Shown piece after piece: positions 1 through 24,000 of a stretch of 24,000 nucleotides of DNA (the stretch's first letter is position 1; the number at the start of each line of letters is the position of its first letter). Source of the stretch: Christensenellaceae bacterium. GTDB lineage: Bacteria > Bacillota > Clostridia > Christensenellales > Borkfalkiaceae. The translations under genes and the position numbers were made by a program. The notes under the pieces were generated by a model. That model searched no databases. It saw only the letters and a list, made by a program, of their open reading frames with translations, and was not told the origin of the DNA. The stretch lies in contig JAZLAE010000013.1 in NCBI GenBank assembly GCA_045613025.1, positions 38,486 to 62,485 on the forward strand. The letters are read 5' to 3'.

Positions 1-1
1 A

Positions 2-1597
2 GATGAAAACGGTAGGCTATCCGCTATCAACTTCAAAAACACCGAAACTTTCAACTTTGGTTTTGATATAGTTGATAAAATTGCCGAAAAATATCCAGAT
101 AAACTTGCAATGCTTCATCTTGATAAAAACAAAGTTGAACGCCGTTTTACCTTTAGGGATATCAAGCGTGCTTCTAACCAAGTGGCTAACTACTTTACTT
201 CGCTTGGCATCAAAAAAGGCGATAAAGTAATGCTTGTACTTAAACGCCATTACGAATTCTGGTTCTGTATGGTTGCCCTTCACAAACTTGGTGCGGTGGC
301 TATCCCTGCAACTAACCAACTTAAACAGCACGATTTTGAATACAGATATAACGCTGCGGGTGTAAAAGCAATCGTTTGTACGGCAGATGGCGATACTTAC
401 ACTTACGCTCAAAGCGCTGCTAAAAAATGCCCTCAAGTAGAAAAACTTTTAATGGTAGGTGGCGCTAAAGACGGTTGGCAAGATTTCAATAAAGAATATC
501 CGCTTTTCAGTGCTCACTTCTACCGCAATGAAGATACTTCTTGTGGTAACGATACTGCGCTTATGTTCTTTACTTCGGGTACAACTGGCAACCCTAAAAT
601 GGCTGCGCACAAACATACTTACGCGCTTGGTCATTTTGTAACCGCTAAGTACTGGCACTGTTGCGAACGCGACGGCTTACACTTAACTATTTCTGATACT
701 GGCTGGGGTAAATCACTTTGGGGTAAACTTTACGGTCAATGGCTTTGCGAAGGTGCGGTATTTGTTTACGACTTTGATAGGTTCGAAGAAAACGACATTT
801 TACCAATGTTTGCAAAATATAACATTACTACTTTCTGCGCTCCACCAACAATGCTCCGTATGCTTATTCGTGGCGACCTTTCTAAGTACGACCTTTCTTC
901 AATCCACCATATGACTACTGCTGGCGAAGCGTTAAACCCTGAAGTATTCAATAAATTTAAAGAAGCAACAGGCCTTGAAATTATGGAAGGTTTTGGCCAA
1001 ACCGAAACAACCCTTGCTATTGCTAACCTTTACGGCACTACACCAAAAATCGGTGCTATGGGTAAGGCAAATCCACAATACGACGTTGACGTAGTTGACC
1101 CAGATGGAAATAGTCTTCCTGCAGGTGAAGTTGGCGAAATCGTTATCCATACGGATAAAGCCGTTCCTTGCGGATTATTTAAAGAATATTATTGTGACGC
1201 TGAAAAAACTACCGATGCTTGGCACGATGGCTTATATCATACAGGCGATACCGCATGGCGCGATGAAGACGGATATTTCTGGTACGTTGGTAGGGTAGAC
1301 GACGTTATCAAGTCAAGTGGTTACCGTATCGGACCTTTCGAAATCGAATCGGTAATAATGGAACTACCTTACGTTTTAGAATGTGGTGTTTCTGCCGTTC
1401 CTGATGAAGTACGTGGCCAAGTAGTTAAAGCAAGCATCGTATTAACTAAAGGCACTGTAGGTTCTGAAGAATTAAAGAAAGAAATTCAACAATACGTTAA
1501 AGAACATACCGCTCCATACAAGTATCCAAGGGTAATCGTATTTAAAGACGAATTGCCAAAGACCATTAGCGGTAAAATCCAAAGAAACAAACTCTAA
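2..1597 (+). CDS. AMP-forming acyl-CoA synthetase, medium-chain (ACSM/MACS-like) family; 5' end cut by the window edge
   Basis: The frame is open from nt 2 (DENGRLSAINFKNTETFNFGFDIVDKIAEKYPDKLAMLHL...). This aligns with the region starting about residue 260 of the 2114..4402 paralog, so the Met at 110 in the ORF track is internal. Adenylate-forming motifs are present: FFTSGTTGNPK, TTAGEAL, GDTAWRDEDGYFWYVGRVDDVIKSSGYRIGPFEIES, PKTISGKIQR. Confidence 0.9.
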   Translation, partial: DENGRLSAINFKNTETFNFGFDIVDKIAEKYPDKLAMLHLDKNKVERRFTFRDIKRASNQVANYFTSLGIKKGDKVMLVLKRHYEFWFCMVALHKLGAVAIPATNQLKQHDFEYRYNAAGVKAIVCTADGDTYTYAQSAAKKCPQVEKLLMVGGAKDGWQDFNKEYPLFSAHFYRNEDTSCGNDTALMFFTSGTTGNPKMAAHKHTYALGHFVTAKYWHCCERDGLHLTISDTGWGKSLWGKLYGQWLCEGAVFVYDFDRFEENDILPMFAKYNITTFCAPPTMLRMLIRGDLSKYDLSSIHHMTTAGEALNPEVFNKFKEATGLEIMEGFGQTETTLAIANLYGTTPKIGAMGKANPQYDVDVVDPDGNSLPAGEVGEIVIHTDKAVPCGLFKEYYCDAEKTTDAWHDGLYHTGDTAWRDEDGYFWYVGRVDDVIKSSGYRIGPFEIESVIMELPYVLECGVSAVPDEVRGQVVKASIVLTKGTVGSEELKKEIQQYVKEHTAPYKYPRVIVFKDELPKTISGKIQRNKL

Positions 1598-1740
1598 ACG
1601 GCGTTATGCTTCGTTTCTGTAAAATTTATCGACCTTGGTGACCACAAAGGTCTACCAAGTCCGCTAAATTTTACGAGCCTTGCCTAACTTGTTTATAGTC
1701 CGTTTCTAACATATTTCTTATAGAAATAACCATTTACGGG
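1598..1740 (+). repeat. Structured intergenic repeat, copy A (long imperfect hairpin plus conserved 3' tail)
   Basis: Begins immediately after the stop codon. Nested stems surround the loop ACAAA: GTAAAATTT (1619-1627)/AAATTTTAC (1666-1674), CTTGGT (1634-1639)/ACCAAG (1654-1659), GACC (1640-1643)/GGTC (1649-1652). The flanks CGTTTCTG and CGAGCCTTGCCTAACTTGTTTATAG recur at 4403-4736 and 9307-9600, and in diverged form at 13920-13995. Confidence 0.75.
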
Positions 1741-1792
1741 TAGAATATTAAGTTTTTACTATATATAACTTTAAAATAAAAGATAAAAACGT

Positions 1793-1821
1793 TTGACACT
1801 TAATTAAAGGTGTGATAAAAT
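1793..1821 (+). promoter_or_regulatory. Sigma-A type promoter with extended -10
   Basis: TTGACA (1793-1798), 17-nt spacer, TGa (1813-1815), TAAAAT (1816-1821). It is correctly placed just upstream of the T-box leader. Confidence 0.7.
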
Positions 1822-1833
1822 ACTATAACAAAG

Positions 1834-2094
1834 ATGTTGATGAAGAGTCGTTCAAATATCGTTTTTTAGAGAGATAACGGTTGGTGCAAGTTATTAAAAG
1901 GGTATTGAATGTTGTAGCTTCTGAATCGGAAGGAAGAAAGCGTTGTCAAGTAGAACCTTCTCGTGATTGCTGCGTTAATGCATACGGGTTGTTAGACCTT
2001 GAGGGGCAGTATGTTACTGCAATTTGAGTGGTACCGCGGGTTTTAGATTTATCTATGCTCGTCTCAAAGTTTTATCTTTGAGACGAGCTTTTTT
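1834..2094 (+). promoter_or_regulatory. T-box leader (tRNA-sensing transcription attenuator); specifier most likely GUA (Val)
   Basis: Elements seen: GA/K-turn motif UGAUGAAG (1838-1845); AG bay AGAGAG (1868-1873); distal hairpin AUAAC-GGUUGGUGCAA-GUUAU (1874-1894). The specifier-side strand UUGUAG (1912-1917) lies directly 5' of CUUC (1918-1921), which pairs with GAAG (1842-1845). The T-box sequence is AAUUUGAGUGGUACCGCGG (2021-2039), followed by an intrinsic terminator. The UGGU bulge predicts an A73 discriminator tRNA. That fits Val, Leu or Ile but not Cys. Confidence 0.85.
2057..2094 (+). terminator. Intrinsic terminator of the T-box 1 expression platform
   Basis: GCTCGTCTCAAAG (2057-2069), loop TTTTAT, CTTTGAGACGAGC (2076-2088), then TTTTTT (2089-2094). 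Confidence 0.85.
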
Positions 2095-2113
2095 GTTTCA
2101 AACGGAGGAAATT

Positions 2114-4402
2114 ATGCAAAATATGATAGGTCTTGATTTAAAAATTCAAGAAATGGCAACAAGAATACGCGAACTTCGCGAAATCGTAGGTCTTTCCACC
2201 ATCGAAATGGCGGAAAAAACTGGCGTTACCGAAGAACAGTATATTCAATGCGAAAACGGTTTATCCGACTTAAACTTCGCTTTCATTTATAGGTGTGCTT
2301 TAGCGTTCAACGTTGACGTTACCGAAATTATCGAAGGTAAAAGCCCTAAACTTAGTTCCTACGTCTTAACAAGAAGCGGTAAAGGTCAAAAAATTGAACA
2401 AGCGCACGGTATGACTTATTATAACTTAGCGTCTACCTTTAGAAATCGTATTGCAGAACCACTTTACGTTGTTAGCGAATACGATGAAAGCGCGCAAAAT
2501 AAAGAAATTGAAGTTACCACTCACACTGGTCAAGAATTTGACTTAGTTGTTGAAGGTGAGTTAAAAATTAAAATCGGTGACCACGTTGAAGTTTTAAAAG
2601 CGGGCGACAGTATTTACTACAACTCTTCAACCCCACACGGTATGATTGCCGTTGGCGGTAAAGACTGTATTTTCTACGCTATCGTATTAAACCCAACTGG
2701 CGAACCTATCCCTGAACTTCAAAAACACCCTGAAAATAAACTTATTAAAGAAGTTGATAAAGACCACGAAAAAAGGGCGTACAGTAAGTTTATCGACACC
2801 GTTGAAGACGAAAACGGTACTCCGCTTTCAATTAACTTTAAAAATCAAGATAAATTTAACTTTGCTTACGATATCTTTGACGAAATCGCTAAAAAGCACC
2901 CAAGCAAACTTGCCCTTTTACATATTTCAAGGGATAAAACCGAACGTCGTTTCTCATTTAGCGATATTAAAAAATATTCTTGTAGGGCTGCTAACTACTT
3001 TAAGTCTTTAGGCATTAAAAAAGGCGATAGAGTTATGCTTGTTCTTGGTAGAGATTATCAATACTGGTACGCTATGCTTGGTTTAAACCGCTTAGGTGCT
3101 ATTGCAATCCCTGCGATGAACCAACTTTTAGCAAAAGACTTTGAATACCGCTTTAATAGTGCGGGCGTATCTGCAATTTTATGTACGGCGCAAGGCGGTT
3201 CTTCATTTCAAGTAGATATTGCAAGCGAAAAATGTCCAGGTCTTAAACATAAAATTATCGTTGGTGGCGAACGCGATGGTTGGAGAAATTTCGACGAAGA
3301 ATGCGAACTTTTCAGCACTCACTTCGAAAGAACTGAAGAAACCGCTGGTGGCGATGATATTATGCTTATGTTCTTTACTTCGGGAACTACAGGCTATCCA
3401 AAAATCGCAATGCACAACTATAAATACGCGCTTGGCCACTTCCACACCGCTAAATACTGGCACGCTGCAAGGCACGATGGTATCCACTTCACTATCAGTG
3501 ATACCGGCTGGGCTAAAGCAATGTGGGGTAAATATTACGGTCAATGGCTTGTTGAAGGGGCTATCTTCGTTTACGACTTTGATAGATTCAATGCAAGTGA
3601 TATTTTACCTATGTTTGCAAAATACAATATCACTACTTTCTGCGCTCCGCCTACAATGCTTCGTATGCTTGTTAAAGAAGATATTTCTCAATACGATTTA
3701 TCTTCAATAAGATATATGACTACCGCTGGTGAAGCACTTAACTTAGAAGTTTACAAACAATTCAAAGAAGCAACCGGTCTTTCTATTATGGAAGGCTTCG
3801 GTCAAACAGAATCAACCCTACTTATCGGCAATATGGTAGGTACTAATACTAAACCTGGTTCAATGGGTAAACCTGTACCTATTTACGATATCCAACTTTT
3901 AGATAGAGAAGGAAACCCTGTACCTAATGGTGAAACGGGCGAAATTTGTATCAATACTCAAAGTGGTAAACCAAACGGTCTTTTCTGCGGATATTATAAC
4001 GACGAAGAAAAAACTAAAGAAGTTTGGTACGATGGCTTCTACCACACTGGCGACCTTGCTTGGCGCGATGAAGACGGCTTCTATTGGTACGTTGGTAGGG
4101 CAGATGACGTTATTAAATCGTCTGGTTACCGTATCGGACCTTTCGAAATCGAATCGGTAATAATGGAACTCCCTTACGTTTTAGAATGTGGCGTTTCCGC
4201 TGCACCTGATGAAGTTCGTGGTCAAGTAGTTAAAGCAAGTATCGTTTTAACTAAAGGTACGGTAGGTACTGAAGAACTCAAAAAGGAAATTCAAGAATAC
4301 GTTAAAAAACGTACCGCCCCTTACAAATATCCACGTGTAGTTGTATTTAAGGACGAATTGCCTAAGACTATAAGCGGTAAAATCCAAAGAAATAAGTTAT
4401 AA
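2114..4402 (+). CDS. Fusion protein: XRE-family HTH + cupin domain + AMP-forming medium-chain acyl-CoA synthetase
   Basis: GGAGG (2104-2108) sits upstream of ATG 2114. The ORF-track start at 2024 runs through the T-box terminator and is rejected. The N-terminus, IRELREIVGLSTIEMAEKTGVTEEQYIQCENG, is a typical HTH_3 segment. Next comes a cupin beta-barrel segment (HTGQEFDLVVEGELKIKIGDHVEVLKAGDSIYYNSSTPHGM). From about residue 260 it continues as a full acyl-CoA synthetase (FFTSGTTGYPK, GDLAWRDEDGFYWYVGRADDVIKSSGYRIGPFEIES, PKTISGKIQR). There is one uninterrupted frame. Confidence 0.85.
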   Translation: MQNMIGLDLKIQEMATRIRELREIVGLSTIEMAEKTGVTEEQYIQCENGLSDLNFAFIYRCALAFNVDVTEIIEGKSPKLSSYVLTRSGKGQKIEQAHGMTYYNLASTFRNRIAEPLYVVSEYDESAQNKEIEVTTHTGQEFDLVVEGELKIKIGDHVEVLKAGDSIYYNSSTPHGMIAVGGKDCIFYAIVLNPTGEPIPELQKHPENKLIKEVDKDHEKRAYSKFIDTVEDENGTPLSINFKNQDKFNFAYDIFDEIAKKHPSKLALLHISRDKTERRFSFSDIKKYSCRAANYFKSLGIKKGDRVMLVLGRDYQYWYAMLGLNRLGAIAIPAMNQLLAKDFEYRFNSAGVSAILCTAQGGSSFQVDIASEKCPGLKHKIIVGGERDGWRNFDEECELFSTHFERTEETAGGDDIMLMFFTSGTTGYPKIAMHNYKYALGHFHTAKYWHAARHDGIHFTISDTGWAKAMWGKYYGQWLVEGAIFVYDFDRFNASDILPMFAKYNITTFCAPPTMLRMLVKEDISQYDLSSIRYMTTAGEALNLEVYKQFKEATGLSIMEGFGQTESTLLIGNMVGTNTKPGSMGKPVPIYDIQLLDREGNPVPNGETGEICINTQSGKPNGLFCGYYNDEEKTKEVWYDGFYHTGDLAWRDEDGFYWYVGRADDVIKSSGYRIGPFEIESVIMELPYVLECGVSAAPDEVRGQVVKASIVLTKGTVGTEELKKEIQEYVKKRTAPYKYPRVVVFKDELPKTISGKIQRNKL

Positions 4403-4530
4403 GCGTCGCAATACTGCGTTTACTGCTTCAAATTTTGACTTTGATGACCAACAAGGTCAATCAAATCCAAAATTTTCGCGAGCCTTGTCTTGCTTGCTTC
4501 TAACTCATTTCTTACATAAACAAATTATAA
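4403..4530 (+). repeat. Structured intergenic repeat, copy B
   Basis: Same layout as copy A: CTGCGTTTACTG, then stems TTTGAT (4440-4445)/ATCAAA (4460-4465) and GACC (4446-4449)/GGTC (4455-4458) around the loop AACAA. The outer stem is AAATTTTG/CAAAATTT, followed by the tail CGAGCCTTG. It ends with ...AAACAAATTATAA, which resembles the 3' end of the synthetase gene. Confidence 0.7.
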
Positions 4531-4655
4531 GCATCGTATTTCTGCGTTTACTGTAAAGTTTTTCGACCACGATAACCAAAAAGGTTTATCGTGTCCGTAA
4601 AACTTTCCGAGCCTTGCCTAACTTGTTTATAGTTCGTTTCTTAATCACACGAAAC
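4531..4655 (+). repeat. Structured intergenic repeat, copy C
   Basis: GCATCGTATTTCTGCGTTTACTG, then the outer stem AAAGTTTT/AAAACTTT, the mid stem CACGAT/ATCGTG and AACC/GGTT around the loop AAAAA, then CGAGCCTTGCCTAACTTGTTTATAGTTCGTTTCT. The stems differ in sequence from copies A and B but remain complementary. Confidence 0.7.
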
Positions 4656-4736
4656 AGGTAGGTCTATCTCAGCCTGTGGTCTACACGAGCCTTTCCTAAC
4701 TTGTTTCTAACTCATTTCTTACAGAAACAAACTAAA
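4656..4736 (+). repeat. Structured intergenic repeat, copy D (partial or degenerate)
   Basis: Keeps the tail CGAGCCTTTCCTAACTTGTTTCTAACTCATTTCTTACAGAAACAAACT, but its hairpin is different and shorter (CAGG...CCTG). The terminal AGAAACAAACT matches the last codons of the 2..1597 gene. Confidence 0.55.
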
Positions 4737-4782
4737 AGATAAAGTATGTTTGTTTTTAAAACTTATTAGTTTGAAATTTCTA

Positions 4783-4811
4783 TTGATAATCAATTTAAAG
4801 TCGATTACAAT
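4783..4811 (+). promoter_or_regulatory. Sigma-A type promoter for the NTPase/oxidoreductase/ilvE operon
   Basis: TTGATA (4783-4788), 17-nt spacer, TACAAT (4806-4811). Confidence 0.6.
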
Positions 4812-4849
4812 TAGATAAGGGGTTATTATATAAAGAAAACAACCACAGT

Positions 4850-4867
4850 TTACAAACTTGTTTGTAA
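4850..4867. promoter_or_regulatory. Perfect 8-bp inverted repeat, candidate operator
   Basis: TTACAAAC-TT-GTTTGTAA, about 40 nt downstream of the predicted -10. The 2-nt spacer is too short for an RNA hairpin loop, so a DNA operator is more likely. Confidence 0.45.
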
Positions 4868-4895
4868 CATCGTTAGTCGCAAGACTACACAGTTT

Positions 4896-4945
4896 TTGCG
4901 CTAGCAAAACACCGTTTGGCGCTAGCCAACTTTGGCAAAGCCAAA
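4896..4945 (+). promoter_or_regulatory. Three tandem short palindromes or hairpins with shared TTGSC/GSCAA arms in the operon leader
   Basis: TTGC-GCTA-GCAA (4896-4907), TTGGC-GCTA-GCCAA (4916-4929), TTTGGC-AAA-GCCAAA (4931-4945). They end 20 nt before the ATG at 4965. Confidence 0.45.
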
Positions 4946-4964
4946 ATATCGTTTAATAATAGTT

Positions 4965-5627
4965 ATGATAAACTTTAAAAGAATTACAATCTTATCAGGG
5001 CATTATGGTAGCGGAAAAACTAACGTTGCCGTAAACCTTGCCTTAGATTTAAAAAAGGTATATAATAAAGTTGCTATAGCGGATATCGACATAGTTAACC
5101 CTTACTTTAGAACCAAAGATAGCGAAGAACTATTGCAGTCTTTAGGCATAAAACTTATTTGTTCAGAGTACGCTAACTCTAACGTAGATATTCCTGCGCT
5201 TCCGCAAGAAATGTATAGCGTAACCGATGATAAGTCCGTACACGCCATACTTGACGTAGGCGGTGATGAACGCGGTGCTTTAGCGCTTGGCAGGTTAGTG
5301 CCTAAAATTAAAGAAGAAAACGATTACGATATGTTCTACGTAATAAATAAGTTTAGGCCGTTAACCCGTGATATTCCGTCGGCTATAGAAGTTTTTGATG
5401 AAATCGAAAACGCGTGCAAACTTAAATTTACGGGAATAATAAATAACTCAAACTTAGGCAAAGAAACTACCCCTGAAGACGTAATATCTTCAGTAGAAAT
5501 TGCCGAAAACTTAGCAAAAACTTTAAACTTACCACTTATTTTCACTTCGGTTACCGAAGAGTTGTATGGCAAAGTAAAAGATAAAATTCAAAACGTGTAT
5601 CCACTTGTGATGCAAAAAAAATTATAA
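4965..5627 (+). CDS. P-loop NTPase (MinD/ParA/CooC-like superfamily), function unknown
   Basis: A Walker A motif lies near the N-terminus (ILSGHYGSGKTNVAVNLA), and a DVGGDE segment resembles Walker B/switch. ATG 4965 is preferred over the TTG at 4932 because it puts the P-loop at the usual distance from the N-terminus. No clear SD is visible. Confidence 0.7.
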   Translation: MINFKRITILSGHYGSGKTNVAVNLALDLKKVYNKVAIADIDIVNPYFRTKDSEELLQSLGIKLICSEYANSNVDIPALPQEMYSVTDDKSVHAILDVGGDERGALALGRLVPKIKEENDYDMFYVINKFRPLTRDIPSAIEVFDEIENACKLKFTGIINNSNLGKETTPEDVISSVEIAENLAKTLNLPLIFTSVTEELYGKVKDKIQNVYPLVMQKKL

Positions 5628-5639
5628 AGGAGTATAGTT

Positions 5640-5846
5640 ATGGCTGTATTAACTTTTAAAACTGATAAATGTAAAGGCTGTGGCTTGTGCGTTGGCGTTT
5701 GCCCTAAAAACGTACTTGCTCTTGCAACAGACAAAATTAACGCAAAAGGTCATCACCCTGTTGAAGCGGTTAACCCTGAAGCGTGCATCGGTTGTGCTTT
5801 CTGTGCAACAATGTGTCCTGATTGTATAATAAAGGTAGAAAGATAG
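5640..5846 (+). CDS. 2x[4Fe-4S] ferredoxin-type delta subunit of 2-oxoacid:ferredoxin oxidoreductase
   Basis: Two cluster motifs, CKGCGLCVGVCP and CIGCAFCATMCP. AAGGAG RBS. 68 aa. Confidence 0.85.
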   Translation: MAVLTFKTDKCKGCGLCVGVCPKNVLALATDKINAKGHHPVEAVNPEACIGCAFCATMCPDCIIKVER

Positions 5847-5858
5847 GAGTATAAAATT

Positions 5859-6920
5859 ATGGCAGATAAAGTTTTAATGAAAGGCAATGAAGCAATTGCA
5901 GAAGCGGCTATCATTGCAGGTTGTAGACATTATTTCGGCTATCCTATTACGCCACAAACAGAAATCGCGGCGTATATGGCTAAAAAGATGCCAAAAATCG
6001 GCGGTACTTTCTTACAAGCAGAAAGTGAAGTTGCCGCTATCAATATGGTATACGGTGTAGCGTCAACCGGTTATAGGGTTATGACGTCGTCTTCAAGCCC
6101 TGGTATTTCGTTAAAGGGCGAAGGCTTATCTTACTTAGCGGGTGCTGATTTACCAGCGCTTGTTGTTAACGTACAAAGGGGCGGTCCTGGTCTTGGTGGT
6201 ATTCAACCATCACAATCAGACTATTTCCAAGCAACTAAGGGTGGCGCACACGGTGACTTCCGTATGTTAGTTTTAGCCCCTGCATCAGTTCAAGAAATGG
6301 CAGAACTTACAGTTAAAGGTTTTGACCTTGCCGATAAATACCGTATGACTACTATGATTTTAGCCGACGGTACTATGGGTCAAATGATGGAACCAGTTTC
6401 TTTAGATTTCAAGGTAGAACCTCCTGTTGAAAAACCTTGGGCGGCTACTGGTACTAATATGCAACGTAAGCACAACGTAATCAACTCTCTTTACTTAAAG
6501 CCTGACCAACTTGAAAAAACTAACTTTGAAAGATTTGAACGTTACGAAATTATCAAAGAAAACGAAGTTATGTACGAAGAATACTTAATTGATGACGCTG
6601 AAATCTGCGTTGTTGCATTTGGTATTGCATCAAGGGTTGCTAAAAACGCTATTAACGAAGCAAGAAGCCAAGGCATTAAAGTTGGGTTAATTAGACCTAT
6701 CACACTTTGGCCTTTCCCTGAAAAAATCATTAACAAGGTTGCAGATAAAGTTAAATCGTTTATCTCTGTAGAACTTTCTATGGGTCAAATGATTGAAGAT
6801 ATCCGTTTAGCAGTAAACGGCAAAGCACCTGTTACTTTGTGTAACCGTTCGGGCGGTATGATACCTTCACCTGAACAAGTTTTAGAAGCAATCAAAAACG
6901 CTAACGGAGGTAAAAACTAA
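5859..6920 (+). CDS. 2-oxoacid:ferredoxin oxidoreductase alpha subunit (VorB/KorA-like)
   Basis: The N-terminus LMKGNEAIAEAAIIAGCRHYFGYPITPQTEI is typical of the alpha subunits of this family. The size is about 350 aa, and the gene lies in the order delta-alpha-beta-gamma. Confidence 0.85.
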   Translation: MADKVLMKGNEAIAEAAIIAGCRHYFGYPITPQTEIAAYMAKKMPKIGGTFLQAESEVAAINMVYGVASTGYRVMTSSSSPGISLKGEGLSYLAGADLPALVVNVQRGGPGLGGIQPSQSDYFQATKGGAHGDFRMLVLAPASVQEMAELTVKGFDLADKYRMTTMILADGTMGQMMEPVSLDFKVEPPVEKPWAATGTNMQRKHNVINSLYLKPDQLEKTNFERFERYEIIKENEVMYEEYLIDDAEICVVAFGIASRVAKNAINEARSQGIKVGLIRPITLWPFPEKIINKVADKVKSFISVELSMGQMIEDIRLAVNGKAPVTLCNRSGGMIPSPEQVLEAIKNANGGKN

Positions 6921-7660
6921 TGGTAGTATTCGATAAACCAAAGTCACTTGTTGACGTTCCTTTACATTATTGCCCAGGTTGTACACACGGTATCGTTCAC
7001 CGTTTAGTTGCCGAAGTTATCGACGAACTTGGTATCGAAGGTAAAACTATCGGTATTGCACCCGTTGGTTGTGCGGTTATGGCTTACGATTATTTCGCTT
7101 GCGATATGATTGAAGCAGCGCACGGTAGAGCGCCTGCTGTTGCTACTGGTGTTAAGCGCGCGTTACCTGATAACGTAGTATTCACTTACCAAGGCGACGG
7201 CGACTTAGCGTCAATCGGTATGTCTGAAACAGTTCACTCTGCTGCAAGAAACGAAAACATCACTATTATCTTTATCAACAACGCAATTTACGGTATGACT
7301 GGTGGTCAAATGGCACCTACTTCTCTTCCTGGTCAAGTAACTCAAACTTCACCTTATGGTAGAGATACTAACCTTTGCGGTTTCCCTATCAAAGTTTGCG
7401 AAATGCTTTCACAACTTGACGGCCCTGAATATCTTGAAAGGGTAGCGGTTAACAACGTTAAAAATATCAAAAACGCTAAAAAAGCAATCAAGAAAGCCTT
7501 CCAAAACCAAATTGATAAAAAAGGTTTCTCTCTTGTAGAAGTTGTTTCAAGTTGCCCAACTAACTGGGGCTTAACTCCTGAAAAAGCATTACAATGGATT
7601 GATGAAAAAATGATACCTTACTATCCTTTAGGCGTATACAAGGATAGGTCGGCGAAATAA
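6920..7660 (+). CDS. 2-oxoacid:ferredoxin oxidoreductase beta subunit (TPP-binding)
   Basis: TPP motif GDGDLASIGMSETVHSAARNENITIIFINNAIYGMTGGQ, and an N-terminal CPGC cluster ligand region. The start shares one nucleotide with the upstream stop (TAATG). Confidence 0.85.
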   Translation: MVVFDKPKSLVDVPLHYCPGCTHGIVHRLVAEVIDELGIEGKTIGIAPVGCAVMAYDYFACDMIEAAHGRAPAVATGVKRALPDNVVFTYQGDGDLASIGMSETVHSAARNENITIIFINNAIYGMTGGQMAPTSLPGQVTQTSPYGRDTNLCGFPIKVCEMLSQLDGPEYLERVAVNNVKNIKNAKKAIKKAFQNQIDKKGFSLVEVVSSCPTNWGLTPEKALQWIDEKMIPYYPLGVYKDRSAK

Positions 7661-7673
7661 GGGGGCAATTAAA

Positions 7674-8210
7674 ATGAACGAAAAATATTTATTTGCCGGT
7701 TTCGGCGGTCAAGGTATATTATTCTCTGGTAAAGTTTTAGCGTATAAAGGTCTTACTGATGGCAAAAACGTAAGTTGGCTTCCATCATACGGCCCTGAAA
7801 TGCGTGGTGGTACTGCAAGTTGTAGCGTTATCGTAAGTGATAACCCTATCGGTTCACCTATCGTTTCTAATCCTGAAATTTTAATAGCAATGAACCTTCC
7901 ATCTCTTGATTTATACGAAGATAGAGTAACAAGTGGCGGTATGATTTTCGTTGACTCATCACTTGTTGATAGAAAGGTTAATAGAACTGACGTAAAAGCA
8001 TTTTATATCCCTGCAACAAAACTTGCATCGGATAACGGAATTCCAACCCTTGCAAATATGATTATTATGGGTAAGGTTTTAGCGGAAACTAACGGCTTTA
8101 ACGATGAAAACGGCGTAAGAAACGCTTTAACTAAAGTTATTTCAGCAAAGCGTGCCGATATGTTAGAAGTTAACCTTAACGCTATGAAGTTGGGTAGAGA
8201 CTTCAAATAA
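7674..8210 (+). CDS. 2-oxoacid:ferredoxin oxidoreductase gamma subunit
   Basis: [17 protein letters not shown]...[18 protein letters not shown] is typical of gamma subunits. GGGGG-type RBS. Confidence 0.85.
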
Positions 8211-8241
8211 GATTACGCTTTTGATTTAAAGGAGAATTATT

Positions 8242-9306
8242 ATGGAAATTAAAATCACTAAAACTACAAGTCCTGCGGTTAAACCAGACAGTAGTATTTT
8301 AGGTTTCGGTAAATACTTTACCGACCATATGTTTATAATGGATTATTCGGCTGACAAAGGTTGGCACGATGCAAGAATAGTACCGTTTGGTAGAATTGAT
8401 ATTCACCCAGCATCAACAGTACTTCACTACGGCTCTGAAATCTTTGAAGGTTTAAAAGCATATAGAACAAAAGATGGTAGCGTACAACTTTTCCGTCCGC
8501 TTGAAAACATTAGAAGAATGAACCGCTCAGCAGAACGTATGTGTTTACCTGAAATCCCTGAAGATATGGCACTTGAAGCGTTAACTACCTTTATCAAAAT
8601 GGAACAAGACTGGGTTCCATCTGCACCAGGTACTTCACTTTATATCCGTCCGTTTATGTTCGGTAACGATGAAACTTTAGGTGTTCACGCCGTTAAAAAC
8701 GCTAAATTTGTTATTATAACTTCACCTGTTGGTAGTTATTATAAAGAAGGCATTAACCCTGTTAAAATTATGATTGAATCTGAAGACGTACGTGCCGTTC
8801 GCGGTGGTACGGGCGAAGCAAAATGCGGTGGTAACTACGCTGCAAGTAATAGGGCAGGCGAAAGGGCAGAAAAGAAAGGTTACTCTCAAGTATTATGGCT
8901 TGACGGTGTTGAAAGAAAATACATCGAAGAAGTTGGCGCAATGAACGTTATGTTCAAAATCGCAGGCGAAATCGTTACGCCTAAACTTGCAGGTTCAATT
9001 CTTCCAGGTATTACAAGAAAATCTATCCTTGAACTTTTACAAAAAGAAGGTTATAAGGTTTCTGAAAGACTTATCTCTGTTGATGAACTTGCCGAAGCAA
9101 TGAAAAACGGCACGCTTGAAGAAGCATGGGGTTGCGGTACTGCAGCCGTTGTTTCACCTATCGGTGAACTTTGCTATCAAGACGTTAAATACTCTATCAA
9201 CAACGGTAAAATCGGCGAAGTTACTCAACACTTATACGATACTTTAACAGGTATTCAATGGGGTAATAAGGAAGATGTATTTAATTGGGTTTACCCAATT
9301 AAATAA
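8242..9306 (+). CDS. ilvE: Branched-chain amino acid aminotransferase (fold type IV)
   Basis: About 354 aa, with family-typical segments YGSEIFEGLKAYR, LYIRPFMFG, EAKCGGNYAAS, GITRKSILEL, GTAAVVSPI. AAAGGAG RBS. Confidence 0.85.
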   Translation: MEIKITKTTSPAVKPDSSILGFGKYFTDHMFIMDYSADKGWHDARIVPFGRIDIHPASTVLHYGSEIFEGLKAYRTKDGSVQLFRPLENIRRMNRSAERMCLPEIPEDMALEALTTFIKMEQDWVPSAPGTSLYIRPFMFGNDETLGVHAVKNAKFVIITSPVGSYYKEGINPVKIMIESEDVRAVRGGTGEAKCGGNYAASNRAGERAEKKGYSQVLWLDGVERKYIEEVGAMNVMFKIAGEIVTPKLAGSILPGITRKSILELLQKEGYKVSERLISVDELAEAMKNGTLEEAWGCGTAAVVSPIGELCYQDVKYSINNGKIGEVTQHLYDTLTGIQWGNKEDVFNWVYPIK

Positions 9307-9440
9307 GCCGTTATTTGCTGCGTCTATCTGCGTTTCTGCAAAGTGGTTTTGATTTCAATGACCAACAAGGTCTATTTCATCCAAAACCATTTGCGAGCCT
9401 TGATATACTTGCAACTAACGCCTTATTACGTACTTAATTT
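9307..9440 (+). repeat. Structured intergenic repeat, copy E
   Basis: Starts right after the ilvE stop: CTGCGTTTCTG, outer stem GCAAA(G)TGGTTTT (9338-9350)/AAAACCATTTGC (9383-9394), GACC-AACAA-GGTC core, then CGAGCCTTG... The mid stem is partly decayed. Confidence 0.65.
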
Positions 9441-9452
9441 AACTTTTAAAAA

Positions 9453-9479
9453 GGCAGGTTTACTTAACCTGTCTTTTTT
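9453..9479 (+). terminator. Intrinsic terminator
   Basis: GGCAGGTT-TACTT-AACCTGTC followed by TTTTTT. Confidence 0.8.
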
Positions 9480-9521
9480 CTACACTTTTAAATCCGCACA
9501 ATATTAAACTTAATAAAATTT

Positions 9522-9552
9522 AAGGCAGGTTGTTTTAAGACCTGCCTTTTTC
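9522..9552 (+). terminator. Intrinsic terminator (second; related sequence)
   Basis: AAGGCAGGT-TGTTTTAAG-ACCTGCCTT followed by TTTTT. Confidence 0.8.
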
Positions 9553-9554
9553 TT

Positions 9555-9600
9555 GAGCCTTGCCTAACTTGTAACTAACGCCTTATTACGTAAATTTAAT
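9555..9600 (+). repeat. Structured-repeat tail fragment, copy F
   Basis: GAGCCTTGCCTAACTTGTAACTAACGCCTTATTACGTA duplicates 9395-9432. It has only the tail and no hairpin. Confidence 0.6.
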
Positions 9601-9616
9601 AAGCAAATATTTATTT

Positions 9617-9653
9617 TAGCGTATCAGCATAACGTTGATACGCTATTATTTTT
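9617..9653 (+). terminator. Hairpin with U-rich tail (third terminator-like element)
   Basis: TAGCGTATCA (9617-9626), loop GCATAACGT, TGATACGCTA (9636-9645), then TTATTTTT. Confidence 0.6.
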
Positions 9654-9684
9654 AATAAAAAATAAACAATTTAACCTTTTTTAT

Positions 9685-9713
9685 TTGACAAAGTTATAAA
9701 ATAGTGTTAATAT
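9685..9713 (+). promoter_or_regulatory. Sigma-A type promoter with extended -10
   Basis: TTGACA (9685-9690), 17-nt spacer, TGt (9705-9707), TAATAT (9708-9713). Same architecture as the promoter at 1793. Confidence 0.7.
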
Positions 9714-9726
9714 ACTTAAAAATAAA

Positions 9727-9989
9727 CGCGATGAAGCGAAATAGTAAGTAAATTTTCTTGCTTTTAGAGAGATGCTGGTTGGTGCAAGGCGTTAGAAGAA
9801 TTTTACCGAACTCGTCGCAGAGCGGTTGCCGTGAAAGGTTAGTAGTGGCAAACGGGAACTCCCGTAAAAGAGTTAGGTGTGTTTGCACCAAAGTGCGCTT
9901 TCTTAAGCGAATAAGAGTGGTACCGCGGAAATAGTTTATCCTAAACGTTTTCGTCTCTTTAAGAAGTAAGGAGACAAAAGCGTTTTTTT
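9727..9989 (+). promoter_or_regulatory. T-box leader, specifier CUC (Leu)
   Basis: GA motif GCGAUGAAGCGAA (9728-9740); AG bay AGAGAG (9766-9771); distal loop GGUUGGUGCAA (9777-9787). The specifier loop 3' side is GAA-CUC-G (9808-9814), directly 5' of UCGC (9815-9818), which pairs with GCGA (9736-9739). The T-box sequence is AAUAAGAGUGGUACCGCGG (9911-9929), followed by a terminator. The UGGU bulge is compatible with A73 of tRNA-Leu. Confidence 0.88.
9946..9989 (+). terminator. Intrinsic terminator of the T-box 2 expression platform
   Basis: CGTTTTCGTCTC (9946-9957) pairs with GAGACAAAAGCG (9971-9982), followed by TTTTTTT (9983-9989). CGGAAA (9925-9930) can pair with TTTTCG (9948-9953) as the antiterminator. 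Confidence 0.8.
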
Positions 9990-10023
9990 ATTTCTATTAC
10001 CACAAAATTAAAGGAGATTTATT

Positions 10024-11409
10024 ATGAAAAAAATCGATATTATTGACGTTACGCTTAAAAAACTCTCAGAAGAACGCGAAGTTGCGCTTTTATTCCGTGA
10101 AAAATCTGCTATTGCTACAAAAGCCGATTTATTAGGTGCTGACGTTATTGAACTTCCTGCAGTTAAAAACTTCCGTGAAGATGCAATTATCTATAAAACT
10201 ATTTCTCAAAACGTTCAAAACGCTATTTTAACAATCCCTGTTGGCTTTGATAAAGAAAGCGTTGCTAACGCTTGGGAATGTGTTAAATTTGCTAAAAAAC
10301 CACGCTTACAAATCGAACTTCCAGTGTCTACTATTCAAATGGAATATACTTACCACGTTAAGCAAGAAAAAATGCTTGATAAAATTGTTGCGCTTATTAA
10401 AGAAGCAAAAAATTATTGTGAAGACGTAGAGTTTTCTGCGCTTGATGCAACAAGGGCTGACGTTAATTTCTTATTAACTGCAGTTAAAACTGCTGAAGAA
10501 AACGGCGCTACCGTTATTAACGTTTGTGATAACGCGGGCAACTCAACCCCTGAAGAAATCGCTTCGCTTGTTGAAAAAATTAAAGGCGTTGTTTCTATTC
10601 CACTTTACGTTCAAGTATCTAATCGCGTATTTATGGGCGTTGCTTCGGCTTTTTCTGCTATCACTAAAGGCGCAGACGGTTTAAAATGCGCTATTGATGG
10701 TAAAGACGTTCTTATTACTGGCGAAATTTGTGATGCCGTTTCAGTTTGCGGTGCAACTATCGGTGCAAAAATCAATCTTAACACTACTAAAATTCACGCA
10801 AGCATCGAAGATGTCCTTTCTAAAATCAATCATAAAGACTTATCCGCTACAAGCATAAGTGATAAAAACAAAATTTTACTTGACAGCGACGCTACTTTAA
10901 AAGACGTATTAACTTCTGCTACCGCACTTGGCTATGACCTTACTGAGTCTGATGCGGGTAAAGTATTTAATGCGCTTGTTAAGGTTTGTGAGAAAAAAGG
11001 TGCTATCGGTTCAAAGGAATTTGAAGCGCTTATTGCAAGTAACGCAATGCAAGCACCATCTACTTACCACTTTGAAACTTACACAACAACAAGCAGTAAC
11101 GTTTCAACTTCTATGTCGCAAGTAACTTTAAAAAGAAACGGAGAAATCATCTCTGGCGTTAGTTCGGGCGACGGTCCTATCGACTCTGTTTTCCGTGCTA
11201 TAGAACAATGTATCGGTCACCACTACGAACTTGATGATTACCAAGTTCAATCGGTAACCGAAGGTAAAGAAGCGTTAGGTTCAGCGCTTGTAAGACTTCG
11301 CAACAACGGCAAACTTTATTCTGGTAACGGTACTTCAACCGATATCGTTGGTGCAAGTATTAGGGCGTATATTAACGCGCTTAATAAAATCGTAGCCGAG
11401 GAGGCGTAA
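10024..11409 (+). CDS. LeuA/HMGL-like protein with degenerate catalytic motifs and an intact LeuA C-terminal regulatory (dimerisation) domain
   Basis: AAGGAGA RBS. The fold-level resemblance to 2-isopropylmalate synthase is clear: IDIIDVTL..., VEFSALDATR, INVCDNAGNSTPEE, KGADGLKCAIDG. The C-terminal part, GDGPIDSVFRAIEQ...YQVQSVTEGKEALGSALVRL...GNGTSTDIVGASIRAYINALNKI, is a typical LeuA_dimer domain. However, DTTLRDGEQ is replaced by DVTLKKLSE, the HxH metal site by QVS, and no HESGIHQDG-like motif is seen. Confidence 0.75.
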   Translation: MKKIDIIDVTLKKLSEEREVALLFREKSAIATKADLLGADVIELPAVKNFREDAIIYKTISQNVQNAILTIPVGFDKESVANAWECVKFAKKPRLQIELPVSTIQMEYTYHVKQEKMLDKIVALIKEAKNYCEDVEFSALDATRADVNFLLTAVKTAEENGATVINVCDNAGNSTPEEIASLVEKIKGVVSIPLYVQVSNRVFMGVASAFSAITKGADGLKCAIDGKDVLITGEICDAVSVCGATIGAKINLNTTKIHASIEDVLSKINHKDLSATSISDKNKILLDSDATLKDVLTSATALGYDLTESDAGKVFNALVKVCEKKGAIGSKEFEALIASNAMQAPSTYHFETYTTTSSNVSTSMSQVTLKRNGEIISGVSSGDGPIDSVFRAIEQCIGHHYELDDYQVQSVTEGKEALGSALVRLRNNGKLYSGNGTSTDIVGASIRAYINALNKIVAEEA

Positions 11410-11410
11410 T

Positions 11411-13873
11411 ATGAAAATAGTATTTTCAACCAAAAACGTAATAAGGGCGTCATTTTTAGATGCTTGTGCTTACGCTTACGATTACGGTTTTGAAGGCTTT
11501 GAAATATACGATGCGGTAAAAGAAAGAATCGACCATTACGACAGTATTTTAAGGCGTGATAAAGTTGCCGATAGCAAGCGAAAACTTGTAAACAGGGGTC
11601 TTTCTGTTTCGGCACTTCGTATGCCTGACGTTATCGAAAGTCAAAACGTTACTAAAGAATTAGTAGAAAAATACGTTGAAATGGCAAGTTTAGCGGGTGT
11701 TTCAAACGTTATCGTTAGCATAAATGATAAAGTTTCGTTTGATATTTTAAACGAAAAACTTACCCCTGCAGTAAAACTTGCTGAAAGGTTAGACGTAAAT
11801 ATCTTATTTGAAACTATAGGTTACCTTTCTAATACTGAAAACGTTATAGAAATTATCAACTATTTCTCATCGGCGGTAATAGGTGCTTCTTGGAACGTAA
11901 GGGGTACTTACTTCGGCGCAAAAGAATCGGCAGAGTCTACCATTAAAACGCTTGGCGCGTATATCAAATACGTGCGCCTTGGCGATATGAAAGGTGATAA
12001 AACCGTGCTTATCGGCGAAGGTGATTTAGACGTAGAAAAACTTTTAAACGCACTTTCTTCACTCAACTACGACGGCTTTATTTGTTGTGCTTGGAACGAA
12101 GAAATTAACGATGCCGATATAGTACTCACTCACTTTGCAAACTACGTTTCTTCGCTTAACCGCGATAAGAAAACTAATACCGAAAAATATTACAATAGGG
12201 ATAAATCGGGTTCTTTCGTATGGAAAAAATACGACGTTATCGATGCAACTTTCTCACAAGTTTTAGATACGATGGTAGAAAACTATCCCGACCAATACGC
12301 TTTTAAATACCCTACTTTAGACTATACGCGCACTTACGAACAATTCCGTCGCGACGTTGACGAATGCGCCGCAGCGCTTATTTCTCTTGGCGTAAAAGCG
12401 GGCGACCACGTTGCCGTTTGGGCAACTAACGTGCCTGAGTGGTTTATTACTTTCTGGGCAACTACTAAAATCGGTGCGGTACTTGTTACAGTTAACACGG
12501 CTTATAAAATTCACGAAATCGAATACTTACTTAAACAATCGGATACTCACACCCTTGTTATGATTGAGTATTGCAAAGATATCAACTATAAAGAAATTAT
12601 CGAAGAACTTTGCCCTGAACTTAAAACTTTGGAAGCGGGCAAACCTTTATATTCTAAATCGTTACCGTTCCTTAGAAACGTTGTAACCGTTGGCTTTAAT
12701 ATGGACGGCTGTTTAACTTGGGAACAAATGTTATCGCGTTCTTCACTTATTCCTATTGAAGAAGTAAGGCGTCGTGCATCACTTGTTAAACCGGACGACG
12801 TTTGCAATATGCAATACACTTCAGGTACAACGGGTTTCCCTAAAGGCGTTATGCTTACACACCGCAATATCGTAAACAACGGTAAAACTATCGGTGACAG
12901 AATGGATTTATCTACTGCCGACCGTATGATGATTCAAGTACCTATGTTCCACTGTTTTGGTATGGTGCTTTCAATGACTTCTATGATGACTCACGGTGGT
13001 ACGCTTTGTCCTATTCCGTACTTCTCACCAAAATCATCACTTGCTTGCGTAAACGATGAAAGAATCACTTGCTTTAACGGTGTTCCTACAATGTTTATTG
13101 CAATGTTCAACCACCCTGATTTTTCTAAAACTGACTTTAGTTATATGCGTACGGGTATTATGGCGGGTGCTAACTGTCCTGCCGACTTAATGCGCCGTGC
13201 ATCAGTTGAAATGAACATGCGCGAAATCATTTCAGTTTACGGTCAAACGGAAGCCGCACCTGGCTGTACAATGGGCGAAGTTAATGAAGACTTAGACCAT
13301 AGGGTAGAAACTGTAGGTAGTGCTTTCCCTGGTGTTGAATGTAAGATAATCGACCCTGAAACAGGTAAAGAACTCCCTGACGGCGAAAGCGGTGAATTCG
13401 TTGCGCGTGGCTTTAATATTATGAAAGGCTACTACAAAATGCCTGAAGCAACTGCACAAGCCATTGATAAAGACGGTTGGCTTCACTCTGGCGATATTTG
13501 TATGAGAACGCCTGACGGTTACTATAAAGTAACTGGTAGGCTTAAAGATATGATTATCCGTGGTGGCGAAAACCTTTATCCGCGTGAAATTGAAGAATTC
13601 TATTTAACTAACCCAAAAGTTAGGGATATTCAAGTAGTTGGCGTGCCTGATGAAAGATACGGCGAAGAATGTTGCGCTTGGATTATTCTTCATAAAGGCG
13701 AAACTGCCGATGAAAACGAAATGCGCGAATACGGTAACGCGTCTATTGCAAGGCATAAAGTTCCAAGATATTTCGTGTTCGTTAATGAATTCCCTATGAA
13801 CGCTGCGGGCAAAATTTTAAAATACAAAATGCGTGAAAGTTCTATTGAAATGTTAGGACTTAAAAAGGCTTAA
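11411..13873 (+). CDS. Fusion protein: xylose-isomerase-like (AP endonuclease 2 family) TIM barrel + FadD-type AMP-forming acyl-CoA ligase
   Basis: A GAGGAGG RBS lies inside the end of the upstream gene, and the ATG is 1 nt after its stop. The N-terminal ~250 aa has TIM-barrel family segments (GFEGFEIYD, LAGVSNVIV, LAERLDVNILFETIG, YIKYVRLGD). From about residue 270 it is a complete adenylate-forming ligase (MQYTSGTTGFPKGVMLTH, YGQTEA, GWLHSGDICMRTPDGYYKVTGRLKDMIIRGGENLYPREIEE, NAAGKILK). Confidence 0.8.
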   Translation: MKIVFSTKNVIRASFLDACAYAYDYGFEGFEIYDAVKERIDHYDSILRRDKVADSKRKLVNRGLSVSALRMPDVIESQNVTKELVEKYVEMASLAGVSNVIVSINDKVSFDILNEKLTPAVKLAERLDVNILFETIGYLSNTENVIEIINYFSSAVIGASWNVRGTYFGAKESAESTIKTLGAYIKYVRLGDMKGDKTVLIGEGDLDVEKLLNALSSLNYDGFICCAWNEEINDADIVLTHFANYVSSLNRDKKTNTEKYYNRDKSGSFVWKKYDVIDATFSQVLDTMVENYPDQYAFKYPTLDYTRTYEQFRRDVDECAAALISLGVKAGDHVAVWATNVPEWFITFWATTKIGAVLVTVNTAYKIHEIEYLLKQSDTHTLVMIEYCKDINYKEIIEELCPELKTLEAGKPLYSKSLPFLRNVVTVGFNMDGCLTWEQMLSRSSLIPIEEVRRRASLVKPDDVCNMQYTSGTTGFPKGVMLTHRNIVNNGKTIGDRMDLSTADRMMIQVPMFHCFGMVLSMTSMMTHGGTLCPIPYFSPKSSLACVNDERITCFNGVPTMFIAMFNHPDFSKTDFSYMRTGIMAGANCPADLMRRASVEMNMREIISVYGQTEAAPGCTMGEVNEDLDHRVETVGSAFPGVECKIIDPETGKELPDGESGEFVARGFNIMKGYYKMPEATAQAIDKDGWLHSGDICMRTPDGYYKVTGRLKDMIIRGGENLYPREIEEFYLTNPKVRDIQVVGVPDERYGEECCAWIILHKGETADENEMREYGNASIARHKVPRYFVFVNEFPMNAAGKILKYKMRESSIEMLGLKKA

Positions 13874-13881
13874 AGGTTAAA

Positions 13882-14041
13882 GGCTCTGTCACAATAAACG
13901 GTTAATAAATAGCAAATGAAATACTGCGTAATACGTTGTTAAAGCCCTTGAAAAGATGTATACTCTTATCTACGGGCTTTGCCTAGTCTTACTTGCATTT
14001 GCTTTGCTATTTTAAAATCAACCTAATATTGTGACATCGCC
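13882..14041. repeat. Nested long palindrome enclosing a diverged copy (G) of the intergenic repeat
   Basis: Outer arms GGCTCTGTCACAATA (13882-13896)/TATTGTGACATCGCC (14027-14041), with a perfect 10-bp core. Middle arms AGCAAATG (13911-13918)/CATTTGCT (13996-14003). Inner arms AAAGCCC (13941-13947)/GGGCTTT (13974-13980). AATACTGCGT and GGGCTTTGCCTAGTCTTACTTG resemble copy B/C flanks. Confidence 0.65.
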
Positions 14042-14055
14042 ATAGGAAAATTATT

Positions 14056-14862
14056 ATGATAAATGGAAAATACTACGCGATAGACGCGCATTGCCATATC
14101 TATCCCGAAAAAATCGCCAAACTTGCCGTTGACCATACAGATAATTTTTATAGCGAACACTCATATAACAAAGGCACGCTTGAAGATTTAATTTCGGCAA
14201 GTGATATCGCGGGTGTTGATAAATGTATTATTCAATCGGTGGCAACAACGCCTAAACAAGTTCAAAGCATAAACAAATTTATTAGCGATAGCGTGCAAGC
14301 GCACGGGGATAGATTTGTTGGCTTAGGCACTATCCATCCACGCTCTTTAGATATTGAAGGGGATATAGAACATTTAATAGAACTTGGCTTAAAGGGTATA
14401 AAAATCCACCCTGATATTCAAAACTTCAAGGTGGACGACGACGGCTATAAACAAGCGTATAAAATTTGCGAAAAGAAAGGCTTACCCGTTTTAATGCACA
14501 CGGGGGATAATAGATACGATAATTCTAATCCAAATAGAATTATACCTATATTAAATGAGTTTAAAAATTTAATGGTAGTAGGCGCACACTTTGGCGGTTG
14601 GTCTATTTGGGAAGAAGCAAGTGAAAAGTATAAAAACTACGATAACTTTTTCGTGGATACTTCTTCAAGTTTACACTACATCGATTTAGATACGGCTAAA
14701 ATGATAGTTGATAACTACGGCGTTGATAAACTTATGTTTGCAACAGATTACCCTATGTGGAACGCAAAAGACGAAATCGAAACCATTTTAAAACTTAACT
14801 TAACTGAAGACGATTACATTAAAATCTTTTCTAAAAACGCCGAAAAGGTGTACAAAATATAA
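14056..14862 (+). CDS. Amidohydrolase-2 family TIM-barrel metal-dependent hydrolase
   Basis: N-terminal HxH (IDAHCHIYPE), later His/Asp ligand candidates (KIHPD, LMHTGD, GAHFGG, FATDYP). AGGA RBS. 268 aa. Confidence 0.75.
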   Translation: MINGKYYAIDAHCHIYPEKIAKLAVDHTDNFYSEHSYNKGTLEDLISASDIAGVDKCIIQSVATTPKQVQSINKFISDSVQAHGDRFVGLGTIHPRSLDIEGDIEHLIELGLKGIKIHPDIQNFKVDDDGYKQAYKICEKKGLPVLMHTGDNRYDNSNPNRIIPILNEFKNLMVVGAHFGGWSIWEEASEKYKNYDNFFVDTSSSLHYIDLDTAKMIVDNYGVDKLMFATDYPMWNAKDEIETILKLNLTEDDYIKIFSKNAEKVYKI

Positions 14863-14863
14863 T

Positions 14864-14895
14864 AAAAATGCTTGACAATCCGTCAAGCATTTTTT
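14864..14895. terminator. Bidirectional intrinsic terminator between convergent genes
   Basis: Perfect 13-bp arms AAAAATGCTTGAC/GTCAAGCATTTTT with the loop AATCC. This gives a U-tract on both strands. It sits between the stops at 14862 (+) and 14897 (-). Confidence 0.85.
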
Positions 14896-14896
14896 G

Positions 14897-16084
14897 TTAG
14901 ATTAAGTTAAATTCTTTAGCAAGTAACAAAAACGCGTCTTTGCTATTTACCGCAGTTTTTTTATCAACGCAAGTAGCAAGCCTTAAATATCCTTTTACGC
15001 CAAAACTATCTGACGGAACTAATAAAAGCCCGTATTTTTTAGCGTGGTTGCTAAATTCAACCGCGTCTGAAATAGGCGATTTAATAAATAAATAGAACGC
15101 GCCTTTAGGGTTAACACAAATAAAGTTAAGGTCTGTTAGCGTTTTAATTAAAATATCGCGGTTATCTTTATAAGGGTTAGGGTTAGAAACCTTATCCGCG
15201 TGTTTAGCAAGCACCTTTTGGAAAAGTGATGGCGCACACACGTAACCAAGCGCTCTACCCGCGCCCATAACGGTAATGTAAAGGTCGCTTGCATTTTCGC
15301 ATTTAGGCGAAACGGCAATATAACCTATTCTTTCACCAGGGAGAGATAACGCTTTACTGTACGAATAGCAAATAATAGTGTTATTATAAAAACTTGGAAT
15401 ATACGGACAAGTTGCACCGTCAAATAAAATTTCCCTATAAGGTTCATCGGCTATAATATATATAGGATAGCCGTATTCCTTTTGCTTATCGTCAAGAATT
15501 TTAGAAATAGCCTTGATAGTTTCTTCATCGTAAACAGTACCCGCTGGGTTATTAGGGCTATTTATTATAACACCCCTTGTTTTATTCGTGATAGATTTTT
15601 CAAATTCTTCTAAATTGATAGAAAAGTTAACTTCATCGCAAGTAACGTATTTAAACACCCCGCCCGACGTTTCAGTAAACACCCTATATTCAGGGAAGAA
15701 AGGTGCTACCCCCAAAATTTCTTCATCGGCTTCAGATAAAATTGAAGATAAAACTATCTTTAACGCGGCAGCAGCACCGCAAGTCATATAAATTAAGTTT
15801 TCGTTTAAACTAAAGCCGTATTTTTGCTTGTTGTAATCGGCTATTGCCTTTCTTGTTTGTAAATCGCCATTAGCCGAAGTATAAGCGTGTGCAGACGGGT
15901 CGTTAGCGATAAGCCACGTTGCATATTCATCAACTTCCTTAGGGCAAGGAACGCTTGGGTTGCCAATGGTGAAATCGTAAACTTTATCTTCGCCGATTTC
16001 TTGCTTTAATTGTTTGCCGTATTCAAATAATTCACGGATAACAGAGCGTTGCGCACCAAGACCGTACATTTTTTTATTTAACAT
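14897..16084 (-). CDS. Class I/II PLP-dependent aminotransferase (Asp/aromatic/Ala aminotransferase-like)
   Basis: 395 aa. Motifs NPSVP, INSPNNPAGTVY and YSYSKALSLPGERIGY (PLP lysine context). AGGAGAC RBS on the minus strand. Confidence 0.8.
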   Translation of the reverse strand: MLNKKMYGLGAQRSVIRELFEYGKQLKQEIGEDKVYDFTIGNPSVPCPKEVDEYATWLIANDPSAHAYTSANGDLQTRKAIADYNKQKYGFSLNENLIYMTCGAAAALKIVLSSILSEADEEILGVAPFFPEYRVFTETSGGVFKYVTCDEVNFSINLEEFEKSITNKTRGVIINSPNNPAGTVYDEETIKAISKILDDKQKEYGYPIYIIADEPYREILFDGATCPYIPSFYNNTIICYSYSKALSLPGERIGYIAVSPKCENASDLYITVMGAGRALGYVCAPSLFQKVLAKHADKVSNPNPYKDNRDILIKTLTDLNFICVNPKGAFYLFIKSPISDAVEFSNHAKKYGLLLVPSDSFGVKGYLRLATCVDKKTAVNSKDAFLLLAKEFNLI

Positions 16085-16111
16085 AAACGTGTCTCCTAAT
16101 AACTATAATAA

Positions 16112-16140
16112 ATGATATCATAAACGCTAAAAAAATTCAA
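16112..16140 (-). promoter_or_regulatory. Candidate sigma-A promoter for the aminotransferase gene
   Basis: On the minus strand: TTGAAT (16140-16135), 17-nt spacer, TATCAT (16117-16112). Confidence 0.5.
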
Positions 16141-16169
16141 TAAAATACGTGATTATTTTAAAAAAACAA

Positions 16170-16198
16170 TTGACTTTTAAAAAAAATAGGAATATACT
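16170..16198 (+). promoter_or_regulatory. Sigma-A type promoter of the aro operon leader
   Basis: TTGACT (16170-16175), 17-nt spacer, TATACT (16193-16198). Confidence 0.65.
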
Positions 16199-16220
16199 CT
16201 TTGCTATAAGGAACAAGATT

Positions 16221-16280
16221 ATGAAAAAATTTGCTAACACTTATTATTTTGCATATTACTTTTTTAGACCTGATTTTTAA
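16221..16280 (+). CDS. Candidate leader peptide MKKFANTYYFAYYFFRPDF (Phe/Tyr-rich) of an attenuator
   Basis: AAGGA (16208-16212) lies 8 nt before the ATG. There are 19 codons, 9 of them Phe or Tyr, concentrated in codons 8-15. It lies between the promoter and a terminator, upstream of a Phe/Tyr biosynthesis operon. It is not in the supplied ORF track because it is too short. Confidence 0.6.
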   Translation: MKKFANTYYFAYYFFRPDF

Positions 16281-16342
16281 TATCGGTTATTTTTGCGTTC
16301 TTTAAATTTTTTAAAAAAAGTTATAAAAGATGTATTTTAAAT

Positions 16343-16370
16343 GACCGAATTTCAAGTTCGGTCTTTTTTT
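16343..16370 (+). terminator. Intrinsic terminator (attenuator segments 3:4) upstream of aroF
   Basis: GACCGAA (16343-16349), loop, TTCGGTC (16357-16363), TTTTTTT (16364-16370). It lies 70 nt upstream of the aroF start, so it is a leader terminator. Confidence 0.8.
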
Positions 16371-16439
16371 ATTTTAAATTATTTTTATAGATATTAAAAA
16401 AAATCAATATATTACTATACTACTTAAGGAGAATATGTT

Positions 16440-17456
16440 ATGATTATAGTAGTTAAACAACAACACGAAGAGAAACAACTTGATAATTTAATCAAATGGA
16501 TTAAAAACTTGGGTTTAGAGGTCGATTTAAGCCGTGGTTCGCACTCAACCATATTAGGTTTAATTGGCGATACAAGTAAGGTGGATATCGACCTTATCCG
16601 TTCGCTTGATATCGTTGAAAACGTTAAGCGTATTCAAGAACCCTTTAAATGTGCTAATCGTAAATTCCATCCAGACGATACTATCGTGGAAGTTGGCGAC
16701 GCTAAGTTTGGTGGAGACAATTTCTCTATCATAGCAGGGCCTTGTTCGATTGAAACTGAAAGCCAAATCATAGAAGTTGCTTGGGCTGTAAAAAATGCAG
16801 GCGCTAAAGTGCTTCGCGGTGGCGCGTTTAAACCAAGAACTTCGCCGTACTCTTTCCAAGGTTTAAAAAGTAAGGGTTTAGACCTTTTACTTAAAGCCAA
16901 ACAAGAAACGGGTATGCCTATCGTTACCGAAATTATGAGTTCATCTCACCTTGATTTGTTTAGTGACGTTGATATCATCCAAATCGGCGCAAGAAATATG
17001 CAAAACTTCGAACTTTTAAAAGAAGTAGGCAAAACTAAAAAACCTGTTCTTTTAAAACGTGGTCTTTGCAGTACTATTGAAGAATGGCTTATGAGTGCCG
17101 AATACTTAATGAGCGAAGGTACTAAAGATATTATCTTATGCGAACGCGGTATTCGTACTTTTGAAACGTATACAAGAAACACTTTAGATTTATCCGCTAT
17201 CCCGCTTATAAAAGAGTTAACGCATTTACCCGTTGTAGTAGACCCGTCGCACGCGTCTGGTCTTTCAAGGCTTGTAAAACCGTTATCGCTTGCATCGGTT
17301 GGCTCTGGTGCAGACGGACTTATGATAGAAGTGCACAACAATCCGCAATGCGCACTTTGTGACGGCGCGCAATCACTTAAACCCGATGAGTTTAGCGACG
17401 TGGTTAAAAAAGTTAACGTGATGTTGCCACTTTGCAACAAGAAAGAGATATTATGA
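16440..17456 (+). CDS. aroF: 3-deoxy-7-phosphoheptulonate (DAHP) synthase, type I-beta, with an N-terminal ferredoxin-like regulatory domain
   Basis: 338 aa. About 75 N-terminal residues (IIVVKQQHEE...LGLIGDTS...) precede the catalytic barrel (IIAGPCSIE, LRGGAFKPRTSPYSFQG, KRG, VDPSH). AAGGAGA RBS. Confidence 0.88.
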   Translation: MIIVVKQQHEEKQLDNLIKWIKNLGLEVDLSRGSHSTILGLIGDTSKVDIDLIRSLDIVENVKRIQEPFKCANRKFHPDDTIVEVGDAKFGGDNFSIIAGPCSIETESQIIEVAWAVKNAGAKVLRGGAFKPRTSPYSFQGLKSKGLDLLLKAKQETGMPIVTEIMSSSHLDLFSDVDIIQIGARNMQNFELLKEVGKTKKPVLLKRGLCSTIEEWLMSAEYLMSEGTKDIILCERGIRTFETYTRNTLDLSAIPLIKELTHLPVVVDPSHASGLSRLVKPLSLASVGSGADGLMIEVHNNPQCALCDGAQSLKPDEFSDVVKKVNVMLPLCNKKEIL

Positions 17457-18310
17457 ATATAGGTTTAATAGGTCTTGGACTTATCGGTGGTTCTTTTGGT
17501 AGAACTTTAATTAAAAAAACAAACCATAAAATTTACGGTTACGACATAAGTGAAACAGTTATGTTAAAGGCGGAAATGCTTAACGCTTTTAACGAAAAAT
17601 TAACGATTGATAACGCTAAAGATTTAGATATGCTTATTATTTCCGTTTACCCTGATTATTTTGAAGACGCGGTAAAAAAATTCTTACCACATCTTAAAAA
17701 AGGGACTATCGTTACCGATTTTTCGGGCGTGAAAGGAATTATTATTGATAAGATGAAAAATTATCAAAAACAGTTCCCTGACCTAATTTTTATAGGTGGT
17801 CACCCTATGGCGGGTAGGGAATTTTCGGGTATAGAACACTCTATAACCACGTTATTTGATAAAGCGTTTATGATTTTAGTTCCGATAAACGCGGATATCT
17901 TTACCCTTAGCGAAATCAAAAATTTCTATAAGGAACTTGGCTTTTTAGACGTAGTTATAACTACCGCTGAAAATCACGATGAAATGATAGCGTACACTTC
18001 GCAACTTTGCCATATAGTATCAAACGCCTTTATAAAAAACGAAACGGCAGAAAAACACCTTGGCTATTCTGCAGGAAGTTATAAAGACTTAACAAGGGTT
18101 GCAAGGCTTAATAGTGAAATGTGGTCTGGGCTTATGATGGCAAATAAGGCTAAACTTAAAAAAGAACTTGATGAGTTTATTTTAAACTTGCAAAAATATT
18201 CAACCGCCCTTGAAAATGGCAGTAGGGAAGAATTAGAACTTTTGCTTAAAGAAGGCAATGATAGAAAACTTTCAATCGACGTAAGGAGTAGTAAAAACAA
18301 TGGAAATTAA
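17453..18310 (+). CDS. tyrA: Prephenate dehydrogenase
   Basis: MNIGLIGLGLIGGSFG Rossmann motif at the N-terminus, and GGHPMAG. ATG 17453 overlaps the aroF stop (ATGA). The TTG at 17432 in the ORF track is rejected. Confidence 0.85.
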   Translation: MNIGLIGLGLIGGSFGRTLIKKTNHKIYGYDISETVMLKAEMLNAFNEKLTIDNAKDLDMLIISVYPDYFEDAVKKFLPHLKKGTIVTDFSGVKGIIIDKMKNYQKQFPDLIFIGGHPMAGREFSGIEHSITTLFDKAFMILVPINADIFTLSEIKNFYKELGFLDVVITTAENHDEMIAYTSQLCHIVSNAFIKNETAEKHLGYSAGSYKDLTRVARLNSEMWSGLMMANKAKLKKELDEFILNLQKYSTALENGSREELELLLKEGNDRKLSIDVRSSKNNGN

Positions 18311-19316
18311 AGTTAGCGCGTCAAAAGATTATTCAGTTATAATCAATGATAATTTAACTAAATTAAAATCTTACGCACAAAAGGTAATTAACGGTGATAA
18401 ACTTGCTATAATTACCGATAAAACGGTAGGCGAACTTTACGCTTTAAAAGTAAAGGAAATATTTAGCGATTATTCCGTTTACGTGTATACGATTGACGGC
18501 GGTGAAGACGGTAAAAGTTTACAAAACTATTTTGAACTTTTACAGTTTTTAGCGGATAACGGGTTTAAGCGTAACGATACCGTTGTTGCTTTAGGCGGTG
18601 GCGTTATAGGTGACTTAGCGGGATTTACCGCTTCAACTTATATGCGCGGTATCAATTTAATAATGATACCAACCACTCTTCTTAGTATGGTTGATTCTTC
18701 GGTTGGTGGCAAAACCGCCGTTAACTTGCCAAACGGCAAAAATTTAGTAGGCAGTTTTTATCAACCGTCGCTTGTATACGTTTCTACTGAATTTTTAAAC
18801 ACCTTGTCAAGCCGTGAAATTTTAAGTGGTATGGGCGAAATTATTAAATATTCGTTTATCGGTAGTGGGCTTACCCTTAACGATATAAAAGACGGCGTAA
18901 ATGCAAGTTTAATTTATAAATGTATAGATATTAAGCGCCAAATTGTTGAAAACGATGAAAAAGAAAGTGGAGAGCGTAAACTTTTAAACTTAGGCCACAC
19001 CGTTGGTCACGCAATTGAAAAAATAGAAAATTATAACCTTTCGCACGGGGAGTGCGTTTTAAAAGGGCTTTACTATTCGCTTGAAATATCTAAAAAATTA
19101 GGGGTGTTAAATAATACTAATTATTTAAAAAGCCTTGAAATTATTACGGCAAGCGGTTATAATAGTTTTAATTTATATAAAAAGCAAGAACTTATTAAAT
19201 ACATTACCCTTGACAAAAAGGGAATTAAAGATAGCGTTGACTTTATCGTTATAGACGATACCTTAAAAGCCAAAGTAAAAAGAATTAATATAGATAACTT
19301 AACGGAATTACTTTAA
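18300..19316 (+). CDS. aroB: 3-dehydroquinate synthase
   Basis: GGGVIGDLAGFTASTYMRGI, VDSSVGGKTAVN, LNLGHTVGHAIE. It overlaps the tyrA end by 11 nt. Confidence 0.9.
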   Translation: MEIKVSASKDYSVIINDNLTKLKSYAQKVINGDKLAIITDKTVGELYALKVKEIFSDYSVYVYTIDGGEDGKSLQNYFELLQFLADNGFKRNDTVVALGGGVIGDLAGFTASTYMRGINLIMIPTTLLSMVDSSVGGKTAVNLPNGKNLVGSFYQPSLVYVSTEFLNTLSSREILSGMGEIIKYSFIGSGLTLNDIKDGVNASLIYKCIDIKRQIVENDEKESGERKLLNLGHTVGHAIEKIENYNLSHGECVLKGLYYSLEISKKLGVLNNTNYLKSLEIITASGYNSFNLYKKQELIKYITLDKKGIKDSVDFIVIDDTLKAKVKRINIDNLTELL

Positions 19317-19317
19317 A

Positions 19318-20559
19318 ATGGATATTAAAATTACACCTTCAAACGTTAGCGGAGTGGTGTGTGCACCGCCCTCTAAATCATACGCGCACAGATATATAAT
19401 TGCATCGTTTTTATCTAAAACGGCGGGTTTTATATCTAACGTAGAGCCGTCAAACGACGTGCTTGCTACTTTAAACGCGCTTAAAAATTTAGGGCTTAAC
19501 TATTCGTTTGAAAGGGGTGGTTTATCTTTAAGTTATGTTGTAGCCTTAAAAAACCCGATTATTGATTGCAATGAAAGCGGTTCAACTTTAAGGTTTTTAA
19601 TACCTATCGTATCAGCACTTGGCGTTTTAAGTGAATTCACTGGTAGTAAAAGGCTTTTAGAAAGACCTATTAAAGATTTAACCGACTGTTTAAATAATAA
19701 CGGGGCGGAAATTAGCGGGCTTAAGTTAAACGGCAAACTAAAAAGCGGAAAGTTTAAAATAAACGGTGGCGTTAGTTCACAGTTTATTACAGGTTTACTT
19801 TTTGCTTTGCCACTTTTAAACGGGGATAGCGTTATTGAAATAATAGGCGAAACGGTTAGCCAAAACTATATTGATATTACCCTTGACGTGTTAAACGATT
19901 TTGGCGTAGTAATAGCAAAAACGGATAACGGCTACTTCGTTAAAGGAAATCAAACGTACAAAATGCCAAGTCAAATGGCGGTAGAAGGTGATTACTCTAA
20001 CTCAGCATTCTTACTTGCTTTAGGCGTTTTAGGTAGTGGTGTTACCGTTTTAAATTTAAATAAAAATTCTAAGCAAGGCGATAGAAAGATAATTGATATT
20101 TTGAAAGACTTTGGTGGAATTATAACCGAAGTAGATAACGGCTATTTTGCTAAAAAAGGTCAACTTAAAGGTACTGTGGTTGATTGTGAAGATATACCCG
20201 ATATAGTTCAAATTTTATCGGTTGTGGCTTCTTATTCTAATGGCGTAAGCCTATTTAAAAATGTAAACCGCCTTGAAATTAAAGAGAGTAACCGCGTTTT
20301 AGGTATTGTAAACAATCTTAAAAATGCGGGCATTAAAGCCGAATATAACGGCAAAGACTTAACCATTTACGGCGGAACGGTAAAAAACGGCACGTTTAAT
20401 GGCGATAACGACCATAGAACTGTAATGGCTATGGCGGTGTTGTCGGCGTTTAATAATGGCGAAAGCACTATTAAAGGCGTTGAAGCGGTAAACAAATCAT
20501 ACCCAACGTTCTTTAAAGATTTTAGTAATTTAGGGGGAGTAACAAATGGCGATATTTAA
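19318..20559 (+). CDS. aroA: 3-phosphoshikimate 1-carboxyvinyltransferase (EPSP synthase)
   Basis: 413 aa. PPSKSYAHRYII, ESGSTLRFL, LERPI, DHRTVMAMAV. Confidence 0.9.
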   Translation: MDIKITPSNVSGVVCAPPSKSYAHRYIIASFLSKTAGFISNVEPSNDVLATLNALKNLGLNYSFERGGLSLSYVVALKNPIIDCNESGSTLRFLIPIVSALGVLSEFTGSKRLLERPIKDLTDCLNNNGAEISGLKLNGKLKSGKFKINGGVSSQFITGLLFALPLLNGDSVIEIIGETVSQNYIDITLDVLNDFGVVIAKTDNGYFVKGNQTYKMPSQMAVEGDYSNSAFLLALGVLGSGVTVLNLNKNSKQGDRKIIDILKDFGGIITEVDNGYFAKKGQLKGTVVDCEDIPDIVQILSVVASYSNGVSLFKNVNRLEIKESNRVLGIVNNLKNAGIKAEYNGKDLTIYGGTVKNGTFNGDNDHRTVMAMAVLSAFNNGESTIKGVEAVNKSYPTFFKDFSNLGGVTNGDI

Positions 20560-21607
20560 CGGTAAAAACTTAAATATAGAAATTTACGGCGAATCACATG
20601 CGGAAGAAATCGGCGTAAAAGTTAAAGGTCTTCCTAAATTTAATTACGATTTAACAAAACTTAAAGACTTTTTAGATAGGCGCAAACCGTCTAAAAGTGT
20701 GTTTTCTACTTCAAGAAAGGAAGAAGATAGCCCAGTTATTAGCATAGATAATAATTTAGGCGTTTTAACTGCCGAAATTAAAAATACTAACAAAAAAAGC
20801 GGAGATTACGCTAATTTATATGGTAAACCAAGACCATCGCACGCGGATTATAGCAGTTTTTTAAAGGACGGTACTTTAGATTATTCGGGCGGTGGCAGAT
20901 TTTCAGGTAGGCTTACAGCCCCACTTTGTATTGTTGGTGGCGTGTTAAAGCAATACCTTAAAAGTTTAGGTATAGAAGTTCACGCTTACGTTTCAAGTGT
21001 TGGCGAAATCAATGCTAAATCATACTTAGATGGCGAAATTTATAGCGAAGATATATTAAACAATCGCGAAAATGGTGGTTTTCCGTCACTTGATAAAAAG
21101 GATGAAATTTTAAATTTGATTTCTAACGTTAAAAAGGACGGCGATAGCGTAGGCGGTGTAATTGAGTGTATCGTTTACGGTATGAAAACTGGTGTTGGCG
21201 ATAATCTTTTTGAAGGGTTAGAAGGAAAAATTGCATCGCTTGTGTATTCTGTGCCTGCGGTTAAGGGCGTAGAGTTTGGCGGTGGTTTTAGCCTTTCTAA
21301 AAAAACTGGTAGCATTGCAAACGATAGTTTGCATTATAACGGCGAAACAGTTAACTTTAAAACGAATAATTCAGGCGGAATAAACGGTGGGATTTCAAAC
21401 GGCGCACAAATAACTTTAAGGGTTGCCGTTAAACCTACTCCGTCGATTTCAAAAGAACAAGAAACGGTTGACTTAGTAAATAAGCAAAGCTGTAAAATTA
21501 AAATTTCAGGTAGGCACGACGCTTGTATTGTTCCAAGGGCTGTGCCTTGTATAGAAAGTGCGGTAATGATTGCTATTACCGATGAGTTGATAGGAGAGTT
21601 TTTATGA
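20546..21607 (+). CDS. aroC: Chorismate synthase
   Basis: 353 aa. YGESHAEEIG, RPSHADY, GGGRFSGR, GGISNG, GRHDACIVPRA. Confidence 0.9.
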   Translation: MAIFNGKNLNIEIYGESHAEEIGVKVKGLPKFNYDLTKLKDFLDRRKPSKSVFSTSRKEEDSPVISIDNNLGVLTAEIKNTNKKSGDYANLYGKPRPSHADYSSFLKDGTLDYSGGGRFSGRLTAPLCIVGGVLKQYLKSLGIEVHAYVSSVGEINAKSYLDGEIYSEDILNNRENGGFPSLDKKDEILNLISNVKKDGDSVGGVIECIVYGMKTGVGDNLFEGLEGKIASLVYSVPAVKGVEFGGGFSLSKKTGSIANDSLHYNGETVNFKTNNSGGINGGISNGAQITLRVAVKPTPSISKEQETVDLVNKQSCKIKISGRHDACIVPRAVPCIESAVMIAITDELIGEFL

Positions 21608-22746
21608 AAAACTTAGACGATATTAGAAGTAAAATTGATGAAATAGACGATAACCTTGTAGAACTTTTCCTTTCACGTATGGAACTTTGCGGTGAAGTTG
21701 CTAAAAATAAAATTCAAACGGGTAAAAACGTACAAGATACTTCAAGGGAAGATGCTATCTTATACCGTTTATCTAAAAAAGTTCCAAGCGATATGCAATT
21801 TTACTTAAAGGAATTATATTCAACACTTTTCACTTTAAGTAAATCTTACCAAGGCGTATTGATAAACAAAACGTCTAAAACGGTAGACAAGATTAAAGGC
21901 GTGATTGATAGCGGTATGACTGCTTTTCCTATATCGGCAAGCGTTGCTTGTCAAGGCGTGGCGGGTGCTAATAGCGGTAGCGCGGCTAAAAAAGTTTTTT
22001 CTATTTGCGATATTAGTTATTTTAAAAACTTTGAAGGTGTTTTCTCTGCGGTAGATAAAGGTCTTTGCGACTACGGTGTATTACCTATTGAAAACAGTAC
22101 TGCAGGTTCAGTACTTGAAGTTTACGACCTTATGGCTAAGTATAACTTCTATATCGTGCGTTCTGTAAGGGTAAAAATAAACCATTGCTTAGCAACGGTA
22201 AACGGCGGGGATATTAAGTCTATTAAAAAGGTAATATCTCACTCTCAGGCACTTTCACAATGTAACGAATACGTTAAGAAACTTGGCGTGGAAGCAGAAT
22301 CGGTTGAAAACACTGCCGTTTCCGCTAAAAAGGTTCTTGAAGCAAACGATACTACCCTTGCTTGCTTTTGCTCAAAAGAGTGCGCTGAACTTTACGGCCT
22401 TAAAATTTTAGAAGAAAGCGTGCAAGATAATCAAAGCAACTACACAAGGTTTATCGTAATTAGTAAAGACTTAAAGGTTTTTGATGGTAACGATAAAATT
22501 AGCGTTATGACTACCGCTCCTAACGAAATAGGTAGTTTAAGTAAAATTTTAACGCGTTTTGCTTCGCTTGGTTTAAGTTTAACTAAAATAGAATCACGCC
22601 CTATTATCGGTACTGATTTTGAAGTGTTATTCTACTTCGATTTTGAAGGTAGCGTTAAAGACGGAGGCGTACTCAACTTAATTTCTGAACTTGAGAATGG
22701 TTCACTTAAATTTAAATTCTTAGGTACTTACAAGGAACTTATATGA
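21604..22746 (+). CDS. pheA: Bifunctional chorismate mutase / prephenate dehydratase with a C-terminal ACT domain
   Basis: N-terminal CM_2 helix (LDDIRSKIDEIDDNLVELFLSRMEL), PDT core (VACQGVAGANSGSAA, YGVLPIENSTAGSV, NYTRF), and ACT (GSLSKILTRFASLGLSLTKIESRP). ATGA overlap with aroC. Confidence 0.88.
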   Translation: MKNLDDIRSKIDEIDDNLVELFLSRMELCGEVAKNKIQTGKNVQDTSREDAILYRLSKKVPSDMQFYLKELYSTLFTLSKSYQGVLINKTSKTVDKIKGVIDSGMTAFPISASVACQGVAGANSGSAAKKVFSICDISYFKNFEGVFSAVDKGLCDYGVLPIENSTAGSVLEVYDLMAKYNFYIVRSVRVKINHCLATVNGGDIKSIKKVISHSQALSQCNEYVKKLGVEAESVENTAVSAKKVLEANDTTLACFCSKECAELYGLKILEESVQDNQSNYTRFIVISKDLKVFDGNDKISVMTTAPNEIGSLSKILTRFASLGLSLTKIESRPIIGTDFEVLFYFDFEGSVKDGGVLNLISELENGSLKFKFLGTYKELI

Positions 22747-23969
22747 AATACTGTTTGATAGGGGAGAAACTTGGACACAGTTATTCTAAAATTATCCACG
22801 AAAAACTTGGTTTAAGTTATTCCTTAAAAGAACTTAATAGTAAAGAACTTAAAAACTTCTTATCAAACCCTGATTGTGACGGTTTTAACGTTACTATCCC
22901 TTATAAAAGGGACGTTATACCTTTTATGGATAGTTTATCGCCTACCGCAAGTTTAGCGGGTGCGGTTAACACGGTAGTAAATAAAAACGGCAAACTCTGC
23001 GGTTACAATACCGACGTTGACGGTATGAACTATATGCTAAATAAAGTTGGCGTAAGTGTAAAAGATAAGGTGGTAATGATTTTAGGTGGTGGCGGTACGT
23101 CTAACACGGCGGTTACCCTTTGCAAAAGGGAAAACGCTAAACTTTACCGCGTTGTAAGTAGAAGCGGTGAGATAAACTATCAAAACTGCTATGAATATCA
23201 AGATACTCAAATAATAATAAACACAACCCCTGTAGGAATGTTCCCTAACGTGGAAAGTAAACCGATAGATTTATCTAAATTTTCTAATCTTATAGGTGTG
23301 TTTGATTGCGTTTATAACCCTAAAAACACCGAACTTTTATCGCAAGCCAAAGACCTTAATATCAAAAACAACGGCGGACTTGATATGCTTGTAAAACAAG
23401 CGGTTTTAGCGTATAATATATGGCAAGATAATTCTAAATGTGAAGATATAACTAAAAAAATCGCAAGCGAAATAGACTTTGAAACTAAAAACATAGTCCT
23501 TTCGGGTATGCCGTCGGCGGGTAAAACTACTATAGGCAAAAGCCTTGCTAAAATTCTTAATAAAGAGTTTTACGACAGCGATGATTGTATAAGTGTAACT
23601 TACGGTAAAACCCCTAAAGAGATAATTGAAAGCGACGGCGAAGAAAAGTTTAGGGAGTTAGAAAGCCTTGTTATAAAAGACCTTTCGTTAAAGCGCGGGG
23701 CAGTTATCGCGCTTGGCGGTGGCGCGGTTATTAAAGATATTAACGTTAAAAACTTAAAGCGCAACGGCGTGATTTTCTATATTAAAAGAAACTTAGATTT
23801 ACTTAAAACGGATAGCCGTCCGTTATCGCAAAAACAAGGCGTTAAAGAGTTATACGAAAAAAGAAAAGGCATTTACGAAAGCGTTAGCGACTATATCGTA
23901 GAAAATAGCGGCGATATCGAAAACGCTATTAAGGAGATAATTTCAAATTATGAAAATTCTTGTAATTAA
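22743..23969 (+). CDS. aroE: Fusion: shikimate dehydrogenase (N-terminal) + shikimate kinase (C-terminal)
   Basis: The N-terminal ~245 aa is AroE-like (GHSYSKIIHE, FNVTIPYK, GAVNTV, NTDVDG, LGGGGTSN). The C-terminus has the kinase P-loop VLSGMPSAGKTTIGKSLA, DSDD and LGGGAV. ATGA overlap with pheA. Confidence 0.85.
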   Translation: MKYCLIGEKLGHSYSKIIHEKLGLSYSLKELNSKELKNFLSNPDCDGFNVTIPYKRDVIPFMDSLSPTASLAGAVNTVVNKNGKLCGYNTDVDGMNYMLNKVGVSVKDKVVMILGGGGTSNTAVTLCKRENAKLYRVVSRSGEINYQNCYEYQDTQIIINTTPVGMFPNVESKPIDLSKFSNLIGVFDCVYNPKNTELLSQAKDLNIKNNGGLDMLVKQAVLAYNIWQDNSKCEDITKKIASEIDFETKNIVLSGMPSAGKTTIGKSLAKILNKEFYDSDDCISVTYGKTPKEIIESDGEEKFRELESLVIKDLSLKRGAVIALGGGAVIKDINVKNLKRNGVIFYIKRNLDLLKTDSRPLSQKQGVKELYEKRKGIYESVSDYIVENSGDIENAIKEIISNYENSCN

Positions 23970-24000
23970 CGGTGTAAACCTTAATATGCTTGGTATAAGA
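23950..24000 (+). CDS. aroQ: Type II 3-dehydroquinate dehydratase, 5' fragment (runs off the window)
   Basis: MKILVINGVNLNMLGIR matches the conserved AroQ N-terminus (ILV.NGPNLN.LG.RE pattern). It overlaps the preceding gene by 20 nt. Confidence 0.7.
   Translation, partial: MKILVINGVNLNMLGIR

Follow-up and report, generated by a model that had tools for sequence, protein, structure and literature searches.

The window, the whole stretch of 24,000 nucleotides that was analyzed, begins with tandem genes for two acyl-CoA ligases, followed by the genes of a 2-oxoacid:ferredoxin oxidoreductase and of the transaminase IlvE. The initial annotation had placed all of these on one strand, and we confirmed each of them at its coordinates; every feature described below lies on the + strand. 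Ligase A (2 to 1597) is partial because its N-terminus is outside the window. What remains is the C-terminal 531 amino acids, with the AMP-binding domains; the complete HTH-cupin-acyl-CoA ligase would be about 755 amino acids long. Ligase B (2114 to 4402; 762 amino acids) matches Pfam HTH_19/HTH_3, Cupin_2, AMP-binding, and AMP-binding_C. The two are 69% identical over 531 amino acids, and both have AMP-binding and AMP-binding_C. Thus, the description of the ligases as AMP-forming held, but the picture of plain synthetases had to be amended, as both carry an N-terminal XRE-HTH and cupin domain. The order of the genes also stood, with the amendment that a P-loop gene and a repeat-filled gap lie between ligase B and the oxidoreductase.

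A T-box leader had been noted in front of ligase B, and we found that this leader (1828 to 2069) matches Rfam RF00230 with 105.7 bits (E = 1e-22; gathering score, 93). The promoter at 1793 to 1821 is of the sigma-70 type (TTGACA-17-TAAAAT with an extended TG; 11 of 12 matches), and its TTGACA -35 box recurs 5' of orthologous leaders. The covariance-model alignment places GUA (Val) at 1914 to 1916 in the specifier slot, followed by G1917 and the closing-helix strand CUUC at 1918 to 1921; the UGGU bulge is at 2029 to 2032. The intrinsic terminator (2057 to 2094) consists of a 13-bp stem (2057 to 2088) and a T-run and folds with -22.8 kcal/mol (z = -6.8). It shares nucleotides with the antiterminator's 3' arm, and the two structures compete.

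We compared this leader with those of 83 related loci from uncultured Clostridia, sampled from rumen, cecum, colon, rectum, and feces. The GUA triplet is present in 76 of 78 leaders of ligase B orthologs, while the bases flanking it vary. The closing helix of the specifier loop, which fixes the register of the triplet, is 98.9% paired and covaries (GAAG/CUUC, GGAA/UUCC, and GCGA/UCGC). With the constancy of the triplet, the Val reading is firm. An Ile T-box had been predicted in front of the upstream paralog. The window's own ligase A leader lies outside the window, and in the relatives such a T-box exists: ligase A orthologs are full-length fusions behind leaders in which Rfam's model assigns AUC (Ile) to the specifier slot (54 of 54 true leaders). 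A third set of leaders, in front of an operon with a LeuA-like gene, has CUC or CUG in 17 of 20 orthologs by a pattern-based count; the CUC (Leu) of the window was read from the covariance-model alignment, not from that count. UGGU is found in 161 of 161 leaders. Thus, the specifiers agree with the cargo across the 83 related loci.

This third operon, at 9685 to 13873, had been suggested as a possible Leu arm, and it is indeed preceded by a Leu T-box. Its promoter (9685 to 9713) reads TTGACA-17-TAATAT with an extended TG. The leader (9722 to 9992; Rfam match at 9722 to 9961, 134.9 bits, E = 3e-30) has the CUC specifier at 9811 to 9813, UGGU at 9918 to 9921, and a terminator hairpin at 9943 to 9985 that is followed by a T-run (-18.7 kcal/mol; z = -4.6). 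Both T-boxes of the window therefore exceed the Rfam gathering score, each with a terminator. A correction is needed for the first gene, whose LeuA-like product (10024 to 11409) has a Pfam HMGL-like barrel and an intact LeuA_dimer (Leu-binding) domain, and it misses every NCBIfam 2-isopropylmalate synthase cut-off. In the alignment with 3rmj, it has KKLSE in place of RDGEQ and VSNRV in place of HCHND, and 35 orthologs show the same losses of catalytic motifs. Judged by these motifs, the LeuA-like protein is a catalytically degenerate pseudo-enzyme. The next gene (11411 to 13873) encodes an 820-amino-acid fusion (Pfam AP_endonuc_2 and AMP-binding) of a xylose-isomerase-like TIM barrel to an AMP-forming ligase. 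It scores 670.7 bits against NCBIfam NF009233 (cut-off, 832), and its gene and that of the LeuA-like protein are conserved together in 37 loci; it is probably the isovalerate ligase candidate of the Leu arm. An amidohydrolase gene (14056 to 14862; Amidohydrolase_2 family, PF04909) is often found 3' of the TIM-barrel-ligase gene and is co-located with it in many relatives; distant PDB relatives of its product include non-oxidative decarboxylases.

The substrates of ligases A and B can be approached through their characterized relatives. MbcS is the best NCBIfam model for them (449.5 bits for ligase A), yet they reach only 443 to 449 bits against an equivalog cut-off of 850. Ligase B matches PDB 3ETC (MacsMa) with 625 bits. 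MacsMa, from Methanosarcina acetivorans, favors 2-methylbutyrate (PMC10455477); for MbcS, 2-methylbutyrate and isobutyrate are the preferred substrates and isovalerate is a poor one (PMC10026030). A separate type of ligase for the Leu arm fits with the latter observation. As in these enzymes, a Gly (FGQTE) replaces the acetate-limiting Trp of acetyl-CoA synthetase, and the ligases retain the alternative Trp that MacsMa has (AKYW). Among about 130 sequences, only three differences distinguish the ligase domains of the Val and Ile classes: A/G at 467, M/L at 470, and G/A at 572. Ligase B has the class-specific residues Ala467, Met470, and Gly572, and ligase A has Gly at the pocket position equivalent to residue 467. 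The initial view that these ligases act on branched acids is therefore in keeping with the preferences of their nearest characterized relatives, and we infer that ligase B would be the isobutyrate ligase of the Val arm and ligase A the 2-methylbutyrate ligase of the Ile arm. The window ligases differ from MacsMa and MbcS in their additional HTH-cupin module (about 230 amino acids, N-terminal), in occurring as two paralogs with the three fixed differences, in the T-boxes in front, and in the adjoining oxidoreductase and IlvE genes.

The HTH-cupin module itself is weakly similar, over the N-terminal 215 amino acids, to PuuR and 1y9q-type HTH-cupin proteins. Unlike in PuuR-type XRE-HTH-cupin regulators, it is fused to a ligase here, and any role in DNA binding is putative; a search for an operator of the module found none. 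It is ligase-fused in Clostridia and a separate adjacent gene in Bacteroidales. Trigger enzymes such as PutA and BirA combine catalysis and DNA binding in one protein.

Downstream of ligase B, the 530-nucleotide gap (4403 to 4964) is filled by a structured repeat that is present in two to three copies and is peculiar to this genome; relatives have about 10 nucleotides at this place. Since the gap also contains a promoter-like site (4783 to 4811), it is less certain in this genome than in the relatives that the T-box controls the oxidoreductase and IlvE; we infer that co-transcription would span the gap in this genome. The P-loop NTPase gene (4965 to 5627) follows ligase B in 74 of the 83 loci. 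Its product has weak Pfam matches to CbiA and ParA and is distantly similar to CbiA/ParA/Mrp proteins, and no invariant cysteine was found among its orthologs.

The oxidoreductase comprises four separate subunits. Delta (5640 to 5846; 68 amino acids; Pfam Fer4 families) has two CxxCxxCxxxCP motifs in its translation, which make it a ferredoxin with two [4Fe-4S] clusters. Alpha (5859 to 6920; Pfam POR_N and PFOR_II) matches NCBIfam NF005507, the VorB subfamily, with 547.7 bits (cut-off, 399). Beta (6920 to 7660; Pfam TPP_enzyme_C) is TPP binding, and gamma (7674 to 8210) matches Pfam POR; no NCBIfam equivalog cut-off was reached by beta, gamma, or delta. The nearest solved relatives of the oxidoreductase (1yd7, 8ys5, and 6n2n) are 2-oxoglutarate or broad-range enzymes, so that it is closest to the Kor/OGOR type; for beta they are the OGOR beta subunits of 8ys5 and 6n2n. 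With such relatives and the missed cut-offs, the predicted branched-chain specificity draws on gene context and on a subfamily name that derives from annotation. The CO2-fixing OGORs 8ys5 ("2-oxoglutarate synthase") and 6n2n are also the closest solved relatives of alpha and beta, and they set a precedent for C-C bond formation from CO2 by this class of enzyme; the 6n2n-type enzyme serves the reverse TCA cycle. Unlike these, the enzyme of the window has a predicted branched acyl-CoA substrate, separate subunits, a delta ferredoxin, and an alpha subunit of the VorB subfamily. IlvE (8242 to 9306), a branched-chain amino acid aminotransferase, exceeds the NCBIfam equivalog cut-offs of both NF009897 (492.5 bits against 307) and TIGR01123 (407 bits against 250).

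We consider it likely that the cluster is a starvation-induced salvage system that converts branched short-chain fatty acids into branched-chain amino acids. In its most likely form, isobutyrate, 2-methylbutyrate, and probably isovalerate would yield valine, isoleucine, and leucine, with one T-box for each arm. A T-box turns on its genes in response to the uncharged form of the cognate tRNA (PMC11477304). Uncharged tRNA-Val would contact the leader twice, by pairing with the GUA specifier and by pairing of its free NCCA end with the UGGU bulge; its binding would stabilize the antiterminator, and RNA polymerase would pass the terminator at 2057 to 2094. Ligase B would then be made and would convert isobutyrate to isobutyryl-CoA, with ATP cleaved to AMP and PPi. 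The oxidoreductase, operating in reverse with branched-chain specificity, would form 2-oxoisovalerate from isobutyryl-CoA, CO2, and reduced ferredoxin, and transamination by IlvE would give valine. The upstream unit would use its AUC (Ile) T-box and ligase A for 2-methylbutyrate, and the third unit would use its CUC (Leu) T-box and the TIM-barrel-fused ligase, probably for isovalerate, with the oxidoreductase and IlvE shared by all three arms. The Ile T-box gates ligase A only, and the oxidoreductase and IlvE are behind the Val T-box. Therefore, starvation for Ile only would require basal read-through or a second copy of these genes.

We asked whether the ligases could instead be MbcS-like and, when branched-chain amino acids are short, activate branched acids of external origin to acyl-CoA primers for the branched-chain fatty acids of membrane lipids, with the oxidoreductase and IlvE not reversed. 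MbcS is, after all, the top-scoring NCBIfam model, and the MbcS pathway of Staphylococcus aureus is important under limitation for Ile, Leu, and Val (PMC13584741). Moreover, in seven loci the Val T-box and ligase B have no adjoining oxidoreductase or IlvE. However, in most genomes the ligase shares a tight operon with both, with intergenic gaps of about 10 nucleotides on the tight contigs. Running them oxidatively while uncharged tRNA-Val induces the operon would destroy the scarce amino acid, and three amino-acid-specific tRNA sensors suit amino acid supply and are hard to square with lipid homeostasis. We therefore regard a role in lipid priming as unlikely.

The initial annotation had drawn its pathway from the order ligase, oxidoreductase, IlvE, and this order is retained in relatives. 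Among the 55 loci that have 5.2 kb or more of downstream sequence, to which the count was limited, the full oxidoreductase is present in 49 and IlvE as well in 48, in the order ligase, P-loop, delta, alpha, beta, gamma, IlvE. Such retention, at 71 to 79% ligase identity to the window, argues against an oxidoreductase that acts on 2-oxoglutarate or pyruvate and is next to the ligase and IlvE without pathway meaning, and so does the finding that IlvE, where relocated (three loci), is still within the same block. Despite the 2-oxoglutarate or broad-specificity enzymes among the nearest solved structures and the annotation-derived VorB name, we find such a substrate very improbable. Scarcely credible is a catabolic cluster in which Val, Ile, and Leu are oxidized to acyl-CoAs (Stickland type) through IlvE and the oxidoreductase, and the ligases handle the acid products: although oxidoreductases of this class are reversible and, with IlvE, form the usual oxidative route of amino-acid-fermenting Clostridia, uncharged tRNA is the wrong signal for degrading its amino acid, AMP-forming ligases spend two ATP equivalents and offer no means of energy conservation, and ptb/buk or ADP-forming synthetase genes are absent from the window. 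Thus, tRNA starvation control and irreversible AMP-forming activation argue for salvage by reductive carboxylation and against fermentation.

The T-boxes belong to the same family (RF00230) as those of Firmicutes branched-chain genes (Bacillus subtilis ilv-leu; ileS, valS, and leuS; Clostridioides difficile CD0989, a 2-isopropylmalate synthase). They share the specifier codon, the UGGN bulge, and the terminator/antiterminator switch, as well as the purpose of increasing the supply of the amino acid that is missing from its tRNA. They differ in cargo, in that genes for an acyl-CoA ligase, a ferredoxin oxidoreductase, and a transaminase take the place of those for tRNA ligases, transporters, or de novo synthesis, and in that Ile, Val, and Leu leaders each gate a different ligase in one neighborhood. 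Such cargo is not among that listed in T-box surveys in the accessible literature, and we found no earlier description of tRNA-gated branched-acid salvage in the searchable literature.

Methanogens have anabolic 2-oxoisovalerate oxidoreductases, which provide another case of reductive carboxylation. The chemistry predicted here (activation, ferredoxin-dependent carboxylation, and transamination) and the habitat are those of the rumen bacteria that, according to the classical work of Allison and co-workers from 1966 to 1971 (cited in PMC7356843), make Leu, Ile, and Val from isovalerate, 2-methylbutyrate, and isobutyrate. That work consists of physiology and labeling and is not known to have assigned genes or regulation in these lineages. 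The cluster gives a candidate gene set, and candidate regulation, for this reductive carboxylation of branched acids.

The window carries, all on the + strand, the layout described in the initial annotation: tandem ligases, a delta-alpha-beta-gamma oxidoreductase, and ilvE. Ligase A (2-1597) is partial, with its N terminus off the window, and ligase B (2114-4402) is its complete paralog, 69% identical to it over 531 amino acids. These are followed by a conserved P-loop NTPase gene (4965-5627), a small two-cluster ferredoxin that forms the oxidoreductase delta subunit (5640-5846), the alpha (5859-6920), beta (6920-7660), and gamma (7674-8210) subunits, and IlvE (8242-9306). Farther along, at 14897-23969, are a - strand gene for a class I/II aminotransferase and an apparent aromatic amino acid operon. 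Pfam confirmed the DAHP synthase of this operon, and the later genes, judged from translations by eye, are prephenate dehydrogenase, aroB, aroA, aroC, pheA, and an aroE-aroK fusion. Rfam gave no match in the 355 nt that precede the aromatic operon.

Two leaders on the + strand are ordinary T-box RNAs by the RF00230 covariance model of Rfam, for which the gathering score of 93 bits was our membership threshold. The Val leader (1828-2069; 105.7 bits, E 1e-22) is upstream of ligase B, and the Leu leader (9722-9961; 134.9 bits, E 3e-30) is upstream of the Leu operon. Covariance-model alignments placed the Stem I features of the family: the GA (K-turn) motif, the codon-bearing specifier loop, the AGAGA bulge, and the GGUNGGUG-type distal loop. 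The Val leader has a near-consensus promoter with an extended TG (1793-1821), and its GUA (1914-1916) falls in the specifier slot of the Rfam alignment. This triplet is followed by G1917 and the helix strand CUUC (1918-1921), which pairs with the GAAG adjoining the GA motif. The T-box bulge UGGU is at 2029-2032, and the terminator (2057-2094) is a 13-bp hairpin with a T-run (-22.8 kcal/mol, z -6.8) whose 5' arm is common to the antiterminator. The Leu leader has its promoter at 9685-9713, CUC as the specifier in the Rfam covariance-model alignment (9811-9813), UGGU at 9918-9921, and its terminator at 9943-9992, all on the + strand. Both leaders have an antiterminator with a UGGN bulge and a mutually exclusive intrinsic terminator, and read-through dependent on the uncharged cognate tRNA is predicted for both. 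The U of a UGGU bulge pairs with an A73 discriminator base.

We found 80 related loci by scanning species-representative genomes, and an exact-protein look-up added 3 more, for a total of 83. The hosts of the 80 scanned loci, sampled from rumen, cecum, colon, and faeces, are uncultured members of the Acutalibacteraceae, Christensenellaceae, Oscillospiraceae, and unclassified Clostridia; the ligases of this set show 71-79% identity to the window. To read specifiers, we located the T-box motifs, assigned the downstream gene, and took the triplet 1 base before the specifier-closing helix. The Val T-box first recognized in the window held up in its orthologs, since 76 of 78 ligase B leaders have GUA. 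An Ile T-box had been anticipated upstream of the first synthetase, and the relatives have one: all 54 true ligase A leaders carry AUC, as the first pattern match in 49 and in the proper context in 5 more. One further leader in this class was a misclassified Val leader and was left out of the 54. The suggestion that the operon at 9685-13873 is a Leu arm was likewise borne out as far as Leu control is concerned, with CUC in the window by the covariance model and CUC or CUG, by pattern, in 17 of 20 leaders of LeuA-like operons. UGGU was present in 161 of the 161 leaders found. For two related loci, L005 and L014, the Rfam model also assigned AUC to the specifier slot of the ligase A leader; the ligase A proteins of these loci share 92% and 88% identity, respectively, with that of the window. 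T-box scores in the relatives were 94-118 bits against RF00230; at the gathering score, Rfam did not report the L005 Val leader.

The leader alignments agree with these readings. The triplets are constant while the flanking bases vary, the AGAGA and GA motifs are invariant in a 46-leader alignment, and the leader helices are 95-99% paired with covariation. RNAalifold on a MAFFT alignment gave only the distal helix of Stem I, and therefore we tested the specifier-closing helix with a hand-written structure. This helix was 98.9% paired and covaried between the classes (GAAG/CUUC, GGAA/UUCC, and GCGA/UCGC), and sliding the structure by 1-3 columns as a register control left only 36-41% pairing. 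In about half of the Ile leaders (ligase A leaders, L008-L083), the base 3' of AUC is C rather than the usual conserved purine. Other RNAs in the related loci were 6S RNA, 5S rRNA, a T-box with a UUC (Phe) specifier, and a ZMP/ZTP riboswitch that precedes an IMP dehydrogenase gene and then a formate-tetrahydrofolate ligase gene; the sites listed for these RNAs are L002 3182-3384 (-) and 6127-6212 (+), L014 14173-14289, and L058 about 950-1200.

Gene order is conserved along with the leaders. The P-loop gene lies after ligase B and before oxidoreductase delta in 74 of the 83 loci, and ligase A is directly upstream of ligase B in 61. Where at least 5.2 kb of downstream sequence was present (55 loci), 49 loci have the complete oxidoreductase and 48 have IlvE as well. 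In 37 loci the pair of LeuA-like protein and TIM-ligase (a xylose-isomerase-like TIM barrel fused to an AMP-forming acyl-CoA ligase) lies no more than 10 kb away, on the downstream side or, in divergent orientation, on the upstream side. Seven loci (L019, L020, L033, L052, L059, L061, and L068) have the Val T-box and ligase B alone, among unrelated neighbors and with no oxidoreductase or IlvE within 8-10 kb.

Ligase B (762 amino acids) joins an XRE-type HTH and a cupin domain to a ligase, and ligase A has the same build in the relatives. Both ligases contain the Pfam domains AMP-binding and AMP-binding_C. The ligase domain matched PDB 3ETC (MacsMa) with 625 bits, and the preferred substrate of MacsMa is 2-methylbutyrate (PMC10455477). 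FGQTE, AKYW, and LPKTISGK are present in the alignment to 3ETC, so that the ligases have the Macs-type Gly where Acs has Trp before QTE, the alternative Trp of MacsMa, and the catalytic Lys of PKTxSGK; what these residues do, including how the Acs Trp limits the substrate to acetate, has been described (PMC10455477). The best NCBIfam model was MbcS (NF047394), with 449.5 and 442.9 bits, below the equivalog cutoff of 850, and thus ligases A and B are not MbcS orthologs by NCBI's criterion. MbcS prefers 2-methylbutyrate and isobutyrate and is poor with isovalerate (PMC10026030). By analogy with these relatives and from the T-box specifiers, ligases A and B are expected to prefer small branched acids. 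In about 130 orthologs, the ligase domains of the Ile and Val paralogs have fixed differences at only three positions: 467 (Gly/Ala, in DTGW-x-K), 470 (Leu/Met), and 572 (Ala/Gly). Position 467, whose MacsMa equivalent is Gly as in the Ile paralog, probably lines the acyl pocket, judging from the alignment with the Acs VT pair. In the XRE-HTH and cupin module (window 2114-2800), 12 positions are fixed differently between the paralogs. A search for an HTH operator among gapped palindromes and 8-mers in the 145 nt upstream of 152 leaders returned only -35 boxes and T-box motifs as recurring elements. Whereas these Clostridia have the fused form, Parabacteroides and Bacteroides have a separate gene for a "cupin domain-containing protein" directly upstream of the ligase gene, near pro/arg genes; the sites listed with this comparison are L084 8013-10235 and L085 7379-9596. 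When a plasmid collection was searched for annotated relatives in cultured organisms, only this split cupin and ligase pair was found, in arg/pro neighborhoods of Bacteroidales without an oxidoreductase.

The alpha subunit of the oxidoreductase passed the cutoff of NCBIfam NF005507 (VorB subfamily; 547.7 bits versus 399). Pfam completed the subunit set with TPP_enzyme_C in beta, POR in gamma, and Fer4 with two [4Fe-4S] clusters in delta, and these three subunits were below every NCBIfam equivalog cutoff. Because the nearest solved oxidoreductases are 2-oxoglutarate (OGOR-type) or broad-range enzymes, we treat branched-chain specificity as a prediction. IlvE passed both equivalog cutoffs (NF009897, 492.5 versus 307 bits; TIGR01123, 407.4 versus 250 bits). 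The P-loop NTPase resembles CbiA/ParA/Mrp proteins only weakly, and its own motifs are strongly conserved (GHYGSGKTN, DLDIVNPYFR, GGDxxGA, and NNSNLG). A role for it as a NifH-like ATP-driven electron donor was rejected, as the protein has neither an invariant cysteine nor the deviant Walker A signature Lys.

The first gene of the Leu operon (10024-11409) encodes a LeuA-like protein. RDGEQ near the N terminus and HxH(N)D are the catalytic and metal-binding motifs of the LeuA family, and in an alignment to 3rmj this protein has KKLSE and VSNRV in their places. Its best score against the NCBIfam 2-isopropylmalate synthase equivalogs was 258.9 bits, below the cutoff of 532, and it has kept the allosteric, leucine-binding LeuA_dimer domain (residues 330-456; Pfam E 7.7e-32). 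The same motifs are lost in 35 orthologs of 39-74% identity, so this is a pseudo-enzyme under maintenance rather than a gene in decay. One possibility is that this catalytically dead LeuA is a leucine sensor for the TIM-ligase, the 820-amino-acid product of the second gene (11411-13873), whose ligase part belongs to a subfamily other than that of A and B. A distinct isovalerate ligase in the Leu arm would fit the poor activity of MbcS with isovalerate. The third gene after the Leu T-box encodes an Amidohydrolase_2 protein (14056-14862).

We consider it likely that the cluster is a salvage route in which a ligase would convert a branched acid to its acyl-CoA, reductive carboxylation with reduced ferredoxin would yield the 2-oxoacid, and transamination would yield the amino acid. 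The Ile, Val, and Leu T-boxes would each gate a dedicated acyl-CoA ligase, and the oxidoreductase and transaminase would be common to the arms. We observed the RNA elements, domain content, and conservation, and we infer the substrates, the direction of flux, and co-transcription. T-boxes switch genes on when the cognate tRNA is uncharged, and an AMP-forming ligase spends 2 ATP equivalents per thioester and conserves no energy; with this induction and this ligase, salvage is the most coherent direction. If the same enzymes instead served degradation, a valine-degrading route would be induced during valine starvation, which would be self-defeating. Independent comparative evidence supports the salvage interpretation of the initial annotation. 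The same pathway was demonstrated by labelling in rumen bacteria by Allison and co-workers (cited in PMC7356843). Since the oxidoreductase and IlvE are behind the Val leader only, starvation for Ile only or Leu only would rely on read-through or on other gene copies.

The window genome may depart from this arrangement. Ligase B and the P-loop gene are separated by 530 nt, compared with about 10 nt in the relatives, and this gap is filled with copies of a structured repeat. The repeat occurs on the + strand only, at 1614-1707, 4390-4740 (2-3 copies), 9330-9432, and 9555-9592, immediately 3' of the ligase A, ligase B, and IlvE stop codons. Its unit is a long hairpin (e.g., 1619-1673, -25.5 kcal/mol, z -3.8) in which copies differ by compensatory changes (CTTGG/CCAAG, TTTGA/TCAAA, and CACGA/TCGTG), and the conserved sequence CGAGCCTTGCCTAACTTGT lies 3' of the hairpin. 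None of the 83 related loci contains an exact copy of the conserved box of the repeat, GAGCCTTGCCTAACTTG. As a known RNA the repeat was rejected, its sole Rfam match being carA at chance level (E 0.92). The gap also contains a promoter-like site (4783-4811), and together these features may uncouple the oxidoreductase and IlvE from the T-box in this genome.

A more speculative reading, to which we give rather low odds, is that each arm has two layers of control, with the ligases as "trigger enzymes." The T-box would read tRNA charging, and a protein sensor attached to the committed, ATP-consuming ligase would read the end product or the substrate acid, the sensor being the HTH-cupin for Ile and Val and the dead LeuA for Leu. 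The HTH-cupin module might also bind DNA, and the dead LeuA would keep just its leucine-binding domain and partner with the TIM-ligase. If two-layer control were true, de novo ilv/leu synthesis may be gone from these lineages, which may have retained an old Leu T-box and leuA unit as a sensor and come to depend on branched acids that their neighbors make.

The RF00230 RNAs and the classical physiology of this chemistry were known already; what is new is the assignment of three T-boxes, the ligases, and the common enzymes to one neighborhood. The HTH-cupin domains on the ligases, the P-loop gene, and the repeat-filled gap are elements beyond the initial annotation. In the literature covered, which was incomplete so that a prior description is possible, we found no paper linking T-boxes to acyl-CoA ligases, ferredoxin oxidoreductases, or branched-acid salvage, and two T-box regulon surveys and a C. 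difficile riboswitch catalogue contained no such cargo. It has been clear since the 1960s that branched-chain volatile fatty acids serve rumen and gut anaerobes as growth factors and as precursors of amino acids, and in the searchable literature we found no paper that assigns the genes responsible, or how they are regulated, in these lineages. The cluster offers a concrete gene set: two predicted small-branched-acid ligases, the oxidoreductase, IlvE, and a third ligase. Three of its protein architectures are worth study, namely, the HTH-cupin-ligase fusion, the dead LeuA, and the TIM-barrel-ligase fusion. The T-box specifiers serve as a built-in annotation that labels the arms as Ile, Val, and Leu, and the cargo of T-boxes would extend to a salvage route by carbon fixation. 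The cluster could act as a marker in metagenomes for branched-acid cross-feeding.

Follow-up and report, generated by a model that had tools for sequence, protein, structure and literature searches.

The stretch of DNA analysed here (the window, 24,000 nucleotides) corresponds to positions 38486-62485 of contig C13 in the 1.85-Mb assembly of a Christensenellaceae MAG, which is 94% complete and belongs to a genus of uncultured gut bacteria. Hairpin-forming elements lie in the window behind two acyl-CoA synthetase genes, behind ilvE and behind a ligase-fusion gene. A sequence-only reading of the window had listed related elements at 1598-1740, 4403-4530, 4531-4655, 4656-4736, 9307-9440, 9555-9600 and 13920-13995, and copies are present at all of these positions. 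We confirmed on the sequence the shared boxes, and the tiered hairpins with a GACC-(A-rich loop)-GGTC tip and a one-nucleotide bulge on the 3' side; the stem variants quoted in that reading are complementary as claimed. As had also been noted, the window copies are all on the + strand, just past stop codons at 1597, 4402, 9306 and 13873. The elements had been located properly but drawn too short, and the longer extents given by a covariance model for copies A, B, C and E are those of Table 1. Likewise, the segment at 13920-13995, which had been taken as a diverged copy, is indeed related to the others but is actually the core of a separate 160-nt palindromic family, which we call F2 to distinguish it from the main family, F1. 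The F2 copy of the window lies in the spacer between the ligase-fusion gene, which stops at 13873, and the following gene, which starts at 14056, and has a P3 helix (GTAATAC/GTCTTAC) and the 3' box in common with F1.

Table 1. Positions of the repeat units and of their helices within the window
Feature	Position	Strand	Remarks
F1 copy A	1575..1720	+	behind acyl-CoA synthetase 1; covariance model 134.5 bits
F1 copy A, outer stem P1	~1583-1595 with 1695-1707	+	takes in last codons
F1 copy A, P2	1596-1600 with 1690-1694	+	AA of TAA stop (1595-1597) plus ACG
F1 copy A, P3	1603-1609 with 1682-1688	+	GTTATGC with GCCTAAC
F1 copy A, tiered hairpin	1620-1674	+	apical GACC 1640-1643, loop 1644-1648, GGTC 1649-1652
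F1 copy B	4380..4525	+	behind acyl-CoA synthetase 2, TAA stop 4400-4402; covariance model 138 bits
F1 copy B, outer stem		+	5' arm is the gene's own last codons (agaaataagtta); 3' arm is taactcatttct
F1 copy C	4508..4654	+	tandem after B; covariance model match C13:42993-43139
Partial F1 unit D	4652..4736	+	nhmmer match, model positions 49-110, C13:43137-43198
F1 copy E	9294..9439	+	behind ilvE, stop 9304-9306; covariance model 124.2 bits
Trailing mosaic	9447..9600	+	sequence, terminator scan, partial nhmmer match C13:48020-48067
F2 nested palindrome, 160 nt	13881..14041	+	sister family; nhmmer 137 bits

Several of these units are incomplete or composite. At its start, copy C repeats the end of the gene in decayed form (ataaacaaattataa), and the partial unit D consists of a 3' half only, with half a hairpin, the 3' box, the 3' arm and a vestige of the gene end. 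The mosaic that trails copy E contains two terminator-like hairpins with T-runs (~9447-9480 and ~9522-9548), each of which is followed by pieces of the family 3' end; its 3' box, GAGCCTTGCCTAACTTG, begins at 9554.

When compared with dinucleotide shuffles, the segments 1598-1740 (-39.5 kcal/mol, z = -4.9), 4403-4530 (-28.4 kcal/mol, z = -4.2), 4531-4655 (-23.9 kcal/mol, z = -1.9) and 9307-9440 (-32.3 kcal/mol, z = -3.6) folded better, with the values shown in brackets, and the partial copy at 4656-4736 gave no fold signal over its shuffles (z = -0.4). The comparison with known families that had been proposed gave no match to the elements: Rfam covariance models, at gathering as well as permissive thresholds (E up to 10), returned nothing for them and only two T-box leaders in the window. 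It had been stated that no U-tract follows the hairpins. This is true of the window copies listed, in which the sequence 3' of the hairpin is CGAGCCTTG rather than that of an intrinsic terminator, but a minority subgroup of the family elsewhere carries a T-run and is terminator-like.

Architecture and pairing of the repeat unit

The F1 unit is one long irregular hairpin of ~145 nt. From the outside in, it comprises the outer stem P1, with the stop codon within its 5' arm; P2, which is AAGCG/TGCTT or AAACG/TGTTT; P3, of 7 bp, in the middle of which a T.C (pyrimidine-pyrimidine) mismatch is conserved; an internal loop, likewise conserved, with GCGTT... on the 5' side and GAGCCTTG on the 3' side; a tiered stem that varies in sequence and carries one bulged base; and an invariant ACC-loop-GGT tip. 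The 5' and 3' boxes had been listed as separate elements on either side of the hairpin. We observed that they pair with each other and covary, the combinations found in a census of 3' boxes over the whole assembly being GTTATGC/GCCTAAC, GCAATAC/GTCTTGC, GTTATAC/GTCTAAC and GTTGGGC/GCCCAAC, and that the outer stem encloses the stop-codon region, pairing it with sequence to the 3' side of the 3' box. F2 is bounded by terminal inverted repeats, (T)AAGGCTCTGTCACAA ... TTGTGACATCGCCTT(A), the equivalent of which in F1 is P1.

An RNAalifold consensus of 27 aligned copies showed double changes at 24 of 34 pairs, and the covariance model was built on this folded alignment. In a set of 70 copies (67 distinct, from ~14 species), 92.3% of the cells pair, as against 75.6% in column shuffles (0 of 500 reached the observed value) and 30-41% in controls in which the partner was slid, and double-sided changes occur at 27 of the 34 pairs (365 cells); it should be noted that the copies are kin and that these statistics overstate their independence. 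The pairing of the hairpin is real and is maintained far beyond chance, and the earlier statement that the stems stay complementary is borne out. Mean column identity among the copies was 72%, which indicates that they are old, with no recent burst visible.

No consistent signal came from scans for a promoter or terminator borne by the element; the 3' tail has, on its antisense strand, a -10-like TAATAAT that is kept by one subfamily only. A small antisense ORF in F2 was considered and rejected, as its reading frame is inconsistent between copies.

Distribution, orientation and placement at gene ends

The sequence-only reading had recommended a covariance-model scan of the genome and its relatives, and such a scan revealed a genus-wide family, the members of which are mostly co-oriented with the upstream gene. 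By iterated nhmmer searches, this genome contains 45 F1 loci, 28 of them full length and 17 partial, and ~37 loci of the related 160-nt palindrome F2, including that at 13881-14041 of the window. A third type of unit consists of a terminator-like hairpin and then the family 3' end (for example, 9522-9600). The upstream genes are unrelated in function; they include pyrH, queA, ftsZ, tpiA, metK, the ornithine carbamoyltransferase gene, engB, dnaK, rplQ, mnmA, pflB, the RNase R gene and dut, these names being our reading of the translated proteins from simple ORF calls. The link to BCAA-module genes that had been drawn from the window is incidental, the 3' box and the whole element recurring on many contigs behind unrelated genes, and a BCAA-specific regulator was rejected on the basis of the genome-wide census and these upstream genes.

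Within this Christensenellaceae genus, the covariance model matched 37 of 38 genomes, with 0 to at least 76 copies in each (76-82 candidates were scored per genome, and the top copy counts are lower bounds). Outside the genus, there was one weak match among 16 other families of the order, and the repeat family is essentially absent from these 16 neighbours. F1 and F2 belong to a genus-restricted superfamily of non-coding, hairpin-forming dispersed repeats, and our literature search returned no description of such repeats in Christensenellaceae.

The single orientation seen in the window extends to the genome as a whole. Co-orientation with the upstream gene was observed for 52 of 55 copies in this genome (p = 1.5e-12), being 27/28 for full F1 units and 25/27 for F2, and for 63 of 66 copies in 441 kb sampled from 13 other species. 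The tandem spacers of this genome contain 32 sense and 2 antisense copies, and only 1 of the 55 copies lies in a divergent spacer, yet such spacers account for 21% of spacer bases. Judged by local GC skew, five copies are on the lagging strand, and these too are oriented like the gene upstream; direction therefore tracks the gene, not replication. All arrays, partial units included, are same-direction tandems, with no inverted doublets.

The position of the elements relative to the reading frame is equally restricted. Counted from the model start, the stop codon has three fixed positions (-4, +6 and +11/12), one for each TAA triplet in the 5' arm of the consensus, TAATTTAAAAGCGTATAAGCG, and all 22 of 22 F1-bearing genes end in TAA, as against 79% of genes genome-wide. 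We compared the flanks of 61 copies from relatives with this genome by BLAST and examined 13 filled-versus-empty pairs. In these pairs, the element is placed either directly past the native TAA, as in the filled site ...aacTAA|tttaacccgtta... and its empty counterpart ...aacTAAtATG..., or directly past the T-run of a terminator, as in ...gtgttttttA|ATTCGTTA....

Turnover of copies and exchange of helices

Copies of the repeat are gained and lost as DNA between species. In the syntenic region of the relative G018, which is 76-82% identical in DNA, no element follows either acyl-CoA synthetase gene and there is no F2; at the empty sites, the TAA is followed at once by the next promoter or start codon. 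A second relative, G003, has both of the copies at the synthetase gene ends, with a plain terminator after ilvE and no F2. The ilvE site is filled in this genome (G000) and in G018, G019, G012, G022, G024 and G014, and not in G003, and the site of the window F2 is empty in G003, G018 and the Christensenellaceae MAGs L015 and L016. At the end of the ligase-fusion gene, where this genome has F2, G017 and G012 have an F1 copy, and at three sites a relative has F1 where this genome has F2. We considered that the element might have been inserted into the loops of pre-existing terminators, the outer stem then being a split terminator, and rejected this idea, as the empty G018 sites corresponding to copies A and B have no terminator.

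Where a genome has as few as 1-5 copies, these are retained at a small set of recurring gene ends. Such retained sites are those at ilvE (G018, G019, G012 and G022), queA (G015, G047, G017, G010 and G012) and the ligase-fusion gene (G017 and G012), and the site matching C29:148000 (G047 and G052). The persistent sites are either old retained copies or preferred targets; persistence at the ends of ilvE, queA and the ligase-fusion gene even in low-copy genomes could also reflect a host function. We found no consistent direct repeat at the flanks of the copies, in comparisons between species that are ~20% diverged in DNA and in flanks that are themselves palindromic (AA|GGC...GCC|TT). Neither metagenome contigs nor an exact-protein lookup yielded same-species contigs for exact junctions.

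The outer stem is related to the coding sequence in more than one way. In G003, the end of the synthetase-2 gene reads ...aagttaTAA + ttttaaaagcgtaTAA + core ... tacacttttaaaa. In this genome it reads ...aagttaTAA + core ... taactcatttct; here the 5' arm no longer exists as a separate segment, and the 3' arm is a new one of 12 nt, complementary to the gene's last four codons. The native end of the protein, IQRNKL*, is encoded by a sequence that pairs with taactcRtttct in six species, and in one paralogue from G014 a synonymous change of Arg from AGA to CGT is matched by a change in the 3' arm from tttct to ttacg. In other copies the 5' arm is clearly borne by the element and the ORF runs into it, as seen from ...CRKIKPL* in a filled site and ...CRKIK* in the empty ortholog. 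At the ilvE and synthetase sites, for which seven to eleven genomes could be compared, orthologous copies differ markedly in the sequences of P1, P3 and the hairpin, and each of them folds. The copy at C29:234248 is a chimera of two hairpin types with mismatched halves, and its breakpoint is in the conserved hairpin tip. Taken together, the differing orthologous helices and the chimeric copy indicate that modules are exchanged between copies and that arms are replaceable as blocks.

These observations bear on the possibility that the 'compensatory' changes are largely mechanical, arising by intrastrand template switching (quasipalindrome correction) and by gene conversion between copies, so that the fold would have no function. 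Whole arms do switch at once, as at site B, where G003 has the separate 5' arm and this genome the new 3' arm; entirely different helices occur at orthologous sites at which the flanking genes are ~80% identical; the chimeric copy breaks in the conserved tip; and a 'ghost' of the gene end closes the tandem units. Part of the 'compensation' could also come from templated palindrome repair or gene conversion, with no need for selection. However, templated repair does not predict the conservation, in ~90 copies, of an unpaired loop, a bulge and the central mismatch of P3, nor does it predict the strand-specific wobble bias described below, and it leaves the direction and the stop-codon position of the copies unexplained. 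We consider it somewhat unlikely that the 'compensatory' changes are largely mechanical in this way.

Folding strand, propagation and comparison with known repeats

The antisense fold is more stable than the sense fold by 4.6 kcal/mol for F1 and 8.7 kcal/mol for F2 (47 of 50 copies). Minus-strand stability was dropped as a test of which strand folds, because the difference is mostly due to two conserved C.U mismatches on the sense strand, which are A.G on the antisense strand. We used instead explicit counts of transition-type (wobble) mismatches inside the helices. The helices of F2 contain, on the sense strand, 40 A.C mismatches versus 3 G.U, a sense A.C being an antisense G.T, and the changes inferred on the + strand of F2 were G>A (16) and U>C (16) versus C>U (1) and A>G (1), counted in both arms with equal opportunity for both kinds. 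The outer stem P1 of F1 likewise contains 35 A.C versus 7 G.U on the sense strand. The inner helices of F1 exhibit no strand asymmetry (25 versus 28), and two sense-strand G.U pairs are conserved there. That the wobble in the outer helices is almost all antisense argues against a simple sense-RNA fold, which predicts the opposite; by our own reasoning, the bias is also opposite to the C>T bias that is implied by the positive GC skew of the strand. We infer that, of the two DNA strands, it is the antisense one that is required to fold or that is exposed.

A 3'-UTR RNA element had been the first suggestion of the sequence-only reading. In its full form, this explanation holds that the repeat is a host-selected, sense-strand, cis-acting RNA, recruited to the 3' UTRs or intercistronic regions of many genes, and that a hairpin at the stop codon would set the stability of the mRNA 3' end, offer an RNase III-type site or slow ribosome release. 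Consistent with it, the copies strictly follow the direction of transcription, lagging-strand genes included, and those between a stop codon and a terminator must be transcribed; the same gene ends are occupied across the genus, even in low-copy genomes; the outer stem tracks a synonymous codon change in place, as in the G014 paralogue; and the core has its two conserved sense-strand G.U pairs. Moreover, ribosome stalling and lowered translation are reported for REPs with a stop codon less than 16 nt away (as cited in PMC12306157). The outer helices, however, speak against the sense fold, as the transition mismatches that survive are nearly all A.C on that strand (35-40 times, as against 3-7 for G.U). 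In addition, copy number ranges from 0 to at least 76 among congeners with upstream genes that are unrelated, the genome retains units that are only partial and a chimeric copy unable to fold, and the orthologous genes of sister species manage without the element. The RNA reading may hold for the inner core; as an explanation for the whole element, we regard it as unlikely.

The reading that we favour, at a probability of about 0.6, is that of a polar, stop-codon-anchored REP/MITE-like repeat with a putative trans-acting mobiliser. A REP/MITE-like nature, which had been offered as the alternative to an RNA element, agrees with the scatter of copies over the genome, with copy numbers that run from 0 to at least 76 in one genus and with the filled and empty orthologous sites. 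The family would multiply as a non-autonomous element, its folded single strand being the substrate of a putative trans-acting enzyme, and the wobble asymmetry of the outer helices suggests that it is the antisense (bottom) strand that folds, as in attC sites. The helices may be kept paired by selection on propagation-competent copies, by frequent conversion between copies, and by template-switch repair, which can also extend the outer stem into neighbouring codons. Copies between a stop codon and a terminator or next cistron would be co-transcribed and would probably, as a by-product, alter 3'-end stability, processing or ribosome release, in the manner of REPs within 15 nt of a stop codon. 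In our best reading, this genus-specific element is spread and reshuffled as DNA and travels as a passenger in the 3' ends of mRNAs.

More speculatively, the repeat may be a new polar mobile element, which uses the folded antisense strand as substrate and homes to gene ends past a stop codon or terminator T-run by means of an enzyme outside the Y1, TnpB, IS110, IntI and reverse transcriptase groups, with host selection weakening the same helix in sense mRNA. The resulting conflict between host and element would lead the outer helices to keep G.T only on the antisense strand. We would rate this proposal as rather unlikely in so specific a form.

Searches for an enzyme that might mobilise the repeat gave the following results. 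The RAYT/IS200-type Y1 transposase that had been proposed is absent: there were 0 matches to PF01797 in this 94%-complete genome, in which TnpB (PF07282), IS110 transposase and reverse transcriptase were likewise not found. The best match to the integron integrase model TIGR02249 in this genome was at 39.7 bits, versus a cut-off of 265, and only generic tyrosine recombinases were present. Y1 is encoded by 9, and reverse transcriptase by 8, of the 38 genomes in the genus; neither tracks copy number, and PF01797 is absent from most high-copy genomes (G003, G006, G013, G004, G007, G009, G014 and G024). A search for IS91 Y2 carries no weight either way, since no control genome matched. As to a parent element, the F2 end motif was seen only in F2 copies, and no longer element with F2 ends was found in this 94%-complete MAG.

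These searches weigh heavily on the idea of a classical REP/REPIN, or a palindrome derived from IS200/IS605, that is moved by a Y1 HUH transposase (RAYT or TnpA). The idea draws on the bulged hairpin with its conserved flanking single-stranded motifs, on the CGTC in the 5' box of many copies, and on the location of the copies downstream of genes in tandem and convergent spacers, which is where REPs mostly lie (PMC3733652). Yet neither TnpA nor TnpB accompanies the repeat in this genome; the units are of 145-160 nt, not 20-40 nt, and never form inverted doublets; and their direction, and with it the choice of strand, follows genes and is not tied to replication. A REP/REPIN is a GC-rich palindrome of no more than 20-40 nt whose GTAG or CGTC tag is unpaired, whereas the CGTC found here is confined to some copies and lies beside paired positions. 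We consider this explanation very improbable.

The preferred reading, of a REP/MITE-like repeat with a mobiliser acting in trans, was further compared with known repeats. The family works like REP/MITE-type repeats, yet it fails the tests that define REP/REPIN, IS200/IS605 derivatives and attC sites. It resembles the REP/BIME elements of enterobacteria and pseudomonads (GTAG- or CGTC-tagged) in consisting of dispersed palindromes that are mainly 3' of genes and form mosaic clusters, and in often lying no more than 15 nt from the stop codon. For CGTC-type REPs, too, there is no associated transposase (PMC3733652). Unlike REPs, however, the units are AT-rich, have four to five times the length of a REP and contain several helices and conserved internal loops; they face one way, in same-direction tandems rather than inverted doublets; and they occur, without a RAYT, in one genus of Bacillota.

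Other repeats are closer in size. ERIC/IRU of enterobacteria, Correia/NEMIS of Neisseria, RUP of pneumococcus and bcr1 of the Bacillus cereus group are co-transcribed, MITE-like hairpins of 100-160 bp, and bcr1 also exhibits compensatory base changes (PMC3184786). The Christensenellaceae repeats share with them a long imperfect hairpin of similar size, the presence of which varies between relatives, and they differ in that no TA or 5-bp direct repeats were found at the ends and this genome yielded no related insertion sequence whose ends match theirs. ERIC occurs in both directions, and we know of no strict direction for Correia, RUP or bcr1; unlike ERIC, 94-95% of the copies described here face one way, with the 5' end abutting a stop codon. 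Of the features of a MITE, we observed terminal inverted repeats and presence or absence between relatives, and no parent insertion sequence in this 94%-complete MAG.

Integron attC sites, which are recognised by their fold rather than their sequence and of which the bottom strand folds better, are similar in being structured sites right past a stop codon, in one direction, with a paired 7-bp box, an unpaired spacer, an extrahelical base and a variable tip. That the repeat should be an attC site of integron type, or else a regulatory element specific to BCAA-salvage operons, is scarcely credible: the one-way placement past stop codons, the bottom-strand preference of the outer helices, the R-box-like helix in which GTCTAAC fits RYYYAAC, and the four window copies behind BCAA-related genes are to be set against an inverted box order (GTT... 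first and ...AAC last, 5' GTTATAC ... GTCTAAC 3', where attC has R'' RYYYAAC on the 5' side and R' GTTRRRY on the 3' side), a helix that varies freely (GCAA/TTGC, GTTGGGC/GCCCAAC), the lack of an integron integrase above cut-off or of a cassette array, flanking genes that are core genes and are present without the element in relatives, and hosts that are genome-wide unrelated to BCAA metabolism.

The BOX element of Streptococcus pneumoniae, boxA-(boxB)n-boxC, is modular and non-coding, has interchangeable or repeated middle modules between conserved ends, and lacks a transposase of its own. By description, the Christensenellaceae family is alike in its modular build, in being non-coding and in having no transposase of its own; to our knowledge, BOX is neither anchored to stop codons nor subject to a strict direction rule.

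There are more than 1,000 copies in total across this abundant, uncultured gut genus, and individual copies can be mistaken for operon-specific, riboswitch-like RNAs, as was the case in the window; cataloguing the family should avoid repeated false leads. The near-absolute co-orientation, the anchoring to stop codons, sometimes with a gene's last codons as an arm of the stem, and the strand-specific wobble bias lie outside the standard REP/MITE picture. Should they stem from the mechanism of insertion, there is an enzyme still to be discovered that recognises folded single-stranded DNA; should they stem from an RNA function, the repeats would represent a widespread means by which Clostridia shape the 3' ends of mRNAs. 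The wobble bias towards the antisense strand and the pairing of the outer stem with codons most deserve further study. The copies are also usable as strain and species markers.

Gene ends shared by F1 and F2

F1, the hairpin-forming repeat of about 145 nt found next to stop codons, and its sister family F2, a 160-nt nested palindrome, occupy the same sites: at 3 gene ends, rplQ and mnmA among them, the genome that holds the window carries F2 where another species carries F1 (see the table). Many F2 matches were seen in G003, a genome of the same genus, whereas a sample of 441 kb drawn from 13 further species yielded a single, partial match. F2 appears to be a lineage-specific and recent offshoot of the F1/F2 superfamily.

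Coordinates of features associated with F1 and F2 (C, contigs of the genome holding the window)
Feature	Location	Description
T-box leader	window 1828-2069	Rfam RF00230, 105.7 bits
T-box leader	window 9722-9961	Rfam RF00230, 134.9 bits
F2 at gene end	C11:53922-54081	F1 in another species
F2 at gene end	C16:818-978	F1 in another species
F2 at gene end	C29:86391-86536	F1 in another species
Array	C29:234229-234560	1 full F1, then 2-3 units of ~88 nt
Array	C44:51118-51402	as above
Array	C42:35185-35460	as above
~130-nt repeat	window 4830-4960	after F1 array
~130-nt repeat	C47:6600-6730	after F1 copy behind ornithine carbamoyltransferase gene

Array units and duplicated blocks

The ~88-nt units of the arrays, which run from a terminator-like hairpin through a T-run and the 3' box to the 3' arm with its tail, look like internal-deletion derivatives that now have a real terminator shape. 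The 2 acyl-CoA synthetase genes within window 1-4402 form a tandem duplication (spacing 2805 nt, identity 72-84%). Both close with IQRNKL* and have an F1 copy behind them, which makes a joint duplication of gene and element probable.

An additional repeat of ~130 nt, aaaacaaccacagtttacaaacttgtttgtaacatcgttagtc.caagactacacagtttttg...cgtttggcgctagccaactt, lies downstream of F1 both in the window and on C47; therefore, larger composite blocks, comprising F1 and this repeat, have been copied between loci.

T-box leaders downstream of F1

Each of the 2 T-box leaders lies downstream of an F1 copy or array. No intrinsic terminator was present between the F1 copy behind the first synthetase gene and the promoter-like site at 1793-1821.

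Follow-up and report, generated by a model that had tools for sequence, protein, structure and literature searches.

A branched short-chain acyl-CoA synthetase fused to an XRE-cupin module heads a putative valine-salvage operon behind a T-box in gut Clostridia

Introduction

XRE-cupin proteins are known from published work as local repressors that form conserved gene pairs with their targets (PMC7901475). Described members, among them PuuR and SutR of E. coli, ErfA, PsdR and PauR of Pseudomonas and the protein of structure 1y9q, combine a five-helix XRE helix-turn-helix (HTH), a linker and a cupin, typically in stand-alone chains of 180–200 aa. An HTH-type domain and a metabolic enzyme are also found in one chain in the trigger enzymes BirA, NadR and PutA. 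Among branched-acid CoA ligases, the medium-chain acyl-CoA synthetase MacsMa of Methanosarcina acetivorans (PDB 3ETC) prefers 2-methylbutyrate (PMC10455477). At the level of RNA, the T-box ilv-leu operons of Firmicutes carry a cognate specifier ahead of the genes for synthesis of the amino acid concerned.

Rumen and gut anaerobes reductively carboxylate isobutyrate, 2-methylbutyrate and isovalerate to valine, isoleucine and leucine, and their need for branched short-chain fatty acids has been known for decades. The window described here, a stretch of 24,000 nucleotides from a Christensenellaceae bacterium, carries an acyl-CoA synthetase (ACS) bearing an N-terminal HTH-cupin module (N-module), placed behind a T-box leader (Table 1).

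Table 1. Features of the fusion locus in the window
Feature	Position	Strand	Basis
Fusion A, paralogous acyl-CoA synthetase, 3′ part (531 aa)	2..1597	+	Pfam AMP-binding, AMP-binding_C
Structured intergenic repeat copy, after the fusion A stop codon	1614..1726	+	Repeat families D4-D6, motif search
Sigma-70-type promoter, TTGACA, 17 nt, TG-n-TAAAAT	1793..1821	+	11/12 matches, upstream TG present
T-box leader, predicted valine-specific	1828..2069	+	Rfam RF00230, 105.7 bits
Intrinsic terminator of the T-box, 13-bp stem and U-run	2057..2096	+	Terminator search, Rfam alignment
Fusion B, XRE-cupin::acyl-CoA synthetase, 762 aa	2114..4402	+	ORF, Pfam, orthologue alignment
XRE-like HTH domain, five helices, aa 13-76	2150..2341	+	Pfam, marginally above cut-off; AF2
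Cupin beta-barrel, aa 92-192	2387..2689	+	Pfam Cupin_2; invariant columns; pLDDT 90-98
Cupin-enzyme tether, variable, low-confidence, aa about 196-222	2699..2779	+	Column identity, AF2
Complete adenylate-forming short/medium branched-chain acyl-CoA synthetase, aa about 215-762	2756..4399	+	PDB 3ETC, motifs
530-nt intergenic insert, mostly three structured-repeat copies	4403..4931	+	Repeat analysis, locus comparison
P-loop NTPase, CbiA/ParA/Mrp-like, conserved operon member	4932..5627	+	Pfam
2-Oxoisovalerate:ferredoxin oxidoreductase (VOR), four subunits	5640..8210	+	Pfam, NCBIfam
VorD	5640-5846	+	Pfam
VorB	5859-6920	+	NCBIfam PRK07119, 547.7 bits, cut-off 399
VorA	6920-7660	+	Pfam
VorC	7674-8210	+	Pfam
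IlvE, branched-chain amino acid aminotransferase	8242..9306	+	NCBIfam PRK13357, 492.5 bits, cut-off 307

Results

Architecture of the fusion protein

Fusion B is read from an ATG at 2114, with GGAGGA upstream at 2104–2109, to a stop codon at 4400–4402, and the claim of an earlier note on this DNA that one frame joins an HTH, a cupin and a complete ACS is borne out by the open reading frame and by Pfam matches above their cut-offs, all four expected families being detected in the 762-aa protein. Specifically, HTH_3 matches aa 18–72 (27.8 bits, cut-off 23), Cupin_2 aa 131–190 (47.6 bits, cut-off 27.2), AMP-binding aa 255–628 (217 bits) and AMP-binding_C aa 678–756 (75.8 bits), with HTH_19 additionally matching aa 17–76 (31.7 bits, cut-off 30.2). 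A listed TTG start at 2024 is a mechanical artefact, lying inside the T-box, and orthologues align from residue 1. The tether between cupin and enzyme shows a column identity of 0.67 with indels, and its pLDDT falls below 50 at aa 204–213.

A frameshift or misassembly merging two separate genes might be suspected, as other taxa carry stand-alone XRE-cupin and ACS genes about 20 nt apart. The same full-length architecture is however found in at least 80 species-level genomes, each assembled independently, and in 120 of the 120 top protein clusters, which excludes an assembly artefact as the source of the fusion; full-length fusions of 759–766 aa with the tether retained, in 80 genomes and in the 120 clusters, effectively refute this explanation and leave it a negligible probability. 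As hundreds of genomes share the architecture, its rarity is weakened, but no characterisation of an HTH-cupin-ACS protein was found in the literature searched, and databases label it no further than 'AMP-binding protein' or 'acetyl-CoA synthetase'. The unstudied fusion occurs widely among uncultured gut Clostridia.

MacsMa is the nearest match to the enzyme half, the two aligning end to end (E 6.6e-187), and this half displays the ANL hallmarks, comprising AMP-binding, AMP-binding_C, core motifs A3, A5, A7 and A8 and the A10 lysine; the core motifs in the translation read TSGTTGYPK, GFGQTE, YHTGD, GRADDVIKSSGYRIGPFEIE and PKTISGKIQR. Its best NCBIfam model is MbcS (NF047394), but the 442.9 bits scored fall short of the 850 required and mark a relative, not an equivalog. 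Together, homology and motifs show the predicted product to be an intact acyl-CoA synthetase for branched short-chain acids, of the MacsMa/ACSM type. A preference for branched C4–C5 acids is suggested by the closest characterised homologues and by the Val T-box, VOR and IlvE context, and isobutyrate is the candidate substrate on the basis of the T-box and operon, not of the active site.

Promoter and T-box leader

The near-consensus promoter and the full T-box leader described in the earlier note are both confirmed. The promoter layout TTGACA-17-TGnTAnAAT is common to all 80 orthologous leaders, the spacer itself not being conserved, and RF00230 is matched above its gathering score of 93 across the full model (1–219; E 9.7e-23). 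The specifier is GUA (Val) at 1914–1916, followed by G1917, and all 80 orthologous leaders examined have GUA followed by G or A, while the flanks vary. The T-box sequence UGGUACCGCG is located near 2029–2038, and GAGUGGUACCGCGGG matches the T-box consensus (UGGN bulge) in the Rfam alignment. The terminator (2057–2088) consists of a 13-bp stem followed by TTTTTTGTTT, terminator and antiterminator forming mutually exclusive alternatives. These elements show, at the level of predicted signals, a gene whose transcription starts at a strong promoter of constitutive type and passes through a T-box specific for valine, and the leader would sense uncharged tRNA-Val.

A T-box had seemed out of place on an acyl-CoA synthetase. 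This no longer applies, because the synthetase, as the first enzyme of a putative valine-salvage operon, stands behind a Val specifier, following ordinary amino-acid-operon T-box logic. The fusion A leader carries an Ile (AUC) specifier in 56/56 loci, and the leader of a third unit a Leu specifier (CUC/CUG) in 33 loci.

Operon context and origin of the fusion

Fusion B heads an operon with the P-loop protein, VorDBAC and IlvE in 69 of 76 loci, the P-loop NTPase lying 3′ of the fusion and the median gap being 11 nt; VOR is absent 3′ of the fusion in 7 of 76 loci and in distant fusions. The gap 3′ of fusion B, occupied in the window by the 530-nt insert, is far shorter in most other genomes (≤60 nt in 61/69). 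The insert also contains a promoter-like site at 4783–4811 and a palindrome at 4850–4867. On the left side, the N-terminus of fusion A lies beyond the window edge; its orthologues in 52 related loci are full HTH-cupin-ACS fusions behind an Ile (AUC) T-box, and their N-modules are about 53–57% identical to that of fusion B in the window. The relatives are MAGs from rumen, caecum and faeces. No phosphonate-biosynthesis genes are found in the window or in 80 related loci.

An exhaustive phmmer search yields relatives of about 184 aa that align over aa 10–192 of the fusion, and the ACS-linked XRE-cupin clade, taken at E≤1e-10, comprises 631 cluster representatives, fused and stand-alone. In 7/7 looked-up contexts and 73/73 evaluable metagenome loci the stand-alone gene is followed immediately, on the same strand, by an ACS gene; it opens a two-gene operon whose ACS is 40–56% identical to the enzyme half of the fusion. 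The N-module is a fused version of this XRE-cupin protein, which across phyla is always encoded directly upstream of this ACS subfamily. In a neighbour-joining tree all fusions form one clade, very distant from PuuR, and the fusion appears, from its sequences, to have arisen once. The stand-alone cassettes lack a T-box, so something else must regulate them.

Structure and conservation of the N-module

The AF2 model of the N-module (pLDDT 88) consists of five helices (6–25, 29–36, 40–47, 55–65 and 69–74) and a barrel. The HTH fold and its R22–E47 pair are intact and under purifying selection, and mean column identity (HTH 0.81, cupin 0.83, ACS N-domain 0.86) shows a module maintained, as judged from conservation, almost as strictly as the ACS N-domain. 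The HTH carries a net charge of −6, with family means of −5.8, −6.4 and −4.1, against +2 for PuuR, +4 for SutR, +4 for the 434 repressor and +3 for 1y9q (four controls only); the HppE alpha-domain carries −3. Its putative recognition helix reads TEEQYIQCE, the equivalents of 434 residues Q28/Q29/S30/Q33 being E/E/E/Q in the window, with the last an A in most orthologues. E40/E41/E42 and D52 occupy helices 2–3 and the following loop, where a polar or basic DNA-contact surface would be expected, and an invariant Asp replaces Lys/Arg of the 434 repressor. Entropy reaches 1.8 bits at the DNA-contact-equivalent positions and 0.5 bits in the rest of the HTH, whose most conserved surface is formed by helices 4–5 (DLNFAFIYRCA, 80/80) rather than by the recognition helix. 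In the distant fusion P0287, Pfam detects no HTH domain.

The cupin retains H137, Q140, E141, D165 and H175 as invariant residues in fused and stand-alone members, and H137/E141/H175 align as a 2-His-1-Glu set with the metal ligands of HppE. The top Foldseek neighbours of the N-module are HppE, Psf4, HEPD and MPnS (HppE-type match E 7.4e-15, TM 0.46–0.51, sequence identity about 22%), tied with 1y9q, which is annotated as a regulator and is also the best PDB sequence match. DNA-binding PuuR retains the same H/E/H pattern, so the triad is not diagnostic of catalysis. Per 100 aa, the HTH holds 9.4 conserved differences between the paralogues, the cupin 4.8, ACS-N 1.8 and ACS-C 0, and their concentration in the N-module may, with low confidence, reflect ligand specificity. 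Invariant pocket residues together with paralogue-specific barrel changes suggest that selection maintains a binding site for a ligand or metal. The full-length AF2 model gives no confident docking of the N-module onto the enzyme (pTM 0.62).

Discussion

The earlier note proposed a BirA-like trigger enzyme. In such a model the N-module would be a dimeric XRE-cupin repressor that binds DNA at its own promoter or at other genomic sites, with isobutyrate, isobutyryl-AMP/CoA or valine as the signal for its release or recruitment. Homology to XRE-cupin regulators, with 1y9q as best PDB sequence match and HTH_3/HTH_19 above their cut-offs, argues for this, as does an HTH conserved as well as the enzyme; the stand-alone relatives, which open two-gene ACS operons without a T-box, need other regulation. 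The family moreover consists of local repressors with conserved regulator/target pairs (PMC7901475 and PMC12565409), so that a conserved XRE-cupin/ACS pair is also what a transcription-factor model predicts. Both proposed operators nevertheless fail. The ACAC-N10-GTGT at 1796–1813 exists, but it is composed of the −35 tail (TTGACAc) and the extended −10 element (gTGtGATAAAAT) and is not conserved, orthologous promoters mostly reading TTGACAA; the palindrome TTACAAAC-TT-GTTTGTAA at 4850–4867 likewise exists, but it resembles a local repeat motif inside an insert missing elsewhere and occurs in 0 of 93 loci compared. No conserved dyad is found in 136 fused-gene promoters and 81 stand-alone upstream regions, a search whose power is limited if operators co-vary with the variable helix; the only dyads above shuffles are ACAA-N10-TTGT (16/80), which derives from the promoter, and UP-like elements made of T-runs and A-runs. 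The acidic HTH carries Glu at phosphate- and base-contact equivalents and Asp for the 434 Lys/Arg, its DNA-facing positions are the most variable of the domain, Pfam misses it in P0287, and the promoters of the fused genes are near-consensus, as is typical of attenuation-only control. The evidence for a BirA-like DNA-binding role is weak, and we regard the trigger enzyme as rather unlikely; equally doubtful is the AND gate that it would form with the T-box, joining precursor availability to valine demand.

Two further alternatives concern the role of the N-module. It could be an oligomerisation or stability domain left from the ancestral partner, with no ligand-dependent regulation today, as the HppE fold match and the conserved surface of helices 4–5 would allow; the HTH-like alpha-domain in the 2005 HppE structures reportedly serves assembly, not DNA binding. 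The invariance of H137, E141, H175, Q140 and D165 and the conserved paralogue-specific changes in the barrel speak against this and make it improbable. More improbable still is a bifunctional protein whose cupin acts as an HppE-like mononuclear-metal enzyme on the acid or acyl-CoA, for example by isomerisation or epimerisation: its top Foldseek matches are metal-dependent enzymes and its 2-His-1-Glu set aligns with the HppE ligands, but PuuR keeps H/E/H while binding DNA, isobutyrate and the three-step pathway need no extra chemistry, and the context holds no phosphonate genes. The hosts being gut anaerobes, oxygen-dependent cupin chemistry is also unlikely.

Between DNA binding and a ligand-sensing module that acts on the enzyme, the balance tips slightly towards the latter, and we give somewhat better than an even chance to the joint reading, a Val-T-box isobutyrate salvage operon with a fused sensor acting mainly on the enzyme. 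Following known enzymology, uncharged tRNA-Val would cause T-box antitermination and synthesis of the salvage enzymes, whereupon exogenous isobutyrate would be converted to isobutyryl-CoA by fusion B, to 2-ketoisovalerate by the reductive carboxylation of VOR and to valine by IlvE. The tandem paralogue would lead from 2-methylbutyrate to isoleucine by the same route under the Ile T-box, and the third unit would serve leucine under the Leu T-box. The N-module may be a small-molecule sensor, probably metal-assisted, for a pathway metabolite, an assignment held with low confidence, and would act mainly on the tethered enzyme, for instance by subjecting adenylation to feedback or to gating by substrate, and not as a classical operator-binding repressor. 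Control would thereby be divided, transcriptional through the T-box and post-translational through the N-module. HppE, Psf4, HEPD and MPnS are precedents for proteins with an HTH-like domain and a cupin other than transcription factors. A tentative extension, possible but rated below an even chance, holds that the whole ACS-linked 'XRE-family transcriptional regulator' clade consists of ligand-gated ACS subunits or domains with the HTH repurposed as an acidic protein-interaction module, the gut Oscillospirales fusions exerting Val (B) or Ile (A) feedback on the first ATP-consuming salvage step, atop the T-box.

The locus presents a complete regulated gene set, comprising three amino-acid-specific T-boxes, two sensor-fused CoA ligases, VOR and IlvE, in largely uncultured lineages (Acutalibacteraceae, Oscillospiraceae and Christensenellaceae), and the salvage model is relevant to gut cross-feeding. 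A single XRE-cupin clade and a single ACS subfamily are thus strictly paired, and here fused, in an unstudied regulatory module. Should the N-module bind DNA, it would define a new trigger enzyme in which the sensing of precursor is joined to tRNA-charging control; otherwise, the label 'transcriptional regulator' would be wrong for hundreds of annotated proteins that regulate enzymes instead.

Comparison with known systems

With the XRE-cupin repressors the N-module shares its five-helix HTH, linker and cupin, and its stand-alone relatives are of similar length, adjoin a metabolic enzyme gene and keep H-x3-E...H. The module differs from them in being fused to a 550-aa enzyme, in an HTH charge of −6 against +2 to +4, and in that no palindromic operator was found. 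BirA is likewise adenylate-forming and shares the architecture of fusion B without homology, pairing a winged helix with a class II aaRS-like fold where fusion B pairs an XRE HTH with an ANL fold; fusion B, moreover, descends from a two-gene cassette and shows no operator. HppE, Psf4, HEPD and MPnS share with the N-module an acidic HTH-like domain and the aligned 2-His-1-Glu set, but they are phosphonate metalloenzymes, whereas the fusion hosts are anaerobes and nothing indicates catalysis by the N-module.

On the enzyme side, the 3ETC chain of MacsMa, aligned from residue 20, does not span the N-module, and MbcS of Staphylococcus aureus, which activates branched short acids, has a profile matched by aa 251–762 only, again without the N-module; compared with both, the role of the fusion operon would be amino-acid salvage, not fatty-acid priming. 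The ilv-leu operons serve a de novo route, whereas here the T-box would control a salvage route in which ACS, VOR and IlvE act on branched short-chain fatty acids, an arrangement of which no description was found in the literature searched. Classical reductive carboxylation shares with this locus both habitat and predicted chemistry, to which the locus adds a complete set of genes together with their regulation.

Architecture and conservation of fusion B

The fusion B gene is one uninterrupted frame of 762 aa with a GGAGGA motif 5 nt before its start. Pfam matches the HTH, the cupin and both segments of the acyl-CoA synthetase (ACS) within it, and a promoter and a full-length T-box precede it, so that the single-frame layout described in the earlier note is borne out in each of its parts. 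The same architecture is found in 120 of 120 top protein clusters (73-100% identity), and a scan of species-representative genomes yields at least 587 confirmed relatives. Among these, the 80 best matches are all full-length fusions; they come from MAGs of rumen, caecum and faeces, each assembled independently, and belong to Acutalibacteraceae, Oscillospiraceae, Ruminococcaceae and Christensenellaceae. Together, the clusters and these full-length fusions rule out an assembly error as the origin of fusion B. The HTH-cupin-ACS architecture is common in gut MAGs but appears to be undescribed, literature searches for it returning nothing relevant.

The enzyme half carries the full set of ANL core motifs and is closest to MacsMa (PDB 3ETC, E 6.6e-187), an acyl-CoA synthetase with a preference for 2-methylbutyrate (PMC10455477). 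Its best NCBIfam model is MbcS, a staphylococcal branched-acid CoA synthetase, with a score below the equivalog cut-off.

Features of the window (nucleotide positions unless marked aa, which refers to fusion B)
Feature	Position	Strand	Basis or remark
Fusion A, enzyme half	2-1597		truncated ORF
Structured intergenic repeats	1614-1726, 4410-4531, 4548-4660, 4686-4738, 9347-9432, 9555-9592	+	
Promoter TTGACA-17-TGnTAAAAT	1793-1821		upstream of fusion B
T-box, full-length	1828-2069		Rfam, 105.7 bits vs gathering score 93
T-box terminator	2057-2088		
Fusion B	2114-4402	+	762 aa
HTH_19/HTH_3	aa 17-76		Pfam, scores only just over cut-offs
Cupin_2	aa 131-190		Pfam
AMP-binding	aa 255-628		Pfam
AMP-binding_C	aa 678-756		Pfam
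P-loop NTPase	4932-5627		231 aa, CbiA/ParA/Mrp-like
Second T-box, Leu (CUC)	9722-9961		Rfam
LeuA-like protein	10024-11409		short, 461 aa
Second unusual fusion	11411-13873		820 aa
Amidohydro_2 protein	14056-14862		
Class I/II aminotransferase	14897-16084	minus	

A valine T-box and a predicted salvage operon

On the 3' side of fusion B lie genes for a P-loop NTPase, VorD/B/A/C and IlvE, with VorB passing its NCBIfam model. This gene set follows the fusion in 69 of 76 evaluable related loci, and the intervening gap is at most 60 nt in 61 of those 69 (median 11 nt), a spacing that indicates a single operon. A T-box HMM built from the Rfam matches and run against all loci places a T-box about 50 nt upstream of the fusion B orthologue in 80 of 80. 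Alignment of the specifier region reads U-GUA-R (valine) before fusion B, AUC (isoleucine) before its tandem paralogue fusion A in 56 of 56, and CUC/CUG (leucine) before a third unit in 33 loci.

T-boxes normally control amino-acid biosynthesis operons, and a T-box on an ACS gene had been singled out earlier as an anomaly. The anomaly dissolves once the downstream genes are considered: the ACS begins a valine salvage operon under a valine specifier, and because ACS, VOR and IlvE would together make valine, the T-box is in its usual employment. In the simplest reading, drawn from established enzymology, uncharged tRNA-Val would switch on the pathway, the fusion B enzyme would convert isobutyrate to isobutyryl-CoA, VOR working in the reductive direction would produce 2-ketoisovalerate, and IlvE would yield valine. 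No paper describing a T-box with VOR was found in the literature searched. With good confidence, fusion B is the enzyme that opens a salvage operon from isobutyrate to valine under Val T-box control, and it bears, in fused form, the partner protein of a conserved XRE-cupin/ACS cassette.

In the 69 related loci where VOR genes lie downstream, the P-loop NTPase gene separates the fusion from VorD. The protein is weakly similar to the iron-sulfur carrier MrpORP and may serve VOR specifically, in Fe-S maturation or as an accessory factor. Seven loci (L016, L017, L030, L049, L056, L058 and L065) have the Val T-box and fusion B with no P-loop/VOR/IlvE genes within 2-10 kb downstream, so the fusion can be a single-gene T-box unit; the VOR genes of those genomes may lie elsewhere.

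Origin of the N-terminal module

The HTH-cupin part of fusion B (N-module, aa 1-205) matches 3249 cluster representatives in an exhaustive phmmer search, 631 of them at E<=1e-10. The best matches are fusions or fusion fragments, followed by stand-alone XRE-cupin proteins of about 184 aa (35-46% identity, aligned over aa 10-192). All seven diverse stand-alone members that were looked up, annotated as Clostridia, Deltaproteobacteria, Ignavibacteriales and Prolixibacteraceae, have an AMP-binding gene of about 550 aa directly downstream on the same strand, usually after 17-22 nt, and their other neighbours are unrelated. With the metagenome scan added to these contexts, an ACS 40-56% identical to the enzyme half directly follows the XRE-cupin gene in 73 of 73 loci with enough downstream sequence; these stand-alone loci contain no T-box. 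Fusion B is accordingly a widespread two-gene cassette in fused form.

The truncated ORF at the left end of the window is the enzyme half of fusion A, whose orthologues are likewise HTH-cupin-ACS fusions. A neighbour-joining tree of the N-module gathers all fusions, including distant ones at 41-47% identity, into a single clade, which suggests one fusion event followed by duplication and rules out recurrent independent fusion as a sign of physical interaction. The distant fusions lack VOR context, and L176, the one with a readable upstream region, lacks a T-box, so the T-box/VOR association belongs to the Oscillospirales-type clade. A T-box as universal partner of the fusion is likewise ruled out, being absent from this distant tandem fusion and from all stand-alone cassettes. 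The L176 locus (2111-7978) encodes two tandem cupin-ACS fusions (769 and 758 aa), their HTH barely or not detected by Pfam, followed by a class I/II aminotransferase, again without VOR; the layout suggests the same sensor-ACS theme for another acid-to-amino-acid route.

Candidate operators

Neither operator proposed in the earlier note holds up. The ACAC-N10-GTGT element (1796-1813) consists of the tail of the -35 box (TTGACAc) and the extended -10 element (gTGtG); 80 aligned orthologous promoters mostly read TTGACAA with an unconserved spacer, and the general form ACAA-N10-TTGT occurs in only 16 of the 80. The palindrome at 4850-4867 is absent from the 93 other loci compared and sits in a 530-nt insert made of a genome-specific repeat, whose motif it resembles. 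An unbiased dyad search (k = 4-6, spacer 0-14, compared with shuffles) finds no conserved palindrome in 136 fused-gene promoters or 81 stand-alone upstream regions, the only dyads above shuffles being promoter/UP-like elements and the Bacteroidetes-type -7 box TAATATTG; no inverted repeats are shared among seven stand-alone upstream regions. In roughly half of the fusion A (Ile) promoters a dyad of T-run, 1-5 nt and A-run stands just upstream of the -35 box. Its form TTTTT-N3-AAAAA, present in 28 of 56, is the sole enriched 'palindrome' and is read as UP-element-like.

Role of the HTH and cupin domains

That the N-module is the DNA-binding part of a classical trigger enzyme, in line with the BirA-like role suggested earlier, is slightly the less probable of the two main readings. 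In its favour, the module is homologous to XRE-cupin regulators (best PDB sequence match 1y9q), a family of local repressors in which the pairing of regulator and target is conserved (PMC7901475), and is nearly as constrained by purifying selection as the enzyme (mean column identity 0.81 for HTH, 0.83 for cupin, 0.86 for the ACS N-domain). Against it, beyond the failed operators and the missing palindrome, the HTH is strongly acidic, with a net charge of -6 in the window protein and means of -5.8 (fusion B), -6.4 (fusion A) and -4.1 (stand-alone); controls are +2 (PuuR), +4 (SutR), +4 (434 repressor) and +3 (1y9q), and the non-regulatory HppE alpha-domain, on which literature searches returned nothing relevant, is -3. 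Alignment places E40, E41, E42 and Q45, the last replaced by Ala in most orthologues, at the equivalents of Q28, Q29, S30 and Q33 of 434 repressor, and the basic loop gives way to an invariant Asp52. Within the domain, variability peaks at the DNA-facing positions (1.8 bits vs 0.5 elsewhere in the HTH), helices 4-5 are invariant (DLNFAFIYRCA in 80 of 80), and in one distant fusion Pfam no longer detects the HTH.

A ligand sensor acting on the tethered enzyme is slightly favoured over DNA binding, with low confidence. Conserved differences between the valine and isoleucine paralogues are concentrated in the N-module, and this sequence pattern suggests that each of the two modules has its own pathway-specific ligand or partner. 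A model of the N-module (pLDDT 88) matches the metalloenzymes HppE, Psf4, HEPD and MPnS and the regulator 1y9q about equally. The cupin triad H137/E141/H175 is invariant, as are Q140 and D165; PuuR keeps the same H/E/H pattern, so the triad does not discriminate between roles. A full-length AF2 model (pTM 0.62), made to see whether the module packs against the enzyme, shows no confident docking: the tether is disordered or of low confidence and the C-domain is poorly modelled from a shallow alignment. A catalytic or a purely structural N-module is a minor alternative.

Other features of the window

The leucine T-box precedes the LeuA-like gene and a second unusual fusion, in which an AP_endonuc_2/xylose-isomerase-like TIM barrel (aa 20-231) is joined to a PRK12583-type acyl-CoA ligase, with the Amidohydro_2 gene downstream. 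This block (9722-14862) is kept in about 33 related loci and may be a leucine-directed route from isovalerate; in L084 its unfused version (AP_endonuc_2, 267 aa; AMP-binding, 554 aa; Amidohydro_2) adjoins a stand-alone XRE-cupin/ACS cassette.

The intergenic repeats are about 95-125 nt long, each just 3' of the stop codon of a plus-strand gene, and comprise a long hairpin, whose arms vary between copies in a compensatory manner (e.g. CTTGGTGACC/GGTCTACCAAG vs CACGATAACC/GGTTTATCGTG), and after it a GAGCCTTGCCTAACTTG motif. The predicted fold of one copy has an energy of -30.7 kcal/mol (z = -2.7). Almost all related genomes lack the motif, L002 and L050 being the exceptions, and the repeats have no Rfam match at the gathering threshold; they could be REP-, MITE- or 3'-UTR stabiliser-like elements. 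The block 14897-23969 comprises the aminotransferase and then a complete operon for aromatic amino acids (DAHP synthase, prephenate dehydrogenase, DHQ synthase, EPSP synthase, chorismate synthase, chorismate mutase/prephenate dehydratase, plus an additional ORF), with no Rfam leader detected upstream of 16440.

Relation to known systems

The T-box, ANL synthetase, XRE-cupin, VOR and IlvE are known parts; no earlier description appears to exist of the fusion, of the strict pairing of XRE-cupin and ACS genes from which it derives, or of branched-acid salvage under three T-boxes. Rumen bacteria carry out classical reductive carboxylation of branched acids, and the ACS/VOR/IlvE route predicted for the window matches it.

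Follow-up and report, generated by a model that had tools for sequence, protein, structure and literature searches.

In gut Clostridia, a leucine T-box precedes a widely conserved and undescribed gene pair, which encodes an inactive copy of the 2-isopropylmalate synthase LeuA (pLeuA) and an acyl-CoA ligase. The most likely role of the pair is to make leucine from salvaged isovalerate, with feedback control by leucine. The analysed DNA, called the window in its entirety, is a stretch of 24,000 nt from a Christensenellaceae bacterium (GCA_045613025.1 JAZLAE010000013.1:38486-62485), in which the locus of interest occupies positions 9685-14862 (Table 1). All sequence features named in the original prediction were found again where it had placed them. 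A search of the literature and of curated family libraries returned no description of the module. Its assignment to branched-chain-acid salvage rests on context and is well supported; that it constitutes the leucine branch of this salvage has, in our judgement, about an even chance of being correct.

Table 1. Features of the window, in order of position
Feature	Position	Strand	Remarks
Second MbcS-like ligase	2-1597	+	Cut by window edge
Val T-box	1828-2069	+	GUA specifier
HTH-cupin::MbcS-like acyl-CoA synthetase	ATG ~2114 to 4402	+	After the GUA T-box
P-loop NTPase	4932-5627	+	First gene of neighbouring operon 4932-9306
VorD ferredoxin	5640-5846	+	Operon 4932-9306
VorB	5859-6920	+	Operon 4932-9306; NF005507, 547.7 bits (cut-off 399)
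VorA	6920-7660	+	Operon 4932-9306
VorC	7674-8210	+	Operon 4932-9306
IlvE	8242-9306	+	Operon 4932-9306; NF009897, 492.5 bits (cut-off 307)
Two terminators	9522-9548, 9617-9645		Part the promoter 9685-9713 from the upstream vor-ilvE operon
Sigma-70-type promoter	9685-9713	+	TTGACA-17-TAATAT, extended TG; 10/12 matches
T-box leader	9722-9961	+	Rfam RF00230, 134.9 bits (gathering 93), E = 3e-30
T-box intrinsic terminator	9943-9992	+	18-pair hairpin 9943-9985, then U-run; dG -18.7 kcal/mol, z = -3.83
pLeuA	10024-11409	+	461 aa; HMGL-like 1.5e-30, LeuA_dimer (PF08502) 7.7e-32
Xylose-isomerase-like TIM barrel	11411-12160	+	~aa 1-250 of the fusion; PF01261, 50.8 bits (gathering 31.1)
AMP-forming acyl-CoA ligase domain	12239-13873	+	~aa 277-820 of the fusion; PF00501 5.2e-95, PF13193 1.9e-15
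Hairpin-forming spacer	13874-14055	+	Single long hairpin, dG -49.1 kcal/mol, z = -4.84
Amidohydrolase-2 gene	14056-14862	+	PF04909 6.7e-31, 108.6 bits (gathering 26.4)
Bidirectional terminator	14864-14894	.	14-pair stem, T-runs on both sides
Convergent aminotransferase gene	14897-16084	-	Uses the same bidirectional terminator

A leucine-specific T-box leader

In a covariance-model search, the leader matches the full RF00230 model (positions 1-219). The specifier codon CUC (Leu) was read at 9811-9813 within GAA-CUC-G, and the T-box sequence AGUGGUACCGCG is located at 9916-9927. At its 3' end, the Rfam match extends into the 5' arm of the intrinsic terminator, and the terminator competes with the antiterminator. 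A T-box upstream of pLeuA was detected in 75 loci. The specifiers of 73 homologous leaders are CUC in 71 cases, CUG in one and CCC in one (L066), and the leucine specifier was confirmed by cmscan in two T-box subtypes. Members at 41% identity likewise carry leucine codons, namely CUC in L085 and CUG in L084 and L086.

Conservation of the gene pair

The pairing of pLeuA with a TIM barrel::acyl-CoA synthetase fusion (TIM::ACS) is kept in 88 of 89 related loci, at identities down to 28%, and because of this recurrence the gene arrangement is not a chance one. The fusion gene directly follows pLeuA in all 84 loci of the first set, 61 of which have a stop-to-ATG gap of exactly 1 nt. Intact pairs were also found at 40-41% identity and, at 28%, in an organism in which TGA codes for Trp; a pLeuA-like gene with 33% identity (L087) has no ligase beside it. 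Relatives are encoded in at least 596 species-level genomes, and all 80 retrieved loci stem from gut or rumen MAGs, mostly of Clostridia. An undescribed leucine T-box module had been predicted originally, and both the constancy of the pair and that of the CUC specifier bear this out for its core.

pLeuA, a LeuA paralog without catalytic motifs

The barrel of pLeuA is HMGL-like and degenerate; it is joined by accessory subdomains and, at the C terminus, by a LeuA_dimer regulatory domain, whose PF08502 match covers profile positions 4-130 of 131. Against the LeuA models TIGR00973 and NF002086 it scores 258.9 (cut-off 532) and 234.5 (cut-off 598.7), less than half of what is demanded, and every LeuA, citramalate synthase and homocitrate synthase model of NCBIfam stays far under its cut-off. 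A consensus comparison with real LeuA for the motifs RDGEQ, EAGFP, PDTVG, HxHNDLG, GERAGNA and GKHSGRHA found none of them left in pLeuA. The window protein carries IIDVTLKKLSEE and VQVSNRVFMG at the positions of DTTLRDGEQ and HxHNDLG; missing are thus the metal ligands (the Asp of DTTLRDGEQ and the His-x-His of HxHNDLG) and the Arg that binds the 2-oxoacid. RDGEQ and HxH are absent from all of about 105 full-length pLeuA clusters (clustered at 50% identity) and retained in the real LeuAs from the same search. Judged by these residues, pLeuA is a catalytically dead 2-isopropylmalate synthase paralog, and the lack of catalytic motifs noticed originally is confirmed.

The regulatory domain is the most conserved portion of pLeuA and has the motifs GDGPIDA, VTEG and STDII.ASI.AY.NALNK in common with that of real LeuA. 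The AF2 model of pLeuA is poor, with a pLDDT of 69.5 and values below 50 in the regulatory domain. The conservation pattern suggests that pLeuA is probably an allosteric leucine-sensor subunit.

The loss of every catalytic motif would also be expected of a decaying, functionless leuA pseudogene that happens to lie beside an unrelated ligase. This explanation is hardly credible, and the conservation data effectively refute it: the ORFs, 453-497 aa long, are intact in the approximately 105 clusters and across the species-level genomes counted above, the regulatory domain is strongly conserved, and both the 1-nt translational coupling and the T-box are kept.

According to another, rather unlikely reading, the module does make a leucine precursor and pLeuA is not a regulator, but either a substrate-binding or channelling subunit, which might for example hold isovaleryl-CoA or the 2-oxoacid and deliver it to VOR, or a neo-functionalised enzyme with a new active site; the TIM barrel, as well as the amidohydrolase in loci that have it, may then add a step whose precursor is not free isovalerate. 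Purifying selection on the pLeuA barrel, where the blocks PRL..PVS.VQMEY, DATRAE and CD.AG are conserved, agrees with such a role. All known metal-binding, 2-oxoacid-binding and catalytic residues of the DRE-TIM metallolyase fold are gone, however, and conservation peaks in the regulatory domain and not in the barrel.

The TIM barrel-ligase fusion

The fusion ORF (11411-13873, + strand) encodes 820 aa with AP_endonuc_2, AMP-binding and AMP-binding_C domains. Its GAGGAGG ribosome-binding site lies within the upstream pLeuA gene, and it starts 1 nt after the pLeuA TAA. The core motifs of the ligase, YTSGTTGFPKG, YGQTE, TGRLKD and AAGK (with the C-terminal catalytic Lys), are intact in the translation. 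Median identity across loci is 92.8% for the ligase vs 69.8% for pLeuA, and the ligase value is the higher one in 65 of 65 loci. From the intact motifs and this difference in identity, the ligase looks active and under extreme purifying selection. The closest NCBIfam model is PRK12583 (NF009233), reached with 670.7 bits under a cut-off of 832, and the next model scores 418.9. PRK12583, which carries no defined substrate, is taken as the nearest family of the ligase and not as an established membership.

The AF2 model of the TIM barrel has a pLDDT of 90.9. In Foldseek, UlaE (3cqj) is the best match with a TM of 0.77 at 16% identity, and TM values against UlaE and ketose 3-epimerases range from 0.70 to 0.78. 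Only the first Glu of the Glu-Asp-His-Glu metal/catalytic ligands remains in the clade of the window, where the respective segments read FET, WNVRG, VRLGD and AWNEE. The canonical metal ligands are present in a distant clade represented by L085 (ETVG, WDMHY, HVHIKD, LEWD), and an additional catalytic step is therefore possible. The invariance of the pocket residues E31, E134, N162, R164, R189, D192 and N229 within the clade of the window points in the same direction. Against such a step, the TIM domain diverges fastest, with 29-30% identity where the ACS domain has 68-72%, and the ligands vary across the family. The conjugated or modified precursor to which the barrel and the amidohydrolase had originally been taken to point gained no support. 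Three of the four canonical metal ligands are absent from the barrel of this clade.

Spacer and amidohydrolase

The spacer downstream of the fusion contains an inverted repeat (13882-13906/14017-14041), and a terminator search of 13874-14055 found no terminator-like site. Its sequence is partly common with the CGAGCCTTGCCTAACTTG repeat family, and the spacer probably arose by insertion of an intergenic repeat copy. The original prediction had counted this palindromic spacer as part of the operon; most relatives have a gap of 6-40 nt in its place. The amidohydrolase matched none of the NCBIfam families, and its closest counterpart in the PDB is BB4693 (3irs, 9.2e-16), itself uncharacterised.

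The amidohydrolase had also been counted as third member of a conserved gene trio. It directly follows the fusion in just 24 of 60 loci, and its divergence is fast, with a median identity of 52%. Of the two linkages addressed by the synteny comparison that had been proposed with the prediction, that of the pair thus stood and that of the amidohydrolase did not. Co-operonic occurrence with short gaps in 40% of the loci is in keeping with an additional enzymatic step, but the gene is dispensable in the other 60%. From its distribution and divergence, we regard the amidohydrolase as an accessory operon member and not as part of the core.

Neighbouring operons and pathway context

The pair adjoins VorDBAC and IlvE in the window and in many other loci, and the operon at 4932-9306 would use the product of the ligase. 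In L085, the order behind one CUC T-box is pLeuA, TIM::ACS, IlvE and a PFOR-type oxidoreductase, an arrangement that strengthens the originally proposed tie to VOR and IlvE. On the other side of this operon, the Val T-box and the HTH-cupin::MbcS-like ligase (1828-4402) are a parallel valine branch. The MbcS-like genes of the window match NF047394 with 441-443 bits. T-boxes on homologous MbcS-like ligase genes have GUA (Val) specifiers in 18 cases and AUC (Ile) in 31, and never a leucine one. Purified MbcS activates isobutyrate and 2-methylbutyrate but uses isovalerate only very poorly (PMC10026030). Since the MbcS-like ligases are never preceded by a leucine T-box and MbcS makes poor use of isovalerate, a separate isovalerate ligase is expected. 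Isovalerate is predicted as the substrate of the pLeuA-associated ligase only from context, namely the leucine T-box, the VOR/IlvE linkage and the Val/Ile T-boxes of the adjacent MbcS-like paralogs; it would also fit this substrate preference. Rumen microbes are known to form leucine by carboxylating isovalerate and then aminating the product (PMC7356843).

The isovaleryl-CoA formed by the ligase might instead mainly prime iso-odd branched-chain membrane fatty acids, sparing scarce leucine, and not serve amino-acid synthesis. Isovaleryl-CoA normally derives from leucine, and control by leucine starvation would therefore be sensible for primer supply as well. MbcS-type activation of exogenous branched acids in Staphylococcus aureus serves lipid synthesis (PMC10026030). 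Several observations render a primer function improbable: the pair is repeatedly linked to IlvE and 2-oxoacid:ferredoxin oxidoreductases, which are placed directly downstream in L085; each of the three branched-chain ligases is under the control of cognate tRNA charging, a signal tied to protein synthesis; and genes of fatty-acid synthesis are absent from the loci inspected.

Proposed mechanism

In the preferred reading, leucine synthesis from isovalerate, uncharged tRNA-Leu would pair with the CUC specifier and stabilise the antiterminator, and transcription would pass the terminator at 9943-9992. The core transcript would yield two translationally coupled proteins, pLeuA and then the ligase with its N-terminal TIM barrel devoid of a metal site. 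The ligase would convert isovalerate, ATP and CoA to isovaleryl-CoA, which the adjacent VorDBAC would reductively carboxylate to 4-methyl-2-oxopentanoate, and IlvE would transaminate the latter to leucine. pLeuA, which has lost the residues for metal, substrate and catalysis and kept a putative leucine-binding regulatory domain, would associate with the ligase in dimeric form and relay to it the leucine occupancy of this domain. Fast feedback inhibition by leucine via pLeuA would thereby supplement the slower T-box control, comparable to the action of HisZ on HisG. The steps of this scheme would use neither the TIM barrel nor the optional amidohydrolase. The complex of pLeuA and ligase, the binding of leucine by pLeuA and the inhibitory sign of the leucine effect are inferred; the strict adjacency of the two genes, their 1-nt coupling and the conservation of the regulatory domain are indirect evidence for such a regulatory subunit.

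We tentatively propose, with somewhat less than even confidence, that pLeuA is the first case of the leucine-sensing module of LeuA being split from catalysis, a stand-alone pseudoenzyme subunit that allosterically gates a non-homologous isovalerate--CoA ligase, and that together with the Val/Ile HTH-cupin::ligases it provides a gene set with two-tier regulation. If true, this would be the long-missing gene set that turns branched volatile fatty acids into branched-chain amino acids, and its carriers would be hundreds of uncultured species of gut and rumen, most of them Clostridia.

Comparison with known systems

The leader belongs to the same riboswitch family as the Bacillus subtilis-type leuS and ilv-leu T-boxes, with which it has the CUC specifier and the terminator/antiterminator logic in common. 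The genes under its control differ, being neither an aminoacyl-tRNA synthetase gene nor a canonical biosynthesis operon or a transporter gene. Acyl-CoA ligases are unmentioned in the T-box survey of Wels et al. 2008 (PMC2494555).

The proposed chemistry, from isovalerate via isovaleryl-CoA and 4-methyl-2-oxopentanoate to leucine by a 2-oxoacid:ferredoxin oxidoreductase and a transaminase, would be that of the reductive carboxylation route of rumen bacteria, which belongs to classical physiology and is cited in PMC7356843. A literature search returned no paper in which the activating ligases of this route, control of these ligases by T-boxes or a LeuA-derived partner are assigned. MbcS of S. 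aureus is also an AMP-forming ligase for exogenous branched short-chain acids, and MbcS-like genes occur in the same clusters here. The leucine-branch ligase differs from it in belonging to another ANL subfamily, near PRK12583, and in having an N-terminal TIM barrel and pLeuA as partner. To our knowledge, T-box control of MbcS has not been described. Poor activity on isovalerate and a role in lipid synthesis (PMC10026030) further set MbcS apart.

In 2-isopropylmalate synthase (IPMS), which is feedback-inhibited by leucine, the regulatory domain contains the leucine site and exerts its effect across a domain-swapped dimer (PMC9860122). pLeuA has the layout of this enzyme, with a DRE-TIM-type barrel, accessory subdomains, the C-terminal LeuA_dimer domain and common regulatory motifs. 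It differs in its length (461 aa vs 500-516 aa), in the absence of the metal ligands, RDGEQ, GERAGNA and GKHSGRHA, and in its partner, which is always a ligase (L087 excepted) and not leuBCD.

HisZ is a catalytically dead HisRS paralog, which functions as histidine-responsive regulatory subunit of the short-form ATP phosphoribosyltransferase HisG. pLeuA has no sequence relationship to HisZ, but the proposed principle would be the same: an inactive paralog of an enzyme from the metabolism of the same amino acid may have been reused as allosteric sensor subunit of a non-homologous enzyme, by which carbon or ATP is committed to this amino acid.

A leucine T-box precedes a conserved gene pair

An Rfam scan recovered two Rfam-grade T-box leaders in the window. 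The leader of interest here reads GAA-CUC-G at the specifier position (CUC at 9811-9813), and the 5' arm of the leader terminator overlaps the T-box match at its 3' end, as would be expected for competing terminator and antiterminator. Downstream lie the genes for pLeuA, a paralog of LeuA (2-isopropylmalate synthase), and TIM::ACS, a fusion of a xylose-isomerase-like barrel (11411-12160) to an AMP-forming acyl-CoA ligase. The pLeuA gene contains the GAGGAGG ribosome-binding site, and a single nucleotide separates its TAA stop from the ATG of the fusion. The promoter, leucine T-box, genes, coupling, palindromic spacer and bidirectional terminator of the original prediction were thereby all found in the window.

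Features of the locus and its surroundings in window coordinates
Feature	Position	Details
Two tandem HTH (XRE)-cupin::MbcS-like acyl-CoA synthetases	2-1597 and 1828-4402 (including T-box)	Below the MbcS model cut-off
Intergenic repeat copies	1614-1726, 4433-4738, 9347-9432, 9555-9592	Related copy at 13874-14055
P-loop NTPase, VorD, VorB, VorA, VorC, IlvE	4932-9306	
Two terminators	9522-9548 and 9617-9645	Close the upstream vor-ilvE operon
Promoter	9685-9713	Near-consensus: TTGACA, 17 nt, TG-TAATAT
T-box leader of the pair	9722-9961	Rfam 134.9 bits (gathering score 93); whole model covered
Leader terminator	9943-9985	18-pair hairpin then U-run; dG -18.7 kcal/mol, z = -3.83
pLeuA, 461 aa	10024-11409	HMGL-like and LeuA_dimer domains
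TIM::ACS, 820 aa	11411-13873	AP_endonuc_2, AMP-binding and AMP-binding_C domains
Spacer	13874-14055	Single long hairpin; dG -49.1 kcal/mol, z = -4.84
Amidohydro_2 protein, 268 aa	14056-14862	
Bidirectional terminator	14864-14894	
PRK06836-type aminotransferase, convergent	14897-16084	Minus strand
Full aromatic amino-acid operon	16440-23969	

Relatives of pLeuA were counted by scanning one genome per species and occur in at least 596 species-level genomes. The best 80 of these loci all stem from gut or rumen MAGs, assigned to Christensenellaceae, Acutalibacteraceae, Oscillospiraceae, Ruminococcaceae and Eubacteriales, plus one Lachnospiraceae and one Spirochaetales. The nearest MAGs are Christensenellaceae, at 82% identity, and homolog pairs number more than 5,000. 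When searched with the window proteins by tblastn, TIM::ACS lies directly 3' of pLeuA in all 84 loci with sequence, and in 61 of these a single nucleotide lies between stop and ATG. The pair is kept at 40-41% identity in a distant clade (L084-L086) and even at 28% in locus L088. A T-box stands upstream of pLeuA in 75 loci, with the specifier CUC in 71, CUG in one and CCC in one, and Rfam alignments confirm the leucine specifier in two different T-box subtypes; L084 and L086 carry sub-threshold T-boxes with a CUG specifier, and none was detected in L088. At the level of sequence, this establishes the pair as a member of a leucine-specific T-box regulon.

Single loci offered further observations. 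The TIM::ligase gene of L088 (2968-4533) has seven in-frame TGA codons; since each coincides with a conserved Trp, its source organism (GC 34%) reads TGA as Trp, in the manner of code 4. The CCC case (GAA-CCC-A in the L066 leader, 2586-2832) may stem from a sequencing error, or else the leader may be decaying or have switched its specificity. In L018, a lysine riboswitch (10798-10969) and a dapA-like gene directly downstream of the pair illustrate its position among riboswitch-controlled amino-acid genes. The only exception to pairing among the loci examined is a pLeuA-like gene of 33% identity in L087 (1287-2693), which has no adjacent ligase; its neighbours are a tRNA, a RhuM-family and an HTH gene, and it may lie at the junction of a mobile element.

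The amidohydrolase and its spacer

The original prediction had extended the module to a gene trio and proposed synteny as a check. The pair and its leucine T-box are indeed conserved, but the amidohydrolase follows the fusion directly in only 24 of the 60 loci with room for it. In L020 and L023 it is found upstream, before the T-box, and with a median identity of 52% it is the fastest-diverging of the proteins; on these grounds it was ruled out as a core member. Most relatives have a gap of 6-40 nt in front of the amidohydrolase where the window has 182 nt. This spacer has no terminator-like site and no Rfam match, and was rejected as a terminator or riboswitch on these grounds; it has sequence in common with an intergenic repeat family found elsewhere in the window. 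It has the appearance of an intergenic repeat that was inserted, seemingly formed by a related copy. The repeat consists of a hairpin unit (TTTTGAC..GATGACCAACAAGGTC..) followed by CGAGCCTTGCCTAACTTG..., and copies lie 3' of several operons.

pLeuA is an inactive LeuA paralog

The NCBIfam synthase models (isopropylmalate, citramalate, homocitrate) all match pLeuA, at less than half their cut-offs. Alignment with the Neisseria isopropylmalate synthase (IPMS; 3rmj) places DVTLKKLSE of pLeuA on DTTLRDGEQ, and VQVSNRVFMG on HCHNDLG. An exhaustive HMMER search against 1.84 billion cluster representatives retrieved about 105 full-length pLeuA clusters (453-497 aa, 33-51% identity), after which the real LeuAs follow, only at about 200 bits. 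In a joint alignment, the Asp and His-x-His metal ligands are kept by the real LeuAs and occur in none of the roughly 105 pLeuA clusters; comparison of consensus sequences revealed that EAGFP, PDTVG, GERAGNA and the accessory-domain motif GKHSGRHA are lost as well. The absence of catalytic motifs noticed at the outset holds across these clusters, and pLeuA is, judging from these alignments, a dead enzyme belonging to a large family. Its best-conserved part is the regulatory domain (GDGPIDAAF ... VTEG.EA.G ... GK.YSG.G.STDII.ASI.AY.NALNKI), the motifs of which are common to real LeuA. In IPMS, this domain houses the leucine site and works across a domain-swapped dimer (PMC9860122). That pLeuA is a functionless remnant has next to no probability, as the conservation data exclude it.

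The AF2 model of pLeuA, built from a shallow alignment, was poor, with a pLDDT of 69.5 and the regulatory domain below 50. This domain alone, as a phmmer query against the PDB, gave no relevant match, and matches of the family profile to MtuIPMS and to the LiCMS regulatory domain were marginal, with E of about 3e-4 to 8e-4. Public databases label pLeuA proteins 'hypothetical', '2-isopropylmalate synthase' or 'alpha-isopropylmalate synthase regulatory domain-containing protein'. Five proteins of the representative library (P0359, P0367, P0370, P0374 and P0375) carry a pLeuA-type LeuA_dimer on a partial MFS, receiver, TGT, 7TMR-HDED or MBOAT domain. They may reflect real domain shuffling and were set aside, chimeric contigs or assemblies being judged probable.

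A highly conserved ligase fused to a variable barrel

The ligase domain (12239-13873) has intact ANL core motifs. Its nearest NCBIfam model is PRK12583 (670.7 bits, cut-off 832), a family without a defined substrate, and there is no close solved structure of the domain. Relative to the window it shows a median identity of 92.8% (pLeuA 69.8%, TIM domain 72.1%, VorA 78%, VorB 75%), in genomes that have 60-78% identity in pLeuA, TIM, Vor and IlvE. Ligase-domain identity exceeds pLeuA identity in 65 of 65 loci and, within the series L001-L086, is still 68-72% where pLeuA has fallen to 41%. Such unusual conservation, about 93% versus about 70% for the neighbours, amounts to extreme constraint and merits structural study; we would guess that a complex buries a large share of the ligase surface.

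The TIM domain (model pLDDT 90.9) is a generic xylose-isomerase-like barrel with UlaE as top structural match (TM 0.77, 16% identity). The clade of the window keeps the first Glu alone of the canonical Glu-Asp-His-Glu (FET / WNVRG / VRLGD / AWNEE), and the lost metal ligands rule out an active sugar isomerase or epimerase of canonical mechanism there. The distant clade retains the canonical motifs, for example ETVG / WDMHY / HVHIKD / LEWD in L085; the ligand motifs of L084-L086 are WD.HH, HVH..D and.EW, where the window clade has N, R and R instead. The two clades may differ in that one has an active barrel and the other a pseudoenzyme. Within the fusion it is the fastest-diverging part, with 29-30% identity where the ligase domain has 68-72%. 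Lost ligands and fast divergence together indicate that the module has no conserved need for canonical barrel chemistry, although the remodelled pocket does not vary within the window's clade. An alternative reading makes pLeuA and the barrel non-regulatory or neo-enzymatic, working on another precursor; we regard it as rather unlikely, though it is the strongest of the rivals.

Pathway context

The vor genes for a 2-oxoacid:ferredoxin oxidoreductase and the transaminase gene ilvE repeatedly adjoin the pair across loci. The L085 locus runs T-box(CUC), pLeuA, TIM::ACS, IlvE and then a 1175-aa PFOR-type oxidoreductase. A P-loop NTPase gene resembling MinD/ParA/Mrp (weak CbiA/ParA hits; window 4932-5627, L084 15483-16172, L086 14077-14778) always precedes vorD-vorBAC; its product may be devoted to Fe-S maturation or assembly of the oxidoreductase. 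The second of the two MbcS-like synthetases in the window has the T-box specifier GUA (Val), and across loci the T-boxes of MbcS-like genes read AUC in 31 cases, GUA in 18 and a Leu codon in none. Purified MbcS, the methylbutyryl-CoA synthetase of Staphylococcus aureus, is active on isobutyrate and 2-methylbutyrate and very poor on isovalerate (PMC10026030), for which reason the leucine branch would be served by a different ligase. The accepted leucine route of rumen microbes is isovalerate carboxylation followed by amination (PMC7356843). The locus context thus points to leucine synthesis from isovalerate; that isovaleryl-CoA is supplied for membrane lipids instead appears improbable.

MbcS-like synthetases also occur in L001, L019, L084 and others, and it is in itself uncommon for a riboswitch-controlled ligase to be fused to a DNA-binding and cupin sensor module. 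The aromatic operon of the window comprises a DAHP synthase with an N-terminal FXD domain, prephenate dehydrogenase, aroB, aroA, aroC, a chorismate mutase::prephenate dehydratase and an aroE::aroK fusion, and its completeness indicates that the organism makes aromatic amino acids de novo.

Proposed regulation and significance

As originally supposed, the system appears to be undescribed: full-text literature searches turned up nothing on the pair, on acyl-CoA ligases under T-box control or on a LeuA pseudoenzyme, and neither pLeuA nor the fusion is claimed by any curated NCBIfam model. A 2008 survey of T-box-regulated genes leaves acyl-CoA ligases unmentioned (PMC2494555). The pathway and the riboswitch class are already known. 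What seems not to have been described is the LeuA-derived partner, the fused ligase and the labelling of branched-acid ligases by T-boxes for three amino acids. Branched-chain volatile fatty acids are required or used by many rumen and gut anaerobes, and the physiology of the reductive-carboxylation route to valine, isoleucine and leucine has been known for decades, with its activating enzymes and control poorly assigned. The cognate specifiers GUA, AUC and CUC are built-in labels that tie three ligases to three amino acids, in a system found in at least 596 species-level genomes, and predictions of auxotrophy and cross-feeding in microbiome models would gain from them.

Most likely, uncharged tRNA-Leu would turn on the pair, the ligase would produce isovaleryl-CoA, VorDBAC would carboxylate it reductively and IlvE would transaminate the product to leucine. 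pLeuA, as a dimeric, catalytically dead LeuA retaining the leucine-sensing domain, would bind the ligase and exert rapid leucine feedback. Isovalerate as substrate, the pLeuA-ligase complex, leucine binding and its inhibitory sign are what we infer from these data. The leucine arm brings with it a large, hitherto unnamed family of catalytically dead LeuA paralogs and, with it, a clean test case of pseudoenzyme-mediated feedback control. A conceptual parallel is provided by HisZ, which acts on HisG; its likeness to the proposed action of pLeuA on the ligase is one of analogy only.

Follow-up and report, generated by a model that had tools for sequence, protein, structure and literature searches.

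Could a relative of 2-isopropylmalate synthase (LeuA) that has shed its catalytic residues and kept its allosteric domain serve as a leucine sensor for another enzyme? The question is raised by a LeuA-like open reading frame in a contig of a Christensenellaceae bacterium, of which we analyzed a stretch of 24,000 nucleotides (the window; Table 1). The initial annotation, made from the letters of the DNA, had claimed that the signature motifs of the LeuA active site are replaced and that the C-terminal regulatory domain is preserved. It had further proposed that the gene, lying behind a leucine T-box and translationally coupled to a ligase, encodes a regulatory subunit.

Table 1. Features of the window in order of position.
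Feature	Position	Strand	Basis
Second HTH-cupin-MbcS-like ligase, 3' part, cut by the window edge	2–1597	+	MbcS, 441 bits
T-box with GUA (Val) specifier	1828–2069	+	Rfam, 105.7 bits
HTH-cupin-MbcS-like acyl-CoA ligase fusion behind the Val T-box	2111–4402	+	MbcS, 443 bits (cut-off 850)
2-oxoacid:ferredoxin oxidoreductase, delta (ferredoxin) subunit	5640–5846	+	
2-oxoacid:ferredoxin oxidoreductase, alpha subunit/VorB	5859–6920	+	NCBIfam VorB, 548 bits (cut-off 399)
2-oxoacid:ferredoxin oxidoreductase, beta subunit	6920–7660	+	
2-oxoacid:ferredoxin oxidoreductase, gamma subunit	7674–8210	+	
Branched-chain aminotransferase IlvE	8242–9306	+	NCBIfam, 492 bits (cut-off 307)
Sigma-70-like promoter upstream of the T-box (TTGACA, 17 nt spacer, TG-TAATAT)	9685–9713	+	Consensus scan
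T-box leader	9722–9961	+	Rfam RF00230, 134.9 bits (gathering score 93)
Probable T-box terminator hairpin, AAACGTTTTCGTCTC ... GAGACAAAAGCGTTT, then a T-run	9944–9992	+	Read from sequence
LeuA-like ORF, 461 aa	10024–11409	+	
LeuA-like protein, residues 1–226: degenerate DRE-TIM (HMGL-like) barrel	10024–10701	+	Pfam, LeuA alignments, model
LeuA-like protein, residues 227–330: shortened accessory region	10702–11013	+	Canonical LeuA alignment
LeuA-like protein: LeuA_dimer regulatory domain	11014–11409	+	Pfam PF08502, full length
Shine-Dalgarno sequence of the ligase, GAGGAGG, in the last LeuA-like codons (EEA)	11398–11404	+	Sequence read
Partner N-terminal domain, residues 1–255: xylose-isomerase-like TIM barrel	11411–12175	+	AP_endonuc_2, E = 2.4e-13
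Partner linker and AMP-forming acyl-CoA ligase domain	12176–13873	+	Pfam AMP-binding (5e-95) and AMP-binding_C
Amidohydro_2 protein, often the third gene of the operon	14056–14862	+	Pfam PF04909, 6.7e-31

Loss of the LeuA catalytic apparatus

The LeuA-like protein matches the Pfam HMGL-like family (PF00682) over residues 4–226 (E = 1.5e-30) and LeuA_dimer (PF08502) over residues 330–456 (E = 7.7e-32, 110.4 bits), the latter match spanning positions 4–130 of the 131 in the profile. The NCBIfam models for LeuA, CimA, NifV and LysS all score it under their cut-offs, with the top LeuA equivalog reaching 258.9 bits where 532 are required. In the accessory region, subdomain I, which holds the catalytic His/Tyr motif, is deleted, and the helices of subdomain II (LGYDL...) are retained. 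A CimA-type identity was considered and rejected, since TIGR00977 gives no more than 63 bits and the C-terminal part matches LeuA best.

We compared the signature residues with the solved LeuA barrels 3rmj, 3ewb and 3eeg and with three canonical LeuAs, and the losses named in the initial annotation were found at every motif. DTTLRDGEQ reads DVTLKKLSE, removing the Arg and the GEQ; EFSAEDAxR reads EFSALDATR, with Leu in the place of the catalytic Glu; HCHNDLG reads QVSNRVF, so that the HxH of the metal site becomes QxS on strand 7; and NGxGERAGNA reads DGKDV----L, with a four-residue deletion. The absence of an HESGIHQDG-like motif is explained by the deletion of the whole NKxxVGxNxFxHESGIHQDG...TYEI block, which leaves a gap of ~35 residues in the alignment with canonical LeuAs. 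One detail needs qualification: the metal-ligand Asp that follows the Arg is indeed replaced (RD reads KK), but the first Asp of the motif is still present as D8. The RD position, at the end of strand 1 (LRDGEQ), is variable among 107 family members. In MtIPMS, the R80K substitution by itself destroys activity (PMC10464499). The alignments, the family alignment and the structural superposition together show that the entire catalytic apparatus of LeuA is gone from this protein.

Might the ligands nevertheless be conserved in a shifted register, as the initial annotation itself had allowed? The AlphaFold2 model of the protein has a pLDDT of 90.5, falling below 50 only at residues 271–279, and its barrel superposes on the LeuA N-domains of 3ewb, 3eeg and 3rmj at 1.7–1.9 Å over ~276 columns. 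No shifted ligands were found: the superposition leaves no other register, and HxH occurs at the metal-site strand in 0 of the 107 sequences of the family alignment, which rules out a shifted-register active site. Significant HMGL-like and LeuA NCBIfam matches, and a synthase name in IMG, would favor a true but divergent isopropylmalate or citramalate synthase; the deleted accessory catalytic block and the LeuA, CimA and NifV equivalog scores far under the cut-off speak against it. We consider this reading, together with that of a decaying pseudogene, extremely improbable.

A conserved family with inverted constraint

The LeuA-like proteins form a family of about 110 clusters at 50% identity, spread over 317 species genomes. 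Its members are all 453–497 aa long and all lack the same catalytic residues, and PF08502 was matched in all 97 of the 97 members. The gene is under purifying selection, with dN/dS ≤0.14–0.18 and, in the barrel, ≤0.14, dS being saturated. It is kept in two phyla and 317 species at a dN/dS far under 1, which rules out a decaying pseudogene; the gene represents a functional family. Its members are currently annotated as "hypothetical protein" or, wrongly, as 2-isopropylmalate synthase, the latter label being carried by one member in IMG.

The selection is distributed unevenly along the protein. dN is 0.069 in the regulatory domain compared with 0.20 in the barrel, and of the 51 positions conserved at ≥90% in the family, 31 lie in the regulatory domain. 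Regulatory-domain identity is 51% within the family compared with 39% among true LeuAs, whereas barrel identity is 33% within the family compared with 52% among true LeuAs. Thus, the pattern of constraint is inverted relative to real LeuA, and the regulatory domain is the most conserved part of the protein.

The barrel retains some conserved features of its own. On its C-terminal face, a polar cluster is conserved at ≥90% (D8, T10, S102, E107, Y108, K113, D141, R144 and D169), with D8, T10, S102, D141, R144 and D169 lying at the old active-site face, so that the barrel might yet bind a ligand or retain some chemistry.

The regulatory domain and a candidate leucine site

As the initial annotation had proposed, the allosteric domain is retained: it aligns without gaps to that of real LeuA and is under the strongest constraint within the protein. 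The motifs GDGPID (residues 382–387) and GNGTSTD (434–440) cap the N-termini of two regulatory-domain helices, modeled at residues 385–397 and 441–460, and the glycine-rich caps (G382, G384, P385, D387, G434, G436, S438, T439 and D440) are among the positions conserved at ≥90%. In MtIPMS, the carboxylate of the bound leucine lies between the N-termini of two helices (PMC11057210), and an isolated PF08502 domain is an autonomous amino-acid sensor (PMC13381585). A phmmer search of the PDB with the regulatory domain alone gave no meaningful match, and our assignment of the pocket follows the published description of the site and the conservation. The domain would still bind a branched-chain amino acid, most likely leucine, although the ligand of the pocket could instead be isovalerate, 2-oxoisocaproate or another amino acid. 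In real LeuA, the allosteric signal is relayed by subdomain I; since this subdomain is deleted here, the signaling mechanism would have to differ.

The TIM-ligase partner

The LeuA-like stop codon (11407–11409) is followed 1 nt later by the ATG of the next gene (11411). The predicted translational coupling is upheld by this gap, by the Shine-Dalgarno sequence internal to the LeuA-like gene and by the conservation of the arrangement across phyla. What the earlier reading had missed is that the partner joins a TIM domain to a ligase in one protein, and that the TIM domain has lost metal ligands in the window lineage. The fusion gene lies directly downstream of the LeuA-like gene in 74 of 75 informative genome loci, either 1–10 nt away or with a 4-nt overlap. 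The pairing also extends to five distant lineages, including Planctomycetota (L081, L083, L084, L086 and L087; 29–47% identity), where the two coding regions share 4 nt. In Thermoguttaceae, the pair stands alone with no 2-oxoacid:ferredoxin oxidoreductase (VOR) nearby, and L055 carries an orphan LeuA-like paralog without the ligase. No protein fusing the LeuA-like part to the ligase was found among the top 150 representative clusters, so the case for a physical association is drawn from gene order.

The TIM domain, modeled alone (pLDDT 91.8), matches ketose 3-epimerases and UlaE in fold (TM 0.7–0.77), and a homolog search with it returned fragments of the same fusion family alone, with no functional name. 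The motifs ETxG, WDLHH, HVHxxD and xEW, which make up a full metal site, are retained in the basal lineages L081, L084 and L086; in the window protein they read ETIG, WNVRG, YVRLGD and CAWN, and three of the four metal ligands are lost in this lineage. The best NCBIfam match of the ligase domain is a generic PRK12583-type subfamily (671 bits, cut-off 832). Ligase amino-acid identity across species is 91–97%, with synonymous sites saturated, and the LeuA-like barrel and the TIM domain each evolve 3–4 times faster than the ligase. The distances of these two barrels are correlated (r = 0.79; partial r = 0.66 given the ligase), but the correlation is confounded by shared phylogeny, which can explain it, and therefore we do not take it as evidence of contact. 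The Amidohydro_2 gene lies downstream in most complete loci (45–83% identity), and the closest solved relatives of its product are an uncharacterized protein (3irs) and LigW-type decarboxylases.

Such strict pairing and coupling would also be expected of a non-catalytic scaffold or assembly factor, which would hold the ligase dimer together or dock the ligase to the ferredoxin oxidoreductase for the channeling of isovaleryl-CoA, and which would either not respond to leucine or sense another ligand, for example isovalerate or 2-oxoisocaproate. LeuA_dimer, as its Pfam name tells, doubles as a dimerization domain; HMGL-like barrels form channeling complexes, such as DmpG/DmpF (1nvm), which is among the fold matches of the model; and the LeuA-like barrel and the TIM domain evolve at similar, correlated rates. 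However, the strongest constraint falls on the helix N-cap loops, which are the site of the amino-acid carboxylate in LeuA, and not on a surface patch, and the leucine T-box context makes leucine the natural effector. Channeling to the oxidoreductase cannot be obligatory, given the Thermoguttaceae pair with no VOR nearby. We judge a pure scaffold rather unlikely.

A new enzyme is also conceivable, in which the barrel, alone or with the TIM domain and Amidohydro_2, would carry out a metal-independent reaction on an intermediate derived from isovalerate or leucine. The conserved polar cluster and the purifying selection on the barrel are what such an enzyme would show, the operon often includes the apparently intact, metal-dependent Amidohydro_2 enzyme, and the TIM domain has a full metal site in the basal lineages. 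On the other hand, the conserved barrel residues are all framework or second-shell positions inherited from LeuA, with no family-specific catalytic constellation, and the residues in place of the metal ligands vary across the family. In addition, the rate of evolution of the barrel is 3–4 times that of the ligase and of the regulatory domain, unlike what a selected active site would show, and the TIM metal site has proved dispensable in the window lineage. On balance, a new catalytic function appears distinctly improbable.

Leucine T-box control of the operon

The promoter upstream of the LeuA-like gene has 10 of 12 consensus matches and an extended −10 TG. Two terminator-like hairpins (9522–9548 and 9617–9645) set it apart from ilvE, and thus the LeuA-like operon is a separate transcription unit. 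The T-box leader contains the conserved T-box sequence AGAGUGGUACCGCG, and the T-box match extends at its 3' end into the 5' arm of the probable terminator hairpin. The assignment of this T-box to leucine in the initial annotation proved correct, the specifier being CUC at 9811–9813, with the purine G next to it at 9814; the specifier loop reads GAA-CUC-G. The same CUC T-box occurs in L002, L012, L014, L015, L047, L063, L074 and L087, about 66 of the 72 upstream regions of orthologs have CTC aligned with it, and the specifier is CUC in all verified T-boxes preceding the LeuA-like gene.

The branched-chain pathway neighborhood

The window encodes three ANL ligases alongside a VorB-type oxidoreductase, the subunits of which match Pfam POR_N, TPP_enzyme_C and POR, and IlvE. 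The ortholog of the Val T-box in L014 also has a GUA specifier. The second MbcS-like ligase, which is open in frame 2 from base 2 onward and matches the L014 fusion, has orthologs that lie behind an AUC (Ile) T-box (L012 and L074). For both of these ligases, MbcS is the top-scoring NCBIfam model. MbcS activates isobutyrate and 2-methylbutyrate, and isovalerate poorly (PMC10026030); the ligase behind the Leu T-box differs in type from the MbcS-like ligases behind the Val and Ile T-boxes. The Leu T-box, with Val and Ile T-boxes on the MbcS-like paralogs, suggests that the TIM-ligase is an isovalerate-CoA ligase. In the rumen, leucine is known to be made from isovalerate by carboxylation and subsequent amination (PMC7356843).

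Could the sensor act on an enzyme or process other than the ligase, for example IlvE, a transporter or the ferredoxin oxidoreductase? It would make sense to exert feedback on the carboxylation as well, and many genomes, L084 and L087 among them, link VOR and IlvE to the module. Yet the two serve all three branched-chain amino acid (BCAA) branches, and they frequently lie apart from the module or are missing from the neighborhood, whereas the TIM-ligase is invariably adjacent and coupled. We therefore give another target a slim chance.

Proposed function

We propose that the LeuA-like gene product is a pseudoenzyme paralog of 2-isopropylmalate synthase, in which the DRE-TIM barrel would be kept as a structural or docking module, and most likely a leucine-responsive regulatory subunit of the ligase. 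Translational coupling would fix the stoichiometry of the LeuA-like protein and the TIM-ligase fusion. The ligase would convert isovalerate to isovaleryl-CoA, the VorB-type ferredoxin oxidoreductase would reductively carboxylate the latter to 2-oxoisocaproate, and IlvE would transaminate 2-oxoisocaproate to leucine. The operon might then be controlled at two levels. Uncharged tRNA-Leu would turn it on through the Leu T-box, and a rise in free leucine would lead the LeuA-derived sensor to stop the ATP-consuming first step, in the manner of LeuA feedback.

The core of this proposal, that the protein has no catalysis of its own but senses leucine as a regulatory subunit of an isovalerate-CoA ligase in a pathway from branched-chain fatty acids to branched-chain amino acids, is in our estimate an evenly balanced call, with the binding and the regulation deduced from the genes. 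The fuller picture is offered more tentatively, as possible but somewhat short of probable: the pseudoenzyme would dock on the ligase, an isovalerate-CoA ligase not recognized until now, via the two degenerate TIM barrels and, together with the Leu, Val and Ile T-boxes, would govern a cluster that makes BCAAs from branched-chain fatty acids.

Significance

The LeuA-like gene should not be counted as leuA in metabolic reconstructions of gut and rumen metagenome-assembled genomes. The cluster offers a testable gene set for the conversion of isovalerate, isobutyrate and 2-methylbutyrate to leucine, valine and isoleucine in the anaerobic gut, a matter that bears on feed supplementation with isoacids and on what becomes of branched-chain fatty acids in the colon. 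If the proposal is true, abundant gut and rumen anaerobes make all three BCAAs from environmental branched short-chain fatty acids, and the classical "isoacid requirement" of rumen bacteria gains a genetic and regulatory basis. A large unnamed family would gain a function and would provide a clean example of an enzyme turned into a stand-alone metabolite sensor. Judging from our literature searches, the DRE-TIM metallolyase superfamily would thereby yield its first regulatory pseudoenzyme; a search for LeuA pseudoenzymes or for T-box/VOR/ligase clusters returned nothing specific. The small size of the regulatory domain, its strong conservation and its natural separation from catalysis make it a candidate part for leucine biosensors.

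Comparison with known systems

The closest comparison is LeuA itself (TIGR00973/PRK00915), with which the protein shares the DRE-TIM barrel, the subdomain II helices and the C-terminal LeuA_dimer allosteric domain. The gapless alignment of the regulatory domains shows 32–37% identity, with the GDGPID and GxGxSTDI motifs in both, and both proteins are tied to leucine supply and leucine-responsive control. However, the LeuA-like protein is about 50 residues shorter, scores less than half the equivalog cut-off and lacks the Arg/Asp pair, the catalytic Glu, HxH, the full GERAGN loop and subdomain I. Its conservation peaks in the regulatory domain and not in the barrel, and its gene sits with an acyl-CoA ligase instead of leuBCD.

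HisZ is an inactive paralog of histidyl-tRNA synthetase that serves as the histidine-sensing regulatory subunit of the short-form ATP phosphoribosyltransferase HisG. Similarly, the LeuA-like protein is a catalysis-free paralog from the same amino-acid system that would still be able to bind the amino acid, co-encoded with what would be the first enzyme of the pathway, for which end-product feedback is proposed. The two are unrelated in fold and ancestry, the LeuA-like partner is an ANL ligase with an extra degenerate TIM domain, and the HisZ–HisG complex and its allostery have been demonstrated experimentally, whereas ours is a case built on genes.

IlvH/IlvN likewise provides a separate small BCAA-binding subunit that feedback-inhibits the first enzyme of a BCAA route, acetohydroxyacid synthase, and its regulatory module can be employed as a sensor by itself (PMC13381585). 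It differs in its ACT fold, in having no origin in an enzyme barrel and in its catalytic partner.

The methylbutyryl-CoA synthetase MbcS of Staphylococcus aureus (PMC10026030) feeds fatty-acid synthesis and has no T-box, no pseudoenzyme partner and no N-terminal sensor-like domains, whereas the partner of the LeuA-like protein belongs to the PRK12583-like ligases. What MbcS and the rumen route have in common with our locus is the activation of short branched-chain acids by AMP-forming ligases, and the Val and Ile T-box specifiers of the neighboring ligases match the two preferred substrates of MbcS.

Loss of the LeuA Active Site

By descent, the LeuA-like protein is a LeuA relative. Its top NCBIfam matches are the bacterial LeuA equivalogs, at 259 bits versus a cut-off of 532, and the CimA, NifV, and LysS models score far below those of LeuA. 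We compared its residues with the solved LeuA barrels 3rmj, 3ewb, and 3eeg and with three canonical LeuAs that the representative search had returned. The motif changes claimed in the initial annotation were all recovered in these alignments: DTTLRDGEQ reads DVTLKKLSE, EFSAEDAxR has lost its acidic residue (EFSALDATR), the HxH of HCHNDLG is gone (QVSNRVF), NGxGERAGNA is reduced to DGKDV by a 4-residue deletion, and a gap of ~35 residues removes the accessory block NKxxVGxNxFxHESGIHQDG...TYEI. The reading of the first motif can be refined. Because the metal-ligand Asp of the DRE-TIM superfamily comes directly after the Arg, RD reads KK, and D8 is the retained first Asp. In the M. tuberculosis LeuA (MtIPMS), even the conservative R80K substitution destroys activity (PMC10464499).

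The structure prediction proposed with the initial annotation was run with AlphaFold2 on 97 family sequences and gave a model with a mean pLDDT of 90.5. Since the modelled barrel superposes on LeuA N-domains in Foldseek (1.7–1.9 Å over ~276 columns), and the entire chain on M. tuberculosis LeuA, a shifted-register active site is excluded. Furthermore, the protein fails four of the six defining tests of the LeuA enzyme family. It is almost certainly not an isopropylmalate synthase, and the gene should not be annotated as leuA.

Features of the window, with median dN against 80 orthologs
Feature	Position	Strand	Details	Median dN
HTH-cupin-ligase fusion, second (3' part)	2-1597		Orthologs behind AUC (Ile) T-box	
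HTH-cupin-ligase fusion	2111-4402		Upstream of LeuA-like gene; preceded by GUA (Val) T-box	
P-loop protein	4932-5627		231 aa; weak CbiA/ParA/NUBPL-like matches	
2-oxoacid:ferredoxin oxidoreductase (delta, alpha, beta, gamma)	Upstream of LeuA-like gene		Alpha = VorB, 548 vs 399	
IlvE	Upstream of LeuA-like gene		NCBIfam 492 vs cut-off 307	
Sigma-70-like promoter	9685-9713	+	Upstream of T-box and LeuA-like gene	
T-box, specifier CUC (leucine)	9722-9961	+	134.9 bits	
LeuA-like ORF	10024-11409	+	461 residues	
HMGL-like barrel	Residues 4-226		Pfam, E 1.5e-30	0.20
Linker				0.34
LeuA_dimer allosteric domain, full-length	Residues 330-456		Pfam, E 7.7e-32	0.069
TIM barrel/AMP-forming acyl-CoA ligase fusion	11411-13873	+	820 aa, Pfam	
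Xylose-isomerase-like TIM domain	11411-12175	+	Model pLDDT 91.8	0.18
Ligase domain	12218-13870			0.052
Amidohydro_2 protein	14056-14862		N-terminal HxH motif intact	

With each species represented by a single genome, 317 stretches were found to hold relatives of the gene. The best 80 of these are 71–88% identical, all from gut or rumen MAGs (Christensenellaceae, Acutalibacteraceae, Oscillospiraceae, and unclassified Clostridia). When representative sequences at 50% identity were searched exhaustively, ~110 further clusters (453–497 aa, 28–51% identity) ranked before the true LeuAs (about 500–516 aa); one sub-cluster is Thermoguttaceae, of the Planctomycetota. Neither HxH nor the RD pair occurs in any of the 107 aligned family members, nearly all of which carry the GERAGN-loop deletion, and the signature common to the alignment is xxDxTL, TRA(E/D)xxFL, TxCDTAG, and xCS(D/N)xL. 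We consider a neo-enzyme improbable. Source names are "hypothetical protein" and, once, "2-isopropylmalate synthase". Some sequences of LeuA length (~500–516 aa; P0253, P0268, P0270, and P0242 of the alignment) are degenerate only in part, with examples such as DTTLCDGEQ with IRAYNDLG and DSTLCEGERS with HSQNDLG, and may be intermediates or cases of independent catalytic erosion within the LeuA family.

Conservation of the Regulatory Domain

The C-terminal allosteric domain, described earlier as retained, gives a full-length match to LeuA_dimer (PF08502) and is the most conserved region of the protein. The gene is clearly maintained, with a dN/dS of ≤0.14–0.18 that is only an upper bound because synonymous sites are saturated. 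Within the family (five sequences only), identity is 51% in the regulatory domain and 33% in the barrel, versus 39% and 52%, respectively, among canonical LeuAs (three sequences only); the constraint pattern is inverted compared with real LeuA.

The regulatory domain holds 31 of the 51 positions that are at least 90% conserved in the family. These include G382, G384, P385, and D387, and G434, G436, S438, T439, and D440, which precede helices 385–397 and 441–460 of the AlphaFold2 model. In MtIPMS, the leucine carboxylate lies between the N-termini of two regulatory-domain helices (PMC11057210), and the PF08502 domain of CimA, taken in isolation, has served as an autonomous sensor of isoleucine (PMC13381585). 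Because of these conserved residues, the MtIPMS geometry, and the autonomy of the CimA domain, the predicted ligand site looks intact, with leucine as its presumed ligand. Of the main rival readings, we regard a scaffold that responds to no ligand, or a protein that senses some other ligand, as unlikely.

Pairing with a TIM-Ligase

What would such a protein regulate? Among the best 80 of the 317 loci, the complete TIM-ligase ORF lies 4–10 nt downstream of the LeuA-like gene in 66; it is truncated by the contig end in 8, and the downstream DNA is too short to judge in 5. One locus is an orphan paralog (L055, 9944–11389) with no ligase downstream; its MAG also carries a normal pair on another contig (L058). 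The same neighbor is found in relatives at 47%, 41%, 34%, 34%, and 29% identity (L087, L081, L084, L082, and L083), usually with a 4-nt overlap of the two genes, and one Thermoguttaceae contig carries the pair by itself. These overlaps, the single nucleotide between the LeuA-like stop codon and the ligase ATG in the window, and a GAGGAGG Shine-Dalgarno for the ligase inside the last LeuA-like codons bear out the proposed translational coupling. Given this recurrent pairing, regulation of a target other than the ligase seems very unlikely.

The modelled TIM domain resembles ketose 3-epimerases and UlaE. The metal motifs ETxG, WDLHH, HVHxxD, and xEW are retained in distant lineages, including Thermoguttaceae (L081, L084, and L086); in the window lineage they read ETIG, WNVRG, YVRLGD, and CAWN, and three of four metal ligands are lost, as in L087. 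Therefore, two degenerate barrels accompany the ligase in the window organism. Distances of the LeuA-like barrel and the TIM domain are correlated (r 0.79, partial 0.66), which is compatible with contact, yet not diagnostic. In distant lineages, TIM-domain identity falls to 27–29% and ligase-domain identity is 58–70%. Across dozens of species of the close set (L001–L080), the ligase domain is 91–97% identical with saturated synonymous sites, versus only 70–88% for the flanking domains, which is an unusually strong constraint for an ANL ligase.

T-Boxes and a Probable Isoacid Pathway

The Leu T-box of the initial annotation is confirmed by its score and by its CUC specifier, which recurs in eight other loci with a verified Rfam match, among them the 47%-identity lineage, and at the aligned position of about 66 of 72 orthologous leaders. 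The ilvE/T-box intergenic region contains a 38-nt direct repeat (9395–9432 and 9555–9592, 87% identity), each copy adjoining a terminator-like hairpin, and the ligase/Amidohydro_2 spacer (13882–14041) contains nested inverted repeats; these may be small repetitive intergenic elements.

2-Methylbutyrate and isobutyrate are precursors of Ile and Val. Both are activated by MbcS, the methylbutyryl-CoA synthetase of Staphylococcus aureus, which is poor on isovalerate (PMC10026030). MbcS is the best NCBIfam match for both HTH-cupin ligases, and the ligase type behind the Leu T-box differs from these MbcS-like ligases behind the Val and Ile T-boxes. Judging from this context, isovalerate, the third acid, would need another ligase type, as found behind the Leu T-box. 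A rumen route to leucine by isovalerate carboxylation, then amination, is documented (PMC7356843), and the LeuA-like/ligase module is probably part of isovalerate-to-leucine assimilation.

In both MbcS-like ligases, the enzyme is preceded by fused HTH_3 (XRE-type) and cupin domains at the N-terminus, an unusual architecture that suggests built-in ligand or DNA sensing. The conserved cluster (1–9306) of three acyl-CoA ligases with T-boxes (Ile AUC, Val GUA, and Leu CUC), a four-subunit VorB-type oxidoreductase, and IlvE also occurs in L002, L014, L015, L016, L047, L063, L074, L078, L079, and L087, and looks like a complete tRNA-sensed system from isoacids to branched-chain amino acids. The P-loop protein is conserved in many loci, where its gene directly precedes that of the oxidoreductase delta subunit; it matched no NCBIfam family and may act in Fe-S maturation or assembly. 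The Amidohydro_2 gene follows the ligase in most loci (45–83% identity), and among solved structures its product is nearest to an uncharacterised protein and to LigW/ACMSD-type decarboxylases. Further downstream is an aromatic amino-acid biosynthesis run (16440–23969: DAHP synthase with a ferredoxin-like domain, prephenate dehydrogenase, 3-dehydroquinate synthase, and further ORFs); therefore, the organism makes aromatic amino acids de novo, the branched-chain ones apparently being salvaged.

A Possible Leucine Sensor

Could the LeuA-like protein serve as a leucine-sensing regulator of the ligase? We consider the chances about even. It is most likely a pseudoenzyme that retains the dimeric, presumably leucine-binding domain of LeuA, is produced stoichiometrically with the TIM-ligase, and would act as its leucine-responsive regulatory subunit. 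End-product feedback would then act where ATP is spent to bring isovalerate into the route to leucine, as real LeuA provides for the de novo route, and would be added to the T-box control of transcription.

Our literature search found no paper on a LeuA pseudoenzyme and no description of a regulatory pseudoenzyme of DRE-TIM origin or of the pairing of a LeuA-like protein with a ligase. The logic proposed here would be like that of IlvH and of HisZ, a HisRS paralog that has lost catalysis and places HisG under feedback by histidine.

Follow-up and report, generated by a model that had tools for sequence, protein, structure and literature searches.

Background

Leader-peptide attenuation is a textbook mechanism in Proteobacteria, and the trpL and pheL leaders of Escherichia coli (Rfam families Trp_leader and Phe_leader) are leader-peptide attenuators. 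In Bacillota this form of control is treated as rare, since T-boxes, riboswitches and RNA-binding proteins are the prevailing regulators and the RNA polymerase of Bacillus subtilis outruns the ribosomes. The mechanism of leader-peptide attenuation has been summarised in PMC11802643 and PMC3082878.

Two described leaders are located, like the one analyzed here, in front of aroF, and they are its nearest precedents. The aroR leader of Corynebacterium glutamicum contains the codons Phe-Tyr-Phe, and according to the summary given in PMC11802643, which cites Neshat 2014, stalling within it has been reported to raise transcription. The uORFC-13-1 motif, with 24 representatives in Acholeplasma and in environmental sequences, is found exclusively upstream of aroF (PMC8632094) and has been proposed as a Phe-sensing attenuator (Brewer et al. 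2021, PMC8632094). For His, leader-peptide attenuators have been predicted by comparative genomics in the Bacillus cereus group, the Peptostreptococcaceae and the Erysipelotrichales (PMC2965389, PMC9413887). The initial annotation of the DNA analyzed here considered attenuation of this type to be unusual in Bacillota, which is a fair description but not an absolute one, as both the His leaders and the aroF uORF motif have been proposed (PMC2965389, PMC9413887, PMC8632094). Bacillota have also been described as a phylum with "runaway transcription" (PMC13323073), a picture that Clostridioides difficile is reported not to fit (Fuchs et al., PMC8237595). In C. difficile, experimental mapping also placed a premature termination event in the 5' UTR of aroF, with no known riboregulator assigned to it (PMC8237595).

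The window, by which we mean the whole 24,000-nucleotide stretch of DNA from a Christensenellaceae bacterium that was analyzed, contains an aromatic amino acid operon with a leader of approximately 165 nt. We conclude that this leader is probably a ribosome-mediated attenuator, predicted to tune expression of aroF-tyrA-aroB-aroA-aroC-pheA-aroE/K to how much charged tRNA-Phe and tRNA-Tyr is available.

Results and discussion

Organization of the leader and its operon

The features of the locus are collected in Table 1. A promoter, a Shine-Dalgarno (SD) sequence and a short ORF follow one another in the 5' leader, a layout that is repeated in the relatives described below. The promoter, the SD sequence, the 19-codon ORF, segments 1 to 4 and the T-run had all been named in the initial annotation and were found at the positions it had given. 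The ORF encodes five Phe, four Tyr and no Trp, that is, F/Y codons make up 9 of its 19 codons. In the related loci L001, L003-L009, L014, L081 and L082 a TTGACA/TATAAT-like promoter precedes the leader ATG at the corresponding position.

Table 1. Features of the leader and of the neighboring genes, with positions counted from the first nucleotide of the window
Feature	Position	Strand	Details
Class I/II aminotransferase gene	14897-16084	-	gene upstream, divergent
Sigma-A type promoter TTGACT-17-TATACT	16170..16198	+	10/12 positions matched; top match in the 1-kb region scanned
Shine-Dalgarno AAGGA	16208..16212	+	8 nt before the ATG at 16221
Leader peptide ORF MKKFANTYYFAYYFFRPDF	16221..16280	+	19 codons, then TAA at 16278-16280
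Regulatory codon run, codons 8-15 (Y Y F A Y Y F F)	16242..16265	+	proposed stalling site
Segment 1 GACCTGAT / GACCUGAU	16267..16274	+	within the final ORF codons; pairs weakly with segment 2
Segment 2 AUCGGUUAUUU	16282..16292	+	antiterminator 5' strand; mimics the terminator 3' arm; start 2-5 nt past the stop codon
Conserved U-rich box TTATTTTTGCGTT (TTATTTTTGCG)	16287..16299	+	directly 3' of the 1:2 hairpin
Segment 3 AAAUGACCGAAUU	16339..16351	+	antiterminator 3' strand and terminator 5' arm
Segment 4 AGUUCGGUC + T7	16355..16370	+	with segment 3, intrinsic terminator; T7 at 16364-16370
Weak promoter-like site	16394-16421		inside the terminator-to-aroF spacer
aroF, DAHP synthase with FXD domain	16440-17456	+	Pfam
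tyrA, prephenate dehydrogenase	17432-18310	+	Pfam
aroB, dehydroquinate synthase	18300-19316	+	Pfam
aroA, EPSP synthase	19318-20559	+	Pfam
aroC, chorismate synthase	20546-21607	+	Pfam
pheA, chorismate mutase-prephenate dehydratase	21604-22746	+	Pfam
aroE-aroK fusion, shikimate dehydrogenase-kinase	22743-23969	+	Pfam

The seven genes of the operon (16440..23969) overlap or abut, and Pfam identified no trp gene among them. This gene content bears out the earlier description of an operon that serves Phe and Tyr and lacks trp genes, in keeping with the composition of the leader peptide. Because the gene upstream is divergent, the hairpin lies within a 5' leader and does not terminate an upstream gene. 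The spacer from the terminator to aroF is unusually long in the window (76 nt, compared with 14-24 nt in close relatives), and the promoter-like site located inside it could allow a partial bypass of the attenuator.

The terminator follows the leader ORF and precedes aroF, the first structural gene, and was the sole site reported by a terminator scan of the region. It is comprised of a 9-bp stem with a 3-nt loop (16343-16363) followed by T7, and its stability on folding is -10.9 kcal/mol. The core sequences of the segments that can compete for pairing are ATCGGTT for segment 2 (16282-16288), GACCGAA for segment 3 (16343-16349) and TTCGGTC for segment 4 (16357-16363). The 2:3 antiterminator helix had been called short but is longer than was first drawn: it pairs UCGGUUAUUU (16283-16292) with AAAUGACCGA (16339-16348) over 10 bp, with one G-U, and is extended by AAU:AUU beyond a bulge. 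When the whole leader was folded, the antiterminated form (-26.6 kcal/mol) was more stable than the terminated form (-21.6 kcal/mol). Termination would therefore have to be imposed kinetically, by a ribosome that occupies segment 2 during transcription of segments 3 and 4, a timing for which the ribosome would have to follow the polymerase closely.

The earlier proposal that four segments can pair alternatively holds well for segments 2, 3 and 4, and less so for segment 1, as the 1:2 hairpin is weak (-4.3 kcal/mol on folding, with a bulged U). Across the relatives 64% of the cells of the 1:2 helix were paired, compared with 23-60% in slid controls, so that the pair counts were no better than those of some controls. 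RNAalifold chose an ACC:GGU helix in L001-L004, and the nucleotides ACC of segment 1 are kept in differing reading frames in the window and in L003. The leader has the computationally testable features of a leader-peptide attenuator, save for a convincing 1:2 hairpin. The U-rich box that follows this hairpin occurs as TTTTTGCGTG or TTTTTGCTGC at the same place across subfamilies with differing terminators. It is a possible RNA polymerase pause element, acting near 16297-16299, and by analogy with the pause of the trp leader the weak 1:2 hairpin and the U-rich box might together provide a synchronising pause.

Comparison with described systems

The leader resembles trpL and pheL in its short ORF rich in codons for the end products, in an operon whose genes make the amino acids sensed, in a stop codon a few nucleotides before segment 2, in the mutually exclusive 2:3 and 3:4 pairings and in the T-run; the spacing of the stop codon and of segments 2, 3 and 4 is also similar to that of trpL. 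It differs from both in that there is no sequence or covariance-model similarity, in that two amino acids, Phe and Tyr, would be sensed in one interleaved run, and in that the common pathway and both of its branches, and not pheA alone, would be controlled. In addition, the 1:2 hairpin is weak here and the antiterminated fold the more stable one, and the host is a member of the Clostridia-class Bacillota and not a proteobacterium.

Compared by description, the aroR leader likewise carries mixed Phe/Tyr codons ahead of a DAHP synthase operon. It belongs, however, to the Actinobacteria, has three regulatory codons in place of the 8-10 found here and, in the summary of it that we used (PMC11802643), is reported to be responsive to Phe and not to Tyr. 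The published description of uORFC-13-1 comes close to the window, as the position in front of aroF, the promoter, the ribosome binding site, the start codon, the Phe codons and the terminator all apply, and the hosts of the motif are within or close to Bacillota; the description differs in speaking of "at least one" U-rich Phe codon and in not mentioning Tyr. No Acholeplasma genome was present among the 80 closest DAHP synthase loci. The His leaders are a further case of classical attenuation in Bacillota, including Clostridia, where they replace T-box or repressor control. They concern another amino acid and another operon and have no sequence relation to the present leader, and they are confined to a small number of narrow lineages; the F/Y leaders, by contrast, occur across many Clostridia families.

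The T-box (RF00230) is also a choice between terminator and antiterminator in amino acid leaders of Bacillota, and it too senses tRNA charging. It differs in binding uncharged tRNA directly, for which no ORF is needed, and the aro leader is far shorter and has no specifier or T-box sequence. Rfam at gathering score matched no family in 16080-16445 and none in the leaders of 20 related loci, and a search of the leader with E values up to 10 gave only chance-level matches to unrelated sRNA or CRISPR models. A T-box, a Phe_leader, a leu/phe leader and a known riboswitch were each considered and ruled out on the absence of Rfam matches, which places the leader outside the Phe_leader, leu/phe leader and T-box families.

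Leaders upstream of related DAHP synthase genes

An open stretch of 10 codons with at least 7 F/Y codons is found only once, in the leader ORF, among the six frames of the 24 kb. First-order Markov simulations of the intergenic region, which has 19.7% GC, equalled its F/Y density in 263 of 5000 cases, so that the caveat raised at the outset, namely that AT-rich DNA favors TTT and TAT codons, was justified. By itself the ORF is only marginally unusual. Once the comparative data below are counted, the leader is, judged from those sequences, far beyond chance.

We scanned the 450 nt upstream of related DAHP synthase genes, taking, by similarity to the DAHP synthase of the window, the best 80 loci from genomes (each GTDB species represented by one genome) and the best 80 from metagenomes. 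A look-up of the exact DAHP synthase sequence of the window gave no recorded protein. The closest DAHP synthases, with 70-82% identity, came from uncultured Clostridia, Catabacter and Christensenellaceae MAGs. None of the metagenome loci exceeded 72% DAHP synthase identity to that of the window, and these loci contributed approximately 50 further leaders. In most of the loci labelled as Clostridia an open frame upstream of the gene contained a dense run of F/Y codons, for example MKKVFNYYFYNFYFFRPY in L001, MKQNLNVIFFGYYFYFKPYF in L002, MKLNGFYFYGYYFFEPIS in L004, MKRNIFAAEYFYFYFINKS in L041 and MKKFFFTATYFYYYFCFFFTSNSSLCC in L078; the leaders came from gut, rumen and termite-gut Clostridia. 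In the same 450-nt scan the ORF was mostly absent from loci labelled as Bacteroidaceae, Treponema, Planctomycetaceae and Victivallaceae. At least 7 F/Y codons in 10 were found on the forward strand of 45 of the 81 regions and on the reverse complement of 2 of the 81, and shuffled sequences gave an average of 3.7.

Once duplicate leaders and spurious matches to the end of pheA had been removed, the sampled genome and metagenome loci contained 99 unique F/Y leaders of no more than 50 aa. The false positives (L031, L120, L121 and L155) corresponded to the C-terminus of pheA, EFEFRFYFDFE, and were eliminated by the length filter. A GC-rich hairpin with a perfect stem, followed by a T-run, was present downstream in 84 of the 99 unique leaders. 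The F/Y leaders are present at upstream GC contents from 0.21 to 0.54, and the pattern is thus no artefact of AT-richness. Nearly all of them start with ATG behind an SD sequence of at least 4 nt. Codon counts over the leaders were 205 for TAT, 207 for TAC, 422 for TTT, 86 for TTC and 10 for TGG; synonymous codons alternate freely, which places the constraint on the amino acid and not on the nucleotide. The composition of the leader is kept, and the sequence and length of the peptide (14-47 aa) are not. In all cases the element directly precedes aroF and has the same orientation. The initial annotation had suggested this comparison of aroF upstream regions and had regarded loss of the ORF or of its aromatic codons among relatives as evidence against an attenuator. 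The outcome was the opposite, as the ORF, the F/Y run and the complementarity of the segments are all conserved.

Complementarity and covariation of segments 2 and 3

A whole-leader MAFFT alignment (A1) misaligned the terminators of the more distant members and was replaced by a shorter alignment (A2) and by permutations across loci. On A2, which covers close relatives, 85.5% of the cells of the 2:3 helix were paired, compared with 29-42% when the partner was slid by 1-3 columns. Three pairs had changed on both sides, and the covariation score was equalled in 9 of 500 shuffles. Close relatives retain the helix by compensatory changes: in L001, with AUACGGUUAUUUU / AAGAUGACCGUAU, a U-A pair of the window has become A-U, and the corresponding strands in L004 are GCGGUCGUU / GCGACCG. 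The terminator of L014 (AAGGAGCUG; AAGGAGCUGU...ACAGUUCCUU) is unrelated, and its segment 2, GGCUCC, matches it.

The permutation test covered the 84 leaders with a terminator and set the RNA that links the F/Y run to the terminator against each terminator arm. This RNA bound the 5' arm of its own locus better than the 5' arms of other loci, with a residual of -1.50 kcal/mol (z = -6.5, 0/5000 permutations); the 3' arm, as a control, gave a null result (z = -1.2, 571/5000 permutations). A covariance model built from L001-L004 only (R1) matched the window at 16221-16371 over the full length of the model, with 49.8 bits and an E value of about 4e-6. Applied to L001-L100, it found beyond its training loci L001-L004 only L006, and that weakly, which means that the wide family is not captured by one sequence model. 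Judged from these searches, the subfamily defined at the level of sequence is small, and the family defined at the level of architecture is large.

Geometry and proposed mechanism

In the 84 leaders the predicted segment 2 starts at a median of 23 nt (IQR 20-29) past the position where the last F/Y codon begins, and this distance holds whether the stop codon is 3 or 72 nt past the run. Counted from the first nucleotide of the stop codon, segment 2 ends at a median of 3 nt downstream. The leaders take two forms: in one, which is the type found in the window, the ORF is short and stops 2-10 nt before segment 2, and in the other a longer ORF continues through segment 2. The conserved stretch AGUAAUAGCGAUUUGUGCUGCAA encodes SNSDLCCK in L069 and contains the stop codon in L032, L044 and L057; the constraint there is therefore on the RNA. 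In the window the last codon of the run is at 16263, the stop codon at 16278 and the start of the paired segment 2 at 16283. A ribosome shields approximately 12-15 nt past its A-site codon, as known from toeprinting and footprinting. Folding the RNA with a mask for a stalled ribosome gave the antiterminator (-16.7 kcal/mol), and folding it with a mask for a terminating ribosome gave the terminator. The spacing and the masked folding both fit the model put forward initially, in which a stalled ribosome would cover segment 1 and free segment 2, and a ribosome at the stop codon would cover segment 2.

The sequence of events would be as follows. Once transcription has begun, probably near 16205, a ribosome would start on the 19-codon leader. 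If Phe-tRNA or Tyr-tRNA were scarce, it would stall in YYFAYYFF. With F15 (16263-16265) in the A site its front edge would be at most at approximately 16277, so that segment 1 would be covered and segment 2 left free. The free segment 2 would pair with segment 3 as soon as the latter is made, no terminator would form, and transcription would read through into aroF. If both tRNAs were charged, the ribosome would reach the TAA and cover segment 2 up to approximately 16290; the 3:4 hairpin would then form and transcription would end in the T-run.

Alternative explanations

A terminator and a covarying antiterminator would serve any switch of this kind, and the choice between them could be set by an RNA-binding protein (TRAP-like, binding UAY/UUY triplets) or by a ligand- or tRNA-binding RNA, with the ORF being incidental. 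The F/Y run is also a UAY/UUY triplet repeat, and both T-boxes and RNA-binding proteins are common in Bacillota, with two T-boxes in the window. We nevertheless consider this explanation unlikely. No Rfam family, the T-box included, matched the leader even at E values up to 10, the ATG and a correctly spaced SD sequence are kept in nearly all leaders, and the frame stays open through the run despite AT-rich DNA. The free alternation of TAT with TAC and of TTT with TTC also argues against it, as does the antiterminator strand, whose distance from the last F/Y codon is fixed and which lies under or just past the end of the ORF. Such a placement is sensible only for a ribosome.

It is equally improbable, in our estimate, that translation of the leader acts by way of mRNA stability, Rho access or the initiation of aroF translation, with the hairpin being a constitutive partial terminator or a stabiliser. 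The weak 1:2 hairpin, the thermodynamic preference for the antiterminated fold and the long spacer with its promoter-like site past the terminator would all agree with such control, and coupling of transcription and translation is doubtful in Bacillota (PMC13323073). However, the terminators of close relatives end 14-24 nt before the aroF start, a canonical GC stem and T-run are kept in most of the leaders, and the complementarity of segments 2 and 3, specific to each locus, is what a choice between terminator and antiterminator needs.

That the small ORF is a functional hydrophobic micro-protein, such as a membrane peptide or a toxin, with a promoter, SD sequence and terminator of its own, is very unlikely, given that its composition is conserved and its sequence and length are not, that it always lies directly upstream of aroF on the same strand, and that identical conserved nucleotides serve as codons in certain loci and hold the stop codon in others. 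The idea that the ORF arose by chance in AT-rich DNA beside an ordinary hairpin, without regulatory meaning, draws on the 5% of simulations that equalled its F/Y density in the 19.7% GC intergenic region and is just as hard to sustain, being effectively refuted by the comparative data, that is, by the architecture shared among 99 unique leaders over a wide range of GC, the strand asymmetry, the permutation result and the R1 match. The divergent upstream gene also leaves the terminator no upstream gene to end.

A possible family of Phe/Tyr attenuators in Clostridia

The regulator in the window, read as a leader-peptide attenuator, is apparently of an ordinary, well-understood, trpL/pheL-like type, and the wider interest would lie in the apparently uncatalogued family in Clostridia. 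F/Y leaders of Clostridia were not described in the literature searched, a search that had most subscription papers outside its reach. We put forward tentatively, as a possibility somewhat short of an even chance, that the window is a member of a large Phe/Tyr attenuator family that is absent from Rfam and from the searched literature, that has a short-ORF and a read-through-ORF type and a UUUUUGC(G/U)(U/G) box that may be a pause element, and that controls the aro genes in Christensenellales-like bacteria, Oscillospiraceae, Ruminococcaceae, Lachnospiraceae, Acutalibacteraceae and Anaerovoracaceae.

If this family works as proposed, ribosome and polymerase would be tightly coupled in a major branch of a phylum regarded as one of runaway transcription. 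The recurrence of the arrangement in approximately 100 distinct leaders suggests that ribosome-sensed control of aromatic amino acid synthesis may be common in Clostridia, and the mechanism would explain the premature termination mapped in the aroF leader of C. difficile. An F/Y-rich short ORF and a terminator upstream of aroF could serve as a rule for annotating thousands of gut genomes, and the leader could provide a compact switch responsive to Phe and Tyr for the engineering of anaerobes.

An F/Y-rich stretch at 9971 corresponds to the T-run of a T-box terminator and has no start codon. Two T-boxes are located elsewhere in the 24-kb window.

Conserved elements of the leader RNA

In a subset of the related DAHP synthase loci (L001-L160) the RNA of the leader is fixed in position and it is the end of the open reading frame that has shifted. 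The conserved nucleotide block AGUAAUAG(C/U)GAUUUGUGCUGCAA is found in two groups of loci that use it differently: in L069, L074 and L078 the block is translated, as the codons SNSDLCCK, whereas in L032, L044, L057 and L090 it supplies the stop codons of the leader (UAA UAG). A second element, the box TTTTTGCGTG or TTTTTGCTGC (16287-16299 in the window), lies within segment 2, the 5' strand of the antiterminator, or directly 3' of it, and is also present in L002, L003, L007, L009, L014, L082 and many more loci. This box is kept between leader subfamilies whose terminators differ; in the large subfamily it belongs to the antiterminator strand, but in the subfamily of the window it falls outside that strand, and it may be a pause element. 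The subgroup formed by L007, L009 and L082 carries a perfect palindrome inside segment 2 (TAGTAATTACTA in L009) that is similar to the terminator's apical portion (GTAGTAATCACTAC), and therefore, judging from the sequences, segment 2 could pair with either terminator arm in these loci.

The AT-rich spacer that separates the terminator from the aroF start (16371-16439) is 76 nt long in the window, compared with 14-24 nt in the closest relatives. The promoter-like site within it has two possible readings: an internal promoter, by which the attenuator would be bypassed, or mere AT-rich filler.

Amino acid bias of the leaders

The leaders of L008, L028, L053, L057 and L069 contain nearly exclusively Tyr codons, in runs of YYYYY or YYYYYY, and those of L157 and L147 nearly exclusively Phe codons. 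Their codon content suggests specialization for one amino acid, perhaps linked to different DAHP synthase isoenzymes.

Other genes and leaders in the window

Features of the window outside the attenuator
Feature	Position	Score (bits)	Context
T-box leader	1828-2069	105.7	upstream of long ORF 2024-4402
VorB-type 2-oxoacid:ferredoxin oxidoreductase alpha/beta/gamma subunits and branched-chain aminotransferase	5859-9306		
Second T-box leader	9722-9961	134.9	upstream of genes in 10024-13873
Promoter-like TTAAAA-16-TATACT	16394-16421		inside terminator-aroF spacer

The ORF behind the first T-box encodes HTH_19, Cupin_2 and an MbcS-like acyl-CoA synthetase (AMP-binding), all in the same frame; its true start is uncertain because the T-box extends over the TTG listed as the start codon. 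Downstream of this T-box-controlled synthetase are the oxidoreductase and aminotransferase genes, which look like a route from short branched acids through reductive carboxylation to branched-chain amino acids, comparable to that of rumen bacteria. The second T-box is followed by a short LeuA-like synthase (461 aa) and then by an 820-aa protein in which a xylose-isomerase-like TIM barrel is fused to an acyl-CoA ligase.
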